Shown: one piece after another, positions 1-64,000 of the stretch | Layout: each line of letters starts with the position of its first letter | Position numbering within the stretch: position 1 is the stretch's first letter | Source of the DNA: Amphiscolops sp. MND2022 | Taxonomy: Eukaryota | Direction of reading: 5' to 3' | Assembly: GCA_964187785.1 (NCBI GenBank) | Contig: OZ076409.1 | Span: 37,326,001-37,390,000, forward strand | DNA: 64,000 nucleotides | Made by a program: the position numbers and the translations under genes | The notes under the pieces: generated by a model | What the model was told of the DNA's origin: nothing | The model's database searches: none | What the model saw: the letters and a program-made list of their open reading frames with translations, nothing else

Positions 1-129
1 TCTCCCCAAGAATTTATGCAGTCGTTCGTTTTCGAATTTCAGCAGAACTACGAAATTGACACAACTCATTCCACTTGTTGAAAACTTTTTGTGAGTCTTA
101 GGCGGGCCAGCGACTTGGTATCTGGTATA

Positions 130-3100
130 CTTTTGTTGAAACAATCAAGTCTTCTAAAAACCAATTCGATCGAAATGTATGCAAACAAACCGGCGGACAA
201 CTTAGTCAGAAATTAATGCTTGTTTGCTTGAGTGACAAACTAATCTCAAAAACACTTGTTTCTTTTGAAACGTGTAAGTTCTGCCACTCGCTCCAATTCT
301 TCATTTCGTCTTTTGAATGCTTTTCCATGTTCTAGCAACCAATTCCAGACCGCATCCTTCTTTAGAATTGATCGAAATGGAAAACTAATTGATACTAAAT
401 CTGGAACAAATTGGTTGAATTGATTTACTGCTCCGACGAACGATCTTATTTCTTTTGAATTCAATTGCCTGAGCTTTTCTGTCATTCCTTGCACTTTTGA
501 AGTATTGTCCGAAATGCCTGAGCCTGTCAGTTTGAAAACAATCCACTCAATCTCATGCTTTGCGAAATTACTTTTTCCCGCCTTTTACTGTAATTCGGAC
601 TCATCGGTTTTTAGACGTTCCCGCTCTTTGTCTATAAGTTTATAGTCGGCGCATTTTAGTAGAAAATGTGCCCGACTCTTACAGTGGGTAGTTTTTTAGA
701 CGCGTAAGGTCCACTTTTTTGTTCATTTGTTCAACAACGTCAAACATCAACAACTTCGAACCTCAAAAACTCGAACCTCAAAAGCGCGTCCAAAACGAAA
801 AGAAAAAACAAAACACGTGTAGAATTTCGTAATAACACTAAGGATCCCCCAAAGCCCTACTTTTTTTCGGCACTATGCGACTTTTTTTGAAACTTTTTGG
901 ATTGCACCAAAGGGTCCCCCCTTCATTTGTTTCGATATTTTGCAACACAATGGATGTCAAAAAAATCCCAAAGAGTCCCCCCTTTTACATTTTTCGGCAC
1001 TGTGACACTGTTCGAAAATCTCATGTTTTACACTTTTTTGGGAAATATTTTCTAGTCCCCAAAGGGTCCCCCCTTCAAATTTTTTCATATTTTGCAACCA
1101 GCTGGAGTTCCACAAAGCCCAAAGGGCTTTTTACAATTTTGAGCCTTAGATATGGCGCCGACTGACTTTGGTCGTTCTCGGCTTGTTTCTTGGTTCTCTT
1201 AGTTACAATTGAAATATCATCAATGAAAACAAACACTGATAATCTAGCTAATGAAATGTCCATTACTTTTGAAATACTGTCGGCATACAGTCAGACCGTA
1301 AAAAATCCAGTGAAAAAACTATACGCAACCTAGATTCCACTCCAATACCTTAGAAGTTAGTATGTTTCCGGTCATTAGATGCAAGGAAACTTGGCCATAA
1401 GCATATGTCATGTTCAACCATGAATACCAAGCTTCTCCATTTTCACTATCCAACTCTGTCGCTACAATATCTCATAGTTTTTCCAGATTTGTCATATGGC
1501 ACTTACTTTTTCCTATTGCTTGGTTCAGAGCTCTGGTATCTAGTGCTATTTTTACCGAATCACTGTAATTACTGTAGCCTGAATGAACACGTAATCTTTT
1601 ATATGATTTACTTTTGTCTCTGGCAGTCTTTCAGCAATCGCTTTATTTCAGAATCTACAGCTTTTTGTAATTAGAATGGACTTCGTCTTCCATTTTTTGA
1701 GCAATTTTTGCGTCTTTCTTCAAGTTTAAATTCTCTTGATGGGGTTTTAAGTTTTAAATTTTCCATTCTTTTTGAACAATTTTTGGATTTCGTTTACAAA
1801 CTTATTGGTTTCTACTCAAAGTTCTTTGTCTTTCTTTATGGAATTAACATCTAGCTCACCTTCAATTGCTGGTTCAAATTTGCATCGCAGCGTGGACGCC
1901 ATGCCCTGCGGATAATTGACCTTGTTCCTTTTCCCGCTACTAGAATACTTGCCTTTTTGATCTATGTTTCACCCACTTGTAGCTCGGAGGATACATATCC
2001 CAGTAAAGTTAGTGGTTTCCCAATAAAGTCACACATACTTTTTGCTGTTTATTATCTCCCGTACTTGTCTCTTCTCACGCTTCATGATTGTCTTCATTTC
2101 ATCTAGTGCTAAAATTTTTACCCAAGACCATGAATCGATCATCGCTTTGAATCTGTTTCCGTTGATGAAACCCTCCACGAAATACTGATACGTATTTTCT
2201 TCGTCGCCTTCCACGTTCAGCACAGCATAGTGTTTTTCATCTCCGTTGTATTCCTACTGGTCGACCAATTGCACTCTTTTGTTAAATTGATCTCGATTGC
2301 CATTGGCTGTAATTTTGCCAAATTTCTCCGCGGTGTCTTTTTTTCTCTGATTTCACACACTTTGAAGGTAGCCTTTTCTGCCGCAATAAAAACACATTGC
2401 CTCTGGTCGTTTGCATAATTTGAAGTGATCAAGCGTGAAATTGCCTGAACCATATCTCCAGCATTCCGTTGTACTCGGCCGACTGCTGCTCACTGCGCAC
2501 ACTTCTTCCTTTATCCGTCTTTCTTGACTGATGTACCTATACTTTTTCTGACGTTTTTAGCCATCGTGGAAAACAACTGTGAATTCTAGTGCATCAAGTG
2601 GGTTGTCCTCTGATTCCATGCAAAGTTTTTCTTGAACGTGCTGAAATGACGTAATTAGAATGAATATGTCGTAAACCATGCCTTCAGTTTGTTTTCCGAA
2701 ATCACACTTTGCTGCTAAACCTTTCAGCACACTCCAAAATTGGCGCATTGTCTCCGATGGCTCCGGTGGTCTCAGATACAGAAACGTATGGCGATCCGCA
2801 GGTCTCTTTCTTCGTATTTGGAAGCATCATTACAATGTTGTAGGAATGCATTCAATTGAATCAGGAGAAAGTTGATTTGGGGGAAGTTATCCATTAGCAT
2901 TTTCCTGCCCGTTTACCAATGGAAATGTAAAGGAGGCTCGTTACTTTCTCTTTTCGCTGGCTCAAATCTAGATTTCTCATCCTTGCGGCATTGCGGAATT
3001 TTTGGATCTTCACGAGTTAATCTTGATAGAAATGGAATGTCGGGCTAGAACAGCGATTTTAAATAACTGTATCCATTGCTCCGTTCGTAAGATGGAGTCT

Positions 3101-3200
3101 TGTCTATTTCCTGCCAGAAGTATTGCCATTTTTTCATCTCCAGGAACAAGAAGCTTCAAGGAGAAATTGGAACACCTCATTCGAGTATCGAGACTTTCGC
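130..3200 (-). mobile_element. Heavily decayed Ty3/Gypsy (Mag-like) retrotransposon D, related to element B; boundaries approximate
   Basis: Minus-strand ORF fragments in gag-PR-RT-RH order: RQFWSVLKGLAAKCDFG (compare B RQFWNELNGLAAKCNFG), KAMIDS protease, VFIDDISIV RT, EIRSFVGAVNQF connection region. Many stops and frameshifts; LTRs not resolved. Confidence 0.8.
628..1187 (+). mobile_element. Non-autonomous Helentron/DINE-1-like insertion interrupting the RT of element D
   Basis: Subterminal inverted repeats AGTCGGCGC (644-652) and GCGCCGACT (1155-1163), a 3' end ...TCTCGGCTTGTT in T-rich context, and internal AAGGGTCCCCCCTT repeats. RT coding sequence resumes on both sides. Confidence 0.55.
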
Positions 3201-4756
3201 GGAGAAATGAAAAATGTGAAAGCTACTTAAACATTGCTAAGTCAATATTTTATGATTTCTGGTCTGAAACATTCAAATTATACCTTAAACACACTTTTAA
3301 CAGATACTATCAAATCACACTTCTGCAACAACTACTTAGAAACGAGTGATCGAGTTTTCCGTGTATGCACAAAATTGCTAGCACATGATTTATCGCTAAT
3401 TTGAGAAATTGAACTTCGATCAAGATAAACTTATTCAATTTCGATACTTTTGCAATTCAAAAACATATATACATGAACCGGCAACAAAAACTTTTTTCAA
3501 ACTTCTTCAACGCTAACGAAAAGGCGCATTAGTTCGGTGCGAACTTCCAATGGAAGCACAGTAAAACTACTTCAGGTCATCGAGATCTTTGGATTTTCAG
3601 TTGGCTCAGTAGAGATTTGCTCGGTAGAGAAAAAGTAACAAAATCCATGGCTTCGCTTGGAGTGGACGTTATATATCTACTTAAAAGCTAACTCGTCAAC
3701 ATAAGTTCAGGTATACTGATATAGATAATCTACCAAATCTAAGAAATGAGGGGCTTCACTAGAAAAATTGGGAACTCTGAGAAATATGAAATACAAAGCA
3801 GTTGATCTCATGTTCAAACAGAAGTGGTTGCTGAGAAACTCCGTGGGGATGCGAAGATTTGCTTTATGAAAGACTTTGCAGGGTGTAATTCAGGCTCCTT
3901 TTAAAAAAGTTCAGAAAAGTTTTAATTTAATTGAAACAAAACGTTAGGCAAAGAAAAAACCTTTTTAAAACTGGGTGAAATATGGGAGAGAACACCTATA
4001 ACAAAACTTCAAGACAGCTGGTGTGAATTTTTTTCACAGAAAACATTCAAAAAGGAAAAAAGAGAAGAGTCAATGCTTGGATTCATATCAACCTAAAATT
4101 AATTTCATGTTTTGTATTTGTAGTGATTTAGGATTAAGGAAAAAGAGTAGCCTGATTCACTCAATTCATTCACACGTTTCATTCTTCGCAAATCTCCATT
4201 GGGAATGAGAAGTAAGCTTCCACAAATTTAAACTCGAAGGATAGAAGCCAATCCTTAAAAATCTACGATGAAAATTTAAGTCCGTAGCATAACAAAAACG
4301 TTGTTGAAGCCTACCGAGAATGCCCAAAGCCGCATTCTGAGAACGAATTACAACGAAAAAGTTGGCGATTCTCTGTTGTTATACTGTAAACCGATTCATT
4401 CGGTATACGTCAAACAAGAAAATTGCCATAACTACACCAGATAATCTAATTTGAGATGCCTCTTGTGTTTACTAACAAGTATGTATAAGCTACTGTTTAG
4501 TTACTGTATTGCTACTGGAAATGAACTACATTTGTAATTACTACAATGTGTTTCAATGATTAAGCTCAATTCAATTATTTTTTTTAAAAAAACTTTCTTT
4601 TAAGCGTTTTCATTTCTACTCGCTTCCAAAATTGGTTCTCTGCGAATACCGTCAGGAGAGCTGAACGACTGTTTCTGCACCCTTTTTGATGGTGATATAC
4701 ACCTTATTTTGTAAATATTAAAATAGTTGATTTTACTGACACCAAATGATTCAATT

Positions 4757-4900
4757 CCCAGGTTGAGCAAGCATTCTCGTCATGTTATGATTATAGTATG
4801 ATCATACTATGATCATGATCATGCAAAGACCGCACCATGGCGACCATGTTTCATAGTATGATCATACTATGGTCATAATGTTTCATAGTATGATCATTTT
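4757..4900. repeat. CATG/ATCAT-rich repeat, probably a fragment of a CCCAGGTTG-ended MITE
   Basis: Starts CCCAGGTTG and is followed by repeated CATAGTATGATCATACTATG units. Confidence 0.45.
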
Positions 4901-6002
4901 ATGAGGAACGATAAATTTTAGATTGAAAATCGAGATGTCGGATATGCCAACCTCCTGTAAACCAAGTTTACAAAATGGTTACCGAATCCTTACGCTGCAT
5001 TTTTAGACACTCAGCTCGTTAGATACACAGTAGCCTTATTTTCATTCCGAAAATATTCTAACAGAAAAACACTAGCTCCATTTAAATAATTTAGTCATTA
5101 AGGCTCTTTGTTGGGCTACTATCGAAGAAAATGGAAAAATGAGTGCAGCGCTTGAGAAAAATAGTTTTGAAAAAATTGAAACTATTTTGTCTTCAGGGAG
5201 TTTTGTTAAAGAATAATCCGTCCAAAACATTGCGTCGTTTTACTCGTTATAATTAATGAACGTGTTTCTGTTACAACCAGGAAAGATGGTAAAATTGTTA
5301 ACCAATTGTTTTCTAGAAGCCATCTAAAGGAGTCATGATCTCATTATAACGAGAATACAGCTAAAAGCCTTCATGTGGTTGTTAACACATCAAGTGATAA
5401 GTATCAAATTTCAGTACTTTCAATGAAAGGGTGAAACAGTATGAAAATTCCACAAGTTTTCTGTTCATTAAACTTGGGGTTTTTTATCGAAAGCAAAACT
5501 ACTTTGAGAATCAAGTTCATTTATATTGACGCAGTGGAAGTAAAAAAATTCTATTAGGTCGATCCATAATGAAGACAGTAATGTATCAAAAATTGGGAAT
5601 TAGTTTGAGAACGAAATGTTGCCAAAATGTGATCCGCTTCAGAGAGAACATACATTATTGGTTTTATTTTAAAAGCAAATCAAACTGAATAAGAGATTAG
5701 ATTGAGAAGGAGGATGGAAGTTATTGAAAAATATTGTTTATTGGAGATTACAAGATTATAAGCAACGTGAGGTATCAATTTGATCTTCTTTCAAACCAGC
5801 GTTGAATATCGCACTGCTTAAATTAAATTCTATTCCAACAATTAATCGAGTGATAAAAAGGATTGTTAAATGTCACAAATGCGTGTTTCCTCAACTGAAA
5901 AACATCTAGGCTTTCATACAAACGGAATAGGAATGTTGAAATGTTTCTCACAAATATTCTAAAAGCGTTCGATTTACAATTTTGAATCAATCAATGGTTC
6001 TA

Positions 6003-6291
6003 CCCAGGTTGTCACGCCATGGCCCGCAATCCATGATTCATCCATGACATGGTCAATGTATGGAAATCCATGAATCATGGATGAATCATGGATGAATCAT
6101 GGATGGAAATCCATGTGCCATATGGCTGAAAAAATTTGAAACGGCCGGTTCCGATTGCCAAAAGTATGACCCTATTTTTGACCACTCTCCATTACTAGAG
6201 CTGAAAAAAATCAAGTTAGAAGCATAATGTCGGACATTCAGTTCAACTGAAAGCAAAGTATTCAGTATTTGAAAATGTCTTTATTCTGGGT
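6003..6291 (+). mobile_element. Partial MITE copy (same family as 26590-27360), truncated by the assembly gap
   Basis: TA|CCCAGGTTGTCACGCCATGG start; colinear similarity with 26590-26915. Confidence 0.75.
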
Positions 6292-6491
6292 NNNNNNNNN
6301 NNNNNNNNNNNNNNNNNNNNNNNNNNNNNNNNNNNNNNNNNNNNNNNNNNNNNNNNNNNNNNNNNNNNNNNNNNNNNNNNNNNNNNNNNNNNNNNNNNNN
6401 NNNNNNNNNNNNNNNNNNNNNNNNNNNNNNNNNNNNNNNNNNNNNNNNNNNNNNNNNNNNNNNNNNNNNNNNNNNNNNNNNNNNNNNNNNN
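6292..6491. other. Assembly gap (200 N)
   Basis: Run of N. Confidence 1.
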
Positions 6492-6870
6492 AGATGAACA
6501 TATCCATTTTTTTTGTGTTTTGCTGAAGAAGAGATTCTTTTCTTTCAGCGCTTAAGTCCAGTGAAACTTGTCTTTGTTTGCCAAATTTCGCCTAGTTGTT
6601 TGTAGATTATAGCTTTTGAAAACTTATTAAACAAGATTCGTTTCGTAGAATTCATTCTCGGAGCCGTAGACTTTACCAATTGACTAATCGGAACCCACAC
6701 AACTTTTCATGATGTGTTCTAAGTTCAGTCAATGATATGATATTTGTGATGAATGAGCAAACGAAGATGAATTTATGAGATGACTACGAGCCGCTTTCCA
6801 GTGTTCGAAGCCATGGAGCTCTTGCCATGATCATGGTTAATCCTGCTAAATCATGGTTAACCATGGTACC

Positions 6871-8309
6871 TGTCACAACCCCACAGTTGTGCTGGAGCTG
6901 TTGGGCAACAACCCTAAACGAGAACAGTTAGGCATCTTCAAGAGAAGGAACAAACAGCTTGATGACCTGAAACTTTAAACATTTCAAACTTTCCCTTCTT
7001 TTGTTTTTTGTTGCTTCAAGTTTCACTTCGCAATTTGGAATTGTCATGTAAATTTCTTAGATTTAATATTTTAACGGTTACAGCTTAACAAGTGCCTAAA
7101 CAATGATGTTTTCACTTTCTGTTGACACGAATGACTATATATAGTCTCAAACTTTCGATTTAGAATGGTTTAAAACTATTTCTGAGCTAATGTTGTGAAC
7201 AGATTGTCATTGACACATTTCTGTGGAAGTTTAATGTTGATAAGTATACGTCACCATGCGGTAATCCGAGTGACGTATATCCTGCGGATTTGCGCTTATA
7301 ACAAGTATTTTTGGTGCTTTTATTTGAGAGTTGATTATGCGTCACTATGCGGAAAACTGGATGACGTATGTGCGGCATGCTACAGTCTTCCAGGGGCTTG
7401 TTGCTTTTGTATAGTTAGATTATTGGAAGTCATGCAATCACCATTTGTAAGTTATAAATAGAATTACGTCACTCTGACGTTAGTTTATTCATAGCATTTT
7501 TGAATTACTGACAACCCTAAAATTGAGTGTCATGCTTTATGATTTTTTCATTTGTAAAAGTTCAGTTTACTTCAGATGAAATTTAACTGGTACCAGAGAC
7601 AGTTGCTTCATAACAGTAAACCCAAACACTGTAAAAGCAGTTTCCTTGATAACTCTTTGTTTCACCGGGATTGTTTTCACAACATTGACGAATAAATTCA
7701 AATTCTTTCTGCACTTTAACCCAATTTCCCTCTTGAGCAAGATGGGAAATAGAAGAAATCGAAGGTCCAGAAGGTTAGAAACTCCGTCCCCGCAGAAAGA
7801 AACAAGCGAAGTACGCATAGAAACTCCAAGTCAAGGTAATGAAACTTTAACTAATGTTAAATTACAAAGTCTAGAAAGTTTAGGTGAAACTGATTTGAGA
7901 CCCAGATTAGTTGAACCCAGCCAAATCAGCAAAGAAATTCAAGCTTGGACTGAGATTTTCGAACAGAAAAACAATGATAGAATCACTAAAATGAGAGAAG
8001 AAATGGAGAACAAATTAGGCGCGATTCTGATGGAGATAAAAACTAGTAAGAGAACATCTATGACAACTGATCCTAGATATGAGATAAACGAAATAGAAAA
8101 TATGCAACCATCGAGATCCGGGGGTAAAAGGTCTTTGGGAGTAAACGCATCTGATAATGAAAATATAGACTCTGAAAAGGAAGATATCCCCCTCAAAGCC
8201 TCAGAAATGAGAGATTTAAGGCATCCCGCTAAACCCATACACCAAAATGATACAACATTAGATGCAACAGTTATCTTTAACAAAGAATCTGATGAGGAGG
8301 ATTACCACA
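6871..8309 (+). repeat. 5' LTR of element A (1439 bp)
   Basis: TGTCACAACCCC...GATTACCACA; direct repeat of 24756-26201. Confidence 0.96.
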
Positions 8310-9487
8310 TGGTGACAGGTGCCAACAAACCACTCCATAGACAAAGCTCTCAAAATACCCAACTTCTAAACGACACCTTAGGATCCCACGCAGACCGCAA
8401 CACTTCTACATCCACAACAAAACCACTTGACCCGGTCAACCAAATTGCCCAGGCTATAGAAAAACTAGCCAATAAAAACTCACAACAATCCTTCTTTCAC
8501 CCTAAAAACACACTCACATTCAATGGAAAAAACGAGAAAAATGAAAAATTCGAATATTTCGATGACTTATTCCACACAACCCTCAAAATGCAGCCAAATC
8601 TCACAGAAGAAATGAAGATCAACCACTTTCATGCACATCTCAGAGGATTGGCGTTAAAAACCTTCAAAAACATCCAGAGAACACCCACAACAACACTGGA
8701 AGACATCCTAAAAGTCTTCCGCCGAAAGTACATCAAACCAGAATCAAGTGCTTCGGCATAACATAGATTTGACCCAGAAAAACCGGGTCACCGACTAACA
8801 TTTCACCGACTAGCATTTGACCGGTTAGATTTCACCGACTAACATTTGACCCAGAAAATCAAAAACTACCCGATTTTTTTGAAGATTTGCAAGAAAGCGC
8901 GGAAAAAGCTTTCGGTGACAATGCACACCATATGATAGAAAATCTACTCTATGCCAAGATGCCACCGCATCTTAAAAAATCCATCAACCAAGCCTATCTG
9001 GAAAATGGCTCATTTGACCAAATCGTCAAACATCTTGAAAGAGAGATGGAACTTATTCGTCTAGAGGCAGACGAAGCCCTTGTCAAAACTCAAATGACCG
9101 TTACGAAAAAAGAACAAAACACTGAAAAACCCAACAAAAAATGACAAAACCAAAAAACAAACTCCGAAAACAGTACCCGACAAAACACTCAAAAATGATC
9201 AATGTCGTTACTGCAAAGATGCCTGCCATATGATGACTGACTGCCCTAAATTAGCTAAAAGACGAAAACTAGAAGAAGACCCGGATGCACCTAAATGTCC
9301 CAATTGCAAGACTCCGGGACACGAGGAAGAAGATTGCTATTTTGGTGCCGATATGGATAATAGGCCACCAAAATGGAACCTAACTGAAGCCCAAAAGAAA
9401 GTTATCGAAGAATACAAGCGAGCTAAAAAGCCAATCAGACCCAGAATCGAAAGAAACCAACAATCCTCGTCGAAGGATTTAAACTAG
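7742..9487 (+). pseudogene. gag: Gag of element A, starting inside the LTR; capsid-like region plus two CCHC knuckles; disrupted
   Basis: ORFs 7646-8761, 8887-9144 and 9230-9487; motifs KINHFHAHLRGLA, CRYCKDACHMMTDC, CPNCKTPGHEEEDC; internal stops and frameshifts. Confidence 0.9.
8310..8322 (+). promoter_or_regulatory. Primer binding site of A (TGGTGACAGG; tRNA identity uncertain, possibly Leu-like)
   Basis: TGG immediately follows the LTR-terminal CA; the same 10-mer follows the 5' LTR of C. Confidence 0.75.
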
Positions 9488-12400
9488 AAACGCCACGACT
9501 TTACACAAAATCAGCACAAAAACCAAACTCCGCCGATGACTGGCAGCATCAACTGAGTCCAAAACCCACAAAAACATCAGCCTTTGACACCGACTCAACA
9601 ACGCAAAATTCTCAACAATCAACACTGGAAACATCACCAGAAGAACTATATGAACTCTTTCAAGACACACCAAACAACTACTTCACAAAACAACCAACCC
9701 ACCCCGAAACAGACCCAAACTTAGACATTCACCACGAATCTCCCATCAAAAACCATGTCACAATAAAAACTTCTTGCGATGATCAAAAACAACCCTTATT
9801 GAATGAAGACCTCTCTGAACACATACAATTTGACAAAGAACGAAATTTATCATGTCTACCAATCTCAACCTCTTTGACATTGAAGCGAAAACGCCATATG
9901 TACTACATTCCAATGGACTTCGAAAAACTCACACTTGATGGTCTTATTGATACCGGAGCCCTTACAAGTGCAATCTCCGAACAAGAGCTCAACAAAATCA
10001 AGTTGCTAGCAAATAAAGCAATAAAAGAAACTGGTCCCCCACCAAACTTTCAAATTATGGTGGCCAATGGACAACTGGAAGTCCCGATTGGTACTGTTCT
10101 ACTTGAATTTGAAGTGGCCGACTTCATGTTGAAGGAAAATTTCATCATTATGAAAAACTTACCAAACCCGTTAATCGGATTGTGTTTTCTCCGCAGAAAT
10201 AACGCAATCTTTGATGTCACCCAAGGCATCCTAACTTTCCCCTTTCAATGCAGCTCAAACCCGACACCCAAACATCAATACGACAAGCAACACCATTGTT
10301 TGCTGAAAATACATATACCTTACAACCAGGCGAAACTCTAGCAATTGCAAGCAGAATGCCCCATCTGATGGACCATGACGCAACTGGAATAGTCACCCCA
10401 TCACATCAGTTTGAAAACCACGATAGCATCTTCATCACTGCGTCACTCAGTACTGTCAACAACAATGCTATCGGATACCAAATCATCAATTTTTCTGATT
10501 TACCATATACAATAACCCTTGATACCCATTTAGCGGATTTCAAGATACTGACACCAGAGCAAATCAAACATATACAGCCAGTGGACCCAGCGTTACTGTC
10601 CTTCATGATACAACATGAGGAAACAACGGACGGCTACATAAACGAACTCCTCAAAGTTCCAAAAACAAACTCAGAACAGGAGTCATACTGGTTCCCTACT
10701 CCTGAAGAACCAGGTGACCCAGCAACATACACTCCATTTCAACAACGAATCTACAACGAAATCCCAGAACTCAAAGAACTTGAGAAACTAAACCCACAAC
10801 ATAACGAAAATTCCAGAAAAACTTTCCTTTCAAACTTCGACTGGACCGACACAACACTCAGTCCTGACGAACGGAAAGAAATTGAAGAAATTCTCATTGA
10901 ATTTCACGATATTTTTGCCAGACACCGTTTTGACATTCGCATAAATCGCGAATTCAAAGTAAAACTAGCGCCAAACGATGAGAGGTCTGCCTATTGCCAA
11001 AATCTGCCAACTCCTATCAATCTCAAAGATGATATTACAGTAGAACTTGCACTCCTACATAAGTATGGCATCATTACAACACTACCTTTTTCTAAATACG
11101 CAAGCCCAATATTTGCACAACGCAAACCCAACGGGCGCCTCAGACTCCTGGTTGATCTAAGGAAAATCAACAATCTCATCACCGAAGAATACGTCAACAA
11201 CAACCAACCAGTAAGCACCCTATCGGACGCAGCCCAACATATGGCAGGGAAAAAGCTTTTCTGCAAATTGGACTGCTCCCAGGCTTACCACTGCCTGCAG
11301 ATGGCGGATTACCAATCCATCCAAATGCTCGCTTTCAATTTTGCAAGTAGAACATTCGCTTATCGTCGCCTTGCCCAGGGTCTCAGCAGATCACTTTCTG
11401 CCTTTTCAAGCTTTATGAGAGAGTACCTGGACAGAGCAATTAAAGCGGACCAATGTGCACAGTATGTCGATGACATTGGCATCGCGGCAAATGACACAAA
11501 ACAAGTCTGTACGAATATCAAAACTGTTTTTGAATGCATACGCAGTGCAGGATTAAAACTCTCCATGTCAAAATGCCACTTCGGACTCAAACAGGTCGAC
11601 TTTCTGGGACGCACAATCGCACCACATGGAGTTGCCCCTCAAGCCGACAAAGTAAAGGACTTCCTCTCAAAACTTCGCTTCCCGAAATCAAAAAAGGCGT
11701 TACAGAGGTATATCGGGTTTCTAAAGTATTACCGAAATTACATACCACGCCTTTCGGAACGGCTCTCACCGTTCTTCAAACTCCTCAAAGAAACTTCCAA
11801 ATTCTATGTACCGACAAATTTGGTAGAAGACTTCGCGAACCTCAACAAACTCCTAGAAAATTCTTGCCAGTTAGCATTAAAACAACCACTGAAAAACAAG
11901 CAACTTATAGTCATGTCCGATGGAAGTTTCACAGCTGCCGGATATGCTATCATGATAGAGGATGACCCAAACCAGAAGCTTCACTCAAAACGCAAAACAT
12001 TTGCACTCATAGCTTTCGGTTCAAAAACTTTCAATCCTACACAGACGAAAATGTCAATTTATGCAAAGGAATTTCTGTCAATATTTTTTGCATTTGTTGA
12101 ATTCGGACACCTCATGAGGGGTAGTACCTTCCCAGTAATCGTGTTTACAGACAATCGATCTGTAACCAGATTTTTCCAACCAAAAATGATCCCTCCAGCA
12201 CTTTGGAATGCCTGCGATTACGTATTGCAATACAATTTCGTGATCGCCCATGTAGCTGCAACAATGAACACTGCTGCTGACTTCTTATCTAGAACGGAGG
12301 TCGACCCAACAGAAAAACTGGAAATGACAATCCGCAACGACATTCACAGGAAAGCGATTGAAGTGAATATTCAATCAACTGGCATCGTTGAAGAAGAACA

Positions 12401-14350
12401 AATTTATGTTCTCCCAGATGATGAAATTGACAATAATCAACTATGGGAAGAAAAGCAAAACATTCGAAATCAAGCCCAAACCGAAACACACAATGATCCA
12501 GAAAACGCTGTTTCCGAGCTACAACAATTTCACAAACCTACATCAGGTCTGATCTCCTGCTCTTCGGGATACTTTAAGGATAATGCAAGAATCCGCCTTG
12601 AGCAGAATAACGACATAGTCCTAAGAAACCTCAGAGCAAAACTCAAAGGAAACCCTTTTGACGAGAATGAACTAGCGTCAGACTACCGATACCAGCACTA
12701 CTTACAGAACATAACACGAATAGAGATTAAACAAGAAGTCCTCACACGTAAATACTACACCGACACTGGAACTATATCTCGCAACCAAATCCTCCTACCA
12801 ATCCAACTCCTAGACGAATTTCTTCAGGCCTTACATGGTCATAATTCAAACCATCCAGGAATTACGAAAATGATCCAAGAAGCAAGACAAAAGTACTACT
12901 ACCCATGTATGGCAAAATACATCAAAAAATGGGTTAGTAATTACCAAATCTGCATCCAAACGAAACGCATAAACAATGATCTCCTAAGGACAGAACTTCT
13001 TAATTGTCCGGAATGGTATCTCGAACCGGAAGACATTTTGCAAATGGACATTATACCAAACCTTCCCCCTAGTGGAGGCTATGATCATATCATCACAGCA
13101 ATAGGTGTCTTCTCAAAATACTTGTTTGCCTAACCTGTAACTCGTGTTACTGCAACAGCAGTATCAAGAGTTATCATGGACATCTTATGCAAACACACAT
13201 ACCTTCCAACAACGATAATCACGGACACTCAATTCAATGCACAAGTAACTCACGAAGTTGCGGCAGTACTTGGAATTGAAATGAAATACGCAACAATGAA
13301 ACATGCCCAAACAATAGGACTCCTTGAGAGAACTCATGCATCATTGAAAATGCACCTAAAAGCCGCAACAGGCGAATTTAGGAACAACTGGCATAAATAT
13401 CTCCCCTTGGCAGTCCTCAATCACAACACCACATACCATGCCTCACTCGGTTGTGAACCTTCACGAGTCTTTCATGGTGGATACCACACAATATCCTGGA
13501 CTATAAACTTGGATATAACGTAACCCAAGATACCAACCGCAATTGGATGTAGCAGAAGAAATTCAGAAACGCATGAAAATCCTTCTGGATCAAACCAAGA
13601 AGAACATCATGCAATCATACCTCAAACACAAAGCTTACTATGATCGCAAAACGAAAGCAGCTCCGCTCGAAACAACGGATTACTGCTACATTCTTAACCC
13701 AAAAGCCGACACTCAAGCGACAAAAATACCATTCCGAGAATTCAGATGGTGCGGAGCATATAAAGTAGAAAAAGTGCTCCCTAACAATAACTACATTGTC
13801 CGGAGATTTGGGACTAACAAAACGCAACTATTACATAGGATTCGTCTACGAAAATTCACTCCGCAAGCGCCCTTAGCAGACATTTTTGTCCGAGAAACCG
13901 ATTGGCAAAAAGATGACCAAATGCCTATAACAAATGATGATCTATATGCCCAATCATGGAACACGAACTTTGGTTCAAATCCTTTTGATGATGGTCCTGC
14001 AGAATATTCATTAAATACTGAAGACACAGAATACATCCCAATTCAAATACCCGAAGAAAACCGCCCACCCTCCCCAGGATCTTCAGAAATAAGTTGGGAA
14101 AGCCCAGTGGAACAGACCACTGAACCGGATGAAAACCATGAAAATGAAATACCACAGCAAACCTTTGAAGATGAACAAAGTACCCAAAAAACTCAAAAAG
14201 ATGCAAGAATTTCAGTTAATGATGATATCCAAAAAAACCCCAGAAAATCCACAAAAAACCCCATCACAAGAAGAACCCATAAATACCCGTGGTGATAAAT
14301 ACAACTTACGTCCTAACCCCAAACCAAACTACTCAGACAAATACAGATTG
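9480..14350 (+). pseudogene. pol: Pol of element A (PR, dUTPase-like spacer, RT, RNase H, integrase), a few lesions
   Basis: LIDTGA protease; QYVDDI RT; VMSDGS...YAKEFL...FTDN RNase H; HGHNSNHPG integrase Zn region; QMDI/ITD/LERTH core; C-terminal KYNLRPNP. Frameshift ~10245, stop at 13131, later frameshifts. Confidence 0.95.
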
Positions 14351-14447
14351 ATGAAAACAATTCTCCGACAAAACATTATCCCATACTGGTTTTATACTCC
14401 CAGCATTTTTCTTTTTTCTTGCACACTCAATAATAATAAAGCAAGAC

Positions 14448-14724
14448 TCTTATAGAGTTAGATTATCGTGAAAGGATAACTAATGTTTATTGTCGTATTC
14501 ACTGTGAATCTTGTTTCAGGTCAAAAGACGGGAAGCAATACTCTATTCATATAAGACCATATGGCAACTGAGCCAATGTTAGAGTTGGAACTCTATAGTT
14601 TTACTGGTACACTATTTGTAAATAAGTATTGAAATAAATGTACAAATTGGCTAAATGTTTATGTCACTCATATGTCTTTAATTAATTGTTTTTGAGTTTC
14701 TTCTTTCGACAGAGCCCTGTCACA
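14448..14724 (-). repeat. 3' LTR of element B (277 bp)
   Basis: Direct repeat of 17795-18077, preceded by the PPT on the minus strand. Confidence 0.93.
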
Positions 14725-14827
14725 TTCCCCTCTCTGTTCTTTACGTTCGGTCAACAAATTTGAACATAAATAGTTGTGGCTCTTCTATTTGCTTCCGCTA
14801 GTTGTTAATTATTTCTACAGTGGTATT

Positions 14828-17795
14828 TAATCTTCGTCAGATGATGAGATTGTAATGACTTCTGGTGGTTGTTCATTTCCGCAGATCATTACCGGATTTC
14901 CGAAATAGTTTGGCGCTTTCTATCTCGTTTTGGACGTTCGTTTGATTGAATGGATTGTTGGCTGTTTGTTTCTTCTTCTTCTGAGTTTTTGGGTTCAGTT
15001 TTTGGGGTTTCCTCCCATGTAGTTGTTGCTTTTATTGGTGCTTTTTGTCGCACCCTTTTCTCCTTCTCTTCATCAGCGGATTCGTTTGCTAGCTGTTCCC
15101 AATTGGCTAGTCTTTTGAATTCTGTTGGTAGATTTGCCTTTTTTTGATTTCTTTGGTTGGCCGCTTTTGATTGGTTGATAGCTGCTTTCTGGTGGCTGTT
15201 CGTAGTGCAGTTTGCGTGCTGTTTGCTTGCTTGTTGAGGGCTGCGGTTCTTTTGTTATTGCCACGTCGCGTTTGCTGAGTGTAGTTGGTTGGCGTTTCTT
15301 ATTGCTGATCGTTATTGTATGATCTGTTTCACGAGTTATCACGCCCTTCTTCTTTTTGTAGAGGTCATCTAATTTAGTACCTCTGGCTCGTTCTCGTACA
15401 AGAATTTCCGAATTTTGTTCTCCCGGACATCTCCAATTGAAAGGTATTGTCGTTATCTAAAACATTGTAGTTTTTAGTTGGTTTAGTAGTAGTTTAGTTC
15501 AATTTGGGATGAAGCGTTTAGCTGATTTACCTCTCCCAAGTACGATCTAAGTTCTTTTGAGCTCTTTGGGATGAGTTTTTCTGTTATAGCTTGTACTTTT
15601 GAAATGATTGGTTTTATCCCGGTTTGAGACAGTTTGTATCCTAACCATTCTATTTCTTCTTCAGCAAATTTGCATTTTTCCCACTTTAGTCTAACGTTTG
15701 CGTTATCCAATCTTTTTAGTACTTGTTTTACTGCTTCGAAGTGTTTTTTTTGTGCCCTCTGTTACAATTTGTATATCATCTAGAAAGACATACGTGTTTT
15801 GTAAATTTGCTAGTTCTTTGTGCATTGCTTTTTGGAACTCTGTGGGCACTATGGTTAATCCATAAAATCCTGTAATAAATCTATATGTACCGGTGGCTTT
15901 TCCACCTATAATTTGGAAGTTACAGTGTTTTGCTGTTCCTTCTTCCAGCGGCACTTGTCCATACGCGTAACGCATGTCTAGTGACGTGTATAATGCTTTT
16001 TCTTTATTGTCAAGTTGTTCAGCTACTAAATCGACCAAATGTTCTAAATTTGGCATTTGGTATTTGTCTTTCACAATTTCGTTATTTAATGCCCTCGCGT
16101 CTAGTGCGATTTTCACATTTTTATCTTTCTTCACTGTGATTACCACAGGTTGGATGAATTGTTTATCTGTTACTTCATTTACTTTTTCTATATGTCCTTC
16201 TTCCAATAGTCTTTCAATTTCTTTTTGTACCGCCTCTTGTAATTTTACTGGTACTCTTCTACCTTTGTTGTTTTATTTTGACATTTTGTTTAAATTCGAT
16301 TCGCACCTTATGTTTGTTTAGTTTTCCTTCTCGCTCGAATGAGTCCTTAAATTGCTGTTTTAGTTTTATTTGTTCGTTTTGTTTGTCGTTCCAATTTTCT
16401 GGTTTAGTTGTCTCGCTTGGTTTAGTTGTTTTAATTGGTTCTGTAGTTCCACTTGTTATTTTACAAATAATTGGTTTACCTTTATTCTGATTGGGGGAGA
16501 CGAACTTATAGTTGAAGGCGTTTAACCAATCTCTTCCGATTAGTGATTTGGCTCCTTTTCCTGCTACCAGTATCCTCGCTTTTTGCATTTTGCTTTCTCC
16601 AACTTCTAGTTGACAGAATACGTAGCCCAGTAGGTTCAGCTTTCTTTTGTTGAAGTCTATGTATTCTTCATCTTCGGGTAGTTGTCGTATGAATAATGTA
16701 TTTCTCTTCATTATTCTTTTAATTTCCTCAATTTCAAAGATCGTTACTGGTGAACCTGAGTCTACCATCGTCTTGAATTGGTTACCATTTATCTTCCCGC
16801 TCATGAAGAATTGTCCGTTTTCTCCTCCTTCGATTGTTAATACGATTTTGTCTTCTTCTATCATTGAGCCTGAGCTACTGTCTTCCCATTCGTCTATTCT
16901 TTGTATGCTTTGTGCTGGTGCTTTTATGATTTTTCTGCTTTTCGCAAAGTTTCCTGCACCTCTGGTTTGGCAGCATTTTGCGAAGTGTCCCTTTTTTCCA
17001 CATTTCATGCATGTTATTCCCATCGCTTTACATTCTTTAAGGTTTTGTGGGCTGAATGGGGCCCCGCATCTGAAACACTTTTTTGTTGGTCAACAGCGTT
17101 TCGTTCCTGATGTTATGTTGTTTATTTCGTTCGGTTCTGGCTTTATGTTTGGTTTATCCATTTTTTCGAATGATTGTTGTCCTAGTGCTCCCTCTTCGTA
17201 TGATATTGCAAATTGAATAGTGTAGGCAATTGTGCTATTGGGTTCTGTGCACAATTTCCGTTGTACATCTTTATTATTCATATTCACTATGAAGACATCT
17301 TCCACCAGACTTTCAGTTATGTTTCCAAAGTTACATTTTGCTGCCAGTCCGTTTAGTTCGTTCCAGAATTGTCTCAGCGTCTCGTTTTCCTTTTGTTTAC
17401 GGCTCAGGAATTTAAATCGATCCAGTGTTTTTTGGTTTTTCAAAACAGTCTTTACATGTTTTGATTAAATCTTCCAGGGTTATTCTTGCTGTGTTTACCG
17501 TTTGAAAATTGTCTGAAATTGTCTTCCTTGCTGCCATCCCCAATGCCAGGTATAACACACTGTTTGCTTTCTTCATTGCCGTTGCTTCTTCCATGTCTCC
17601 CATGAGACTTTTGTCTTTATTTCCGGTAGTTTTTGTAAGTTCTGCTACCGAGATGTTGCTTTTGGCCATAAGTGCGACTTCGAATAACTCCATCCATTTT
17701 TCCCATTCTAGTTCTGGAGGTTTTGTTGCCTCCTGCCAGTGAATAGGTAACCCAGCAATTGAAGAGCTGGTTCGTGGTTCGCCTTGCAGCGACAT
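14828..17795 (-). pseudogene. gag-pol of element B, frameshifted and deleted
   Basis: ORFs 17412-17795, 17090-17443, 16259-17023, 15703-16206, 15483-15710, 15073-15342; ends PPEVITISSSDED*. Confidence 0.88.
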
Positions 17796-18077
17796 GTTAT
17801 AGAGTTAGGTTATCGTGAAAGGATAACTAATGTCTATTGTCGTATTCACTGTGAATCTTGTTTCAGGTCAAAAGACGGGAAGCAATACTCTATTCATATA
17901 CATATAAGACCGTATGGCAACTGAGCCAATGTTAGTGTTGGAACTCTATAGTTTTACTGGTACAGTATTTGTAAATAAGTATTGAAATAAATGTACAAAT
18001 TGGCTAAATGTTTAAGTCACTCATAAGTCTTTAATTAATTGTTTTTGAGTTTCTTCTTTTGACAGAGCCCTGTCACA
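17795..18077 (-). repeat. 5' LTR of element B (283 bp)
   Basis: TGTGACAGGG...ATAACA on the minus strand, followed by PBS-like TGTCGCTGCAAG; carries an extra CATATA relative to the 3' LTR. Confidence 0.93.
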
Positions 18078-18159
18078 AAGACAAACGAAATATAAACATA
18101 ACAAATTTCTCCTATGAGACGAAAACAAAAGAAACAAAGTTTACAGAAACAAGACTGCT

Positions 18160-21100
18160 TTAGTTCTTCTTAGCCTTTCCACTCGTCACTTTTGTCTTTC
18201 TGGCACCATTTTTTCCTCCTTCGGCACATCGGGATAGAGACACTGTAGCCTTCCCAAGAACTGGCTGAGGATCTGGAGAACTCGTGGGCTGGATGCTCTA
18301 CTCAAAACAGATTCATCGGGGTCGACAGAGAAAGGATCTTCCTCTCTTCTTACAACGGCACTCTTGTATGCACTTTCCAATTTAGACTGAAATCTGACAC
18401 GTCTTGGACCGCTACCTTTTAGGAAGTTCCAAACAGAAAATTTGCGATCATCCAATAAATCACGTCCTCGCCCGATAAGACGAAACACACGACTGAGCAA
18501 TCGAGGGTCTCGGAAGAGACTTGACACGTTTGGGACAGTCTTGTAGGCCAGCTGGATACTCGAAATGCATGAATGAAACACCTCTTCGTCGGGTCCCAAT
18601 TCCGGCATGGGTACAACAAATTGACTAGTGATCTTCGCTTTCGGTGGCAAACACAGACAGGAGTACTTAAATACCCGATGTAGCTCTGGCCGACAGTGTA
18701 ATTCATAACAGGAACAAAGGAATTCAAACCAATCATCTGGCCGGCAGACCTGACTCGAACGAAATTTCGTAACCAAAGACCTGTATTGACTCACAGCCTT
18801 TGTTTTATCACTAACTGTGATCCAGCCATGGGAGGAGAAGTAAGTTGTCAGCATTTCAATTGCAGGCAGATAATTTTTCTCTTCACCATCGAGCATCATG
18901 GCAGAATCGAAACTGGATAAACCTCTAATCAAATCTGAAGTCGCAATCTTATGCTGCAACAGTATTCGACAAAACGCTTTGTAAAAAGCAATCGACTGTT
19001 CGATGAATTTACTGGGTGTTGACAGCTTGCTGGAAGTCACTAACTCGTGAAAATCAGAGTTCAGAACGAATTCATCACAACTCTTGAAAGGGAGACCAGG
19101 CTGGGTTAAATCGAGCTTCTGATAACTGTCCCAGTCGGAAACACTGCCAAGGATACTATCTGGAAGTATACTTTGGAGCTGGGAAAAAACGAATACCGCA
19201 AACTGGTTAAACAGGCGAAATCCAGCTTCATAACCAGTTGGTGCTTCAGAAAATGATGAGTTGTCTGTAACACAAATATCAAAAACATCCAAAAACGATA
19301 AAAGTAAAACCATGAGTCACATATAGTTAGGGTGCCAACAACTTCACTATGCTGTATAGTACGAGATATAATTGGAGCAGATGCGGCATCCTACGGTTTT
19401 AGCTGTTTTACGATCTACCTTTTAGTCAAATATGCGGCATCATGCGGAAACAGGGACGCCGCATATGCGGTATCATACGGAAAAAGGGATGACGTACAAA
19501 CGGCATCCCGCGGCTTTGGTGTATTATTCAAAGAAGCGAGACCTAATGAAAATCGCAAGTCACATCTGCGTGAAAGAAAAACTACAACGAAAAACGATAC
19601 TACTGATATAAAGGCACAATGAAAACAAGTGATAAAAGAGTACTAACAGTGATCCAAGACACAGCGAATGACAAAAGGCCGGGCCAGGTATGCAGTATCG
19701 AGCCGGAAACATTCGTCTAGCGTACTGGTCTAAAAAACCGAAACGGTTAATCAACAAAGTGATTATGGCTACAAAAGAAACCTAAAACGAAATATTACCT
19801 CACGCATGTGGTATCGGAAGGTTGGCAATCGGGAAACCCGATTCAGGTGATCCAACACCCTGTCTCAGTGTGCAGATAACAGGGCTATGATGGATGAGGC
19901 CTCCTCTAGTGTGTATGTCAAGTGTGTTACGCACTAAAAGAGAAGATACCATGAAGTTAAAGGTTAAAAATATATTATGAGACAGAGTAAAACAGGAAAA
20001 TGTACCTTGTGTAACACAGGAATTGACTGCAACCACTCCTGACCCAGCGCGGTTCTCAGTTTCATCAGTAAGAAATCCAATATCGTCCTGAAGTCGTGTC
20101 GCTCAAGAATCCTGGATGTTGGCATGGATAAGCATTTTTCTAACTCAGTAACTCCAAACCAATTGACGACCATTGGGCAAGTTTTCCTAGACAGTGATCG
20201 AGTAAGACAAGTCGCTAACCTCTCGTCAAAATTAACAAGGCTAAGGCAAGATGGTGGATTCTCTGATAGACTGAAGTAAGACGAGAGCAGGGAAAGAAGT
20301 CTTTTTGGTAACAATAACCCACGGGGCCCAGATCCAAGACAAACTTGGTAATAAACGTTCCCCGACCAGAAACTCAGTAAGAGGAAATTTTTAGTAAAAG
20401 AACTCTCATAAGATAGAAAACAAACTCCAGCTGTTCCAGTAGTCACGACACAGTAATGCATTAGTTCGCGAAACATATATGTAACGATAGCCTAAACGGA
20501 AGGTAAAATTATGACCTTTAAAACATGAGTAGAATAAAATTGGAGCAGAAAAATACTTACATAAATGCGATGTTGACTCCATTTGTGAGTAGTGATTTGG
20601 GCGCTGCTGCTTGGTGACAATCTTGAGAGACCGAGCAGGACATTTATGTGTCCAACATGGCGGAATCCGTTCTCGAGAATGCAGATTTGAGCCAGAACAC
20701 TTTCACTCGGGCTGGTAACAGAACTGAATTCCGGCAGCCGCTCTTGCCCGACTAATAAACGGCACCCATCTAATTGAGGGCGATTGAATGCGCTTCTCTA
20801 GCTCTCCGTTTCGTTTCTTCCAGTCCTATCCCCCGTAGTTCATTTTCTTCTTGGACAAATAGAGGTAACCCAGGATTTTCTAAACGGATCCTATGTTCCT
20901 TTGTCAAATGAGCTTCGGTTTTGTAATGAGATAATAATTCTAAAACCCCTCTGCTCATCAGGGACAGCTCTATCTTGCAAACTCGACACCACCATTTGTA
21001 TGGGTTCGTGTTTCTGTCGAGTGGTCCGGTGGCGAAATATTGGACGACAGGATGTTTTTTCAACATGGCTGAAGTTAGCGAGTACTTTGGTCTTCGTCTT

Positions 21101-21865
21101 TTGCCCCATGCCAACGGAAGTTCTTCAGAACTGGAATGGGGACGCAAATCATCTTGTCCGACAACAGTAAGAGTGATGTTATCTGGAACGTTACGATCCC
21201 CTATCACTAAGGCAGTCTTCGGGATCTTATCCAATACGCTTGAAAGCGCTAAAACTTCTAGCTGCGTGACAGTAACTTGTTGTACTGTTTCCACTTTGGG
21301 ATCAACACAGTCTCTGGCATGTGAGGTATCGGGAATATCCTCGTCGGACTCAGGCATCTCGTCATCTCTTTCTTTGTTTTCCCCCTCTGTTAGGTTGGTC
21401 GGCGGATTTCCTTCAGAAGAATTGAGAGGCTGATCAACATCAGGCCTATTCAGTTTTGGACTAGAGTAGTAGCCCCTCGGACCATATTTATGAACTCAGT
21501 GAAGCGAGGAGAATTAGTGGTGAAAGTACCTTGCGGCTGTTCCTCAACGTTCGGTACAGCGATGGTTGCCAAAGTCTGATCTTTGTCTTCAGTCACGGTA
21601 ACATTCTTATCAGACAACTCAGTTTCCTCAATGGGTATCTCTGAAGAACCATTAGTAGTATCGTGGATCAAAAGTTGTCCTTACCCTGCGGATTCATCCA
21701 AACGTGTGGCGAGAACTCGCTCTATCTCTTCGTTACTTCCTGTGGAAATTTCCTGTACTGGTAAATTTTCGGGAGAATTCTGAGTTGCTGGAGAAACAGC
21801 TTCTAGAGGCGTTTAGACTTTTGTCGGTGAACGTGCTGGTGAAGTTTGAGTCGCTCCCAGGTCAA
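18160..21865 (-). pseudogene. Antisense spliced accessory gene of element A: BED-like Zn finger plus hAT-transposase-like body. Exons ~21865-20561, 20491-20006, 19933-19799, 19729-19648, 19264-~18160; 5' exons unresolved
   Basis: GT-AG introns at 20492-20560, 19934-20005, 19730-19798 and 19265-19647 join the frames; motif WWCRVCKIELSLMSRGVLELLSHYKTEAH; colinear homology with the C antisense gene; a few stops and frameshifts. Confidence 0.8.
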
Positions 21866-22665
21866 CTGAAACAAGTTCAAATGCTTAAAGCGGAAGCGAA
21901 AGCAAAAGAATTACAGGAAGTAGCATTGAATTAACTTTGAAACCGGACGCGGTAAAAAATCACAAAGCTACTTCCGCCCCAAAAAATCAAAGTTTGACAG
22001 AACTATTTTCACACTAAACTAAACAAATCGACTAATGTAAATTAGTTACTTCATTTTGCAAGCCTGGCCAGCTCTGCATGATGATCCCACAACCAAAACA
22101 AATTCCACTATGAATTAAAACTTAAAACAAAAGTTGAACCAACCTGGAGAAGTCTCAGTAGGAGATTTGTACCCCCACGATCCTGGCACTCGTCTCGAAA
22201 TTCGATCCTTTTGCGATTTCCTCCGACTGGTTTCCCGGAATAAAAGGAAACCTACAAAACAAGATTAATGAACGACGATCCAAAGCAGGATAAGGAAAAC
22301 ACAATTTTAATGAGCGTTTAGAAAAAGTCTGGGATTGCAGAATCCAAGAGAAAATTGTTAAAGAAACTGACTATACTTTTTCCAAAAATAAGCTGAAAAG
22401 ACTGAGATTGAAGAATTGAAAGAAATGCGTAATTGCATGAAATTGGAAAGGCGTGGCGTACGAGTACAGGCAAAAGAGCAAAATGTGACAGATATCGTAC
22501 ACGGAAATAGTGTGGTTCTCAAATCTGATTGGTCAATTAAATGTCAATCACTTCGGCCAGAGTGAAAGATTACATATTTGACGTAAACGACTGACTCATC
22601 ACCCATTCTCATTACAAGCGAGAGTGAACGACAAGAGCACGTGGCTTCTATACAGTATTACAATT

Positions 22666-22825
22666 CGGCATTATGCGGAATTATGGGTTCCAGATACAGC
22701 TCTATGCGGCATTATGCAGAATTACGAGTACCGAGTATGCGGCATTATGCGGAATTACGAGTGCCGTGTATGCGGTATCATGCGGAATTACAAGATGTTG
22801 AGTATGCGATAATATGCGGAATTGT
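22666..22825 (+). repeat. Degenerate ~33-bp tandem repeat (TATGCGGCATTATGCGGAATTACGAG...), about 5 units, in the spacer between the divergent accessory genes of A
   Basis: Repeated units are directly visible. Confidence 0.85.
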
Positions 22826-23737
22826 ATATATCAGCGGACAGTGAAGACAGAAACAGTCAATGACGAGATTACGTAACAGAATTCATTCTTGCCGCCTTGG
22901 AGTCAAATAATACTACGTGGCAAGATGAGCAATACATGTGAATAATATAGACTCACTTTGCATATGATGGATGATTAAACAACCATTATTGGAAACATGG
23001 AAATACATCTAGACGTTTGTTATTGAAACCCAAACTTAGCACAGTATATGACCACCCGATGCTCAACAATAGTATATTTTGATCCCAGTATGGTATTGAT
23101 ATGTGAGATAAATCACAATTACATGCCCCTAACGCACTTTTTAAGTGCAGGACTAGTGATGCCATGAATACCTTAGATAGATAACCTTATGTTCGAACAC
23201 TTAGCTAGCAACTTTAAACTTTTCTTTTACAGAATTTCAATATGTTCTTTCAATCTAGTAATGTAAATTTGGATGAATTAACCCTGTTCAAAATGCCATG
23301 AATGAAAGTTGTATTGTGAACCTAATTCATCTTCCGAAAAAGGAAGGAAGTTGTTGACAAGCCATTTAAAATATCAATTCGATGAAGAGCAACAAGAGAG
23401 ATAATTTTACGAGATGAAACTGAGAGAAACACTTGAAATTGAATTGTTTAGACCTCATTGACGGAAGCAGATCAGTCTCATCTCTTTGAAATATCCGACC
23501 CCATCGCCCTAAACTCTATATAAGGATGGGAGGTGAGGCAAAAATCACAACCCCAAATCTTTTTCGCGGGAATCATCACAGTCAACTGGAGCAGATAAGA
23601 AAACCACCATAAGGTCTCATAGCAATTTCAGAAACAGTAACACATCTAAAGCACATCTCAATCTGCATCAAAATAGTTCCAAACGAGTAAAACTCATAAA
23701 TTCTACCCTTTTGATATCAGTTAATCTCACACAAATT

Positions 23738-24802
23738 ATGGATAATCTACAATTCAATATTGAGGAAGAATTAATGTTGCCATCGTTGTCCCCTGCAGTG
23801 ATCGACGTCTCAAGTGACTCAGGCGATGAATTCATTGTTCATCCGGGAGATCTGTCAGAAATAGAGGACAGATTCAGACCGGGTGGCCCTCGATCAGATG
23901 TCATGACTGGCTTCATGGGAGCGGCAACAGCTTCCCTGTTCCCCACCCAAACGAGAAGATCAGACGAAGACGAGATAATCGACATCTCTGGGACCCGAAT
24001 TGAGCGCCAATTAGTGGATTTAATGGAAGAAGACCAACACGATTACGAATCCCCACCAACCTCATTTATAGACACCGAACTAGAGGACTCTCCAATGTCT
24101 CCGTGGGAATCGCCCCACAGGGTTGAGGGTTCAACAAACAGTTATGGGAGGCCGACAGCCGCAATTTTACCAACTCCCCGTGACAATTCTCAAAGAAGTA
24201 TACCAGTGAACAGGCCTGCTGCGAACTACACACCAAATTTTGTGGCTAGCGCAAGTAACTTCCAAATAACACCGCTCAAAGTTTCTAACAATCATCAGCG
24301 AACGATCTACCCAAGCAACTACAACCAGCAAGAAATAATCATCACTGCCAATATGAACCCACCTATGGCTGAAAATATGGTGGTTTATAACAATGCTCCA
24401 CTGATGATACAAATACCCCCAATCGGAAGAAGAATGGACATTCCTCATCAAACCCTTGTTACGAATAATCAACAAGTGTTCAATTTCCCTTTCAATGTGG
24501 AACACAGTTCCAAGTTACTGCTGATCCCGACCAGTGAAAGACAGATGCCTAGATTGTTCCCAACCGTAATGCCACACGTTGCAGGCTTTTGCGATTGGTG
24601 TGGAAAATGCTATGATCAACTAGCATAGGAGAGTTTGGGCGAGTATCTAATAGCAACCGCCTACGACGCCGAGACAGTGAGAGACCGCGGGGTAAGATCC
24701 CGAGCATTCATTGATGGTTTTCAAGCTGCTCTCTTCTCGTTTAAAAGTGCAGGACTGTCACAACCCCACGCTTATGCTGGAGTTGTTGGGCAACAACCCT
24801 AA
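23738..24802 (+). CDS. Sense accessory ORF of element A (acidic, SIM-like motifs, CxxC); one in-frame TAG at 24626, otherwise open into the 3' LTR
   Basis: ORF 23711-24628; the frame stays open for 57 more codons (ESLGEYL...AGLSQPHAYAGVVGQQP*) and stops at 24800-24802 inside the LTR; TATA-like CTATATAAG at ~23516. Confidence 0.7.
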
Positions 24803-26201
24803 ACGAGAACAGTTAGGCATCTTCAAAAGAAGGAACAAACAGCTTGATGACCTGAAACTTTATACACTTCAAACTTTCCCTTCTTTTGTTTTATGTTGCT
24901 TCGACTTTCACTTCGCAATTTGGAATTGCCATGTAAAATTCTTAGATTTTTTAATTTAACGGTTACAGCTTAACAAGTGCCTAAACAATGATGTTTTCAC
25001 TTTCTGTTGACATGAATGACTTTATTTAGTCACAAACTTTCAATTTAGAATGGTTTAATACTATTTCTGAGGTAATGTTGTGAACAGATTGTCATTGACA
25101 CATTACTGTGGAAGTTTAATGTTGATAAGTATACGTCACCATGCAGTAATCCGAGTGACGTATATGCGTCATCCTGTGGATTTGCGCTTATAACATGTAT
25201 TTTTGGTGCTTTTAATGAGAGTTGATTATGCGTCACTATGCGGAAAACTGGATGACGTATGTGCGGCATCCTACAATCTTCCAGGGGCTCGTTGCTTTCG
25301 TATAGTTAGATAATTGGAAGTCATGCAATCACCATTTGTAAGTTATAAATAGAATTACGTCACTCTGACGTTAGTTTATTCATAGCATTTTTGAATTACT
25401 GACAACCCTAAAATTGAGTGTCATGCTTTATGATTTTTTCATTTGTAAAAGTGCAGTTTACTTCAGATGAAATATAACTGGTACCAGAGACAGTTGCTTC
25501 ATAACAGTAAACCCAAAAACTGTAAAAGCAGTTTCCTTGATAACTCTTTGTTTCACCGGGATTGTTTTCACAACATTGACGAATAAATTCAAAGTCTTTC
25601 TGCACTTTAACCCAATTTTCCTCTCGAGCAAGATGGGAAATAGAAGAAATCGAAGGTCCAGAAGGTTAGAAACTCCGTCCCCGGAGAGAGAAACAAGCGA
25701 AGTACGCATAGAAACTCCAAGTCAAGGTAATGAAACTTTAACTAATGTTAAATTACAAAGTCAAGAAAGTTTAGGTGAAACTGATTTGAGACCCAGATTA
25801 GTTGAACCCAGCCAAATCAGCAATGAAATTCAAGCTTGGACCGAGATTTTCGAACAGAAAAACAATGATAGAATCACTAAAATGAGAGAAGAAATGGAGA
25901 ACAAATTAGAGGCGATTCTGATGGAGATAAAAAGTAGTAAGAGCACATCTATGACAACTAATCCTAGATCTGAGATGAACGAAATAGAAAATATGCAACC
26001 ATCGGGATCCGGGGGTAAAAGGTCTATGGGAGTAAACGCATCTGATAATGAAAATATAGACTCTGAAAACGAAGATATCCCCCCTCAAAGCCTCAGAATT
26101 GAGAGATTTAAGGCATCCCGCTAAACCCATACACCAAAATGATACAACATTAGATGCAACAATTATCTTTAACGAAGAATCTGATGAGGAGGATTATCAC
26201 A
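24756..26201 (+). repeat. 3' LTR of element A (1446 bp), carrying a copy of the Gag N-terminal ORF
   Basis: Direct repeat of 6871-8309, followed by TSD GTACC. Confidence 0.96.
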
Positions 26202-26589
26202 GTACCCTTGTCAAGATCCAAGATCATGGCAAATCATGATACATGGAACACTTGTCAAGATCATTGCAAGGGTTGGCAAGATCTTGACAAGATAACCATG
26301 GTTTGTCATGGTTCTTACCAATGATAACATGTCAAAAATTCGATTAGACTATTTCCAGTTATTCAATTGAATATCGGTTGGCGTTTTTACGGAAAAAAGA
26401 CGTTAGTAGTGATTTTTCTTCCACCCTCACACAAGCTGTCCACTTTTAATTTGTTCAGGTTCATAGCTTCCTGGAGTAAGTCTAAAATGCATTCACTCTG
26501 CTTTTTCGTCGTTCACAATGCTACACGGCACCATAGGGTCCCCTCTATGATTCATGTTATTGTTTTCAGTTTGGGAAAAGCATTTGCTA

Positions 26590-27360
26590 CCCAGGTTGTA
26601 ACGCCATGGTCCGCCATCCATGATTCACCCATGATTTATGGCTCGCCATGGCATGCCCCATGACATGGGCAATGTATGGAAATCCATGAATCATGGATGA
26701 ATCATGGATGGAAATCCATGTGCCATAGCTGAAAAAAATTGAAACGGGCCGTTCCGATAGCCAAAACTGCCTTCAAAAAAGATGGATATGGTCCTATTTT
26801 TGACCACTCTCCATTACTTGAGCTTAAACAAAATGAAGTTAGAAGCATAATGTCGGGCATTCACTTCAACTGAAAGCAAAGCATTCAGTAATTGAAAAAC
26901 TCCTTTATTCTGGGTTGGAGGCTCTCTGCTAGTGATTTATAATATAAATATACCACACGTGACAGGACTCACGACGAGTCCCAAAAATTCCGTCAAAAAC
27001 CATCCCCAAAACCATCAAAAACCCACCTAATGCTAACGAAAATCTTACCTATCTCGCAGCTTCAGGATACGCGGTGCCGAAAAGCGTCCTTAATGCTATC
27101 CCATTAAGGGCCATTAAGGTAACCCTCAGAAACAAGAGACAGAATTAAGAGACAAAAACTGACACAGTAAGAGAAAATGTTCGACTTTGAACGAAATTTT
27201 CTACATGGCTCATCATGGATGAATCATGGGTCAAAGTCATGGATGATGATGGGCCCTGCCATGAGTCATCCATGATTTTCCATGAAAGTAGAAGTAATGG
27301 GTCGAAAAATCCATAATCATGGATGATTTTCCATGAACAGGCAATGACAGACAACCTGGG
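26590..27360. mobile_element. MITE with CCCAGGTTGT TIRs, TA flanks and CATG-rich subterminal repeats
   Basis: TA|CCCAGGTTGT ... ACAACCTGGG|TA. Confidence 0.8.
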
Positions 27361-27759
27361 TAGGTCCGTTAGCTGTTTCAAACTATAGTCGCTCTCAATT
27401 GGAGTCAGCTCTCAAAAATGGACCGACTTTTTTATTTGACTGAGAAAAATAAGAATAAGAAACGCATATCTTGTCCTGTACCATTCTCTCAACAACAGCA
27501 GTTTATGAAAATAGGCTATACAGCAAAATACAGAGATTTTCGACGTTCCGGTAAAATACAGTGTTTTCAGATCTCATTGTACCAAAATACAGTGATTTTA
27601 GGCCTAATTCTAGTATAATAGTGTTTTTAGATCTTTTTCCACCAGTCTCCAAATCTGGGCCATTTTTATCTAGAAATCATGACAATCTAACCAAAATTTC
27701 ATAAAATCCTATCCAGCGGCTTCCGGAAACGCGGTGCCGAAAAGCGTCCTTAATGCTAC

Positions 27760-28882
27760 TGTCATGCCCGCCAAGCATGAAGGAATTAAACGAACCCTAA
27801 AATATTAATTCATACATCAAACTCACTAAGATACAGATCATCATGAAAATACATTGCAGTAATTTATTCCCCGAACAATACAGTTGAAAATATAACAACT
27901 GGATCTAACAGTCATCAATACTAAATTCATTCGTGTTATTGTGCATCGTTTAGAAACCAAGACTGAAATATTCAGTCATCATAATGATTCTCACATGTAA
28001 GACTGGAACAATCAGTCATCAGATATCGTGATAGTTCATCATTTAATCATTCTTCATCCATTTTTTATATTACATGTAGAGTATTACCAGAATACTCGAT
28101 CATTCATAACAACAACATTTCATTCATTTAAATCAGCAATTTGTACAACGCCATATAGTAATTAACCTCCAAACGATAATTGAATCAGTCACCATGATGA
28201 TAAGGATACACGGTAGTAAAGCCTCAGTTTAAGAGGTAATTGAGACAATTGCGTGCTAAAATGACTGGTGATTGCGGTCATACTAGATCAAACATGAATA
28301 ATTAAACGCCGATTATCACCCGCCACGACTGTAACCACCAGTCGTCAAGTGCAATTAAATAGCAATTAGTAAATCGAATGTCATTGGCTAAAAGGAAAGT
28401 TGCTAACACACTTTTATAGTTACACAATCGGGTAAAACCGAACTCACTCACGAGTTGTAACTATTGATAGAACAAGTTGCCTACTACCTTGCTTACAAGT
28501 TATCAATCCTTATCATAACATTAACGCATTTCAATTCAACTAAAAACTTCCAGACTTTTCATGGTAACTACTAGATCTCAAAGTAGCCAAAATAGACAAG
28601 TAGAAACTGAAAATATGGACAGATCAAGCGATAATGAAAGCGAATCCAGTTTCCCTGATCTCTTATCCAGAGACCAAATCGTAGACCTTGACTCTGACGA
28701 CGTATTAACTAGACATCAAAATAGTAATAATTATAGCATTGATCAACGATTTAACGAGATAAATAGACAAATCGGAGACCTTACCAACATAGTCCTTACG
28801 TTAACCAATCAGTTTGCCTCCGTTAATGGAGAAGGGAACAGACTGAACACAGCGACTACAAGTGCTAACAGTCGTTCCGACA
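27760..28882 (+). mobile_element. Solo LTR (1123 bp) of a third family of the same lineage; encodes a Gag N-terminus-like ORF (MVTTRSQ...) from 28561
   Basis: TGTCA...GACA with perfect TSD GCTAC (27755-27759 and 28883-28887); an empty-site paralog of the target lies at ~27069-27127. Confidence 0.88.
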
Positions 28883-28939
28883 GCTACACGGGTCATTAAG
28901 GTAACCCTGTGATAGAAGGTTTGTTTACAGTTCTAATGT

Positions 28940-29165
28940 ACTAAATTGTGACACGCGTGCAAATTTCACGCCCCAACGATGATTTCGAATTTTTCACTTC
29001 TTGATTTTCTTGATAAGAATCTTAACCAAAAATCTTTTCAAGAATTTCAAGATTTTTTAACGGTCAAGAATAATTCAAGATCTTATCACGGGTTTCAAGA
29101 GGTAACGGGAATTTGCAGGAAAATCCAATATCTTGGAAAGAATTTCAAGATATTTTACACTCGGT
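28940..29165. repeat. Partial copy of the CCCAGT/CCGAGT-TIR MITE family (see 62789-63486)
   Basis: Reverse complement of ~62789-63000; ends TATTTTACACTCGG|TA. Confidence 0.7.
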
Positions 29166-29934
29166 AGGCTATCAACTTTGTCTCGAAAGTGTTTGTGTAA
29201 GATTTAGCCGATAGCTTTAACAACGCTTTGAAGATTGCTCCACTATCACTTAATTAAACCCGTAGGTACCAATCACGAGACAAAATACGGCGGAGTATCC
29301 GCATAAATTTTTTTCAACTCCGAAAAAAAAGTAAGATAAATTTAATCGAAGGCAGTTTGTGTAGTTGCCAATATTTTTAGCTTCATTTGGGGGTTGTTTC
29401 CGCAATGCAGAGGTGTTAGGACTTTCTCTAGATAGAAGGAAAGCGGTTATTCTAGTTAATTTACAAACTTCAAATGAGCAATACAGTTAATAGTTGAACA
29501 AAAGATATCACATTCATGAATAATGGAAAAAATGCACGAACATATTCGTAGGTAACACAAATAACTGCACGACTCATACTCAAACAAATACTTAACAACC
29601 GTTTTAGCAATGTAACCGACGAATGGGTTGAGAGATACGCGCTTAGTTTCGATTGTAGATTCAAATAAGTCGCCGTAATTTCCCTAACGTTCTTGGAGTG
29701 AGAGCAATTGAATCCCAACGACGGACGCGAAGTATTTGTCCCGCACGCACGATTGGAACGCGAGGGGTTCCCAACAACAGCCTTGCAGTACCTGGCCTCT
29801 CATCACGCACGGTTCAGCCACTGATTTGTAGGGTTGAGATTCTAACGTCTCAGAGTCCGCGATTCATTCCCCACGATCAAGATGATAACAGTTCCGTAAA
29901 TGGGGCGGCCTAACTTGTTGGTTTTTTAGGGAAA

Positions 29935-32146
29935 TGTCACGACCCGCTCCCGGTCGTGGGTGTGAATGGTGTTTTGCACTTGGTCGTGGAAGAGGTCGCG
30001 GCTACTGCAAGTATCATTAAACTAAACTGCTTAAAACTAATGTAATTCTACTTACAGTACAGCTAAAACCACTTGTAGATAATCTCCCAAAACAAAGTCT
30101 AACGTAAGCGTTACAGAAGATTTTCAGAAATGACTCTAAACTAGCTAAAACTTCCGATCTAATGTTTTCACACGCAACACCGTTTTATTTCCGGTTTTGT
30201 CTTCTGAGTTTTCCATTCCAATCTAAATACTAAATAATTTTGCAGACGGGATCATTTTGGCGCTCCACACTAAGATGAAAACACAGAAACAACGTTTAAC
30301 TCTGAGATCTCAACGGAGTCCATAAGATCTAAAATGAAAGAGCATACAAAAACAGAGCGGAAATGTATTCCAATATTAAAATAGTTGTTAAATATCTACT
30401 TAAAATCGCAGTCAAGTGATTTTAAGTATATGTTTAGAACGTTATGACAGCGTCACTCAACTAGGCTAGTAACGGGTGTTTCTATTTTTACGGACCAATA
30501 GCGTCGCTTGCCACCGGAATTATATGAGCTCGTACCAATAGAATTACGCTTGGTTGCCCCTAGCAACGCTTACTAGCTAAGAAAAGAGAATAGAATCGCC
30601 TACGCTCTCCGTTTTCACTCCGCTTGCTACTGCTGCTCAGCTATAAGCAATCTTAATACGTACGTAGCATCTACGGAGCAGATTGTAGAATTGTATTCCG
30701 CTCTTCAGCTATAAGCAATCTTAATACATACGGAGCATTTACGGAGCAACTTAAGAAATTGTAACTAAGAAATACTGCAATGAATGAATTCTTTGAAAGA
30801 TTTTTTCTGAATCGATGCACCTTAAAAAATCTTAAGATTAAGTTTACATAAAGAATAGTTGTACTGTGAGATAGGATTATAAAGTGAACGTAACACTCGC
30901 GTTGCTTTGAAGTTTGTATAAGTTTTGATATGATGCAGTAATACTCATTCCAGTAATCTCTCCTATTTCTTTTCTATTCTTGCCCAAACCTCCCCCGGGT
31001 GCTATGATGTTGTATTTTTATACGTCTTCTTAGACCTTTGAGTCTGAATACTTTGTGTGCTAACTGCTAAACAAGTTTTGGCAAACGGACCATTTCCGTG
31101 GCATTTAGTTGATGCTAAAAATCAAATGTTTTGTCTTGTGTTCCAATGCATGTAAAGTTCGTAATAATTTGCCATTCTCTAGGCAATTCGTTTCTGAAAG
31201 GCTTCTCAGCATCACTTTGTTCTTCATTTTGATCTCCCAAGTGTTTCTGGCTCTAAAATATTTACATCCATCATAATTCCGTCGCTATTTTTGAGTGTCA
31301 TTCTTTTACTCCGAATTTCAACTTTCAAGTTAGGAAGCTGACTAATTGATCACGCCGTCGTGCCTGCGTCGATGAAAATGAAAGCTAGACATTTGTTTTG
31401 CCGCAATTTTGAAGCTTAAACAGGAAATGGATCGCCTGAACGAAAATGATTTCACCAAAATTTTACGGAACACTGACGCAACTAGTAATTTTGATACCTG
31501 ATTTTATGACGCGGGACTGAAATAATATGAATCATTAGCGCATTTTGTTGAACAAAACCGATTTTTGTGATACCTAGGAATTTTAGGTGAGGAACAAATG
31601 ATGCTGGAAAGGTATAAATATGTAAAACATACATGTAAATCAGTTAGTTTTTTGACCTGCTTTGTAACAACTAGTTCTGTTCCGTTTTCATAACGTGTTC
31701 AAAAGAAAACTTAAATATTTGAAGAATTCAACTTTTCCAAAGATACTATCTCTCTCTCTCGATCGAAATGACAACTAGAAGCCAGAAAGGGAAAGCTGTA
31801 GCCGAGTTAGTCTCCGGTGATTTCGAAACCTCTGTAACCGAAAACTTTCCACCTGAAACCCTTGTAGCTAGTTCTAGCAAGATTCCTAGGATAGAACCAG
31901 AGGGTTTGGCTGAGATAAAAACGTCTCTAAGGAAAGATATTATGTCTGATCTAACTAGAATACTTGCAGAAAACCAAAAAGAAATGCTTAAACTGATAGC
32001 ACCTTTAAACAAGAAACAAACTGTTCACACGAACGTCCAAGACTCAGACTCCGAACCAGAGAATCTTTCCGTAGCAAGGACGTCTACCCCCATCAATACT
32101 CATAATGCGACTAGCTCTAAAACAATACCGGTAAATAGTCGTAACA
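29935..32146 (+). mobile_element. Solo LTR (2212 bp) of a subfamily of element C
   Basis: TGTCACGACCCGCTCCCGGTCG...AATAGTCGTAACA; near-identical to the C LTRs in the middle; flanks GGAAA and AGGAA are not a clean TSD. Confidence 0.9.
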
Positions 32147-32292
32147 AGGAATATTTACCAGTCAAATTGAGGGCAAAGTTGAACAGGCGAGCGAGCCCAA
32201 GCTATAGTCTTGAAGTCCCGGTCTTCTCATATACTTTTGAAGATCCGGCGCCTTAGGCAAAAATTTTGAAATCCTGGACTTCTCATATCAAC

Positions 32293-34507
32293 TGTCACGA
32301 CCCGCTCCCGGTCGTATTTTTACTTGCTGCTCTGGAATACCAGGACTCGGCAGAGGACATGGACAAGGGCAGAGTAAACATTTTTAAACTTTGTTAAACT
32401 AATCAAAATTCTACTTACAGTACAGTTAAATAAGTGCGAATAATTTTCCAAATACGGAATTCAACGTAAGCGGTACGGAGGATTTTCAGAAATGACTCTA
32501 AACTAGCTAAAACTTCCGATCTAATGTTTTCACACGCAACACCGTTTCATTTCCGGTTTTGTCTTCTGAGTTTTCCATTTCAATCTACATACTAAATAAT
32601 TTTGCAAACGGGATCATTTTGGCGCTCCACACTAAGATGAAAACACAGAAACAACGTTTAACTCCGAGATCTCAACGGAGTCCATAAGATCTAAAATGAA
32701 AGAGCATACAAAAACAGAGCGGAAATGTATTCCAATATTAAAATAGCTGTTAAATATCTACTTAAAATCGCAGTCAAGTGATTTTAAGTATATGTTTAGA
32801 ACGTTATGACAGCGTCACTCAACTAGGCTAGTAACGGGTGTTTCTATTTTTACGGACCAATAGCGTCGCTTGCCACCGGAATTATATGAGCTCGTACCAA
32901 TAGAATTACGCTTGGTTGCCCCTAGCAACGCTTACTAGCTAAGAAAAGAGAATAGAATCGCCTACGCTCTCCGTTTTCACTCCGCTTGCTACTGCTGCTC
33001 AGCTATAAGCAATCTTAATACGTACGTAGCATCTACGGAGCAGATTGTAAAATTGTATTCCGCTCTTCAGCTATAAGCAATCTTAATACATACGGAGCAT
33101 TTACGGAGCAACTTAAGAAATTGCAACTAAGAAATACTGCAATGAATGAATTCCTTGAAAGATCTTTTCTGAATCGGTGCACCTTAAAAAGTCTTAAGAT
33201 TAAGTTTACATAAAGAATAGTTGTACTGTGAGATTATAAAGTGGATTATAAAGTGAACGTAACACTCGCGTTACTTTGAAGTTTGTATAAGTTTTGATAC
33301 GATGCAGTAATAATCATTCCAGTAATCTCTCCTATTTCTTTTCTATTCTTGCCCAATCCTCCCCCGGATGCTATGATGTTGTATTTTTATATGTCTTCTT
33401 AGACCTTTGAGTCTGAATACCTTGTGTGCTAACTGCTAAACAAGTTTTGGCAAACGAACCATTTCCGTGGCATTTAGTTGATGCTAAAAATCAAATGTTT
33501 TGTCTTGTGTTCCAATGCATGTAAAGTTCGTAATAATTTGCCATTCTATAGGCAATTCGTTTCTGAAAGGCTTCTCAGCATCACTTTGTTCTTCATTTTG
33601 AACCTCCAAGTGTTTCTGGCTCTAAAATATTTACATCCGTCATAATTCCGTCGCTATTTTTGAGTGTCATTCTTTTACTCCGAATTTCAACTTTCAAGTT
33701 AAGAAGCTGACTAATTGATCACGCCTGCGTCGATGAAAATGAAAGCTAGACATTTGTTTTGCCGCAATTTTGAAGCTTAAACAGGAAATGGATCGCCTGA
33801 ACGAAAATGATTTCAACAAAATTTTACGGAACACTGACGCAACTAGGAATTTTGATACCTGATTTTATGACGCGGGACTGAAATAATATGAATCATTAGC
33901 GCTTTTTGTTGAACAAAACCGATTTTTGTGATACCTAGGAATTTTTAGGTGAGGAACAAATGATGCTGGGAAGGTATAAATATGTAAAACATACATGTAA
34001 ATCAGTTAGTTTTTTGACCTACTTTGTAACAACTAGTTCTGTTCCGTTTTCATAACGTGTTCAAAAGAAAACTTAAATCTTTGAAGAATTCAACTTTTCC
34101 AAAGATACAATCTCTCTCTCTCTCTAAAATGACTACTAGAAGCCAGAAGAGGAAAGCCGTAGCTGAGTTAGTGTCAGGAGATTTTGAAGCTTCTTTAGCT
34201 GAGAACAATTCTACTGAAAACCTAATAGCTAGTTCCAGTAAAAACCCTAGACTTGAGCTCGAAAACTTGGAGGAGATAAAGACAACTCTGAGAAAAGAGA
34301 TCATGTCTGATTTAACGAAAATACTCGCTGAAAATCAAAAGGAAATGTTCAAACTAATAGCACCTTTGAACAAGAAACAAACTGTCCACTTGAATGTTCA
34401 AGACTCTGACTCTGAACCTGAGAATGTTTCCGTAACAAGGACGTCTACCCCCGTCAAAACTCATACTGCGACTAACTCTAAAACAACACCGGTAAATAGT
34501 CGTAACA
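32293..34507 (+). repeat. 5' LTR of element C (2215 bp)
   Basis: TG...CA direct repeat; TATA-like GGTATAAATA at ~33973. Confidence 0.96.
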
Positions 34508-35406
34508 TGGTGACAGGAGTCCTCAATGACTCTACCAACCAACCCACGAAAAGATCAAAACAACAACGCGCATCCAACGAGCAAACAAAAGACCGTCCTT
34601 CAACATCTAAAATACTGTTCGCGCCACAACCGCAAACATTTCCAGCTACCAACCTACTTCCGATGCCGAAAGCACTGCTTCGCTTCCAGTCTTCGATGGT
34701 AAGTCCGAAAAGTTTGAACTTTTTGAGGACCTATTCCGAAATAATATCAAAATGTACCCTCACCTAACTGAGATACAAAAGATCAACTACTTCCATTCAC
34801 TCCTACGAGGAAACGTGAATTTTGACCCCACTAAACAGAAACTCCATGAGTCCTTGACGCCCTGCAAAAACAGCAAAAGAAGCATTCGGTTCAGAAGCAC
34901 AAAGTTTCATTGATAAAGCAATCTACGCCAAAATGCCGGATCACGTCAAGAAGATCCTCAACAGAGCGTATTTGGCAGATAAACCCTACAATGACATAGT
35001 GTTGCATCTTGAGAGGGAAATGAGGTTAAACGGACTAGGTGCGCCCGACGAAACAACCCTAGTCCCACTCAACACAGTGGACGCCGTAGTGACGGACAAT
35101 AAAAAAGACCAACAACAACGAGGCCATTGCTTTCACTGTGGCAAATATGGCCACTATAAAGCACAGTGTCGCATACTCCAACGTGAGCGTTACAATATCG
35201 CCAAAACAACCACAAAAGACCCAGCCCAAAACGAAGCACCCAAACCCAAGTGTGATACATGTGGCAAGATGCACAAAACTGAGAACTGCTGGAACGGAGC
35301 CAATGCGGCAAATGACCCCAGAAAGAAGAAACGAGAATTCACCATTCCAACCAACAAAATCAGCGAACAACCTGTACCCACACTGTCCTCCCAGCCAAAA
35401 AACTGA
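34129..35406 (+). pseudogene. gag: Gag of element C, starting inside the LTR; internal deletions; two Zn knuckles
   Basis: MTTRSQKRK... through RNMVTGVLN; AKMPDHVKKILNRAYL (compare A AKMPPHLKKSINQAYL); CFHCGKYGHYKAQC, CDTCGKMHKTENC. Confidence 0.9.
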
Positions 35407-38400
35407 AATCGCCGCGCCTACGATTTGGGAAAAAGTAGACGCGAGGGCGTGCACGATAGAGGACCCCCAAACAGGTATGAGGAAGATTTTTTACCCGAAT
35501 GTAATGAAGAACCAACTCAAGACTGGCAACGCCGTTCGAACGTAGGCATGATACTCAGGCATAACGCCAGACACCCAGACGATCCAACGCCACTACCCCA
35601 GTGGATAACAGAGTCACCCGATAACTATGCGACACTCAAAAGACCGTTGCCGGAATCAAAAACAGACCGAATTTATATATATGACAGAGACTACAGATGT
35701 GACCCTTGGGATGAACCAACTATCTATGACACAAATAAACTGTCCTTCAAAATCCAAGTCTCAAACCCTCAGGCTCAATCTACGGGGATTACAAACCTAC
35801 CATCACCACCGTCACCGATCCTGAAAAGAACAACACCATCCCCAACAGTACCCGTCACCATCACGTCCACACCAATAGACGCAGAGAACATCATCTGCAT
35901 TGAAGATAAAACAATATGGGCACAACAGGAAAGAAGAAAACGAGAGAATGCCGACCCCCAGTAACCCCTCCAAAAACCGCGCCCGTCACGGCACTGACGC
36001 ATGACGACGTAGAAATCACGGAATGTCCCTCAAAACTGCCCGAAGATCTAGATGCCATCAAAGAATTCATCCAACATGACAAAGACGACGACTTCATTCC
36101 GTTAATGTCTGCCATCGCTCTCAAGAAGACAAAACGAATGCTTTTTCTACCAGTTGAATTCAACACAGTCAAAATCGACGCTCTAGTCGACTCAGGTGCG
36201 TACATTAACGCTATTAGTGAAAGGGACGCTGAAAAACTCCGACAGCACGCTACCCCCACCCCCTTTCAAAGTGCAGTATGCCAATGCTGAATTAGAACAA
36301 CAACCACTTGCCACGTACACCCTACGTTTCAAAATAGGGGATTACACCTTTGAAGAAACATTCATCATCATGAATCAAACGTCTTTCCCCATAATCGGAT
36401 TAGCGTTCCTACGTAAACACGCCGCAATCCTCGACACGGCGCAAGGAACCATCGACTTCCCTAAAATCCAAATCACGATGGCGCTCACAGATGAAAGACA
36501 AAAATGCAATCCCAAGCCCATCACAATAAAGACCGAAGCCAAGCATACAATTCCAGCACACGCTACCCGAATCATCTACGCAACAATCCCTGTGAGTATT
36601 GAACACTCAATAACTGGCACAATACAACCTTTACCACAAATTGACGAATGCGCGAAGGTAATAGTGGCCCCAGCAATTACCACAGCCAGAGACAAAAAGG
36701 TACCAATTAAAATCGCCAATACCACGGATTTCCCATACACAATAGCTACTGACACCAAAATAGCCGAACTACAGATCCTAAAACCCGAAGAAACGAAGAT
36801 GATCCGTCCAGTCGACATAGCCGCCCTCAATCTCCTCACTGACCATGACGATGTGGTCACGTACATCAATGCACTAATGCAAGTAGAACGGCCCGAAGAC
36901 AATGAAGAGAAATTCTGGTTTCCGACTCCAGAACACCCAGGCAACGAACAAGAACATTCACCCATACAAAAGCGAATCTTGAAAGAACTGCGAGACCTTG
37001 CCGGACTAGAAAAACTTGACCCAATCGAAAACAAAGAGTCTCGCAACAAATTCTTATCCATGTTTAAATGGACCGATTCACTGATTGCGGGCAAAGACCG
37101 TGAAAACCTCGAGGACACCATCGTAGAATTCAACGACATCTTCGCCCGACACCGGCTAGACATCGGGATGAACACACAATTCAAAGTCAGCCTAACACCA
37201 CAAGACGACAAACCAGTCTACACACAAAGCCTACCCGTTCCCATTAACCTCAAAGAAGACCTAACTGTGGAACTGGCCCTCATGCACCGATACGGTATCA
37301 TCACGACACTCCCCTTCTCCAAGTATGCCAGTCCTATATTTGCACAACGGAAACCCAACGGCAAGCTGAGACTGCTGGTGGATCTGCGCAAAATCAACGC
37401 ACTCATAGCAGATGACTACATCAACAACAACCACCCTGTCAGCACCCTCTCAGATGCGGCACAACACCTAGCAGGGAAAAAACTATTTTGCAAGCTCGAC
37501 TGCTCCCAGGCGTACCACTGCCTCCAAATTGCAGATCAAAGGTCAGTAGAATTACTTGCTTTCAATTTTGCTAGTAGGACGTTCGCCTACCGTCGCCTGG
37601 CACAAGGACTAAGCAGAGCTCTATCAGCTTTTTCGAGCTTTATGCGTGAGTATCTGGATTCTGTCATCAAAGCAGACCAATGCGCACAATACGTAGATGA
37701 CATTGGCATCGCTGCAAATACAACGGAACAGCTCATAAAGAACATCAGAGCAGTCTTCAAATGCATTAAAAAGGCAGGACTAAAACTAACCATCGAAAAA
37801 TGTCACTTTCGAGTAACACAAATCGAATTTCTTGGCCGAACCATCACCCCTGACGGAGTAGCCCCGCAAGATCAAAAAGTCAAAAATTTCCTCTCCAAAG
37901 TCCGCTTCCCCAAATCCAAAAAACAAGTTCAAAAATACATTGGCTTTGTTAACTATTGCCGCAATTACACCGCGCTTGTCAGCAAAACTCATCGGCATGT
38001 ACGAACTTCTCAAAGCAGACTCCAAGATCAGAATTTCAGAAGAACTTGTCGATAACTTTAAGGAAATTAACGCCAGTTTAGCGGAAGCTTGTGGACTTGC
38101 ACTCCGACAGCCCATAACAGGCAAACAGTACGTCCTAATGACGGATGCAAGCTTTCGTGCATCAGGCTACGCCCTCATGATTGAGGAGAACGACGAACGC
38201 AAAATACTCTCCAAACGAAAAACCTTCGCACCAGTAGCGTTCGGATAACGAGTTTTTTCACCTGCACAACTGAAAATGTCCATCTACTGCAAGGAATTCT
38301 TAGCAATCTACCATGCCTTCCTTGAACACAGCCACATACTATGGAAAACAACAATCCCAACGCTGGTCTTAACAGACAACCGCTCAGTAACTAGATTCTT

Positions 38401-40669
38401 CCAGACAAAAACGACACCCCCTGCACTCTTGAATGCCTGTGACTATGTATTACAATTCAAGTTCCGAATTATGCACGTAGCAGGCTCCCAAAACACAGCA
38501 GCAGATTTTCTCTCAAGACTTGAACTTACACCGAAAGAAAAGGTACAACTTAAACTACGAGACGACATTCTAACGTCCCCAATTGAAGTTAACCTACAAT
38601 CATCAGATGTAGCTGACGAGGAACAACTTTTCTTCCTACCAGACGAAGAAGATGAATCTGAACAAGAAATCTTTGTCCGAAAAGCACTCAGCAAGCGACG
38701 TGCCCTAGACGAACATGAGAGAGAACTATCAACAAATGTAACCGAAGTCATCAAGATACCACTCAACTCCGCAGTCTACTCCTTCGGTGCAATTAAGGAA
38801 AATGCACGAATCAGAAACGAGCAAGATGCAGACCCTCTCCTGAAAGCACTGAAACAACGGATCTCACACGAAGAATATGACAAACACTTTCTCAAAACTG
38901 AACCACGAGGACGAAACCTATTACGCCACGAAGAAAGAATCATAATGAAAGACGGAGTTCTGATGCGAAAATACTACGGAGAAGATAGATCAGTCATCCA
39001 TAACCAAATTATAATTCCAAAACACCTAGTTCCAGAACTCTTGTCCACTCTACATGGAAAAACAAATAAACACCCAAGAATCACCAAAATGATACAAGAA
39101 TGCAGAGCGAAATACTACTTCCCGGGTCTTGCACGCAAAATCAGAGCTTGGGTAACCAGTTGTCAGGATTGCATTGCCAATAAAAGAATCGACACGAGAC
39201 AGATACGTCCCAAAATGCTAAGCAACACTGAATTCGCAATGGGACCAGAAGACTGCCTAGAAGTAGACATCCTACCAAATCTACCTTCCTCAAATGGATA
39301 TCAACTTATCATAACGATGATGGATGTTTTTTCGCGTTACCTTTTCGCTTACCCGACTCAGGATATGACAGCAAAAACAGTCGCACGATGCATAATAGAC
39401 GTCATGACACGACACTGCTATCTACCGACCGTCATTCTAACGGATAAAGGATCACAATTCAGGTCAGAAGTAGTCAACCAAATAGAACAAACACTGGATA
39501 TACGGATAAGCCACGCATCGACGAAACACGCCCAAACAATTGGCATCCTAGAAAGGACTCATGCCTCTTTGAAAACCTCCCTAAAGATATCAACGGGAGA
39601 ACGACGCTCTACGTGGCACAAATACGTCCAGATTGCAGTCATGAATTACAATACAAGCTACCATGAAAGCCTAGGCCGCGAACCTACAACAGTGTTTCAC
39701 GGACGCATTCCGTACAACATTTTGGATATAAAACTTGGATTGAAACCTAACTGGGAAAAAGATAGCAAAAAAGAACTAACGGATCAATTACAGAAACAAA
39801 TAGCCGAAATACACCACGCTGCCAAAGAGAACCTAATGCAGTCTTACCTCAAATACAAACAGTACTATGACAAGAAAGCAACGGCTACCCCGCTCAAAGT
39901 CAACGACTACTGCTACGTCCTTAATCCGAAGGCAGACAACCAGTCGATGAAATTCGCCTTTAAAGATTGCATTTGGACTGGACCCTACATAGTAGTCAAA
40001 GTACTCTCGAACAACAACTACGTCGTACGTCGCACAGGAACAAGGTATACTCAAACCCTCCATAGAATTCGCCTAAGGCTATATGCGCCCAATCAGCGAG
40101 TACCTGACGTAACAGTCAGAAAGGAAGATTACCTTCCAGACCCAGAGGTTAAAACAACCCACAATGATTGGTACGCGCAAGCTTGGGAAACCGAATTCGG
40201 AGAAGTTCTGTTCGGAAACACTACGGAAAACGCCACCAAAGAAGCTACAGTTACAGAAGTCGCAGACACAACAAGAAACGACGAAATTACAACGGAAAAT
40301 GATGTGGTTAAAACAACCACCAAAAAAAGTATAGTGGAAAATGACGTGGTTAAAACAACCACAGACGAAGCTACAACGGAAAATGACGTGGCTCAAACAG
40401 CCACAAATGAAAACGCTGAAGGAGATAAAACACCCTCCGACAACGTTACGTCATTTGACCTAGATGTCAGCGATAACCCATATATTTTGACCCCACCACC
40501 GATACAAAGCCCTCCCAAAACACCCGAATTGCCGCCTATCGTCGTTGGATATAATCCTAGAAAAGTGGGAAGATACAACTTACGACCTAACTCGAGACCT
40601 AACGTAAATCCTGACTTCAGTATGCTTGACTCAGCTACTACGGGAGACTCATGTTCAACTCAAAACTAA
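35400..40669 (+). pseudogene. pol: Pol of element C (PR, dUTPase-like spacer, RT, RNase H, integrase), frameshifted
   Basis: LVDSGA; QYVDDI; MTDAS...YCKEF...LTDN; HGKTNKHP...CQDC; EVDIL/TDKGSQF/LERTH; GPY; RYNLRPN. Confidence 0.96.
40288..40410 (+). repeat. In-frame tandem repeat (~48 bp x3, TTENDVVKTTT-like) in the integrase C-terminal tail of C
   Basis: GGAAAATGA(T/C)GTGG appears three times. Confidence 0.75.
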
Positions 40670-40921
40670 ATGAAAAGAATCACAATGTCAAACTGAACCA
40701 GAATGACTACGTTAATTCTTTGCCAAATTCATCTACCTACAAATAACAATGACAAAACAGCGAACTAAAAATAAAAGATGACCAGAATCCATCAAAAAAT
40801 TCATAAATCACAAATCATCTCTTGGAAGATTTACCAAGTTTATGAAATATCTCAGGATCTGGATCAACAACGTTTTTCGACTTCACGGATTTCTTTGACG
40901 TACTAGCACCGTCCTTCCACT

Positions 40922-43900
40922 TTACAACAATGCCTCTCCTTTGGATTTGTCTTTCTTAGACGCGACGACAGCTACGTTGCCTCTCTCTGCAGACTTTCCA
41001 CAGGCAGCTCTTGATGATCCTGACTTCGCACTCCCAGTCTCACTACCAGCTCCTCTTGTACTTTGATCCAAACGAACCAGCCGATTAATTTTGTTGCATT
41101 CAATATAGTGACTCTCGTATTCTTTTCGTCGCTGGAGCACCAATTTAGGACACACATTTCGTTGAACAGACACAAATGAAGAGTACGTAGCACCAACGAA
41201 ATCCCTCCACAAATTGATTTCACCACAAACGAAGAAAACACCAGCTTCACCGACAGCAGCACGAACGGCCTCCATTTTCTGACCGGTGAAAAAGGCCTGA
41301 TGACTATAGCCTCCACTCAGAACGTAAGATTGTATCAACTTGATACAATTCTGCATTGCGCTCTCCACCAAAGAACTACCGCTGAGACTAATAAAGACAG
41401 ACGGATAGGATACGTCTAAAGTCCTAACCGCCAAACAGCACAACTTGAAAACTCGCAACAAGTGTATATGTGACTGGAAACTAAAGTCCTGCATCAAATA
41501 CTCAATAACATCCACAATAGAATTGGCAGATTGCTCAGAACTTCGATGCTGACCCCGCTTCTCGATCACATAACTCATCTACTGAACGGCTCGACTCCTC
41601 TGCAGTTATCAAACCACACGTCTTCAATAGCCGACATAGATCCGCAAACAAAGCAAACTTTCCGCTATCATCCCCTTCAAAGAGAATCTCGGGACAGAAG
41701 CTGTAGAAACAACGTGATACCCCCGAAGTGACAGTAATGCTCCCAACTATTACGACAATCAGGCGATCGATGAACTGCTGACACCGCATACGGAATTCTG
41801 GAAGTCCGCCCACCTTCTTCGTCAAGGTCCTACCAAAATCGTCATTAAGTAGAAAGGCATCCGAAGCGACTACGGGAAAAGCAGACACTGCCTCCACGGA
41901 CATGTATTTTTCCCACTCGTGGATCCCGGGGAGACTCCCAACAATTCGAGTCTTCATCAGTAGACAGTAGACAAAGTTGCACAATTCCCCAAACGCGTGA
42001 AAGCTGTAATCTCTACGGCACTGCTGCAACTTCGTGGAGTTGTTATGAACTGAAACATAGGTGACATCATGTAAATCACACAACCCAACGCCCACCACGG
42101 AACACAAATGAAACGGTTATGTCACGGACACAAATAATAACAATCTGATCAGTTAAAAACAGTTAGAAACAGTCCAGCACAGTCATTGCAGATACCCACG
42201 GAATGCAAACGAACACAAAGCTACCCCACTAACATGTATCAAGCATCATCAATAGGAGACCAAACCGATGTAAGAGCATATCATCTGCAATGATATTCCA
42301 ATCTGTGCCTTTCAACTAAAACAAACACGGATCATCTCCCAAAACTCCCATACTACAAAAAGAGGAAAAACAACAAAACAACTCCACTTACAGTATCAAC
42401 AGTGTCTTTCGCTTGAGGCAACCCAGTACAGCGTATGTACGGCTTTATGGATGGCCATAGCTCCATCAGATCAGCGACCAGTCTCCGTAAAGCTGAGAAA
42501 ACCACCGCACCTTTCAGAATACAGCGCCGCAAAACCACCTTGTCCTCAGTCCACTCCTCGTACAAAGCACTTTTCTTACGACGAACAATGTATTCTACAA
42601 GCGTCACCAGTTCCACCATGCCGAACACATCCTGATGTGCCTGTCGGAAACACTGCAGAAACACATCACCATCAAAGGGCTCGTTGACGATGAATTGACG
42701 GGAATCACGGCGGACTTCGCTGAAAACCCGTAACAGCAACGGACTACAATTTCGGATGGAGACAGGCCATGGAGCATCCTCCACACTGCAAATCACTTTA
42801 GCAATAGGGAGCAGATCAGCATCGGGAAAGTCTTGGTCCACAGGCTGACTGTCCACACAAATTTTCTTCAGACACTCCTCCTCCCAGTACACGACATAGC
42901 AGTACTCCATGCAATTGTCCCTCGAGAACTCAACGCTATACTCCCGAGATAGAGCAAGATGGCCCAGTACCACGCGGAGCACCCGAGGAGCAAGTCCCTG
43001 ACACAGAAATGCCTGAAACGAACAACCGTCAGAACAACTACAACACGATTGCCCGAAGTAACACCAAAAAGAAAAAAAGGAAAAAAAAACTTTTTACAAC
43101 TTTGCAAAAGACCCAAAAGCAGACACAGCAACCACGAAAGTCATACGGACATACTAACCACTGTTTCTGAACGACTCCAATTCACGGTAAACTGTGGCTC
43201 TCGGGTACCCAACGAAGCAGTGAAATGCCCCCACAAGTGCCGCAATAGGAAGAAGTCTCCCCCCCTACGTAACAGTTCACATACACATGATACCAGGGTC
43301 ATCAGAGGCACTTTTGAACCTGGATGTGCGTGTTTGGACACCAAGTCTTCGGGGTGAGGAAATTCTCCGCCCAGATCTTCAAACGGACGGGCTCGGTATT
43401 CGGCCAACTGAGTCTCTGTCAGGGTCATTGGTTCTAGCAGCTTGTTGTACACAGGCATGTCCATATGCACCCTGTACGTCACATCCCGTCGCCAATGCCC
43501 AACTGATCCAAAATGTCGAATTATTTCTGACACCCCATGAGTACAGATGGTGACATCCCGCTTGCAGATACGACAGAAGAAGCGCTCATCCGACCCACTT
43601 TTTGCACCAGTCACGAAATCTTTAAATGACTCGTGAGCAGAGAGCATCCGTCGATTAGGAAGATTACGTTTGCTGTACTTTCGTTTCTTGGGACTCAGAC
43701 GCTCTTTCACCTTCTCAGACAAATCGCGAAACCCTACAACAGAGACGTAAATCATCGACCACGGAACAACTACACATAATCACAATCATAATAGATGAAT
43801 CATGATATCAAACCAATACAGCTACTCGCATCCGGATAACATACGTTCAAAGCATAACACTTTACAAACTTACCGCTTTGAATAACCACGGATGTCCGCG

Positions 43901-44850
43901 TTTCCACCTCGCTCACCAATCGACGACCCAACTCCATCCAATCCTGAGGACTGAATGCTGTGCCTCCGACATCTTCTTGACCTATAAACAAAGTGCCGTA
44001 GAATCTACAAGACTAAAATACAAACCCCAAGACCCCATTACGAATGAACGATAGAAACCAACTTACTCAACCATCCGCCCAAATCACCAAACATAGGGGT
44101 AGTCACGGAAAAATCTTCCACTCGTTTTGATCGCTTGGGAGGAGTAACAAAGCTAACGGATGATTTCCGTACCGCGCCAGATCTCTCCCCTAAAACAACA
44201 CATACCAAACTGCAAACCAACTATGGTCAAACAAACGACGAAACAGGCCATCAATAGATGCTCAGCACAATGCTAACTTTTTTTCTCAGGGGACGTAATA
44301 GTCCCACCTCCATGGGACTCACTGCTATCACTATCATCATCGACATTCGAATCAGATTCCCCCACGGATTCTCCAACCCCTTCTTTAGAGGAGCTCGTCT
44401 TACCCACGGAACAATGGGTATCCAAAGAAGGAAGAATCTCAGTATTCGGCTGACCAAGAGTAGACGTCAGAACGTCGTTAACGGCAGTGCTTGTAATAAC
44501 AGGCAAGATGGTAGAAACTGCAGGCAACACCGCCCCAGAACAAGAAGTCACCCCAGCAGTAGTCACAGAAACAGTAACAGCAGACGTTGTATCAGGTTGA
44601 GCTACTGAAAATCAAGATCTGGATTCAGACGCGTCAGAGTTACGGGTAAGACTATAAAAGGCTGATCACCAAAATAACAATAGTCCCATTACCCATGGAA
44701 GTCAGAAAGATTTTACCAACCTGAAGTGACTCGGGCAAACTCTATGTCTGACACAATCAATTCACCGTCAGAATGGCCATAGACAGTCTCATTCCCACTG
44801 ACGAAGCCTGTGACCGCAGCAGCGGGAGGAACACATTCATCATTCTCCAT
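40922..44850 (-). CDS. Antisense 8-exon accessory gene of element C (~1030 codons): acidic/low-complexity N-terminus, BED-like Zn finger, hAT-transposase-like body. Exons 44850-44721, 44604-44278, 44189-44067, 43981-43874, 43733-43159, 43012-42392, 42315-42234, 42049-40922; one frameshift near 41580
   Basis: All seven introns are GT-AG with compatible phases (1,1,1,1,0,0,1). Motifs FFCRICKRDVTICTHGVSEIIRHFGSVGH, WSRSETVAFLCQGLAP, LMELWPSIKPY, HLLRVFKLCCL. Confidence 0.82.
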
Positions 44851-44879
44851 AGTTGGAAATTGAAATCTTCAACACGATC

Positions 44880-45440
44880 TAAAAAGAAAAAGAAGATCAA
44901 GGAAATTACGTTACGCGAATGTAACAATTGAAAGAAAATCATCAACGTCATCTCTACGTAATTGAAAAATCATCTAATCTTCAACTTCAGTGAAAGCTTA
45001 TCATGGCATTGAAAGGAACTAAACGTTTCCAAATGTACTACAGATGAATAAAAGATTCATCAAGAAGCTCTGAAGAAAAGATGTCATTTTGAAAATTACG
45101 AAATATGAACGTAGAATATTCGAGAAGAAATCAATGACGTCATGACGTCATTGCCCGAGAAAGAAACGGAACGTAAAATTAGAAACTTTTCCTATAAGTT
45201 TCAGCCAATCACAGCGTAGTAGGAAAGAGTTCTCTTTTCTTAAATCGGGATGCACCGGAACGAAAACGGAAAAGCCAACCAATAGAATATCGATGAAAAA
45301 TACGAAGAGAAGGAAATTGGAACGGTCATTTGTCGTCCAAATCTTCAGCTTGACCAGCTCTACGCATAAAAATTTCAAATCTGTCTCAGTTTTTCCGCAA
45401 CCCAGAACCTGGAAATTGTCGCAAAAGCTCTCCGGTGAAC
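44880..45440. promoter_or_regulatory. Putative bidirectional promoter between the antisense gene and the sense accessory ORF of C
   Basis: Head-to-head start codons at 44850 (-) and 45444 (+); double CRE-like palindrome TGACGTCATGACGTCA (~45135-45150), two CCAAT boxes, TATA-like CATAAAAA. Confidence 0.5.
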
Positions 45441-45443
45441 AAA

Positions 45444-46285
45444 ATGAACAGCTACTCTTTAGTCATCGACATATCTTCTGATGAAGAAAACGCAAAAACG
45501 AGCACACCACTGAAAACGCTACCGCTCAACATGATTGGCTCACTGCGTGATTCATCAATCGAAGTCTATCGTGGAAGCGATGCGGAAATGGTTTCCATTT
45601 CCGGGTCACCCGTAACGGCACCGACGCCTAATAAGAAAAGGAAAACAGGAAGAGTCACGTTCAATCTGCAGACAGCCGACTCTGACACGGACTACAATGA
45701 AGAGCCAGATTCCCCGCAACGCCTACCTTCCCCAATAAAACGTACTCCTGTTCTAAAGGAGACGGAAAATATCCCTGTACTGGGAAATGACAGAATGCCA
45801 AACTCGGGAAAATTAAACCACTTGAATGAGCCTTCCTTGGCGGAATTGGAAGCTATGTACGGCCTGGACTTAGAGGACCGAATTTACCTCGCATCCTTAG
45901 GCCGTGGACGCGCGCGACACGCAACAAACATAAATCTGCCGAGCTCGAAAGAAAATCTGCGTCCTAACATCATAATTAGACCCCCCGAATGCTGTCCGGA
46001 GGAAGTAGAACGACTAGAGAAAGAAGTCCGCGAATTAGACGAAGAAGAAAAGAAAATGAGGGACATGAAGGCGGGAAGAGAACGTGGCCCCCTTCAATCA
46101 AGAAGATACAATGGTCGCCCCCCGTGACAATAAAGAAAGAAATCCCGCACTGCCACGCTTTACCCCTGTCACTCTCATCAAGAGGGGCCCTGTCACGACC
46201 CGCTCCCGGTCGTAATTTTACTTGCTGCTCTGGAATACCAGGATTCGGCAGAGGACATGGACAAGGGCAGAGTAAATACATTTAA
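45444..46285 (+). CDS. Sense accessory ORF of element C (SIM-like VIDISSDEE, basic NLS-like KKRK, coiled coil); probable frameshift in the C-run at ~46120; ends in the 3' LTR
   Basis: ORFs 45435-46127 and 45989-46285; the latter enters the LTR as L-S-R-P in the same frame as the A ORF (L-S-Q-P). Confidence 0.65.
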
Positions 46286-48413
46286 ACTTTGTTAAACTAA
46301 TCAAAATTCTATTTACAGTACAGTTAAATAAGTGCGAATAATTTTCCAAATACGGAATTCAACGTAAGCGGTACGGAGGATTTTCAGAAATGACTTTAAA
46401 CTAGCTAAAACTTCCGGTCTAATGTATTCACACGCAACACCGTTTTATTTCCGGTTTTATCTTCTGAGTTTTCCATTCCAAGCTAAATACTAAATAATTT
46501 TGCAAACGGGATCATTTTGGCGCTCCACACCAAAATGAAAACACAGAAACAACGTTTAACTCCGAGATCCCAACGGAGTCCATAAGATCTAAAATGAAAG
46601 AGCATACAAAAACAGAGCGGAAATGTATTCCAATATTAAAATAGTTGTTAAATATCCACTTAAAATCGCAGTCAAGTGATTTTAAGTAAATGTTTACAAC
46701 GTTATGACAGCGTCACTCAACTAGGCTAGTAACGGGTGTTTCTATTTTTACGGACCAATAGCGTCGCTTGCCACCGGAATTATATGAGCTCGTACCAATA
46801 GAATTACGCTTGGTTGCCCCTAGCAACGCTTACTAGCTAAGAAAAGAGAATAGAATCGCCTACGCTCTCCGTTTTCACTCCGCTTGCTACTGCTGCTCAG
46901 CTATAAGCAATCTTAATACGTACGTAGCATCTACGGAGCAGATTGTAAAATTGTATTCCGCTCTTCAGCTATAAGCAATCTTAATACATACGGAGCATTT
47001 ACGGAGCAACTTAAGAAATTGCAACTAAGAAATACTGCAATGAATGAATTCCTTGAAAGATCTTTTCTGAATCGGTGCACCTTAAAAAGTCTTAAGATTA
47101 AGTTTACATAAAGAATAGTTGTACTGTGAGATTATAAAGTGGATTATAAAGTGAACGTAACACTCGCGTTACTTTGAAGTTTGTATAAGTTTTGATACGA
47201 TGCAGTAATAATCATTCCAGTAATCTCTCCTATTTCTTTTCTATTCTTGCCCAATCCTCCCCCGGATGCTATGATGTTGTATTTTTATATGTCTTCTTAG
47301 ACCTTTGAGTCTGAATACCTTGTGTGCTAACTGCTAAACAAGTTTTGGCAAACGAACCAATTCCGTGGCATTTAGTTGATGCTAAAAATCAAATGTTTTG
47401 TCTTGTGTTCCAATGCATGTAAAGTTCGTAATAATTTGCCATTCTATAGGCAATTCGTTCCTGAAAGGCTTCTCAGCATCACTTTGTTCTTCATTTTGAT
47501 CTCCCAAGTGTTTCTGGCTCTAAAATATTTACATCCATCATAATTCCCTCGCTATTTTTGAGTGTCATTCTTTTACTCCGAATTTCAACTTTCAAGTTAC
47601 GAAGCTGACTAATTGATCACGCCGTCGTGCCTGCGTCGATGAAAATGAAAGCTAGACATTTGTTTTGCCGCAATTTTGAAGCTTAAACAGGAAATGGATC
47701 GCCTGAACGAAAATGATTTCAACAAAATTTTACGGAACACTGACGCAACTAGGAATTTTGATACCTGATTTTATGACGCGGGACTGAAATAATATGAATC
47801 ATTAGCGCTTTTTGTTGAACAAAACCGATTTTTGTGATACCTAGGAATTTTTAGGTGAGGAACAAATGATGCTGGGAAGGTATAAATATGTAAAACATAC
47901 ATGTAAATCAGTTAGTTTTTTGACCTGCTTTGTAACAACTAGTTCTGTTCCGTTATCATAACGTGTTCAAAAGAAAACTTAAATCTTTGAAGAATTCAAC
48001 TTTTCCAAAGATACAATCTCTCTCTCTCTCTAAAATGACTACTAGAAGCCAGAAGAGGAAAGCCGTAGCTGAGTTAGTGTCAGGAGATTTTGAAGCTTCT
48101 TTAGCTGAGAACAATTCTACTGAAAACCTAATAGCTAGTTACAGTAAAAACCCTAGACTTGAGCTCGAAAACTTGGAGGAGATAAAGACAACTCTGAGAA
48201 AAGAGATCATGTCTGATTTAACGAAAATACTTGCTGAAAATCAAAAGGAAATGTTCAAACTAATAGCACCTTTGAACAAGAAACAAACTGTCCACTTGAA
48301 TGTTCAAGACTCTGACTCTGAACCTGAGAATGTTTCCGTAACAAGGACGTCTACCCCCGTCAAAACTCATACTGCGACTAACTCTAAAACAACACCGGTA
48401 AATAGTCGTAACA
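46191..48413 (+). repeat. 3' LTR of element C (2223 bp), carrying a copy of the Gag N-terminal ORF
   Basis: Direct repeat of 32293-34507, followed by TSD TCAAC. Confidence 0.96.
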
Positions 48414-48893
48414 TCAACTAAGACTTTTTCTCACTTTCGAACTAATGTTTTCTTATAGTTACGTTTTCAAATTCGATCGTGCGATCTAGTCATAACTATC
48501 TGTCAATCATGACTACTTTCTTCATGAACATTTCTTTGTCGATGAAAACTCAGGGGACGTACAAGTGAACAATTTTTTGTTTACTCGACTTACACAACTT
48601 TAATGGGTTCTGTGATTGCCACTAACTTGCACTCTTTGCACTCTTTGTGAGGTCCCCTCTTTGGGTAAAAACTGCTTTGGGTAGTAAGATCTAAACTAGC
48701 CCTAGCGCTACTGAATACAGCCAAAATCACTGAAAAAACATGAAAACAGGCACGAAAATGGCAAACCACACAGCTAAAAGCTGAGGCGCAGGGGCTCCAA
48801 GCACCAAACAAGGATCTTTAGGCGAAAAGACTCATTTTTACGGTTTCCGCTACATAGGGTAGCATAATGCTGAAAATCGAGAAAACCGGTGTC

Positions 48894-49167
48894 TTTTATC
48901 TAATAATTCTTCGGAATAACTTCATGAAATCTGAAATACATAGTAAAAAATATCTTTTTGGAAAAATCAAAAAGTTGTTTCTTTGCTATCTCGAAACCTA
49001 ATGATCTGAGTCATGTTTGTTCATGTGTTTATTGGTTTTCTGTAAAAGTTTGCGGGATTATCATTGTGGATGTATTCCTTCTTGGATTCAAACTTGTGTT
49101 ATCTCTGAAACATCTTTTTGAGAAAATTCTCACAACGAGGTATAGGAAACCTATACAATTCTTTCAT
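48894..49167 (+). repeat. ~270-bp direct duplication, copy 1 (copy 2 at ~57729-58002)
   Basis: Near-identical sequence TTTTATCTAATA...CTATACAATTCTTTCAT at both sites. Confidence 0.9.
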
Positions 49168-49194
49168 GGTGGCCATTGAGAGGCACGTGAACTC

Positions 49195-49395
49195 GACGGC
49201 TTTATCTGTGCCAACGGTCAGTGCGTTGCTGGATCCAGTTGCGACGGAGTGAAACAGTGTGCGGGAGAGAGTGACTAAGCCGACTGTCTAGTTCAAACAT
49301 CCCCTTGCAACGAGTTCAAACGCCCCCAGAATGACACCTGCATTGATGAATGGAGGGTCTGTGACAATGTCGAGGACTGCTCAATTGGATCTGAT
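49195..49395 (+). pseudogene. Host-gene fragment with two LDL-receptor class A repeats, pseudogenised
   Basis: Translates DGFICANGQCVAGSSCDGVKQCAGESD*ADC...CNEFKRPQNDTCIDEWRVCDNVEDCSIGSD; in-frame TAA at 49276. Confidence 0.8.
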
Positions 49396-50579
49396 TTGTT
49401 GAAACGCCTCTTTCGATTCACACAAGAACCTCGATATTGTTTTGTGGAGTCTACCCACAGCGGAGTAAATTCAAGCTACAACATACGAAGGTAACCCCCC
49501 GTGCAGCCTCGAAGGTGCCGCCCAACTCGTCAAGGGGTCAGCCGTCAAATGGATACGTTGCAATGATTATGTTTTAAAAAAAAACAAAAAACTGAAAAAA
49601 AACTTTAATTTGCTGTTTTTGAGAACTTAAACTCAGTGCTTATTTAATTTTATTGCTTCGAGATAGCATATCCAGATTTGAAACGTAAAACAAAAGGTAA
49701 ATTTTAACCACTCGAAACAAAAAATCAAATCCAGTTTTTGAAATTATCAAACACATTTAAAAAAACTTTGTTCCGAATTTTTCAAGTACTTTTGTTGCAG
49801 TGTGAAAAATTGTTGAATCCGTTCTTTAGTGATCCGTGAAAAAAAAATCTTGAAAAAAAATCAGGTTTCTAGAAAAATCTCCATTTGAAGTTTTCAAGAC
49901 TTTCAGAATACTGAAATTTCCTCTTTTTTTGGACGAAAAGGCGTAGCCTGTAACTTTGAAAAAACTACTGATAGTTTCAAAAAGAATAGGTATTCTTTCG
50001 AGAGAGTGATACCGGAGAACCTGGACATGTTTCACAATTTCTGAGAAAAAAGACATACACTGTTTCCAAAATTGAAACTTCCGGGAGAAATTCAAAAAGG
50101 TATTGCAGAAAACAAACGGTTTCCATATTAACTGCCAGTTCTTTAGATCATGCTTTGAAAACAATAATCGTCGCTGAAAAAACTCGATATAGCCATACAG
50201 TTTTTTCAATCCCGGGCCTGAGCCATAGACTTATTTTAACAAAAAATCCAAAAAAACTAAAAAGATGTCGCTGAAAAAACCGACATTATTTTCTGGCACG
50301 ATGTGCTGAATAATTGCATCTCAAACATGATAGCAATAATTACTCAGCATTGACCGTTCTCCAATTGTTCGAAATTTTGAAATCACTTGAAAATATACTC
50401 CGGGTTCTAGTGTACTGCCACCGATTCCGTACCCGCACATTTATCAAAATTTAAAGGAGTTAGAAATTTCCACGAACATTGAAAAGTTGAAACGCAAGGC
50501 ATTACACTAGAGCCCCGGGATTGAGTTAAAACACATTGCCTTTCTTTTGAGAAAAAAGAGCAAGCTTGACACTATTACC

Positions 50580-53500
50580 GACAAAATCCGCTCCCAGCGG
50601 CCCAGTGAGCGCGCCCGAAAGGCTACCAAGAGTGCAGCTGCCGTCGCTGCTTCGTCCTAGACCCCCTCCATCCGCCTTTATTGTACTGTAGTTACGGTGT
50701 CCGGACTTCATTGTCTGGTTGAAGTTCCTACAGTAGTTTTTCCGTCTTCTTGAGTTGTGTCCGGACCTAAGTGTCCGGTTGATACTCAGAAGTCCATTTC
50801 CCGTCTTTCTTCCTGCCGTTTGGACAGTGTCCGGACTTCATTGTCTGATTGAAGTTCTTTCGGCCTTCTTCCGCCTTTTGGGGACTTAGTATTGGACCAA
50901 CCGTCATCCTTTCGGGAAGTGCAATTTTTTTTAAGTCGCTGTCTCGTCCCATGTAACTTCCTCCTGCGTTTTGTTACTTTCTTTTAACACAAAAAGTTGT
51001 AAAGTTTCTCTACCGTTGCTGTTATTGTGAGATACAGCTCGCATTCACTCCTCACCGCTTCCGTCAACCCAACATCTCCTCCGTTCAGCTGTGTCTAAGC
51101 TTAATTGCTTGGTTGACGCTGTCGAAGAGAAAGTTTTAATTCTAACTTCATAAACATTTTATCACTACTTTAATTCATTTTTTCTAACGGAAGTTCTTGA
51201 CGAAAATGACCGACGCCAGGCAAGACAAAGTCAAAAAACTTTTCGAAAGTCGTGCCAAAGCCGAGACCGAGTTACAGAGATTGCAGGAGAAAGTCCAAGA
51301 TGCAGTGGAGAACAAAGATAGACGTGTCCGCATTGAAAGACTTGTTACTTCCTGTGACGAAGCAATGACTAAACTGTTTGCCAAACATGAACAACTTTTC
51401 GAACTCGCTGGTAAAACAGAAGACCAGTCACTTGTTACACAAGATTTGGAAACTTGGTTGAATGAAGTGACCACTCGAAACGATAAGATTTTGAAGAATG
51501 CTCGTGACTACATCGATCAATGTCCGCTAGTCGATGCAGCATCTCAATCATCAACGACTGTCACCAAAAGCAAGCAACCAAGCAAAACGTCAACTTCAAG
51601 GACATCCAGACAATCGAGAACAACCAGACAGCGACAAAGGGACTTGCTAATTGCCAAGCAACGTAAGGTGGAGATAGAACAGCAAAATGAAGCCGCCCTT
51701 AGAATTGCAAAGCAACAGCAGGAACTGGAACTCGAACGTCTACATGAAGAACAGGAACTACTTAGACTGAGAACTGACCGACTTAGGAAGGAACAAGCAC
51801 TTCAAGTTGAACAGTTAGAAGAGCAAAACCGAAAGAAACTAGCTGAAGCAACACTCACCGAGCTTGAACTGACAGACGATTTGTCGGACTCTCAATCAGA
51901 GCTTCTAGACACGGTGACGCAATTAGCTACTTCGACTAAAGCTGACGATACGCTCCGAGTAAGCGAGTGGGTTAACAATTCACACATTACCACTGCAAGT
52001 CACCCCACAAACACTGCAGTTTCGGACACAAACACTGTTACCGTTACTTCTGTAGCACCACAATCGGTCAGTATGGGGGCTCCTACAACAACCCCATTGC
52101 CTAGCCTTCCAGTAGTGATTTCTGTAATTCCTCCGCCCGCGCCAACGGCTAACGACATGCCATCAGTTACGGGACTAAGTACATTAGTTAACATACCAAC
52201 TACGGAACCTGTCCAAAATCCACAACTAACTACGACTCCTCCAAGAACTTCTCCTTTAATTACAGCTACAGTACAGCCAGCTCCCACAGTCACAGTTCCC
52301 GCAAGCCATCTTCTTCCAAACTTATCGGTCTGGACGTTCCCGACAGGACCAAGCAACACGCATGTTAGCGCAACTCCTGTAACCACGAATCACAATGTAA
52401 TTCCGACAGTTCTTCCGACTACCAGTGTTGCCACAACAACTTCGCCTATTATTCCAGTCACCGCTGGAGGAACCGTATACTACATTAACCCGACGTCTAT
52501 GGCAACAGTGTCCGCACCGAACAGCACACCAATTCCGAGTACCTTCCCGACCATTCCTTCAGCAACGCAATTCGCACCTCCTACGTTCATCACTGCATCG
52601 CAACCAGCGACAAGCAGTTTCACTGTTCAAGATCTTTCGCAACTGTTAGCTTCGTCAAAGAGGGACCACCTCCCCGAATGGAAACTGGCACAGTACAGTG
52701 GGGACCCACTTCAATGGCACGAGTGGTATGGCCAGTTCAAGAGTGCCATCGATTCAGCCCCGCTGACCGATGACGTGAAACTAACATATCCAAAGACATT
52801 GGTGTCCGGTAAGGCAAACACCACTATCGCCGAGTTTGCCTACAGCGGTACCATGTACAAAGATGCGCTGAAAACATTGGAACGAAAGTTTGGGCAACCT
52901 CAAACCGTGGTTAGTGCCTACCTTGACAAACTTGCCAACTATCCGCCAGTTAAACTGCACAATAGCGACAGTATCATCAGCTATTCTGCCACTGTTTCCT
53001 CACTGGTTGGTGTTTTCCGATCCTTGAACTATCTCCAGGATTTGTCAAGCGCTTCGCTCATGAACCAAGCAGTTCAAAAACTTCCACCAAACCTGAAGGA
53101 AGCCTGGTCTATGAACACTGTCAAACGGAATCTGGACCGGCCGACGTTGATTCACTTCAATGACTGGCTGAAAGAAAAAGCAGAAGCGCACGAACGCATG
53201 AAAGCCACCTCCAGTAAACCGAGGACCGAAGAAGTTCCTGCCAACAGTGTAACCGAGACAAAAACGGGAACCAAGATTTTTGCGGCGACCACGAGCAATC
53301 AAGTGAAAACTGTCCCCAAGATTAGAAGTGAGAAACAGTGCATAGCCTGTAAAGACAGTCACCCACTGTGGCGATGCTCAGTATTCCGCCAAAAACTCCA
53401 ACTGAAAGAACCAAGCTGGCTGCCGAGAGTAAACTATGCTTTTCATGTTTGAACGACGGACATACATTCCGACAATGCCCGCAACCAAGAAAGTGCACCA

Positions 53501-56500
53501 AGGAAGGCTGTAGTAGCTCGCATAACACTTTACTGCACGGCGCCGATAGAATCTTCCCCCCAAAAAGTCTCGGTGATACAAAAACTACCCAAAGTAGTAA
53601 AACAAAGGTCAATCGAAAACAAACCGGCAGTGAAAATTCCGGCCTGCCTTCCGTAACTGATTACAAAGGCTTGTTGCAAATAGTAGAAGTTCAGTTGGAC
53701 TCATTGTCAAGCTCCCTGAAAGTCCTCGCTTTATGCGACTCAGCTTGTAGTCATTCTTGGATCTCAAGAAGTTTAGCTCACAAACTACGAGTCAAAGGCT
53801 CAGCAACCAAGTTAACCGTACACGCGATAAATTCCCAGCAAGTGGTCGACACAGAAACAGTTGAGCTTAAGTTGACGCCCATTCATTCGGGTAGCTCTTG
53901 TTCAACTATTCCTGTCACGCCTTATGTCCGAGATGATTTGAAAGTGGGAAACGACGTCATCGACGTTGACAATCTGAAAAAGATTTACCCACATTTAGAA
54001 CCGATCCCCCTCAGCAAGTACAGCTATTCAAACGTTGAGATGATCCTTGGTCAGGATGTCTTTCACTGTATCCGCCCATTGGAATACTTCGAAGCCGACC
54101 GTCCGAATACTCCGATAGCCGTCCGTTTGCCGTTGGGTTGGGTACTGAGTGGTCCACTTCCTTCCACTACGGGTCTTTTCTCGACTCTTTTCAAAGCTGT
54201 CACTAGCTCAGAGAATGATTCGATTCTTGCCGATCAACTTCGCAGCTGGTATGACATGGAGTCATTCGGCGCCTACAATCAAGTTGATTCGCGCTCCGCA
54301 GCCGATGCGCAAGCGATGAAAATTCTTGAAGAGACAACATTCAACGATGGATGCCGTTACCAAGTTGGTATGTTGTGGGCCGATGACGAAAGTACGTTAC
54401 CGAACAACTACTTCTCGGCTCAAGTCTTTAGAACGCCGCCTAGGGAAAGATCCTCAACTGAAAGAAAATTACAGCAAAACAATCAAAGAGGATTTTGAAA
54501 AAAGGTATATTGTTCAAGTCGATAAATCCGAATGCTTCCGAACTGATAACCGTCGTGAATGGTACTTACCACATCACCCCGTGATACACCCACACAAACC
54601 CGGCAAAGTGAGAAGAGTTCTGAATGGCGCCGCGAAGTTTCACGGTTATTCTCTGAACAATGCTCTTTTAACGGGTCCAGATCTGCTGCAATGTTTAATT
54701 CATGTCGTTTTTAGATTCCGTCAATACCCCAACGCCGTATCCGCCGACATCGAAGGAATGTTCTTACAAGTAGGAGTTATTCCGAAAGACCAGCCCTCTC
54801 TTCGTTTTCTGTGGCGGGAGGACCCATCAACTGAAGTTGCTGTTTTTCAATACGTAAGGCACATCTTCGGTTCGAAAGACTCCCCGACATGCGCAAATTA
54901 CGCCCCAAAGAGGACCGCAACAGACAATGCTGAAACTTTTCCGACTGCCGCCCAGAGCGTGCAAACAAACTTCTACATAGACGACTACCTCGAATATAGT
55001 CCCACAGCTGAAGAAGCCGTTCAAAAAGCTAAAGATTAGACGAAATTGCTTTCAATTGGTGGATTCAAGCTAACAAAGTTCATGTCTAACGACTCCAACA
55101 TCCTGCAGCAAATCGAACCTAACTCTGACAGCAAACCAACGATGGTAAACCGTTACTATCAACAGAGGAATCATCACATGTACTTGGCCTCAAATGGAAC
55201 CATGCCTCAGGCACACTTGGTGTTAGCCGAGGCACCACTCCTGATACAAACCGAACTGTTACTCAAAGAATTGTCCTCAGCCTCGTCTCCGCAGTTTACG
55301 ACCCTATTGGACTCGTAGCTCCGTACACAGTGAAAGCCCGACTTCTACTCAAAGACATATGGAGACTGAGTGGCCAGAAATGGGATGACATTCTCCCAGA
55401 CGACATTGTAACCAAGTTTCTTGACTGGAGTTCTGAATTGGGAACACTTAGCGAACTCAGGATTCCGAGAAGTTATTTCCAACATAAGGTCGAGCGTCTG
55501 GAGTTACATATGTTTGGGGACAGTTCGCAAGATGTTTTCAGTGCAGTAGCTTTCCTCAGAGGCAAAGTCATTAGCGGCGATGACAGTTCTACTGAACTAG
55601 CCTTCGTTTTCGGCAAAGCACGAGTCGCACCAATGAAAGCCTTGACCATTCCTAAACTCGAACTGCAGGCCGCACTGCTTTCCGCAAGATTGAGAAACGA
55701 AGTGCAACGCGCTTTAACTCTGCAAATCGAGAAGACTTCCATGTGGACCGACAGTACTACAGTGCTTCAGTGGTTACACTCCCTTGAAAAGCAGCCTGTA
55801 TTTGTTGCAAACCGCGTCGCGGAGATACTCGAACTGACGACTGCAGACGAGTGGTACCATGTTCAATCCGCTGACAACCCTGCTGATGCTGGAACAAGAG
55901 GTTTGTCCGCCAAAGCTCTTTTGCAGAGTAGTTGGTTAACCGGTCCCAAATTCTTGAAAACAAATGAATGGCCCTTCAAGCCATCCGGAGACTTTCGACT
56001 GAAACTGAAACAAGCTAAACCGGATCCTCTCGATGAACCAAGTACAGAAACGTGTACACTGCTGTCTGAAACCCAAGATACAAATGCGAAAACTTTCGAG
56101 TGGCAGAAGTATGGCTCATACGAGAAACTCCTGCGCATTGCAGGCTACGTTTTACGGCTTCTGTCGAGAAATAAGGACTACAAGACAAACTCTTGCGTCA
56201 TCACCGATCCTGCTGAACTTGAAAATTCCGAACAACATCTTCTCTACCTGACCCAAGCAGAATCCTTCCGAGCTGAAAAAAGTAACCTGCTGAAGTCAAC
56301 CCCGCTCAGTGAATCTTCGAAAATCGTCCGATTTTCCCCCTTTATTGGACCAAACGGTCTCTTGCGAGCGTCTGGCCGAACAAGACTACTCGAAACCGCC
56401 ACATTTGATGTCAAACACCCCATTCTATTGTATGCCCGTCATCGACTAGTCAGACTTCTCTTAGAACATTTACACTCCCAACATTGCCATCAGGGCGTTG

Positions 56501-57728
56501 ACTATCTGAGAGCGTTGGTGCCAGCAGCGATTTGCTGTAGTCAAGCTGAGAGCCGTCCTGAGAACCATTGTTTCGAGATGCCTAACATGCCGTAAACGAA
56601 AAGCTGAAACCCTGACTCCAATAATGTCCGACCTACCCCGCGAAAGGCTGGCGTTTAAAGAACCACCTTTCTCGAACACTGGGATTGATTACTTCGGACC
56701 GTTTTTCGTATCAGTGAAAAGGTCGACTGAAAAACGGTGGGGCTTCCTTTTTACTTGTCTGACGACTTGCGCCGTTCACTTTGAAGTTGTTCCCAGTATG
56801 GATACCAGCAGTTGCGTGATGGGGATTGAAAGATTTTGTGCCCGCCGTGGAATCCCATCAGTAATCTGGTCCGACAACGGGACAAACTTCGTTGCCAGCG
56901 AGAAAGAACTTTTATCCAAAATCAGCAATTGGAATAAACAAGTTCTCAGCGAGTCACTCGTTAAGAAAGGGATTAGGTGGAAGTTTAACCCTCCAAGTGC
57001 CCCCCCACCATGGAGGTGTTTGAGAACGTCTAGTCCGTAGCTTCAAACACGTTTTTTACGCCGTTTTAGGAAACCGCCGTTTGACAGACGAAACCTTGAC
57101 GAAAACGTTTTGCCTGGCGGAACAATGTCTCAACGCCCGCCCAATCACACCAGTTAGTCCTGAAGCTACTGACGTCGACGCTCTCATGCCAAATCACTTT
57201 CTTCTTGGAACAGCTAGTTCAGCATTGCCCTCACACTTCCGCCCTTAGGTAGACCATCGAAAGCGATATGTTCGAGCTCAAGCGTATTCGGACGCAATTT
57301 GGAATCGTTGGCTCAAGGAGTACGTTCCAAACCTCAATCGTCGCTCGAAATGGTTCCAGTCGTCAGACCGACATCTAAAAACCGGAGATCTTGTCTGGCA
57401 AGTTGAACCTACCGCACAAAGAGGACACTACCCACTTGGCCGTGAAGTTGAACTACGGCACCGATTCCATCGCCCGTTCTGCTGAAGTCAAGACCTCGAC
57501 CGGAAATTTTGTTCGCCCAGTTGTCAAGCTCGCTTCCGTTCTCCCCATTTCCGAGTAAACTATATGTTAAAAAATAATCAATTTAATTCATTTCGTCATT
57601 TTTTATTTTGTTTTTTTTTGTAACAAGTATAACAACTACAATTAAAAACTTTTTTTTGTTGGATTGATTCATTTGTCTACATCTTCTTGGGCCCGGAGGA
57701 TGTTGCGTTCGCAATAAGATTGAAATAA
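50580..57728 (+). mobile_element. BEL/Pao LTR retrotransposon, decayed, LTRs truncated
   Basis: BEL-type gag-pol; PPT/LTR junction GGGCCCGGAGGA|TGTTGCG at 57701; only ~28 bp of the 3' LTR remains and no matching 5' LTR start was found. Confidence 0.88.
51206..57558 (+). pseudogene. BEL/Pao gag-pol polyprotein (DUF1759-like gag, Cys/His boxes, protease, RT, RNase H, integrase), frameshifted
   Basis: YSGDPLQWHEWYGQFKSAI; CIACKDSHPLWRC, CFSCLNDGHTFRQC, CTKEGCSSSHNTLLH; ALCDSACSHS; WYLPHHPV, ADIEGMFLQV, FYIDD; LHMFGDSS, TIPKLELQAA; GIDYFGP, WSDNGTNF. Confidence 0.95.
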
Positions 57729-58002
57729 TTTTATCTAATATTTCTTCGAAATAACTTCATGAAATCTGAAATACATAGTAAAAAACATCTTTTTGGAAAA
57801 ATCAAAAAGTTGTTTCTTTGCTATCTCGAAACCTAATGATCTGAGTCATGTTTGTTTATGTGTTTATTGGTTTTCTGTAAAAGTTTGCGGGATTATCATT
57901 GTGGATGTATTCCTTCTTGGATTCAAACTTGTGTTATCTCTGAAACATCTTTTTGAGAAAATTCCCAAAACGAGGTATAGGAAACCTATACAATTCTTTC
58001 AT
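57729..58002 (+). repeat. ~270-bp direct duplication, copy 2
   Basis: Matches 48894-49167. Confidence 0.9.
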
Positions 58003-58367
58003 TCTTGCTCTTTGTTGTCGAAGTACCTGCCAATTTCGTGGAAACAGCGAAAAGAGCAATCACATGCTCAGTGCCACGTCACACATCGGATTAGAATTTT
58101 TGACAAAATTTCTGAACATGTCAAAGTTGCAAAATCGGTTGATATTGCTGTACCAGAGCTTGCCGTTACAGATTTTATCAAAACCAAAAGTTCCATATAT
58201 CTTTGGTAATATGTTAAAAAATTGTTACTTTCTGATTTAGAGTTGTCGAGAATATTGAAATTGAAGTCGACGCATTATTTCGGAAAGACCCTGTACTTCT
58301 GCTGCAGCTGCTCATTCTAGATCGTTGAAATATACAACGGTGTACTCACCATCTAGTCAGGGAAAAA

Positions 58368-58837
58368 GGGTGCCGTTGTAAGTTCGCCATATTTAAGTTC
58401 GCCACGTATAAGTTAGCCCGTAAAACTTAGCCACGTTTAAGTTAGCCACCATATAAGATCGCCACGTTTATTTTCGCACATTTCAGCTAATGAAAGAGTT
58501 CCATATCAGCGATTATTTTCATTTGGTTATATTTAGTGGCGAGTAGCATACTTGTTGTATGGCTCGGTCGCTTCGCTCCCTTCGCCAAGTAGCAACATTG
58601 AGGCATGGCCATATGGCACGTCGCTCCGCTTCGCTTCGCTCCTGCATTTAGGGCACTAGGGGTATGTGAACATATCTGACTACTTTATCGTAATTTTGAA
58701 TGCTCGAATTTGATTGGCCGAAAATGTGGCGAACTTGTATGTGGCGAACATATATGGTGGCTAAATTAAATATGGCTAAGATTTACGGGCTAACTTATAT
58801 GTGGCGAACTTAAAAGTGGCGAACTTAAACGGACACG
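58368..58837. mobile_element. Foldback-type MITE with ~110-bp inverted arms built of ~16-bp AAGTT(C/A)GCCAC subrepeats
   Basis: Left TAAGTTCGCCA arrays mirror right TGGCGAACTTA arrays; flanks GGGAAAAA and GGGAAAAC resemble an 8-bp TSD; internal TCGCT microsatellite. Confidence 0.8.
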
Positions 58838-59473
58838 GGGAAAACGAAGCAGTTATTTGATCTTATTTTCTTGTTTTTGCAATAGTTGCAGAGAAAAAAA
58901 TCAACTTCAAAAAATTTTTCGTATTGGTAATTCTTTAATTCTTATACATTAGGTAGCTGTGACGGCTTTATTAGGTTATTCCGTGCCGTGGCCGCTTCAA
59001 AATAAGTAACATTGGCTACGTTCGGTGTCAAAAAGACTAATGACAATTTGATTGACAGTGAACAAGGCGTTATGGTACTTGAAGCACTTAATGTTTTCTT
59101 CTGTTTATAAGTATACTTCAAGTACCATAACTATAGTATCACCCAATCTGACTTAGCTACGTTGCTGATGAATAATGCTTAATAAACTCAGAAGATGAGC
59201 AACAGCCAAATTCCTACCGTCTGGAATTTGGCACGAGACATTCAAAGCAATTTTGGAAAAAGTTTTTCATATACTTTCAGGTTTCTGTGAAAACAAGCTT
59301 TTTTAAAAATGCTGATTTCGAGTTAATTTAGCTGCCCAGCAGCACCTGAAAACATGGTTTTGGACACAGCAGATGATATGTATTAAAACAATGAAATAAC
59401 TTTCCCAAAATTTTTCAAACTTGAAATCATCGAACTTTTCCAAACTTCTCAAAACAGACTACCACTTTTACTT

Positions 59474-60445
59474 CCCGGGTTGACCCTCTTACTAGCATCT
59501 TGGCTGTCTTGGCAAGATAAGATCTTACCAAATTCTTACTACATCTTGGCGACCATGGAACCCATGGCAAGATTCTTAATAAGATCCTACTAAGATGGTA
59601 CTATATTCCAAGATCGTATCTTGTCACGATGGACAAAATTCTAAGATAGTAAAAAAACACTATACACTCGGTACAAGCAGCCGAGACTCAATCCAAAGGC
59701 TCATTTCACCATCCAACGACTATTTCTACTCGTTTTCATAATCAAAATGCTTTAACCTGTCGAAAAAAGTTTGTGCGAAAAATTACCATAACGTATTCTG
59801 GCTTCCGAAATTCTGACGAGAATCCTGATAACTCCTCACCTGTTCAAGATTGAGAAATGTGAATGTGCCAAATGAACGCTCATTTCAAGGACTTTTGAAA
59901 ACTTGTAATTTATCACTCCTTGCGATTTCAGAGATCACAAACGTCCAAAACCACTATCGGAAAGTTACACAGGGAACACTAAGAAATCCGGAAAGTTTTG
60001 TAAATTCATATCTCCGTCTTTCTTAGAGCCTATTTCAGCAGCCCTATTACTGCTGGAAACGGCGGTCATTACCCGGTGCGGGCAATGATGCAGCTCGAGG
60101 TTTTTCTGACGCAATTGATAGAACAATTTAAATTTAATCAGTGCATCCCTAAACAAGCAGCAAAAGGACTCTTCAATCAAATTTTATACCTTGCTAAACG
60201 AAAAATTTAATGTCTAACGATATAAATCTGCAAAAATGTTGATTTTCATCGACTTCCTTTCAGATTTTTTTCTGGCCAAATAGGATTTTGCAATGAAATT
60301 TTTCTTGAGATCATGGCTCTCTTCTTGATAAGGTCTTACCATGACGTCTTGCAATTCTTGGCAATATCTTGGCAAGATCTTAGCTAAGTTTTTTCCAAGA
60401 TCTTGCCAAAATCTTACTAAGATATCCATGGAGGGTCGACCCGGG
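59474..60445. mobile_element. MITE with CCCGGGT(T/C)GACCCTC TIRs and CAAGAT/ATCTTG-rich subtermini
   Basis: CCCGGGTTGACCCTC ... GAGGGTCGACCCGGG. Confidence 0.75.
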
Positions 60446-62788
60446 TTGTCAAGAAGTTTGTTTTAGGTAAACGTCACGTTGCTTGTTTAGTTTTCTCGAA
60501 GTTGTAGTCAACAGCAAAATTTTGTGAAAACAAAAAATCCCCTGCAAACTTGCTAAATCTTTGTGTGTCATCTGGATCTCATGCCGGATCTTTTCTGTTA
60601 ATTCACCCACCAATTTAGTTCGCCTCAGTTAAGCGGTCAAGTGAAATTATCATTGAATTAATAGTAACAGCCAATCAAATTGCAGTATTTCATAGCTCTA
60701 ACTGCAACCGAAACTCATCGCTAATAGTGGTGGAGAATTAAAATTTCCGTGCTTACTGTGGGGGGAATTAACAGAAGAGATCTCTTATGCCATGTAGTTA
60801 TTAAAGAGATAATTAGAACTGTGATTTCTTATGCTCATCGAGATGACGTCACAAAAAGTGCAGCGGTAGCCTATAAACATGTACTGAGCATACGCTTTCA
60901 CATGGAACTCCTAAACAGCTAACATTTCCGTAGGAGCCTTACACGCAAATGTTCTTAAAAACAGTTCAAACATGCGAAAAGCGGAACACATACATGGAAA
61001 TGAAGTGTAAAATTTTATAAATTCTTTGATCGCAGCTCAAGTTATTAAGAGTTGGAAAAGCCACTTGCAAAATTTTCCTTGCAGTCAAAATAATCGGACT
61101 CCAAAATAAACCACCGGTCCGCAGATGGTCTATGTTGACAATGCGATGAGCTGCGGAGTTTGGGACTGCGTTACAGTTTCCAATTCAGAACAAAGCTCTT
61201 TAATTCATGGCGCTCTCAGTTTCAATGAAGGTTTGTCTGTCAGCCCGATATTGCTACCGTACATATGTTTCAGAACTTACTGGAAAGTTGCCAAGGTGTG
61301 TTCATGCAGATTTTGATAGAAGAATGAAAGAGTTGAAATGATTTCTTTCAAATTCGAAAGTGACATGTTTCACATGAGAATTATAAAAAAAACATTCTTG
61401 AAGTTAGCTCTCAATTCACAACAAGATGGTTCATTTTACGATATTATGACTAATCTTTTTGATGACACAGCTAACATCGAAAGAACTTTTCAAATGCAAA
61501 ACACAAATTGAAAAAGGCTGAAATTTCAATAAAACACGAAGTTTCTATAAGATCAATCTCCCCCGGCTAGTACCAATTCATTCGACCGATTTTGAAGAAA
61601 ATTCACATGTTTTTCGTAAGTAGATGTGGTCGCTTGGTATTGACAAGAAATGTCTCACTGCCGATAAGAAATTATAATTTTCCTGGGAGATGAACATTTT
61701 TTTTCATTTTTTAATTTATAAGAATCAGTTAAATTCAAACCTAACGTATTTTATTTTTCAATTAACGTATTTTCTAATTCAAAATCATCGGTATATATGA
61801 TCGTCGCCTTGGTCACAAAATCCGTATGCGCATATTATTATTTTGCTTTTATTGTTGCTATTTATTATATATCAGCATTCACATGCCTCTCACTATGATG
61901 TTTCGTTACATATGTAACATGTTTTGTTTCGTTATCATCTTCAAACATTTCTGAAGTTATGCGTATGTTTTGGTTAGAACAGAATGCAACTTTTGTCTTG
62001 TAAATATAATCAACCACAATTACAGTAATTACAGTAATAACAGTGGTGTCCCAAAAAATGTGACTTCAAGTCAATTTGTGTTGCCTCGTAACTCAACAAG
62101 TATTCAGAAAAAGTAAACTACTTAGAAGAAATTTTTTCTTAGAACTTGAGTTCGAAAGTTTGAAAACCGTTTTAGAAAATCAAAGGCTCTCTTTCCAATT
62201 TCTGACTAAAATCCAATTAACTTTTTAAAATAGGTGTTTGCTGGGAAAGTTTTGCATTCAATTTAGTCAATAAGGCTGATAGACTTTCTTTTCATAACCA
62301 TCATCAAAAGTAATTACGAAGATTTTTTTGAAAATGTAAATCTATATTCTTATCTTGAAGTAGAAGCAATTTCAAATTTCCGCATGGAAGTTTTGCTCCC
62401 CAAGTTTACTGGACATGGCTTGCCTTTCATGATTCATTGGTTCGTCATGCCAAGAATCACATTCCATGATGATGGAAAGATGCCCATGATGACATGGAAG
62501 ATCATGGATGAAAATCTTGAAATTTGGCTTGAAAGGACCTACCCCTTTAATTATTCTGCAATAGTAATCAGAGATGTAAAATATTGTATTTGAATATTAT
62601 TTTCAAAAAATAAAAATATTCAATAGTTGCTGGCTAACAATAAATATATCAATTATATTGTCCAATATTGTGTGAGGAAAAATATATTGTTCGAACAAAG
62701 ATTTCGTTTGCACACTTCTTAGACTGTATTTATATCCATCAAAAAAATAACCGAACTTGCTGAATCTTGTTTTCCTACACGACTAGTA

Positions 62789-63486
62789 CCCAGTTTGAAA
62801 TATCTTGAAACTCTTTCCTATATCTTGGATTTTCCTGCGAATTCCCGCAACCTCTTGAAACCCTTGATAAGATCTTGAATTATTCTTGGACCGTTAAAAA
62901 ATCTTGAAATTCTCGACAAAATATATTATTGTCAAGATTCTTCTCAAGAACTTCCAGAGGTGAAAATTTCGAATTCATCGTTCGGGCACAAAATTTACAC
63001 CAAGAGGCCACGTTCTCGTCGTGGGTCCCGTCACGTGGAATCAAAATGGTACCACTCGCGGAGAGCCTCAATAACTCAACATAAGGAACGTGGTTCCAGA
63101 TAGCTGTAAACTTTTTTTGCCTTTCGAAACTATATCCGACAACTACCTGATCGATTTTTCGATGCTTATGAATCTTATTTCTATTGATTTAGATTTCCTT
63201 CCAATTGAACGTTTGTGGTTCGGATTTCCTTGCGGTGGGCTAGGTTGTAAACGGAAATCTTTCAACCTCTCGCTTTTTTCGGCTTATTCTTGGGTTTTCC
63301 CGGATTTCTTGGCAAAATTCTTGGTACTTCTTGGATTTTCCTGAGACGTTGTTTTGTGAGTTTTTTTTCAGTCGAAAGAATAAAGTATTTATCTTGAAGT
63401 TCTTGGCAAGATTTTGCAAGATCGTACATATTCTTGGCTTTCTTGGTAAAAAACTTGGTGAGAATTTCAAGATACTTTACACTGGG
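62789..63486. mobile_element. MITE with ~26-bp CCCAGT TIRs and TA flanks
   Basis: TA|CCCAGTTTGAAATATCTTGAAACTCT ... AGAATTTCAAGATACTTTACACTGGG|TA. Confidence 0.82.
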
Positions 63487-64000
63487 TAACTAAATCGGAA
63501 ACTTTACAACAGTTGGCCGAGAAATCGAAATGAGTTTCGTGCATTTTGCGTATACGATTATAAGATTACGTTTGTGTAAATACTTGCCAACATTAAAATG
63601 AATATTAAAATATATGGGCCCAAAACACAAATACTTTGGAACAAAAAAATAAACTGTATTGTACAGAAATAAAGTCAAACAATTTTGTTTGTTTTGTCAA
63701 TACATTAAATTCGATGTATTTTTTTACATTCCTGATGGTAATGCACTTAGCAACAGAAGGAAAATTAGTGATCAGAAGAAGGAGTTCTACGTACAAAAGC
63801 AAAAGACGATTCGTTTTTCAGTACTCAACTTTATTTCCATGATTACAACGTTGCGAATCTGATTCAACAATTTATTCTTCGCTAAAAGACTTTTCGAAAG
63901 TTTCAAACATTTTACAATCAGTTGTTCCACCGTTATTTTGCGGAAAACAATCTTCTAAACAAAATTAGTTCCATTCGAAGTCTCCTGATTGGTTTTCGCT

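What the first reader, a model, noticed from the sequence alone, without database searches (positions are those of the whole stretch)
7742..8330. Gag N-terminus is encoded inside the LTR and reads in frame through the LTR/PBS junction in three LTR families
Seen: in A, an ATG at 7742 gives 189 codons +1 nt to the LTR end; in C, 34129 gives 126 codons +1; in the solo LTRs, 31768 gives 126 +1 and 28561 gives 107 +1. The phase is always the same, so the terminal A plus the PBS TGG forms an in-frame ATG (H-M-V-T-G in A, N-M-V-T-G in C). The LTR-encoded peptides have TTRSQ-like or basic starts, a predicted coiled coil and an acidic patch. Known: gag normally starts downstream of the PBS. Inference: R/U5 is coding here, the PBS is translated, and two Gag isoforms (long, and junction-ATG) are possible.
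Basis: partly seen in the sequence, partly recalled or inferred. Interest (0 to 1): 0.75.

Follow-up and report, generated by a model that had tools for sequence, protein, structure and literature searches.

The report
Gag head encoded inside retrotransposon LTR
A large clade of Ty3/gypsy jumping genes in this genome writes the first 100-215 amino acids of its shell protein (Gag) inside its end repeat, in one conserved reading frame that runs through the tRNA priming site; this is a much longer form of a layout known from yeast Ty1, and the second start codon at the repeat's edge is likely only a by-product.

Summary
Confirmed. ATGs at 7742, 34129, 31768 and 28561 lie 568, 379, 379 and 322 nt (all 3n+1) before CA-ending LTR ends, in frame with the PBS and gag. 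The layout is genome-wide: 7,527 LTR/PBS junctions (control 1). In the first 30 on contig C1, 24 have at least 100 open codons upstream in the gag frame and 0 do in either other frame. The LTR-coded head is under frame-specific purifying selection (pN/pS 0.22-0.29; shifted frames 0.67-1.64). An AUG-free leader precedes it (median 161 nt; shuffled 40), often behind a TATA box and initiator. The PBS matches tRNA-Leu(CAG). The head is predicted to be disordered with one long helix, and is mosaic between subfamilies. The junction ATG is likely a by-product: the PBS stop blocks one phase, and every head examined (29 of 29) holds internal AUGs. No RNA data were available, so TSS, poly(A) site and translation are inferred. 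Yeast Ty1 already has its PBS inside GAG; what differs is the scale and the Ty3/gypsy setting. The scan reported this before, twice in this genome and in four notes from other genomes. New variant of a known kind.

The parts
6871..8309 (+). 5' LTR of element A (TG...CA, 1,439 bp; 39% of it coding)
   Evidence: TSD GTACC with the 3' LTR
7453..7484 (+). TATA box plus initiator-like TTAGT 27 nt downstream (predicted promoter of A)
   Evidence: prediction only, upstream AUGs at 7532, 7539, 7576 follow it
7691..7696 (+). AATAAA 51 nt before the ATG, candidate poly(A) signal of A
   Evidence: at -50 or -51 in 22 of 28 mapped family-A copies; not mapped by RNA
7742..8308 (+). LTR-encoded Gag head of A, 189 codons (basic start, predicted helix at residues 59-108, acidic disordered linker)
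8309..8321 (+). [quoted passage not shown]
8322..9487 (+). Rest of gag in A (capsid, two Cys/His knuckles); this copy has a premature stop at 8759-8761 and is broken further on
   Evidence: (Ty3_capsid E 0.0016, below the curated cut-off)
9427..14455 (+). pol of A, in broken pieces: protease, RT, RNase H, integrase
24756..26201 (+). 3' LTR of A; head copy from ATG 25633, frameshifted near 26079
   Evidence: 57 substitutions in 1,438 aligned bases versus the 5' LTR
27760..28882 (+). Solo LTR of family B; TATA-like/initiator at 28355/28381; head ATG 28561, 107 codons, runs 5 codons into flanking DNA
   Evidence: TSD GCTAC
29935..32146 (+). Lone family-C LTR; head ATG 31768, 126 codons; promoter nearly identical to element C but head 23% different (mosaic)
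32293..34507 (+). 5' LTR of element C; TATA 33975, initiator TCAGT 34002, head ATG 34129 (126 codons)
34507..34520 (+). Junction of C: terminal A plus PBS TGGTGACAGGAGT (13-nt match to tRNA-Leu(CAG) with CCA added)
46191..48413 (+). 3' LTR of C; head ATG 48035, frame ends 2 codons into the flank
   Evidence: TSD TCAAC

Best explanation
In this Ty3/gypsy clade the gag reading frame begins at an ATG 300-650 bases inside the 5' LTR and runs in frame through the LTR end and the tRNA-Leu priming site into the capsid, so the LTR-encoded head is very likely translated as the N-terminal fifth to third of Gag from an RNA predicted to start just upstream, and the ATG at the LTR edge is likely an internal Met. 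Shown: the frame, its phase across families, purifying selection specific to that frame, an AUG-free leader, and the PBS/tRNA match. Inferred steps: (1) Pol II starts about 125-260 nt before the ATG, at the TATA/initiator. (2) The ribosome scans the AUG-poor leader to the in-LTR ATG. (3) It reads U5, the CA end and the PBS as ...x-M-V-T-G, then capsid and two zinc knuckles; Gag-Pol would follow by a frameshift at a slippery heptamer. (4) The same RNA stretch, once packaged, binds tRNA-Leu(CAG) and templates a predicted 500-830-nt strong-stop DNA, which copies the head into both LTRs. The head (basic tip, disordered linkers, one 30-50-residue amphipathic helix) most likely acts as a matrix-like assembly or targeting arm: the helix for Gag-Gag or host contacts, the basic tip for nucleic-acid binding or nuclear import. 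That function is a guess at about 0.4.
For: Window anatomy. Close copies: head open and in phase in 21 of 28 (A), 19 of 28 (C) and 23 of 27 (B) mapped copies; 10 of 28 A copies carry one 561-563-codon ORF from the LTR ATG to the gag stop. Unselected junctions: 24, 0 and 0 of 30 open for at least 100 codons upstream in the three frames; 21 of the 22 with gag open downstream also have the head open. Selection: shared variants pN/pS 0.28/0.19/0.19 against private 0.71-0.76, no shared stops in the heads (Fisher p 6e-4, 3e-7, 3e-3); dN/dS 0.15-0.28 for diverged pairs; frame control 0.22-0.29 against 0.67-1.64. No head has a stop at the LTR end in any family. AUG-free leader median 161 nt against 40 shuffled. 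TATA plus initiator in 9 of 29 against 2.0 expected. M1 and VTG invariant in 23 Gags whose capsids are 26-87% identical. Capsid fold resembles PNMA2/dArc (E 0.005-0.02).
Against: No RNA, ribosome or protein data. In family A the TATA-predicted start leaves two or three upstream AUGs, so the A start site may be mispredicted or the leader carries short uORFs. TATA plus initiator was not found in 20 of 29 loci. Family B's internal gag shows weaker shared-variant constraint (0.5, few copies). The antisense frame sharing third positions also gives low ratios (0.32-0.37), as expected, but it holds stops. The head has no Pfam match and no Atlas hit at 0.9 or above, so its function is not shown. The families share ancestry and are not independent trials.
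Confidence: 0.85

Rival explanations
1. Two Gag isoforms: besides the long form, a headless Gag starts at the junction ATG, from a shorter internally initiated RNA, and may restrict copy number as Ty1 p22 does.
For: The junction ATG has a good context: purine at -3 in 24 of 30 and always G at +4. It is nearly invariant. A different, nested gypsy in this window does start gag at its junction ATG (17795, minus strand). Ty1 makes an N-terminally truncated Gag from an internal RNA (PMC4974528 and PMC4551931, passages).
Against: The ATG is forced by the LTR's CA abutting the tRNA-dictated TGG. TGG-TGA closes one phase (0 of 30 open), leaving two, and common descent explains the rest. The -3 G follows from the terminal inverted repeat (TGTC...GACA), and -3 is C or T in 6 of 30. 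All 29 heads hold internal AUGs: 109 in frame, 148 out of frame against 139 expected, so there is no depletion that leaky scanning would need. No internal promoter was looked for or found.
Confidence: 0.15
2. The head is a separate accessory protein of the LTR, like U3-encoded retroviral genes (nef, sag; recalled), made from the 3' LTR or its own RNA, and its phase with gag is incidental.
For: The head is far more divergent than the capsid (median identity 0.16 against 0.45 between family representatives) and is exchanged between subfamilies as a block.
Against: No family has a stop at the LTR end; at 3' and solo LTRs the frame ends at random places in the flank (108-178 codons in 12 of 13 family-B cases, one broken earlier). 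Phase with gag is kept across head lengths of 103-215 codons. The promoter motifs lie upstream of the head, not downstream.
Confidence: 0.05
3. The open frame is a chance or relic feature of A-rich LTR sequence, and gag starts at the junction.
For: Low-complexity, A-rich sequence can be poor in stops; the head has no known domain.
Against: The other frames of the same DNA carry 8-27 stops. Synonymous changes are in strong excess (binomial p 1e-10, 5e-21, 4e-7). Shared indels upstream of the ATG are mostly not multiples of three, whereas the heads show none (B, C) or one compensating pair (A).
Confidence: 0.02

Closest known systems
Ty1 of Saccharomyces cerevisiae (Ty1/copia, Pseudoviridae)
   Same: [quoted passage not shown] Mosaic elements with a swapped gag are also known (PMC7055915, passages).
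   Different: Ty1 is a copia element with a tRNA-iMet primer, and only about 13 codons lie in its LTR (number recalled, not from a call). Here 103-215 codons, including a predicted folded helix, lie in 1.1-2.2 kb LTRs of a Ty3/gypsy clade with a tRNA-Leu primer.
Ty3/gypsy LTR retrotransposons (Metaviridae), e.g. Ty3; Arc/PNMA2 capsids
   Same: TG...CA LTRs, 5-bp TSD, pol order PR-RT-RH-IN, Ty3_capsid-like Gag with PNMA2/dArc as best fold matches.
   Different: In Ty3 the PBS segment adjoins the 5' UTR, and long-LTR plant elements such as Diaspora start gag 873 bp after the LTR (PMC1142308, passages). The lineage within Ty3/gypsy was not assigned: the nearest outside RTs found are 57-66% identical and unnamed.
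Ty1 p22/p18 restriction factor
   Same: Model for a headless Gag from an internal AUG.
   Different: p22 needs an internally initiated RNA; none is shown here.
Long-LTR insect gypsy elements Woot, Ulysses, Osvaldo (recalled)
   Same: Very long LTRs; I have an uncertain recollection that ORF1 begins inside the LTR in some of them.
   Different: Not verified: the Woot paper was not held and the one paper listed was not read. If true, it would be a direct gypsy precedent and lower the novelty.

Membership tests
Ty3/gypsy (Metaviridae) | Direct LTRs ending TG...CA with a short target-site duplication | tested here: met
Ty3/gypsy (Metaviridae) | pol order protease, RT, RNase H, integrase | tested here: met
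   gag-asp_proteas, RVT_1, RT_RNaseH, Integrase_H2C2, rve in this order
Ty3/gypsy (Metaviridae) | tRNA primer site next to the 5' LTR | tested here: met
   12-13 nt match to tRNA-Leu(CAG) plus CCA
Ty3/gypsy (Metaviridae) | Polypurine tract before the 3' LTR | tested here: inconclusive
   short, imperfect purine runs in both elements
Ty3/gypsy (Metaviridae) | Gag with retroviral-type capsid and zinc knuckle | tested here: met
   Ty3_capsid E 0.0016, under the curated cut-off; fold matches E 0.005-0.02; PF00098 on homologues; Cys/His knuckles
Errantivirus-type (env-bearing) gypsy | env ORF with transmembrane segment after pol | tested here: not met
   the sense ORFs before the 3' LTRs have no Pfam hit and no hydrophobic segment; only these two window ORFs were tested
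Ty1/copia (Pseudoviridae) | Integrase before RT | tested here: not met
Ty1-like layout (works-like comparison) | gag frame starts upstream of the PBS and includes it | tested here: met
Ty1-like layout (works-like comparison) | RNA 5' end upstream of the in-LTR AUG and translation from it | not testable with these tools
   no RNA run listed; indirect support
Ty1 p22-type restriction | Internally initiated RNA giving a truncated Gag | not testable with these tools
   only leaky scanning was tested, and it is disfavoured
Named Ty3/gypsy lineage (Osvaldo, Mag, Micropia/mdg3, CsRn1 and others) | RT phylogeny with reference elements | not tested
   no named reference sequences were returned by the tools

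The most novel reading that the evidence does not exclude
The LTR-borne Gag head is a swappable specificity cassette with a second life. Old head alleles are shuffled onto a shared promoter and capsid, and because every solo and 3' LTR keeps promoter, leader, ATG and a stop-less head, thousands of loci could make head-only or head-host fusion proteins. These would act as a copy-number-sensing brake on particle assembly and as a standing source of new genes.
Probability: 0.15. Interest if true: 0.8.

Novelty: new variant of a known kind. Interest (0 to 1): 0.5.

Why it matters
LTRs are treated as non-coding in annotation, so Gag in this clade is easily called from the junction Met and loses its first third (13 of the 42 representative proteins that hold the junction motif start there). 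Biologically, one RNA stretch must serve as U5, integration end, primer site and coding sequence. The strong-stop DNA would be unusually long (predicted 500-830 nt). Each leftover LTR is a ready-made promoter plus open frame without a stop. With at least 7,500 junctions in this genome, the clade is a tractable system for asking how translation and priming share one site, and whether solo LTRs feed back on mobility.

Tried and rejected
RNA evidence: no RNA holder listed; no reads were laid. A search for a poly(A)-tailed retrocopy after the family-A AATAAA found none, which says nothing about the site. Literature: 10 full-text searches listed no paper that describes a long LTR-coded Gag head in gypsy elements. 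Phrase matching is literal, most subscription and older papers are not held, and supplements were not read. One search used a guess of the host group that no call supports. Passages of PMC3601003, PMC11117352, PMC4402516, PMC7175516 and bioRxiv 2021.07.15.452536 gave no precedent. Outside relatives: 17 metagenome loci with RT 57-66% identical are short contigs, and none held the junction motif searched, so the range of the layout beyond this genome is open. Protein searches returned unnamed relatives only. ESM Atlas: head alone, best score 0.82, lead only. Rfam: nothing at E up to 0.1 in 6800-9000. Two short pattern counts were uninformative. Self-association of the head helix was not modelled and stays open. 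Recombination breakpoints were considered as a way to map the R region and rejected: they fall near the ATG, inside the head and in U3, and can arise by ordinary template switching.

Full report
Setting. The window lies on contig C1 of a 1.07-Gb genome; no call identified the host. Self-comparison and end inspection give two full Ty3/gypsy elements and two lone LTRs. Element A has LTRs 6871-8309 and 24756-26201 (TSD GTACC). Element C has LTRs 32293-34507 and 46191-48413 (TSD TCAAC). A family-B solo LTR lies at 27760-28882 (TSD GCTAC), and a further family-C LTR at 29935-32146 with imperfect flanks. pol runs protease, RT, RNase H, integrase. Both window elements have broken gag and pol frames.

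Observation. The ATGs at 7742, 34129, 31768 and 28561 are 568, 379, 379 and 322 nt from the last LTR base, all 3n+1. The terminal A and the PBS then read ATG GTG ACA GG, i.e. M-V-T-G. The PBS TGGTGACAGGAG(T) is the complement of the 3' end of a host tRNA. A pattern search found 1,015 such 3' ends (control 1); ARAGORN called tRNA-Leu(CAG) in 2 of the 10 loci examined and nothing in 8; the gene ends ...CCCACTCCTGTCA.

Close copies. For each family I took the 30 best-scoring genomic loci, the window's own included (from 834, 1,839 and 412 candidates), so these sets lean to close relatives. 28, 28 and 27 could be mapped over both ATG and LTR end; 2, 2 and 3 were dropped. The head is open and in phase in 21 of 28, 19 of 28 and 23 of 27. 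Ten of 28 A copies carry a single 561-563-codon ORF from the LTR ATG to the gag stop.

Selection. Variants shared by two or more copies, which have likely passed through replication, give pN/pS 0.28, 0.19 and 0.19 in the heads of A, C and B, with no stops. Private variants give 0.71-0.76. The contrast is significant in each family (Fisher p 6e-4, 3e-7, 3e-3; sites are not fully independent). Diverged pairs give dN/dS 0.15-0.28. The same DNA read in shifted frames gives 0.67-1.64; only the antisense frame that shares third positions is also low (0.32-0.37), and it holds stops. Shared indels are many and mostly frame-breaking upstream of the ATG, absent in the B and C heads, and a compensating +2/-2 pair in A. 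Constraint on the head is similar to or weaker than on internal gag in A and C (0.07, 0.15); B's internal value (0.5) rests on few copies.

Clade-wide test. The junction word CATGGTGACAGGAG occurs 7,527 times (reversed control 1). In the first 30 matches along C1, not otherwise chosen, 24 have at least 100 open codons upstream in the junction-ATG frame and none do in the other two. Of 22 with gag open downstream, 21 also have the head open. Twenty-three Gags from this set and from A, B and C align with M1 and VTG invariant. Heads are 103-215 codons long, capsid identity between family representatives is 26-87% (median 45%) and head identity has a median of 16%. Among 120 database homologues of A Gag, 103 have MVTG at residue 100 or later, 10 earlier and 7 lack it; these are unnamed and probably come from the same or a related host.

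Start of the RNA and of translation (inferred). A TATA box followed 26-27 nt later by an initiator-like T(C/T)A(G/T)T sits upstream of the ATG in A (7453), C (33975), the lone C LTR (31613) and, with a weaker box, B (28355). Nine of 29 genomic heads show this pair, against 2.0 expected. The stretch before the head ATG is free of AUG for a median of 161 nt, against 40 in shuffles (maximum 71). Twenty-six of 29 have at least 116 nt; the three exceptions start at Mets that look internal to broken heads. Against a simple picture, family A keeps AUGs at about -234 and -210, downstream of the predicted start. An AATAAA at -51 in A would put the poly(A) site before the ATG and make the head pure U5; most C copies have no such signal there. 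No RNA run was listed.

The junction ATG. TGG-TGA closes one phase (0 of 30 open), so only two phases are possible, and shared ancestry explains why one is used. The context is often strong (purine at -3 in 24 of 30), but this follows from the terminal inverted repeat and the tRNA. Every one of 29 heads contains AUGs, with no depletion of out-of-frame ones (148 against 139 expected). A headless isoform would therefore need an internal transcript, as for Ty1 p22. A small unrelated gypsy nested in A does start gag at its own junction ATG (17795, minus strand). This suggests, as inference only, that the junction Met could be an ancestral start that was extended upstream into U5.

The head protein. 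AlphaFold2 on a natural family-A Gag (562 aa, 23 rows; pTM 0.25) gives a disordered head with one confident helix at 59-108 (pLDDT 73-91), then a helical capsid. The best fold matches are PNMA2 and dArc capsids (E 0.005-0.02, none at 0.001). The B head gives a helix at 60-90. Heptad periodicity is significant in 11 of 29 heads, mainly B-like ones. N-termini hold 2-7 basic residues in the first 15, and a TRSQ/RKQ-type motif occurs in 17 of 29. No transmembrane segment is present. The likeliest role is an assembly or targeting arm; it is not shown.

Mosaicism. Element C and the lone C LTR differ by 2.2% in the promoter but 23% in the first 250 nt of the head (dN 0.11, dS 0.86 over the head). Promoter and head trees of family C reject each other (AU p 0.04 and 1e-52; the trees were taken from FastTree and short alignments). 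Four A copies carry another family's U3 and first 60 or so codons, joined inside the head with the frame kept.

Comparison. Ty1's PBS lies in GAG (PMC4974528, passages), so translation through a PBS is known; mosaic gag is known too (PMC7055915, passages). The usual gypsy layout has gag after the PBS (Ty3; Diaspora, PMC1142308, passages). Ten literature searches listed no description of a 100-215-codon LTR-coded Gag head, but the library lacks most older transposon papers, and a recalled lead on Woot/Ulysses could not be checked. Earlier unchecked notes of this scan report the same layout twice in this genome and short versions in other genomes; they are not counted as evidence.

Verdict. The feature is real, selected and clade-wide. 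New variant of a known kind, interest 0.5.

Noticed in passing
window 14450-18077, minus strand: Small gypsy element nested in A (LTRs of about 280 bp); its gag ORF starts exactly at the junction A|TG (17795) with a stop three codons upstream, the opposite of the host element's layout.
   Followed up: partly
window 18186-21495 (-) and 40922-43779 (-): Elements A and C both carry antisense ORF pieces between pol and the 3' LTR that are distantly related (21-28% identity, E about 1e-8), one with a Cys/His finger-like segment. No Pfam hit. Earlier notes call this a disarmed transposase gene; not tested here.
   Followed up: partly
window 23738-24628 (+) and 45444-46127 (+): A sense ORF of 296 and 227 codons just before each 3' LTR, without Pfam hit or hydrophobic segment, so not env-like.
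   Followed up: partly
window ~9478 and ~35397: Slippery heptamers TTTAAAC (A) and AAAAAAC (C) just before the gag stops, consistent with a -1 Gag-Pol frameshift; frameshifting itself untested.
   Followed up: no
window 48894-58002: BEL/Pao-like element (label from recalled motifs) with 274-bp LTRs; no long frame crosses its LTR/PBS junction.
   Followed up: partly
G000:C8 about 35.59-35.63 Mb: Large tandem array of tRNA-Leu-type 3' ends at about 240-300-bp spacing; 1,015 matches genome-wide. An abundant primer pool for this clade is possible.
   Followed up: no
window 6000-6291, 26587-27360, 62396-62443: Copies of a CATGG-rich repeat family with palindromic parts; element A is inserted next to one and the B solo LTR lies near another. 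A 200-base N gap lies at 6292-6491.
   Followed up: no
window 30632-30763, 32994-33125, 46892-47023: 68-bp tandem duplication in the U3 part of family-C LTRs, a possible enhancer repeat.
   Followed up: no
G000:C1 about 17.04-17.05 Mb: Six GATTACCACA words at 2.2-2.9-kb spacing, possibly a tandem array of A-type LTR-containing units.
   Followed up: no

Follow-up and report, generated by a model that had tools for sequence, protein, structure and literature searches.

Short words of the type TATGCGG recur in several predicted non-coding parts of a single LTR retrotransposon, here called element A, which carries a zinc-finger gene on its opposite strand. The question raised by this locus is whether these words are binding sites for the element's own finger protein, as the original prediction proposed, or whether they serve host factors, act in RNA or have simply spread by copying. 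We addressed this question in a 64,000-nucleotide window, the whole stretch of DNA analysed, in which A is accompanied by a related element, C, that has a homologous antisense gene.

Motif clusters of element A and their repeat unit

Element A (6871..26201, + strand) is a Ty3/Gypsy LTR retrotransposon, with an LTR pair, a PBS, a 5-bp target duplication (GTACC) and the domain order of that group. The 5' LTR (6871..8309, + strand; 1.44 kb) is 96% identical to the 3' LTR (24756..26201, + strand) and is followed by the PBS-like TGGTGACAGG, which A and C have in common. The target duplication fixes the LTRs at 1.44 kb, which excludes a tandem structure with LTRs of 0.7 kb. The gag-pol region (8310..14350, + strand) is interrupted by stops and frameshifts; Pfam reports RVT_1, RT_RNaseH and Integrase_H2C2 above cut-off and Ty3_capsid and gag-asp_proteas below it, in the order gag, PR-RT-RH-IN. 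The first part of a gag-like ORF is contained in the LTRs of both A (7742-8309) and C (34129-34510), and the PBS consequently falls within the reading frame. Beyond gag-pol lies a nested short Gypsy-type element, B (14450..18077, − strand), in which the motif cluster is absent and after whose subtraction the region between pol and the 3' LTR of A measures ∼6.7 kb. This region contains an antisense gene with predicted splicing (18186..22060, − strand; 5' end approximate) and a sense ORF of 363 codons (23537..24628, + strand), which is S/T/P/N-rich with a C-terminal Cys cluster and gives no match in Pfam. The two diverge across the tandem array described below. A sense ORF also precedes the 3' LTR of C (45354-46127); it is likewise low-complexity and without a Pfam match, and the two ORFs show weak similarity (20%, E 0.009).

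A has inserted in a MITE-like repeat (6000-6870, 26202-26915) with many CCATG(G) palindromes and 11-bp tandems. Elsewhere in the window, inverted-repeat pairs at 58370-58836 (built of 15-bp tandems) and at 29053-29166/62787-62900 are likely to be non-autonomous DNA transposons. A BEL/Pao element, D, repeats GTGTCCGG in its long 5' leader (50690-50840), with 5 copies in the element versus 0.06 expected, the repeats stemming partly from a short duplication. Inside D, just past its LTR (49190-49400), is a Cys-rich remnant that, by eye, we take to resemble LDL-receptor class A repeats.

The TATGCGG-type words of element A are present where they had been reported: in a 33-bp tandem repeat, in an intron of the antisense gene and in both LTRs. 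The tandem array and its upstream partial unit (22662..22823, + strand) lie between the antisense gene and the sense ORF; the repeat itself (22703-22823) has 3.6 copies with 85% matches, the extra partial unit being at 22662. The intron cluster (19380..19516, + strand) comprises 2.5 units of 33 bp and one isolated half-site pair. As described earlier, it falls in the largest predicted intron of the coding region (19265..19647, − strand), which is ∼383 nt long by predicted GT-AG sites versus 68-71 nt for the other three. In the LTRs, clusters a and b occupy 7245..7388 (+ strand; a has a 7-nt deletion) and 25130..25279 (+ strand). Exact ATGCGG words are found on the + strand at 7256 and 7347 in the 5' LTR, at 19381, 19432, 19442 and 19465 in the intron and at 25238 in the 3' LTR, and seven copies lie within 22673-22814. 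The predicted gene structure agrees with the claim that the clusters lie in non-coding DNA of A. As duplicates of one another (96% identical), the LTRs count once, which leaves three independent motif sites and not four.

As anticipated, the words are enriched in A relative to the window. In A DNA outside gag-pol (6870-7580 plus 18078-24754, thus with a single LTR copy, against the window background), ATGCGG and TATGCGG are the top 6-mer and the top 7-mer, with 13 versus 0.97 expected and 9 versus 0.2, respectively, in Poisson figures that count tandem copies as independent. The region labels used for this enrichment and for the CpG counts given below have different A boundaries, which leaves the cluster positions unaffected. 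TATGCGG also ranks first against the region's own background (18078-25471; 9 versus 0.34), and its count across the whole 64-kb window, 13 versus 2.87 in shuffles, was reached in 0 of 100 shuffles. A composite, TRCGKYAYNNYRCG, which was defined post hoc, has eight matches, all in A and all on the + strand, where 0.15 are expected. On the sense strand of A gag-pol, ATGCG occurs 0 times versus 4.1 expected. Since tandem copies and twin LTRs inflate word counts, we used a cross-trained matrix test, the result of which is independent of tandem copy number: a 20-bp matrix was trained on a single cluster and the remaining window was scanned on both strands. With matrices from the 22.7-kb array, the intron and the 3' LTR, the top 7, 10 and 8 matches, respectively, were all units of other clusters, with a narrow margin to the first outside match for the matrix from the 22.7-kb array (13.1 versus 12.3).

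All clusters are built on a 33-bp unit composed of a half-site, F1 (TATRCGKCAY), a second CG site, F2, located 10 bp further on, and a variable spacer. F1 and F2 are direct CG half-sites. The unit also contains an inverted F1-like half-site at a fixed position, which together with the F1 of the next unit across TA forms an 18-bp quasi-palindrome (around 19455-19474 in the intron cluster). The statement that the words are mostly in one orientation therefore applies to the exact word, with 14 ATGCGG on the + strand and 1 on the − strand inside clusters, but not to the unit, each full copy of which holds a degenerate inverted half-site. In 6/6 aligned units, the three CG cores (unit positions 5-6, 30-31 and 38-39) do not vary. 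Between clusters, the core columns, which were picked after inspection, are 75% identical (233/312) versus 48% (52/108) for the spacer columns, and similarity is not evident by inspection in the 40-nt flanks. The intron unit also has a CGG-N11-CCG spacing reminiscent of Gal4, which we discounted because Zn2Cys6 factors are not known outside fungi and the window has a BEL/Pao element.

The LTR and intron units also share spacer bases, and common descent by copying therefore accounts for part of their similarity without any need for selection. Taken further, a segment might have been copied among the LTR, the intron and the internal region by template switching and then amplified in tandem, as a neutral process, or the clusters might be a relic of captured hAT subterminal repeats; tandem arrays are, moreover, frequent between pol and the 3' LTR in Retand elements. 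We consider either origin very improbable as a full account. The CG cores are kept while the spacers have diverged, a convincing TIR with an 8-bp duplication was not found around the gene, and copying cannot account for the word excess at synonymous positions described below for element C.

The clusters in the LTRs end ∼65 bp upstream of a TATA-like TATAAAT (7453 in the 5' LTR). The 22.7-kb array is directly upstream of a stretch that bears a CCAAT word and is oriented towards the antisense gene; this putative promoter-like stretch (22520..22650, − strand), read from the sequence, holds words that we take to be CCAAT, CRE-like, AP-1-like and E-box elements. In the LTR and intron, the inverted half-site is often the CRE-like TGACGTA, and 7 of the window's 17 copies of this word lie in clusters, where a host bZIP protein could bind. 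The arrays might be enhancers for such a protein or for another CG-binding host factor, with the antisense protein acting elsewhere, a proposal with which the adjoining TATA-like, CCAAT, CRE-like and E-box words are consistent. We nevertheless regard it as unlikely, because the 22.7-kb array has the same geometry without TGACGTA, one cluster sits in a predicted intron, and two related elements in a single host enrich different words. A scan of the clusters with consensus words likewise found exact GCM, full CRE, NRF1 and DREF words absent and only 3 RUNX-like words.

The strong strand bias of the exact word might also point to a motif that acts in RNA, where it would be recognised by the finger, like the RRE by Rev, and serve in export, packaging or dimerisation; genomic RNA would carry all three sites, and the finger model is weakly like U1/matrin fingers. 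On the minus strand, the intron and LTR clusters do fold better than shuffles (z −2.8 and −4.0, respectively), which is what inverted half-sites would give. However, the sense strands fold unremarkably (z −0.94, −0.96 and −1.63), the 22.7-kb array folds on neither strand, the 10-bp spacing and the palindrome fit duplex DNA, and the protein body points to hAT. A function in RNA is, in our estimation, highly improbable.

The related element C and its own word

Element C (32293..48414, + strand; TSD TCAAC) is a related Gypsy element that has A's PBS and the same layout, with pol, an antisense finger gene and a sense ORF before the 3' LTR. An older extra C-family LTR, ∼92% identical, is found at 29936-32149, 140 bp upstream of C. 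The antisense gene (40925..44870, − strand; 5' end approximate) is homologous to that of A, and the two products are 24% identical in the finger exon and 17-21% elsewhere, as compared with 57% in the RT region.

The enriched word of C is a different one, (C/T)ACGGA, found not only in its LTR and gag-pol but also in predicted introns and in exons. In the C antisense region, ACGGA ranks first among 5-mers (21 versus 6.3), as it does, separately, in the C LTR (8 versus 1.0), in which a 68-bp tandem (46900..47023, + strand) has paired TACG(G/T)AGCA sites 11 bp apart. Under an order-2 background from C's own region, the excess is reduced to 29 versus 17, at rank 4. The predicted introns of C (603 nt) have 6 ACGGA sites in 4/5 introns, against 0.65 per kb outside C; three of the six are in the last predicted intron, which matches the position of A's intron cluster. 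The antisense exons have 5 versus 2.5 (P 0.09). As a held-out test, we applied synonymous-codon shuffling to gag-pol, in which C has 15 ACGGA versus 8.3 and 1/300 shuffles reaches 15; among the 15 comparisons made in this way, one other was at the same level (ATGCG in D, 4 versus 0.8). The gag-pol regions of A (5 versus 5.5) and D (3 versus 3.5) have no excess of ACGGA.

Neither element is enriched for the word of the other, with TGCGG at 1 versus 2.6 in C and ACGGA at 6 versus 6.4 in A, and the words of A are thus family-specific, as had been proposed, when set against C. The two words have an RCGG core in common and differ in the base before CG, and the A and C fingers differ at −8, −5 and −1 relative to the first His, a covariation of finger and motif that is drawn from n = 2 elements in a single window. 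The A-versus-C comparison strengthens the plausible view that the arrays are cognate to the element's own protein. The motif clusters are real and richer than first described, with the original interpretation of them partly supported.

The two families also differ in how their sites are arranged, those of A being in tight arrays and those of C lying on the + strand throughout the element, dispersed and including exons. The scatter of C sites along the whole element, gag-pol included, would suit a protein that binds the arrays but represses, insulates or tethers its own family's genome or integration complex, as would the weak methylation signal and the retention of the whole hAT-like body and not of the finger alone. 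Such an output seems quite unlikely to us, because the arrays of A are promoter-proximal for both strands and because the plant precedents, VANC, TnpA and the AtMu1 transposase, activate cognate copies.

CpG o/e over the examined regions is 0.76-1.15, a slight depletion, and the excess of transitions at CpG is modest, at 8.3% (35/422) versus 5.4% (104/1936) with an upward bias from site classing. The slight depletion makes VANC-style DNA demethylation doubtful as an output. Together with the modest transition excess, it suggests that the silencing being countered, if any, need not be DNA methylation. When LTR pairs are considered individually, transitions affect 11/80 CpG sites versus 14/458 other C/G sites in A, two of them in motif half-sites, and 2/158 versus 18/668 in the main LTR pair of C.

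The antisense finger protein and its hAT-like body

Element A does itself encode a zinc-finger protein, as proposed: the antisense gene contains a BED-like CX2CX16HX5H finger (20908..20988, − strand). The predicted product has a disordered N-terminus, the CCHH finger and then a body. The copy in A is broken by frameshifts near 21490 and 20780 and also by stops. A profile search for relatives returned 533 representatives at E ≤ 0.001, and 100 finger-exon and 99 last-exon relatives were obtained, 198 from ENA and 1 from JGI, all without name or context. Full-length long relatives were absent from one search, a result of little weight, and no loci of relatives were found in the viral, metagenome and prokaryote genomes scanned.

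The finger is the most conserved stretch of the protein (0.91 versus 0.31-0.6 in the N-terminus). CCHH is kept in 76/100 finger-exon relatives, and the full CX2CX16HX5H pattern, which A and C have, occurs in 138/347 of the sequences compared. In the segment that precedes the first His, Gly and Glu are nearly fixed while the surrounding positions differ between clades, giving dozens of recognition-segment variants in the family. In the Hermes BED domain, the corresponding segment is described as making base contacts, and such domains bind cooperatively to a quasi-palindrome together with a third, strictly phased site (PMC10368747). As regards a BED identity of the finger, the signals are mixed. 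The CX2CX16HX5H spacing and a Pfam zf-BED match above cut-off in 1/69 relatives (below it in 3) speak for it, but A's own finger has no match to zf-BED. In a Foldseek search with the finger model, U1/matrin-type RNA-binding fingers were as close as the BED domain of ZBED1 (E 1.1-1.9; ZBED1 1.9).

For the protein as a whole, Pfam gave no family matches on A's own antisense exons, sequence profiles compared with the PDB gave 0 matches at E 10, and Foldseek gave no match at E ≤ 0.001 for either the last-exon or the finger model. A wide fold search with the finger-exon model was set aside, its matches being dominated by a helical hairpin. With the last-exon model, the best of 48,161 chains was Hermes (Z 5.4, rmsd 8.0, 189 residues aligned), the other listed chains having 87 or fewer residues aligned, and in a second comparison Hermes accounted for five of the top 8 entries (135 residues aligned at rmsd 4.5 in the best, Z 5.7); Z values below 8 are within the range of chance arrangements. 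The Atlas language-model neighbours of one relative, P0317, are hAT families at 0.87-0.93, among them DUF659 as well as DUF4371, FAM200-ZBED5 and ZBED1 RNase-like clusters at 0.90-0.93, after an unnamed first neighbour at 0.95; the last exon of A itself gave leads below 0.9 only. The Atlas neighbours, the structural match to Hermes and zf-BED are each weak alone but concordant, and together they make a hAT origin of the antisense protein likely.

The modelled body is likely to be catalytically dead as a hAT transposase. No acidic column is conserved at 80% between last-exon residues 213 and 243, and the columns that are candidates for the third catalytic Glu, 231-232, have E in 0/64 and 2/64 sequences; the position of this Glu, which in Hermes we take to be E572, was inferred from the Hermes-aligned range, and the two Asp positions were judged by eye. 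A search for TIRs with an 8-bp duplication around the gene gave one weak AT-rich candidate in A (2/8 mismatches) and none in C. As neither is convincing, the antisense gene is part of the retrotransposon and not a nested DNA transposon.

Candidate cognate arrays among known systems

The reading that we favour, with a probability of roughly 0.55, is that the clusters are candidate cognate arrays at which a regulator specific to the family and derived from a transposase would bind, most likely as an activator or anti-silencer of A promoters. A hAT transposase gene would have been taken up by an ancestor in the antisense orientation. We propose that its introns could thereby escape loss at reverse transcription, since the genomic RNA corresponds to the opposite strand. 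Catalysis would then have been lost, with selection keeping the finger and the body. The protein would oligomerise and occupy the phased half-sites in a cooperative manner, as the BED domains of Hermes do, and its binding upstream both of the TATA-like box in the LTR and of its own gene would create a feedback loop. Through this protein, intact copies would regulate other members of their family in trans, among them broken ones such as element A here. Finger and motif would diverge jointly between families, and new sites would spread via tandem duplication and template switching. One window offers a candidate protein together with sites of defined geometry and, in A versus C, a natural specificity control, which makes the question directly testable, and the dozens of recognition-segment variants would provide a natural library tying finger sequence to DNA motif.

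The nearest functional parallel is VANC of the Arabidopsis VANDAL transposons, an accessory protein described as binding family-specific short motifs and as an anti-silencing factor under which DNA methylation is lost (PMC5735166). Both systems have an element-encoded accessory protein and dense, same-orientation, family-specific motifs that spread in tandem and lie upstream and in introns (predicted ones in A). In both, the core enzyme is slower to diverge than the accessory protein: between A and C, identity is 57% in the RT region but 24% in the finger exon. The carrier, however, is a Gypsy retrotransposon here and a MuDR DNA transposon in VANDAL, the host here is apparently an animal, the CpG signal is weak, and the protein has a finger and a hAT-like body in place of the DUF1985/DUF287 of VANC. 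Neither of these two domains was found by Pfam in the A exons, in the 48 + 64 relatives that were aligned or in a further 69. The antisense protein of A is not a member of the VANC family, as carrier and domains differ, and the likeness to VANC on which the original prediction drew does not extend to protein type, Pfam having detected no VANC domain in the A protein or its relatives. By analogy, the protein nonetheless likely works like VANC or TnpA.

TnpA of Spm and the AtMu1 transposase are described as transposase-derived, sequence-specific regulators of cognate copies that have lost catalytic residues (bioRxiv 10.64898/2026.08.24.746577), and the antisense protein resembles them in its likely derivation, its putative sequence specificity and its probable loss of a catalytic residue. 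They, however, remain within their own DNA-transposon superfamily or are host-domesticated, whereas here the regulator has likely crossed into a class I element; the word "retrotransposon" has 0 occurrences in the text of that preprint. The Retand/Tat Gypsy elements of plants are similar in a different respect, having a long region between pol and the 3' LTR, an antisense gene predicted to bind DNA (TRP28 ORFs) and family-specific tandem arrays. For these, a regulatory role is proposed, with the function of antisense accessory genes and arrays in LTR elements stated to be unknown (PMC11963269, PMC7264820). Retand elements are restricted to flowering plants and have the TRP28 domain in place of BED/hAT, and the available portions of these two papers draw no link between protein and repeat and report no shared LTR/intron unit. 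TRP28 (PF04195) was not found by Pfam in the A exons or in the aligned and further relatives.

Among the proteins themselves, Hermes and Ac hAT transposases share with the antisense protein a BED-like finger, Hermes being the best structural match of its last exon, and with its candidate sites a quasi-palindrome plus a third site in strict phasing. The A gene differs from them in being without convincing TIRs and 8-bp duplications, in the third catalytic Glu, which is not conserved, and in the location of its sites inside a retrotransposon. The hAT-derived CGGBPs are finger proteins most of which prefer CGG-containing motifs that differ protein by protein (PMC8097297), much as the likely hAT-derived fingers here go with mostly CGG-containing words. 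CGGBP and ZBED proteins, however, are products of host genes and mostly truncated, whereas that of A is encoded by a multicopy LTR element with candidate sites in cis.

In the open-access literature (titles and abstracts), we found no description of a hAT-derived antisense gene or regulator in an LTR element, and in the literature found, sequence-specific self-regulation by transposon-encoded proteins is described only in plants, for DNA transposons. Capture of host-like domains by accessory proteins of plant LTR elements has been reported (PMC13547354). To judge from the look of the gag and RT sequences, the host may be an acoel worm, and in one acoel genome roughly half of the sequence consists of LTR elements (PMC9911081). 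Our broadest suggestion, which we hold tentatively and at somewhat less than even odds, is that a lineage of animal Gypsy elements turned a captured hAT transposase into a family-specific self-activating or anti-silencing factor with many finger-motif pairs. Such a factor would be a class I counterpart of VANC assembled from class II components, and it might have driven a massive expansion of LTR elements in the host.

Follow-up and report, generated by a model that had tools for sequence, protein, structure and literature searches.

What does the sense frame at the 3′ end of this retrotransposon encode, and what might its product do for the element? The frame, ORF4 (23738–24802, plus strand), lies in element A of the window, by which we mean the whole 64,000-nucleotide stretch of DNA that was analysed. 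The initial annotation had read it as a candidate accessory factor with several SUMO-interacting motifs (SIMs) that acts on SUMO-dependent silencing. Animal hosts silence retrotransposons via SUMO-dependent recruitment of histone methyltransferases, and with the ORF4 family one can ask, concretely and at low cost, whether the LTR elements of animals respond to silencing as DNA viruses do. The patterns of conservation and codon use described below indicate that ORF4 is a real gene under protein selection.

Element A and the frame that enters its 3′ LTR

Element A is a Ty3/gypsy LTR retrotransposon. Self-comparison of the window places its LTRs, which are 95.4% identical, at 6871–8309 (5′ LTR, plus strand, 1.44 kb, TG...CA ends) and 24756–26201 (3′ LTR, plus strand). 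The TSD GTACC precedes the 5′ LTR (6866–6870) and is repeated directly after the 3′ LTR. Together with the LTR termini (TGTCACA...ACA) and the primer-binding site TGGTGACAGG (8310–8319, plus strand; the same in a second element, B), this 5-bp TSD agrees with the Ty3/gypsy criterion of TG...CA ends, a TSD of 4–6 bp and a primer-binding site. Gag-pol (7742–14295, plus strand) is split over several frames, and its Pfam domains follow the Ty3/gypsy order of capsid-like, protease, RT, RNase H and integrase. An identity with Troyka was considered and rejected: Troyka, in the available excerpt of its description, has CG termini and a 3-bp TSD, unlike the TG...CA termini and 5-bp TSD of element A. An unrelated LTR element (14448–18077, minus strand; LTRs of about 275 nt, AAGAC on both sides) is nested in element A and is not part of it; the sequence beyond belongs to A and carries a broken antisense ORF. 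A weak dUTPase-like Pfam match (E 0.028) lies between protease and RT, at about 36535–36775 in the pol of element B and in the matching part of the A pol. Relatives of pol with 33–66% identity occur on short metagenome contigs (L001–L017), so the lineage is not restricted to this assembly.

The element A LTR appears to be under protein constraint at both ends, with the ORF4 tail in U3 and the gag head in U5. The gag ATG (7742) is located inside the 5′ LTR, and the gag head (7742–8309; 25633–26201) extends for about 190 codons ahead of the primer-binding site, through which it is read in frame. Because gag begins within the LTR and reads through this site, U5 is about 600 nt long and coding. 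Element B has the same gag-in-LTR arrangement (34130–34506). At the other end, a TATA at 7453 and an AATAAA at 7691 in the 5′ LTR place the ORF4 tail in U3 and imply that an ORF4 mRNA would end near 25600. The bel, nef and sag ORFs overlap U3 as well. A site resembling a primer-binding site, TGGTACCAGAG, is found within the LTR (7589–7599, 25480–25490), 150 nt upstream of the gag start, and may be what is left of the boundary of an earlier and shorter LTR.

ORF4 comprises 354 codons from an ATG at 23738 to a TAA at 24800–24802, with one in-frame TAG at 24626–24628. The sequence bore out these coordinates, the single TAG and all four motifs quoted in the initial annotation, as well as its statement that the frame crosses the LTR start (24756) as G-L-S-Q-P and ends 47 nt into the LTR. 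The tract ahead of the 3′ LTR, which had been called a PPT, is indeed purine-rich but is interrupted (AAAAGTGCAGGA) and not a classic PPT. One stop falls in the ORF4 frame, against 17–22 in each of the other five, and GC content is 46.6% compared with 36–37% in the surroundings. By inspection the N-terminus is acidic, with 30 D/E versus 7 K/R in residues 1–125, and several conserved hydrophobic-acidic helices are predicted in the N-terminal part. The highest hydropathy over 19 residues is 0.86, in agreement with the claim that ORF4 lacks a transmembrane segment and is not env-like; a Pfam scan of ORF4 returned no matching family.

The window copy of ORF4 is broken. Its stop at 24626 is a fault of that copy: among 260 retrieved relatives, 42 are full length, defined as at least 300 residues and open through CxxC to the LTR-encoded cysteine, and are therefore open across the break. 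One family member is identical to the truncated product of the window copy, and many of the remaining relatives have been reduced to fragments or carry frame shifts, which is what ageing copies should show. A search with the part of ORF4 before the stop yielded 62 proteins among 373 candidates (36–90% identical), and a HMMER profile of 25 relatives yielded 270 matches at E ≤ 0.001 among 1.84 billion representatives (150 of these matches were listed). The 16 clusters examined contain unnamed ENA proteins only, so the known range of ORF4 may be one host or few. Clusters at 90% have up to 51 members, and families with an intact ORF are multi-copy; the copies are related by descent, and their counts are not independent. 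Mean pairwise identity across 25 rows is 0.83 in the C-terminal block (270–341), 0.55 in residues 1–125 and 0.33 in the middle (150–245). Eleven representatives (<65% identity) are mutually 25–61% identical, and the frame is open over about 350 codons across subfamilies that are 25–60% identical. Judging by their ends, which run through the same LTR-start codons, the relatives would occupy a corresponding position in their elements. The earlier description of a non-env accessory gene that ends in U3 is supported, and the gene is conserved.

A conserved SIM-like motif, a lysine desert and a C-terminal domain

Three SIM-like motifs had been proposed in ORF4. SIM1 (VIDVSSDSGDE, 23798–23830, plus strand) is well supported as a conserved phospho-SIM-like motif. 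When 158 proteins were aligned to the N-terminal profile, 133 covered SIM1; the four-residue core has at least three V, I or L in 114 of these rows, and core plus serine/acid tail is found in 112. The serines behind the motif, at +1 (131/133), +2 (126/133) and +4 (128/133), are better conserved than the hydrophobic core and are predicted from the sequence to be phosphorylated by CK2. Among the 19 rows that lack the core are some with one change only and those of the subfamilies that diverge most (LVKCSSSS, IFNNSSSS). SIM1 agrees with the definition of a phospho-SIM with CK2 sites given in the available text of PMC12751080, which also describes SIMs as loose, fast-evolving motifs. The SIM1 region has a pLDDT of 33 in a full-length model of poor overall quality (39.9), and the N-terminal three quarters of ORF4 are predicted to be mostly disordered.

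The picture of multiple SIMs did not hold up. SIM2 (EIIDISG, 23972–23992, plus strand) is SIM-like in this subfamily only, the family retaining IDT(A/T)G, and its core pattern is present in 3 of 23 rows; for SIM3 (IERQLVDLMEED, 23999–24034, plus strand) the figure is 9 of 23. At the SIM3 site, a hydrophobic-x-x-hydrophobic-hydrophobic helix pattern occurs in 22 of 23 rows and the model puts a helix there; this conserved acidic segment, weak as a SIM, fits a predicted amphipathic helix better. ORF4 contains four loose SIM cores, compared with 3.8 ± 2.0 in 5,000 shuffles, so three SIM-like cores are not above chance. A strict pattern of core plus serine/acid tail, composed after SIM1 had been seen, was matched by 141 of 20,000 shuffles and occurs four times in the 127,996 six-frame residues of the window: in the ORF4 of A, in the ORF4 of B, in the final codons ahead of the nested element's PPT and once in the antisense region of B. 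In the nested element, the last frame closes with VITISSSDED just before the PPT (14859–14830, minus strand), which is possibly the tail of its frame-shifted pol.

ORF4 also contains a lysine desert (23738–24589, plus strand), with 2 lysine codons in 284 in the window copy. The published criterion for such a desert is that lysine is missing from at least 150 residues or from 50% of the chain (excerpt of PMC10665810), and ORF4 falls within it: a lysine-free run of at least 150 residues is present in 40 of 42 full-length copies (median 256.5), and the longest run in the window frame is 195 residues. In the region before CxxC, the 42 copies together have 35 K versus 578 R in 11,561 residues; one of them has a psi-K-x-E site. 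According to the same excerpt, fewer than 10% of the proteins of eukaryotes have deserts of this size, which are conserved in proteins of the ubiquitin system, including the SIM-bearing SUMO-targeted ligase Slx5. The 11 representatives below 65% identity, picked from 43 and sharing ancestry, contain 14 K versus 206 N in 2,861 residues, while six control ORFs of A and B (3,224 residues) contain 232 K versus 196 N. Representatives and controls do not differ in E:D (odds ratio 1.05), and their Q:H shifts in the opposite direction (1.55), so the lysine shortage is not a third-position bias. In the window copy, the AAR:AAY ratio is 2:21 in frame versus 16:10 and 12:23 out of frame; such AAR avoidance in the ORF4 frame only is evidence that points to selection on the translated protein. 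Lysine-free tracts can also arise in low-complexity regions: among 21 ORFs of at least 200 aa, the longest (239 residues) is in a gag at 51188, with ORF4 second (195). This gag tract is made up of Pro/Thr/Ser and belongs to an LTR element at 48894–58002 with 274-nt LTRs, presumably of Bel/Pao type by its motifs. The ORF4 of element B has 6.6% K, and the desert is not common to A and B.

That ORF4 is a chance frame, or is kept by DNA or RNA signals near the LTR instead of as a protein, is largely refuted and in our view highly improbable. The best-conserved block does adjoin the PPT/LTR junction, and the L-S-x-P common to A and B exists because the LTR terminal bases are fixed. Against such a reading stand the roughly 350 codons that are open at 25–60% identity, the GC content raised over that nearby and the avoidance of AAR, not AAY, in this frame only.

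Conservation in ORF4 is highest over the last ~80 residues. This C-terminal domain (24551–24787, plus strand) has a CxxC knuckle, two predicted helices, a conserved R-D-R-x-x-R-S-R at the start of the second helix and a third cysteine position encoded in the LTR. For a natural 120-residue fragment, AlphaFold with 60 rows gave a pLDDT of 86–93 over residues 51–100, with the knuckle and both helices; the predicted fold of the C-terminus is a helical hairpin with a cysteine knuckle. Three cysteines, the third encoded within the LTR, are invariant in 25 rows, and two are near-invariant in the 60 rows; a RING pattern, with its eight Cys/His ligands, is absent from both sets. The domain may bind zinc; a fourth metal ligand is not evident among its conserved residues. 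Its arginine content is modest.

Element B, the antisense ORF and the expression of ORF4

Elements A and B have a plan in common (LTR, gag, pol, antisense ORF, spacer, sense ORF4, LTR), share the primer-binding site and are 46–57% identical in pol. The ORF4 of B (45444–46282, plus strand), which has an N-terminal LVIDISSDEE, is frame-shifted near 46120 in this copy and crosses the start of the B 3′ LTR in the same frame as in A, a one-in-three chance. A search with it gave 445 candidates, 85 of which are relatives. Of these, 59 carry LVIDISSDEE or a closely similar form, 7 begin with a variant, and 19 begin later or without it; this is the best-conserved part of the B family. The B relatives often have cysteines inside the LTR, and B ORF4 contains a KKKK-type stretch; no basic NLS is evident in the A ORF4 family. 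The profiles of the A and B families align only around the SIM (probability 16.7), the ORFs being otherwise non-alignable, which would reflect either divergence beyond recognition with the SIM kept or separate gain and convergence on the SIM. The B LTRs carry a 68-nt tandem pair in U3. A third copy of the 2.2-kb B LTR (29934–32146, 91.5% identical), located 145 nt upstream of the B 5′ LTR, is apparently a solo LTR.

In both elements there is an antisense ORF that is long and broken and has a CxxC...H...H finger in its N-terminal part, located at 21495–18189 in A and 43779–40925 in B (both minus strand). The A copy, the third ORF of the element, consists of at least three pieces (21495–20773, with the finger; 20491–19967; 19316–18189), which are homologous and colinear with 43779–41538 of B (E 1.6e-8, 2.5e-5 and 3.1e-8; 18–28% identity). 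Database searches with the antisense ORFs of A and B gave no named match; we take them to resemble a hAT-transposase derivative.

The ORF4 mRNA would start at an internal promoter or be spliced, and would end in the 3′ LTR. A TATA-like box upstream of ORF4 (23517–23524, plus strand) is a candidate internal promoter. It is consistent with this role that the 191 nt before the ORF4 start lack an ATG, a weak observation that also holds for 1,964 of 20,000 shuffles. In element B, the TATA lies 790 nt upstream of ORF4 with 13 ATGs between, so B would have to use splicing or a different start. A 33-nt tandem array rich in TATGCGG (22703–22823, plus strand) separates the antisense ORF of A from ORF4, and TATGCG occurs three times in the U3 of A; in element B, no repeat is common to U3 and the upstream region. 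Element A holds 11 of the 13 TATGCGG sites in the window (22672–22823, 7346, 19431–19464, 25237), six of them in or beside the array, and its U3 contains several CRE-like TGACGT sites. Both sequences are candidate binding sites.

Possible functions of ORF4 and known systems

The single phospho-SIM, the long disordered arm free of lysine and the small, conserved domain at the end most likely amount to the design of an adaptor that operates close to SUMO and ubiquitin enzymes. We propose, with a probability of about 45%, that ORF4 is a nuclear adaptor that docks on SUMO via one serine-rich SIM and relieves SUMO-dependent silencing of the element. SIM1 would dock on SUMO-modified silencing proteins, and the lysine desert would spare the ORF4 protein from ubiquitin or SUMO attachment beside the enzymes concerned. 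The effector bound by the C-terminal domain would be either a ligase of the host or the antisense zinc-finger-like protein; the latter would bring in DNA targeting. In flies, piRNA-guided silencing depends on SUMO, which recruits SetDB1 (excerpt of 10.1101/533091), and herpesviruses disperse SUMO-based repression with SIM proteins (excerpt of 10.64898/2026.03.11.710994). Several points count against relief of silencing: all its functional steps are read from sequence, a single conserved SIM with no RING is unlike known SUMO-targeted ligases, SIMs are loose motifs and the SIM1 core is missing from 19 of 133 rows, low-complexity regions can be free of lysine too and B has no desert, and the A family shows no basic NLS. 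ORF4 resembles these ligases (yeast Slx5, RNF4, VZV ORF61/HSV ICP0) in having a disordered SIM-bearing arm and a Cys-containing folded domain at one end, and Slx5, as far as its excerpted description goes, in the lysine desert. We rejected the idea that ORF4 is in its own right a SUMO-targeted ubiquitin ligase, as neither several SIMs (SIM2 in 3/23 rows, SIM3 in 9/23) nor a RING was found. It could act only as an adaptor, not as a ligase of the Slx5/RNF4/ICP0 type, and may work like the targeting half of a SUMO-targeted ligase.

A more specific and unlikely version is a two-part counter-defence cassette, in which the antisense finger protein finds the element's DNA repeats and the lysine-free SIM adaptor captures SUMO-marked silencers, handing them to a host ubiquitin ligase via a new cysteine-knuckle domain. 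If true, the cassette would be a RING-less retrotransposon counterpart of herpesvirus ICP0/ORF61, with the partner gene replaced or remodelled between families and the SIM retained. The 11-residue motif, the 80-residue domain and the lysine desert can each be assayed separately.

A SIM alone gives no direction of effect and could recruit repressors or co-activators. ORF4 might be a trans-activator like Tas or IE2: its acidic N-terminal region would activate, its C-terminal domain would bind DNA or a partner, and the protein would switch on both the LTR and its own internal promoter, with the SIM tuning its activity and silencing not disarmed. The acidic residues 1–125 with their conserved hydrophobic-acidic helices, the TATA box at 23517 and the presence of TATGCG in both U3 and the upstream array fit such a protein. 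Foamy virus Tas, expressed from an internal promoter, activates that promoter and the LTR (excerpt of PMC13220597), and HCMV IE2 raises transactivation through a CK2-phosphorylated SIM (excerpt of 10.1101/655282). Trans-activation alone does not explain the lysine desert, however, and IE2-type action needs an acceptor lysine, of which the psi-K-x-E form occurs in 1 of 42 full-length copies; B has no repeat common to U3 and the upstream region, and the arginine content of the C-terminal domain is modest. We consider this reading rather unlikely, although it overlaps in part with relief of silencing. The opposite direction, in which the SIM recruits SUMO-modified co-repressors and the element limits its own expression or copy number, draws on the same SIM1 evidence as relief of silencing. 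Phospho-SIMs similar in type to SIM1 are found in repressors such as Daxx and PML, and foamy virus Bet suppresses the internal promoter, both points as given in source excerpts. The multi-copy families with intact ORFs (90% clusters of up to 51 members) fit a helper as well or better, and we judge self-restraint improbable.

Equally improbable is an RNA export or processing factor in the manner of Rev or CERV, whose helical hairpin with R-D-R-x-x-R-S-R would bind element RNA while the SIM places the protein in nuclear bodies. The predicted helix-loop-helix with its conserved arginine stretch and cysteines is compatible with this role, and the gypsy element Cer1 has in CERV an export factor that contains Cys and is phosphorylated (excerpt of PMC10309623). 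But CERV, a protein of three domains, arises by splicing of exons in the gag region, whereas ORF4 is a separate 3′ gene; the stretch holds four arginines only, a leucine-rich export-like N-terminal spacing is found in one subfamily only, and the lysine desert is left unexplained. Less probable again is that SIM1 is not a SUMO ligand at all but, say, a CK2 site or a linear motif of a different kind, and that the protein serves another purpose, such as assembling particles or choosing integration sites. The looseness of SIMs and the better retention of the serines than of the hydrophobic core would suit this reading, but two lineages whose ORFs are otherwise unalignable retain the same N-terminal core-plus-tail pattern.

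How does ORF4, with relief of silencing as the preferred reading, compare with known systems? It is already known that further ORFs can lie between pol and the 3′ LTR (excerpts of PMC7264820, PMC11963269, PMC5408684 and PMC13524379); in Ty3/gypsy elements they include the antisense ORFs of plant Retand and Grande with TRP28, the bdelloid ORF3 types and errantivirus env. In contrast to these, an antisense finger ORF and a sense ORF occur here together, and ORF4 has neither a membrane segment nor a Pfam family, its end being encoded by U3. Foamy virus Tas/Bet, as described in the excerpts, are likewise 3′ accessory genes, which ORF4 may parallel through its candidate internal promoter and its acidic region; HCMV IE2, on the same basis, has a phospho-SIM of the kind that SIM1 resembles. 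No sequence link to Tas/Bet or IE2 was found, the ORF4 promoter is a candidate, and ORF4 has almost no lysine for SUMOylation. Like CERV of the C. elegans gypsy element Cer1, ORF4 belongs to an animal Ty3/gypsy element and is predicted from sequence to be an accessory nuclear protein that contains Cys and is regulated by phosphorylation; unlike ORF4, CERV shares exons with gag and has 517 aa, three domains and a G-protein-like fold, and no SIM was found in the excerpt describing it. VANC, which Arabidopsis VANDAL transposons encode and which counters silencing by the host, binds to non-coding parts of its own transposon family according to its excerpted description; it differs in belonging to plant DNA transposons and acting through DNA-methylation loss, and that description contained no SIM. 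In titles and abstract starts, a scope that leaves most subscription journals outside, we found no paper on a SIM-bearing retrotransposon protein that engages SUMO or on the ORF4 family, and the available text of a 2026 review (PMC13269885) yielded no passage on anti-silencing proteins. The transposon anti-silencing proteins that the literature search did find, in excerpts, are from plants.

Elsewhere in the window, short dispersed repeats pair 6000–6291 with 26587–26915 (78% alike) and 28957–29166 with 62787–63000 (85% alike), and a 200-N gap occupies 6292–6491.

Follow-up and report, generated by a model that had tools for sequence, protein, structure and literature searches.

An eight-exon antisense gene with a divergent sense ORF in Ty3/gypsy retrotransposons of Amphiscolops sp. 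MND2022

The window, a 64,000-nucleotide stretch of contig OZ076409.1, contains a complete Ty3/gypsy LTR retrotransposon (positions 32293-48413) that carries an antisense gene on its minus strand, between pol and the 3' LTR. The reading of its eight exons and seven GT-AG introns confirms a real gene, with a splice structure far beyond chance. Together with orfX, a second accessory ORF, it is likely to form an integral accessory-gene cassette of this Ty3/gypsy lineage rather than a recent passenger.

The host element exhibits the organisation of its class (Table 1). RT, RNase H and integrase follow in that order, gag has a CCHC knuckle (weak zf-CCHC match), and the direct LTRs have TG..CA ends and are flanked by the 5-bp target-site duplication TCAAC. 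Pfam recognises RVT_1 (9.6e-24), Integrase_H2C2 (2.9e-13), rve (1e-11) and RT_RNaseH (8e-6) in pol. The LTRs are 98.2% identical across 2225 aligned bases. Because the LTRs and the 5-bp duplication bound the element, the intron-bearing minus-strand gene entered the site together with the rest of the unit, in a single insertion. Introns antisense to the genomic RNA cannot be spliced from it, and therefore survive reverse transcription.

Table 1. Features of the two gypsy elements, in window coordinates
Feature	Position	Strand	Basis or remark
Target-site duplication TCAAC, left copy	32288..32292	.	Same 5 bases recur at 48414-48418
5' LTR (TG...CA)	32293..34507	+	Ends read directly; gag frame begins within it, near 34030
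PBS-like TGGTGACAGG...	34508..34520	+	Directly 3' of 5' LTR; sequence read, putative PBS
gag region, CCHC knuckle	34030..36290	+	ORF list; several frames in this copy; weak zf-CCHC match, E 0.008
pol (RT, RNase H, integrase)	36187..40669	+	Pfam, ORFs; here divided into two ORFs and a shifted piece
Exon 8, all-helical domain, long helix, basic tail	40922..42049	-	Splicing; predicted structure
Exon 7	42234..42315	-	Splicing; distant loci
Exon 6, predicted RNase H-like core, then helices bearing invariant A-H pair	42392..43012	-	Alignment; predicted structure
Exon 5, most constrained (dN/dS 0.06-0.08): PKKRK basic patch, CxxC..H..H zinc finger, terminal WSRSETV motif	43159..43733	-	Splicing, dN/dS, alignment of relatives
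Exon 4	43874..43981	-	Splicing; dN/dS
Exon 3, least constrained (dN/dS 0.28-0.79)	44067..44189	-	Splicing; dN/dS
Exon 2, Ser/Thr/acidic low-complexity, weak constraint (dN/dS 0.36-0.47)	44278..44604	-	Splicing; dN/dS
Exon 1, ATG at 44850	44721..44850	-	Sequence reading; close-copy comparison
Tandem TGACGTCA TGACGTCA, CRE-type palindromes	45135..45150	.	Candidate core of internal bidirectional promoter
orfX, second accessory ORF, sense strand	45444..46127	+	ORF list; shortened in this copy
Purine run AAGAGGGG, polypurine-tract-like	46180..46187	+	3 bases (CCC) upstream of 3' LTR; putative function
3' LTR	46191..48413	+	LTR-LTR alignment, ends read directly
Target-site duplication TCAAC, right copy	48414..48418	.	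Directly after 3' LTR
Second element, distant homologue of antisense gene	18186..21495	-	tblastn E 8.5e-10, 4e-7; local alignments
Second element, exon-8-like ORF	18186-19316	-	ORF list, tblastn/local alignments
Second element, exon-6-like ORF	19964-20491	-	ORF list, tblastn/local alignments
Second element, zinc-finger ORF	20770-21495	-	ORF list, tblastn/local alignments
Second element, orfX-like sense ORF	23537..24628	+	N-terminal VID(I/V)SSD motif in common with orfX

An earlier note on this DNA had proposed the exon coordinates and lengths, the seven GT-AG introns and their compatible phases; the spliced window sequence agrees on all of these, and every peptide quoted there is present in the product. 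The spliced frame of the window copy is open for 826 codons and then breaks where a frameshift had been placed, near 41580, owing to an 8-nt gap just after 41576 that is private to this copy among 17 aligned (16 others). A further private gap, of 1 nt near 40932, causes an earlier stop; unbroken copies stay open to about window position 40815.

The exon structure recurs throughout the family. All 17 close full copies (84-97% identity) carry it, with GT/AG at 237 of 238 splice dinucleotides. Exon lengths are conserved and intron lengths variable. It is found in three subfamilies that are about 70% identical, with the exon 3 acceptor shifted by 3 nt in one of them. At each of 17 fetched distant loci the order is pol(+), exons(-), orfX(+). 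Judged by these two sets the cassette is a feature of most family copies, with a reservation for the pol-end matches described below. Twelve of these distant copies were aligned, five (L022, L030, L031, L032, L034) being dropped as fragmented in tblastn. The spliced frame is unbroken in six of the twelve, with a single stop in two more, and in one of the 17 close copies; unbroken frames are about 1030-1070 codons long. Database ORFs of 47-60% identity provide a separate view of the splice sites: alignment stops precisely at the boundaries of exons 5 and 6, past which these ORFs read on as V-S (GTnAGT) or have a preceding F-Q (TTTCAG). For exon 8, 420 relatives in the library pass E<=1e-3, and a first look at this genome gave 7388 candidates, of which 108 were scored; many have open frames of 394-450 aa at 46-51% identity.

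The dN/dS comparison that the earlier note had called for gives 0.111-0.127 for every one of the 16 pairs drawn from different subfamilies, and 0.81-1.53 for the five pairs taken within a subfamily. Between subfamilies dS is 0.93-1.94, i.e. synonymous sites are saturated. Identity between subfamilies is 0.70-0.79 in exons versus 0.58-0.71 in introns; of about 3100 exon columns 3-21 contain indels, versus 113-209 of about 870 intron columns. Judged by these substitution patterns, the spliced frame is shown to be under purifying selection between subfamilies and in neutral decay within them, as would be seen in a gene that the element lineage requires. The same data bear on whether the antisense unit might act mainly as RNA, pairing with genomic RNA and feeding small-RNA silencing, with the frame incidental. 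Non-coding antisense retrotransposon transcripts do exist, micropia being an example given in PMC7264820, but here the exons do not overlap gag-pol, differences between subfamilies fall mainly on third codon positions (219, 154 and 509 at positions 1, 2 and 3 of 1030 codons), frames of about 1030 codons stay open in diverged copies, and indels avoid exons. A non-coding RNA would not be expected to show any of these features, and we consider a mainly RNA-based role extremely improbable.

A second gypsy element in the window (LTRs 6870-8309 and 24755-26201), far more diverged, has the same layout. Its RT is 57% and its IN 48% identical to those of the first element. This conservation weighs heavily against the cassette being a recent transduction, in which a host gene or nested DNA transposon would have been picked up by one family and merely carried. 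LTR retrotransposon gene capture is documented in plants (PMC7264820), and in 25 of 40 pol-end matches the similarity does not extend into the cassette at the DNA level, the pol end matching at 91-93% and similarity ending 50-75 nt past the pol stop. The cassette nevertheless occurs in three subfamilies with saturated synonymous sites and purifying selection between them, and recurs in an element whose IN is only 48% identical. Its base composition has also converged on the strand bias of the element: synonymous sites of the antisense gene are 34% T and 29% G, mirroring the 38% A and 31% C of pol, as expected after long co-replication, and the introns show the strongest plus-strand A/C bias. 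Finally, a search for TIRs around the gene found only imperfect inverted repeats, at chance level and inside coding sequence, so that a secondary TIR-bounded insertion, which the earlier note had raised against its own reading, is not supported. Recent transduction is thus very unlikely, and an old, integral cassette remains the favoured explanation.

Both genes of the cassette face a conserved tandem TGACGTCA, at a distance of 292 nt for the antisense ATG and about 300 nt for that of orfX. In 26 of the 29 copies compared, drawn from three subfamilies, at least one full TGACGTCA site is present 200-310 nt upstream of exon 1. The near-equal spacing suggests a putative internal bidirectional promoter. 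Longer versions of orfX in other copies run into the 3' LTR (to about 46285), and orfX looks to have been exchanged between subfamilies.

We propose that the antisense gene and orfX are divergently transcribed from an internal, TATA-less promoter in the 590-bp interval 44851-45443. It would be centred on the tandem TGACGTCA, which has CCAAT boxes close to it, and would work without the LTR promoter. The spliced mRNA would encode a nuclear protein of about 1070 aa. From its N-terminus it would comprise a disordered acidic Ser/Thr-rich region, the PKKRK patch, a single CxxC-x16-H-x5-H finger and probably an RNase H-like domain with no recognisable DDE triad, followed by a confidently predicted all-helical domain, then a long helix and finally a tail rich in Lys and Ser. 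By analogy with HBZ, brtn and plant aORFs, such a protein would most likely be a non-catalytic nucleic-acid-binding factor that acts in trans in the nucleus, on the transcription, RNA handling or cDNA integration of its own element.

The finger (C-x2-C-x16-H-x5-H) is encoded at about 43495-43581 in exon 5, and its residues C53, C56, H73 and H79 hardly vary among 38 sequences; the PKKRK patch in the same exon resembles an NLS. The exon 6 core (about 42572-42943) is predicted as beta-beta-beta-alpha-beta-alpha in a low-confidence model, in which the three-strand stretch pointed out earlier forms a beta-meander. Invariant columns of exon 6 are S90, L93, A125, H126 and F130. The ESM Atlas lead for this exon, RNase H at 0.76-0.77 (all leads below 0.9), agrees with the predicted fold, and modelling indicates that the domain is probably RNase H-like. 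Exon 8 is modelled as all-helical with pLDDT 88-98 across residues 10-210 and has no PDB match among the fold matches listed. A CANIN/FAM178 ESM Atlas lead (0.82-0.83) for exon 8 was supported neither by Pfam nor by the listed fold matches, and an SLF2-like identity was dropped.

Sequence searches gave the protein no family. Pfam assigned none to the antisense-gene ORFs of the window, to 18 distant relatives or to the members of three alignments of relatives (A1, A2, A3), and PDB sequence-profile searches with these alignments returned chance rows only. A longer protein search with exon 8 gave no match, hhalign against the element's own integrase gave probabilities under 1%, and a wide fold search with the exon-5/6 model gave helical hairpins only. 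Two metagenome scans and the viral contig scans found no relative, and a name look-up of relatives returned 10 clusters, all from ENA and without names.

The earlier note had derived the gene from a hAT (Class II) transposase taken over by a Class I element, keeping the finger, core, helical insertion and C-terminal helix and losing catalysis. The order of a zinc finger, a probable RNase H-like core and a long helical region resembles that of hAT transposases such as Hermes and their domesticated ZBED-type derivatives. The protein differs from these in showing no detectable sequence or profile similarity, DDE triad, hAT dimerisation match or TIRs; Pfam, PDB profiles and hhalign against a genuine hAT from this genome were all null. 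In the structural check that had been suggested, Hermes was the best Foldseek match, but a non-significant one (E 0.037) on a low-confidence model, and no Hermes chain was among the fold matches listed for exon 8. The zf-BED family matched none of 38 exon-5 finger sequences, which gave weak matches to U1/matrin-type C2H2 families. The hAT dimerisation domain (PF05699) was matched by none of 70 exon-8 relatives at E<=10 in Pfam, and the same HMM finds at least 150 loci elsewhere in the genome. The hhalign probability against that hAT, which itself has the dimerisation domain, was 0.2%, and all such comparisons were under 1%. No DDE triad was found in conserved columns: at a low-confidence register, neither the first strand nor the stretch past the fourth carries an invariant acidic residue, and Cys and His are spaced as C-x4-H rather than CxxH.

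A DDE-transposase ancestor is possible, and hAT descent is only weakly hinted at. We regard a hAT origin by takeover as unlikely. Equally doubtful is the fuller reading, in which a large, highly amplified gypsy clade owns a two-gene cassette with an internal bidirectional CRE promoter and its seven-intron antisense gene is the catalytically dead descendant of a hAT-like DDE transposase. If that reading were true, a Class I element would have kept a Class II DNA-binding scaffold through long evolution for its own work in the nucleus, for instance in choosing targets or controlling transcription. Transposase ancestry, if confirmed, would make this one of few documented cases in which a retrotransposon acquired protein machinery from a DNA transposon.

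Antisense extra genes in LTR retrotransposons are already known from plants and one fungal element. PMC7264820, PMC4408406 and PMC11963269 describe antisense aORFs that plant Ty3/gypsy elements (Grande gene23, RIRE2, Retand, and Tat lineages with PMD or Transposase_28) carry between pol and the 3' LTR. These aORFs occur in most family copies, probably have their own promoter, and have nuclear or nucleic-acid-binding products. The gene described here shares their position and orientation, lying inside the element on the opposite strand between pol and the 3' LTR, but is unrelated in sequence, contains seven introns and has a divergent sense ORF as its partner. The word 'intron' is absent from PMC7264820 and PMC11963269. 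No PMD, Transposase_28 or brtn/DUF3716-like Pfam family was matched at E<=10 in 137 member sequences. The Botrytis gene brtn, an antisense gene of Boty-like gypsy elements (Zhao et al. 2011, as cited in PMC8365987), is likewise an additional gene that runs opposite to its Ty3/gypsy element. Compared with brtn, the present gene would encode about 1070 aa, comprising a C2H2-type finger and predicted RNase H-like and large helical domains, and lies in a 1.07-Gb genome with very large copy number.

HBZ of HTLV-1 and related deltaretroviral antisense genes are likewise protein-coding on the minus strand of a retroelement, spliced and expressed from their own promoter, and HBZ is a nuclear regulator. 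Its single-intron gene begins in the 3' LTR, and the product is a small bZIP protein, whereas the gene described here has an internal promoter candidate, seven introns and no sequence relation to HBZ. A non-exhaustive literature search found no paper describing an animal LTR retrotransposon with an antisense gene of several exons.

The case presented here is larger and more elaborate than these precedents, with eight exons and about 1070 codons under purifying selection, common to lineages whose IN is only 48% identical. The gene is paired with a second accessory ORF across an apparent, candidate shared promoter, in thousands of candidate copies within one genome. It shows how a retroelement can retain an intron-rich, independently regulated gene through reverse transcription, and many diverged, intact natural versions are available for studying the function of such proteins. 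For gene annotation, exons of such antisense genes will be called as host genes.

Spliced by script, the minus strand of the window yields eight exons, each with the length proposed in the earlier note, separated by seven introns that all run GT...AG in fitting phases, with GT(A/T)AGT donors in five of the seven. The joined frame stays open for 826 codons and is then lost at an 8-nt gap after 41576, where a frameshift had been placed near 41580; in comparison with 16 other copies, this gap is found in the window copy alone. A 1-nt gap near 40932 moves the stop forward in the window, and unbroken copies extend to about 40815. The exon-intron observation is thereby confirmed in all details.

Seventeen full-length copies of the 3.9-kb region are present in the assembly (1.07 Gb, 1929 contigs) at 84-97% identity, with many further copies at about 70%. 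The 17 close copies keep GT/AG at 237 of 238 splice dinucleotides; most carry frameshifts, and in one copy all 1070 codons of the spliced frame read through without interruption. All 17 distant loci fetched show pol on one strand, the exons on the opposite strand as separate tblastn matches, and then the sense-strand accessory ORF, orfX. Among the 12 that were aligned (L022, L030, L031, L032 and L034 were dropped as fragmented by tblastn), exon lengths are kept at 130, 327, 123, 108, 554-570 (506 in L035), 621-623, 79-82 and 1139-1145 nt, and intron lengths vary among subfamilies. The spliced frame is unbroken in six of the 12 and interrupted by a single stop in two others. In one subfamily, four acceptors that looked like TG are explained by a 3-nt alignment offset beside a CAG. 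A secondary, TIR-bounded insertion, the alternative named in the earlier note, is disfavoured, since no TIRs were found and the region is shared by three subfamilies.

Substitution patterns point to a protein-coding history. Nei-Gojobori dN/dS, a check proposed in the earlier note, is 0.111-0.127 in 16 of 16 between-subfamily pairs, approximate ratios since dS is near saturation, and 0.81-1.53 in five within-subfamily pairs, which reads as the signature of selection during transposition of the lineage and decay after insertion. Constraint is tightest in exons 5, 6 and 8 (0.03-0.10 where dS is estimable) and loose in exons 2 and 3 (0.28-0.79). Among 1030 codons, changes at positions 1, 2 and 3 number 219, 154 and 509. 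Exons are 70-79% identical compared with 58-71% for introns, and indel columns amount to 3-21 per about 3100 in exons against 113-209 per about 870 in introns.

The host element is a complete Ty3/gypsy LTR retrotransposon, bordered on both sides by the direct repeat TCAAC, with LTRs 98.2% identical across 2225 aligned bases. The internal region opens with a primer-binding-like site starting with TGG, and a purine run lies before the 3' LTR. Pfam matches on the plus strand comprise RVT_1, RT_RNaseH, Integrase_H2C2, rve and a weak CCHC knuckle; gag and pol of the window copy are broken into several frames. The gag frame opens about 480 bases within the 2.2-kb LTR, so the gag N-terminus is copied in each LTR, including the solo LTR at 29935-32146.

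Features of the window and their coordinates
Feature	Position	Strand	Remark
Assembly gap	6292-6491		200 N, close before the 5' LTR of the second element
Second gypsy element	6870-26201
LTRs of second element	6870-8309 and 24755-26201
Nested LTR element	14544-18077	-	small; splits the second element
Short direct repeats of nested element	14544-14724 and 17897-18077
Related solo LTR	29935-32146		just upstream of the host element
Host element	32293-48413
5' LTR	32293-34507	+	TG start, CA end
gag frame in 5' LTR	34030-34507
Internal region	34508-46190
ATG of antisense gene	44850	-
Tandem site	45135-45150		middle of the intergenic interval
orfX	45444-46285	+	ATG at 45444
3' LTR	46191-48413	+	TG start, CA end
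gag frame in 3' LTR	47936-48413

The protein layout was read from one unbroken copy and the exon alignments. About 230 loosely constrained Ser/Thr/acidic residues at the N-terminus are followed by a PKKRK patch, a nearly invariant C-x2-C-x16-H-x5-H finger, and a segment closing with the nearly invariant WSRSETV; exon 6, the short exon 7 and exon 8 complete the chain. Exons 5 and 6 were modelled with a 34-row alignment from P0219, a database ORF in which intron 5 is naturally read through and which thus joins the end of exon 5, 33 intron-coded residues and exon 6. The model has a mean pLDDT of 54.8, with residues 105-170 and 215-270 at 60-89; these better-scored residues are predicted as beta-beta-beta-alpha-beta-alpha followed by helices. 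Strands are predicted, in this low-confidence model, exactly where a three-strand RNase H-like stretch had been claimed, and the region probably has an RNase H-like fold. For exon 8 (70 rows, mean pLDDT 76), residues 10-210 form an all-helical domain at 88-98 in the model; a helix of 45 residues comes next, and the basic tail is disordered.

The earlier note derived the gene from a captured, non-catalytic hAT transposase. The best Foldseek match of the exon 5/6 model in the PDB is indeed the Hermes transposase (8edg_A, E 0.037, prob 0.47), and five other Hermes entries are among the matches listed, to rank 22. However, nothing is matched at E 0.001, the Hermes superposition has an rmsd of 14 Å, and a wide fold search with the same model has no transposase among the matches listed. 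BED and hAT Pfam families are matched by 0/70, 0/29 and 0/38 members of the three exon alignments, sub-threshold matches included; the weak Pfam matches of the finger are to U1/matrin-type C2H2 families. The three exon profiles match no PDB sequence, and hhalign gives them probabilities of 0.2%, 0.1% and 0.2% against a genuine hAT transposase of the same genome (650 aa, with BED finger, DxW, CxxH, TRW and ERxW motifs). The high-confidence exon 8 domain finds no match in PDB or BFVD, TIRs are missing, and the positions predicted for a DDE triad from the low-confidence model hold no invariant acidic residues. Specifically hAT ancestry is a possibility of low probability and is unproven. The earlier interpretation holds in part: the gene is real and forms an integral piece of the element, and a non-catalytic product is plausible. 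The element's own integrase was also compared and is unrelated.

Relatives of the gene are widespread. In a library of 1.84 billion proteins, exon 8 retrieves 420 proteins at E ≤ 1e-3 (228 at E ≤ 1e-10), exon 6 retrieves 31 and exon 5 retrieves 49. The best 150 of the 420 are all exon-sized (≤443 aa), and ten clusters examined are unnamed ENA ORF calls. Relatives at merely 47-60% identity cease to align precisely at exon borders, continuing V-S (GTnAGT translated) downstream of WSRSETV and F-Q (TTTCAG) upstream of exon 6, which argues that the intron positions are old. When the genome was searched with the exon 8 protein, there were 7388 first-look candidates, of which 108 were scored; dozens of the scored ones are 46-51% identical and have frames open over 394-450 aa. 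Antisense and downstream of pol, the more diverged second gypsy element (RT 57%, IN 48% identical to the host element) has distantly homologous versions of exons 6 and 8 and of the zinc-finger exon; an orfX-like sense ORF follows. The internal region of the host element has a strong plus-strand bias (A 32-36%, C 27-28%, G 18%, T 19-21%) not seen in LTRs or flanks, and its strongest A/C excess is in the introns of the antisense gene. At synonymous sites the gene has T 34% and G 29%, the complement of pol (A 38%, C 31%); it has therefore long been exposed to the element's strand-specific mutation bias. Because of these distant relatives, old intron positions, homologues in the second element and shared bias, recent capture is very unlikely.

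The second element is older, with LTRs 95.4% identical, and shares the pol/antisense gene/orfX layout; the element nested within it has its own gag-PR-RT ORFs. The database relative P0208 fuses exon 6 straight to mid exon 8 in a single ORF and is apparently a deletion derivative from another copy or genome.

HBZ of HTLV is a spliced gene. Antisense genes of HTLV are mentioned in PMC7264820 and PMC11963269. Plant gypsy elements, among them Grande, RIRE2, Retand and the Tat lineages, the last with PMD or Transposase_28 domains, are described as carrying antisense extra ORFs between pol and the 3' LTR (PMC7264820, PMC4408406, PMC11963269), as is Boty of Botrytis with the antisense extra ORF brtn (cited in PMC8365987); the available part of PMC5408684 reports varied extra ORFs in rotifer LTR elements and does not state antisense orientation. 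In the literature searched, no animal LTR retrotransposon is described as having an antisense gene of several exons. The gene resembles known antisense ORFs in position and logic, but is far larger, has more introns and belongs to a paired two-gene cassette. The protein family is new.

The ATGs of the antisense gene and orfX are divergent and 590 bp apart. Mid-interval lies a tandem TGACGTCA TGACGTCA, with ATTGG boxes close by. Of 29 copies from three subfamilies, 26 have at least one full site at a distance of 200-310 nt upstream of exon 1, and the second element lacks such a site. We infer that the interval is a candidate internal bidirectional promoter.

Four loci (L007-L010) have an antisense gene about 94% identical to that of the window and an orfX merely 47-50% identical (against 45354-46127), of the 70%-subfamily type. 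These four point to recombination at the cassette among subfamilies, and module exchange does occur. A genome search with the junction of the pol and antisense ends (39900-41500) gave 40 scored matches, 15 covering both parts; the other 25, at 91-93% identity, all end at the same place 50-75 nt past the pol stop. Since the fetched subfamilies are about 73% identical to the window across this junction, the 25 represent a different, closer group. Their shared end would be a family-level breakpoint, which counts against a simple picture of the cassette.

orfX itself is fast-evolving, with 33-59% identity among subfamilies, and is frameshifted near 46110 in the window. Conserved at its N-terminus is VID(I/V)SSD(E), which we take to resemble a SUMO-interaction motif; orfX also has a KKKK patch and EEPD(S/T)P. 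In longer versions the opening bases of the 3' LTR encode the C-terminus, and conservation of ...SRPAPGR... may therefore stem from constraint on the LTR end rather than from protein function.
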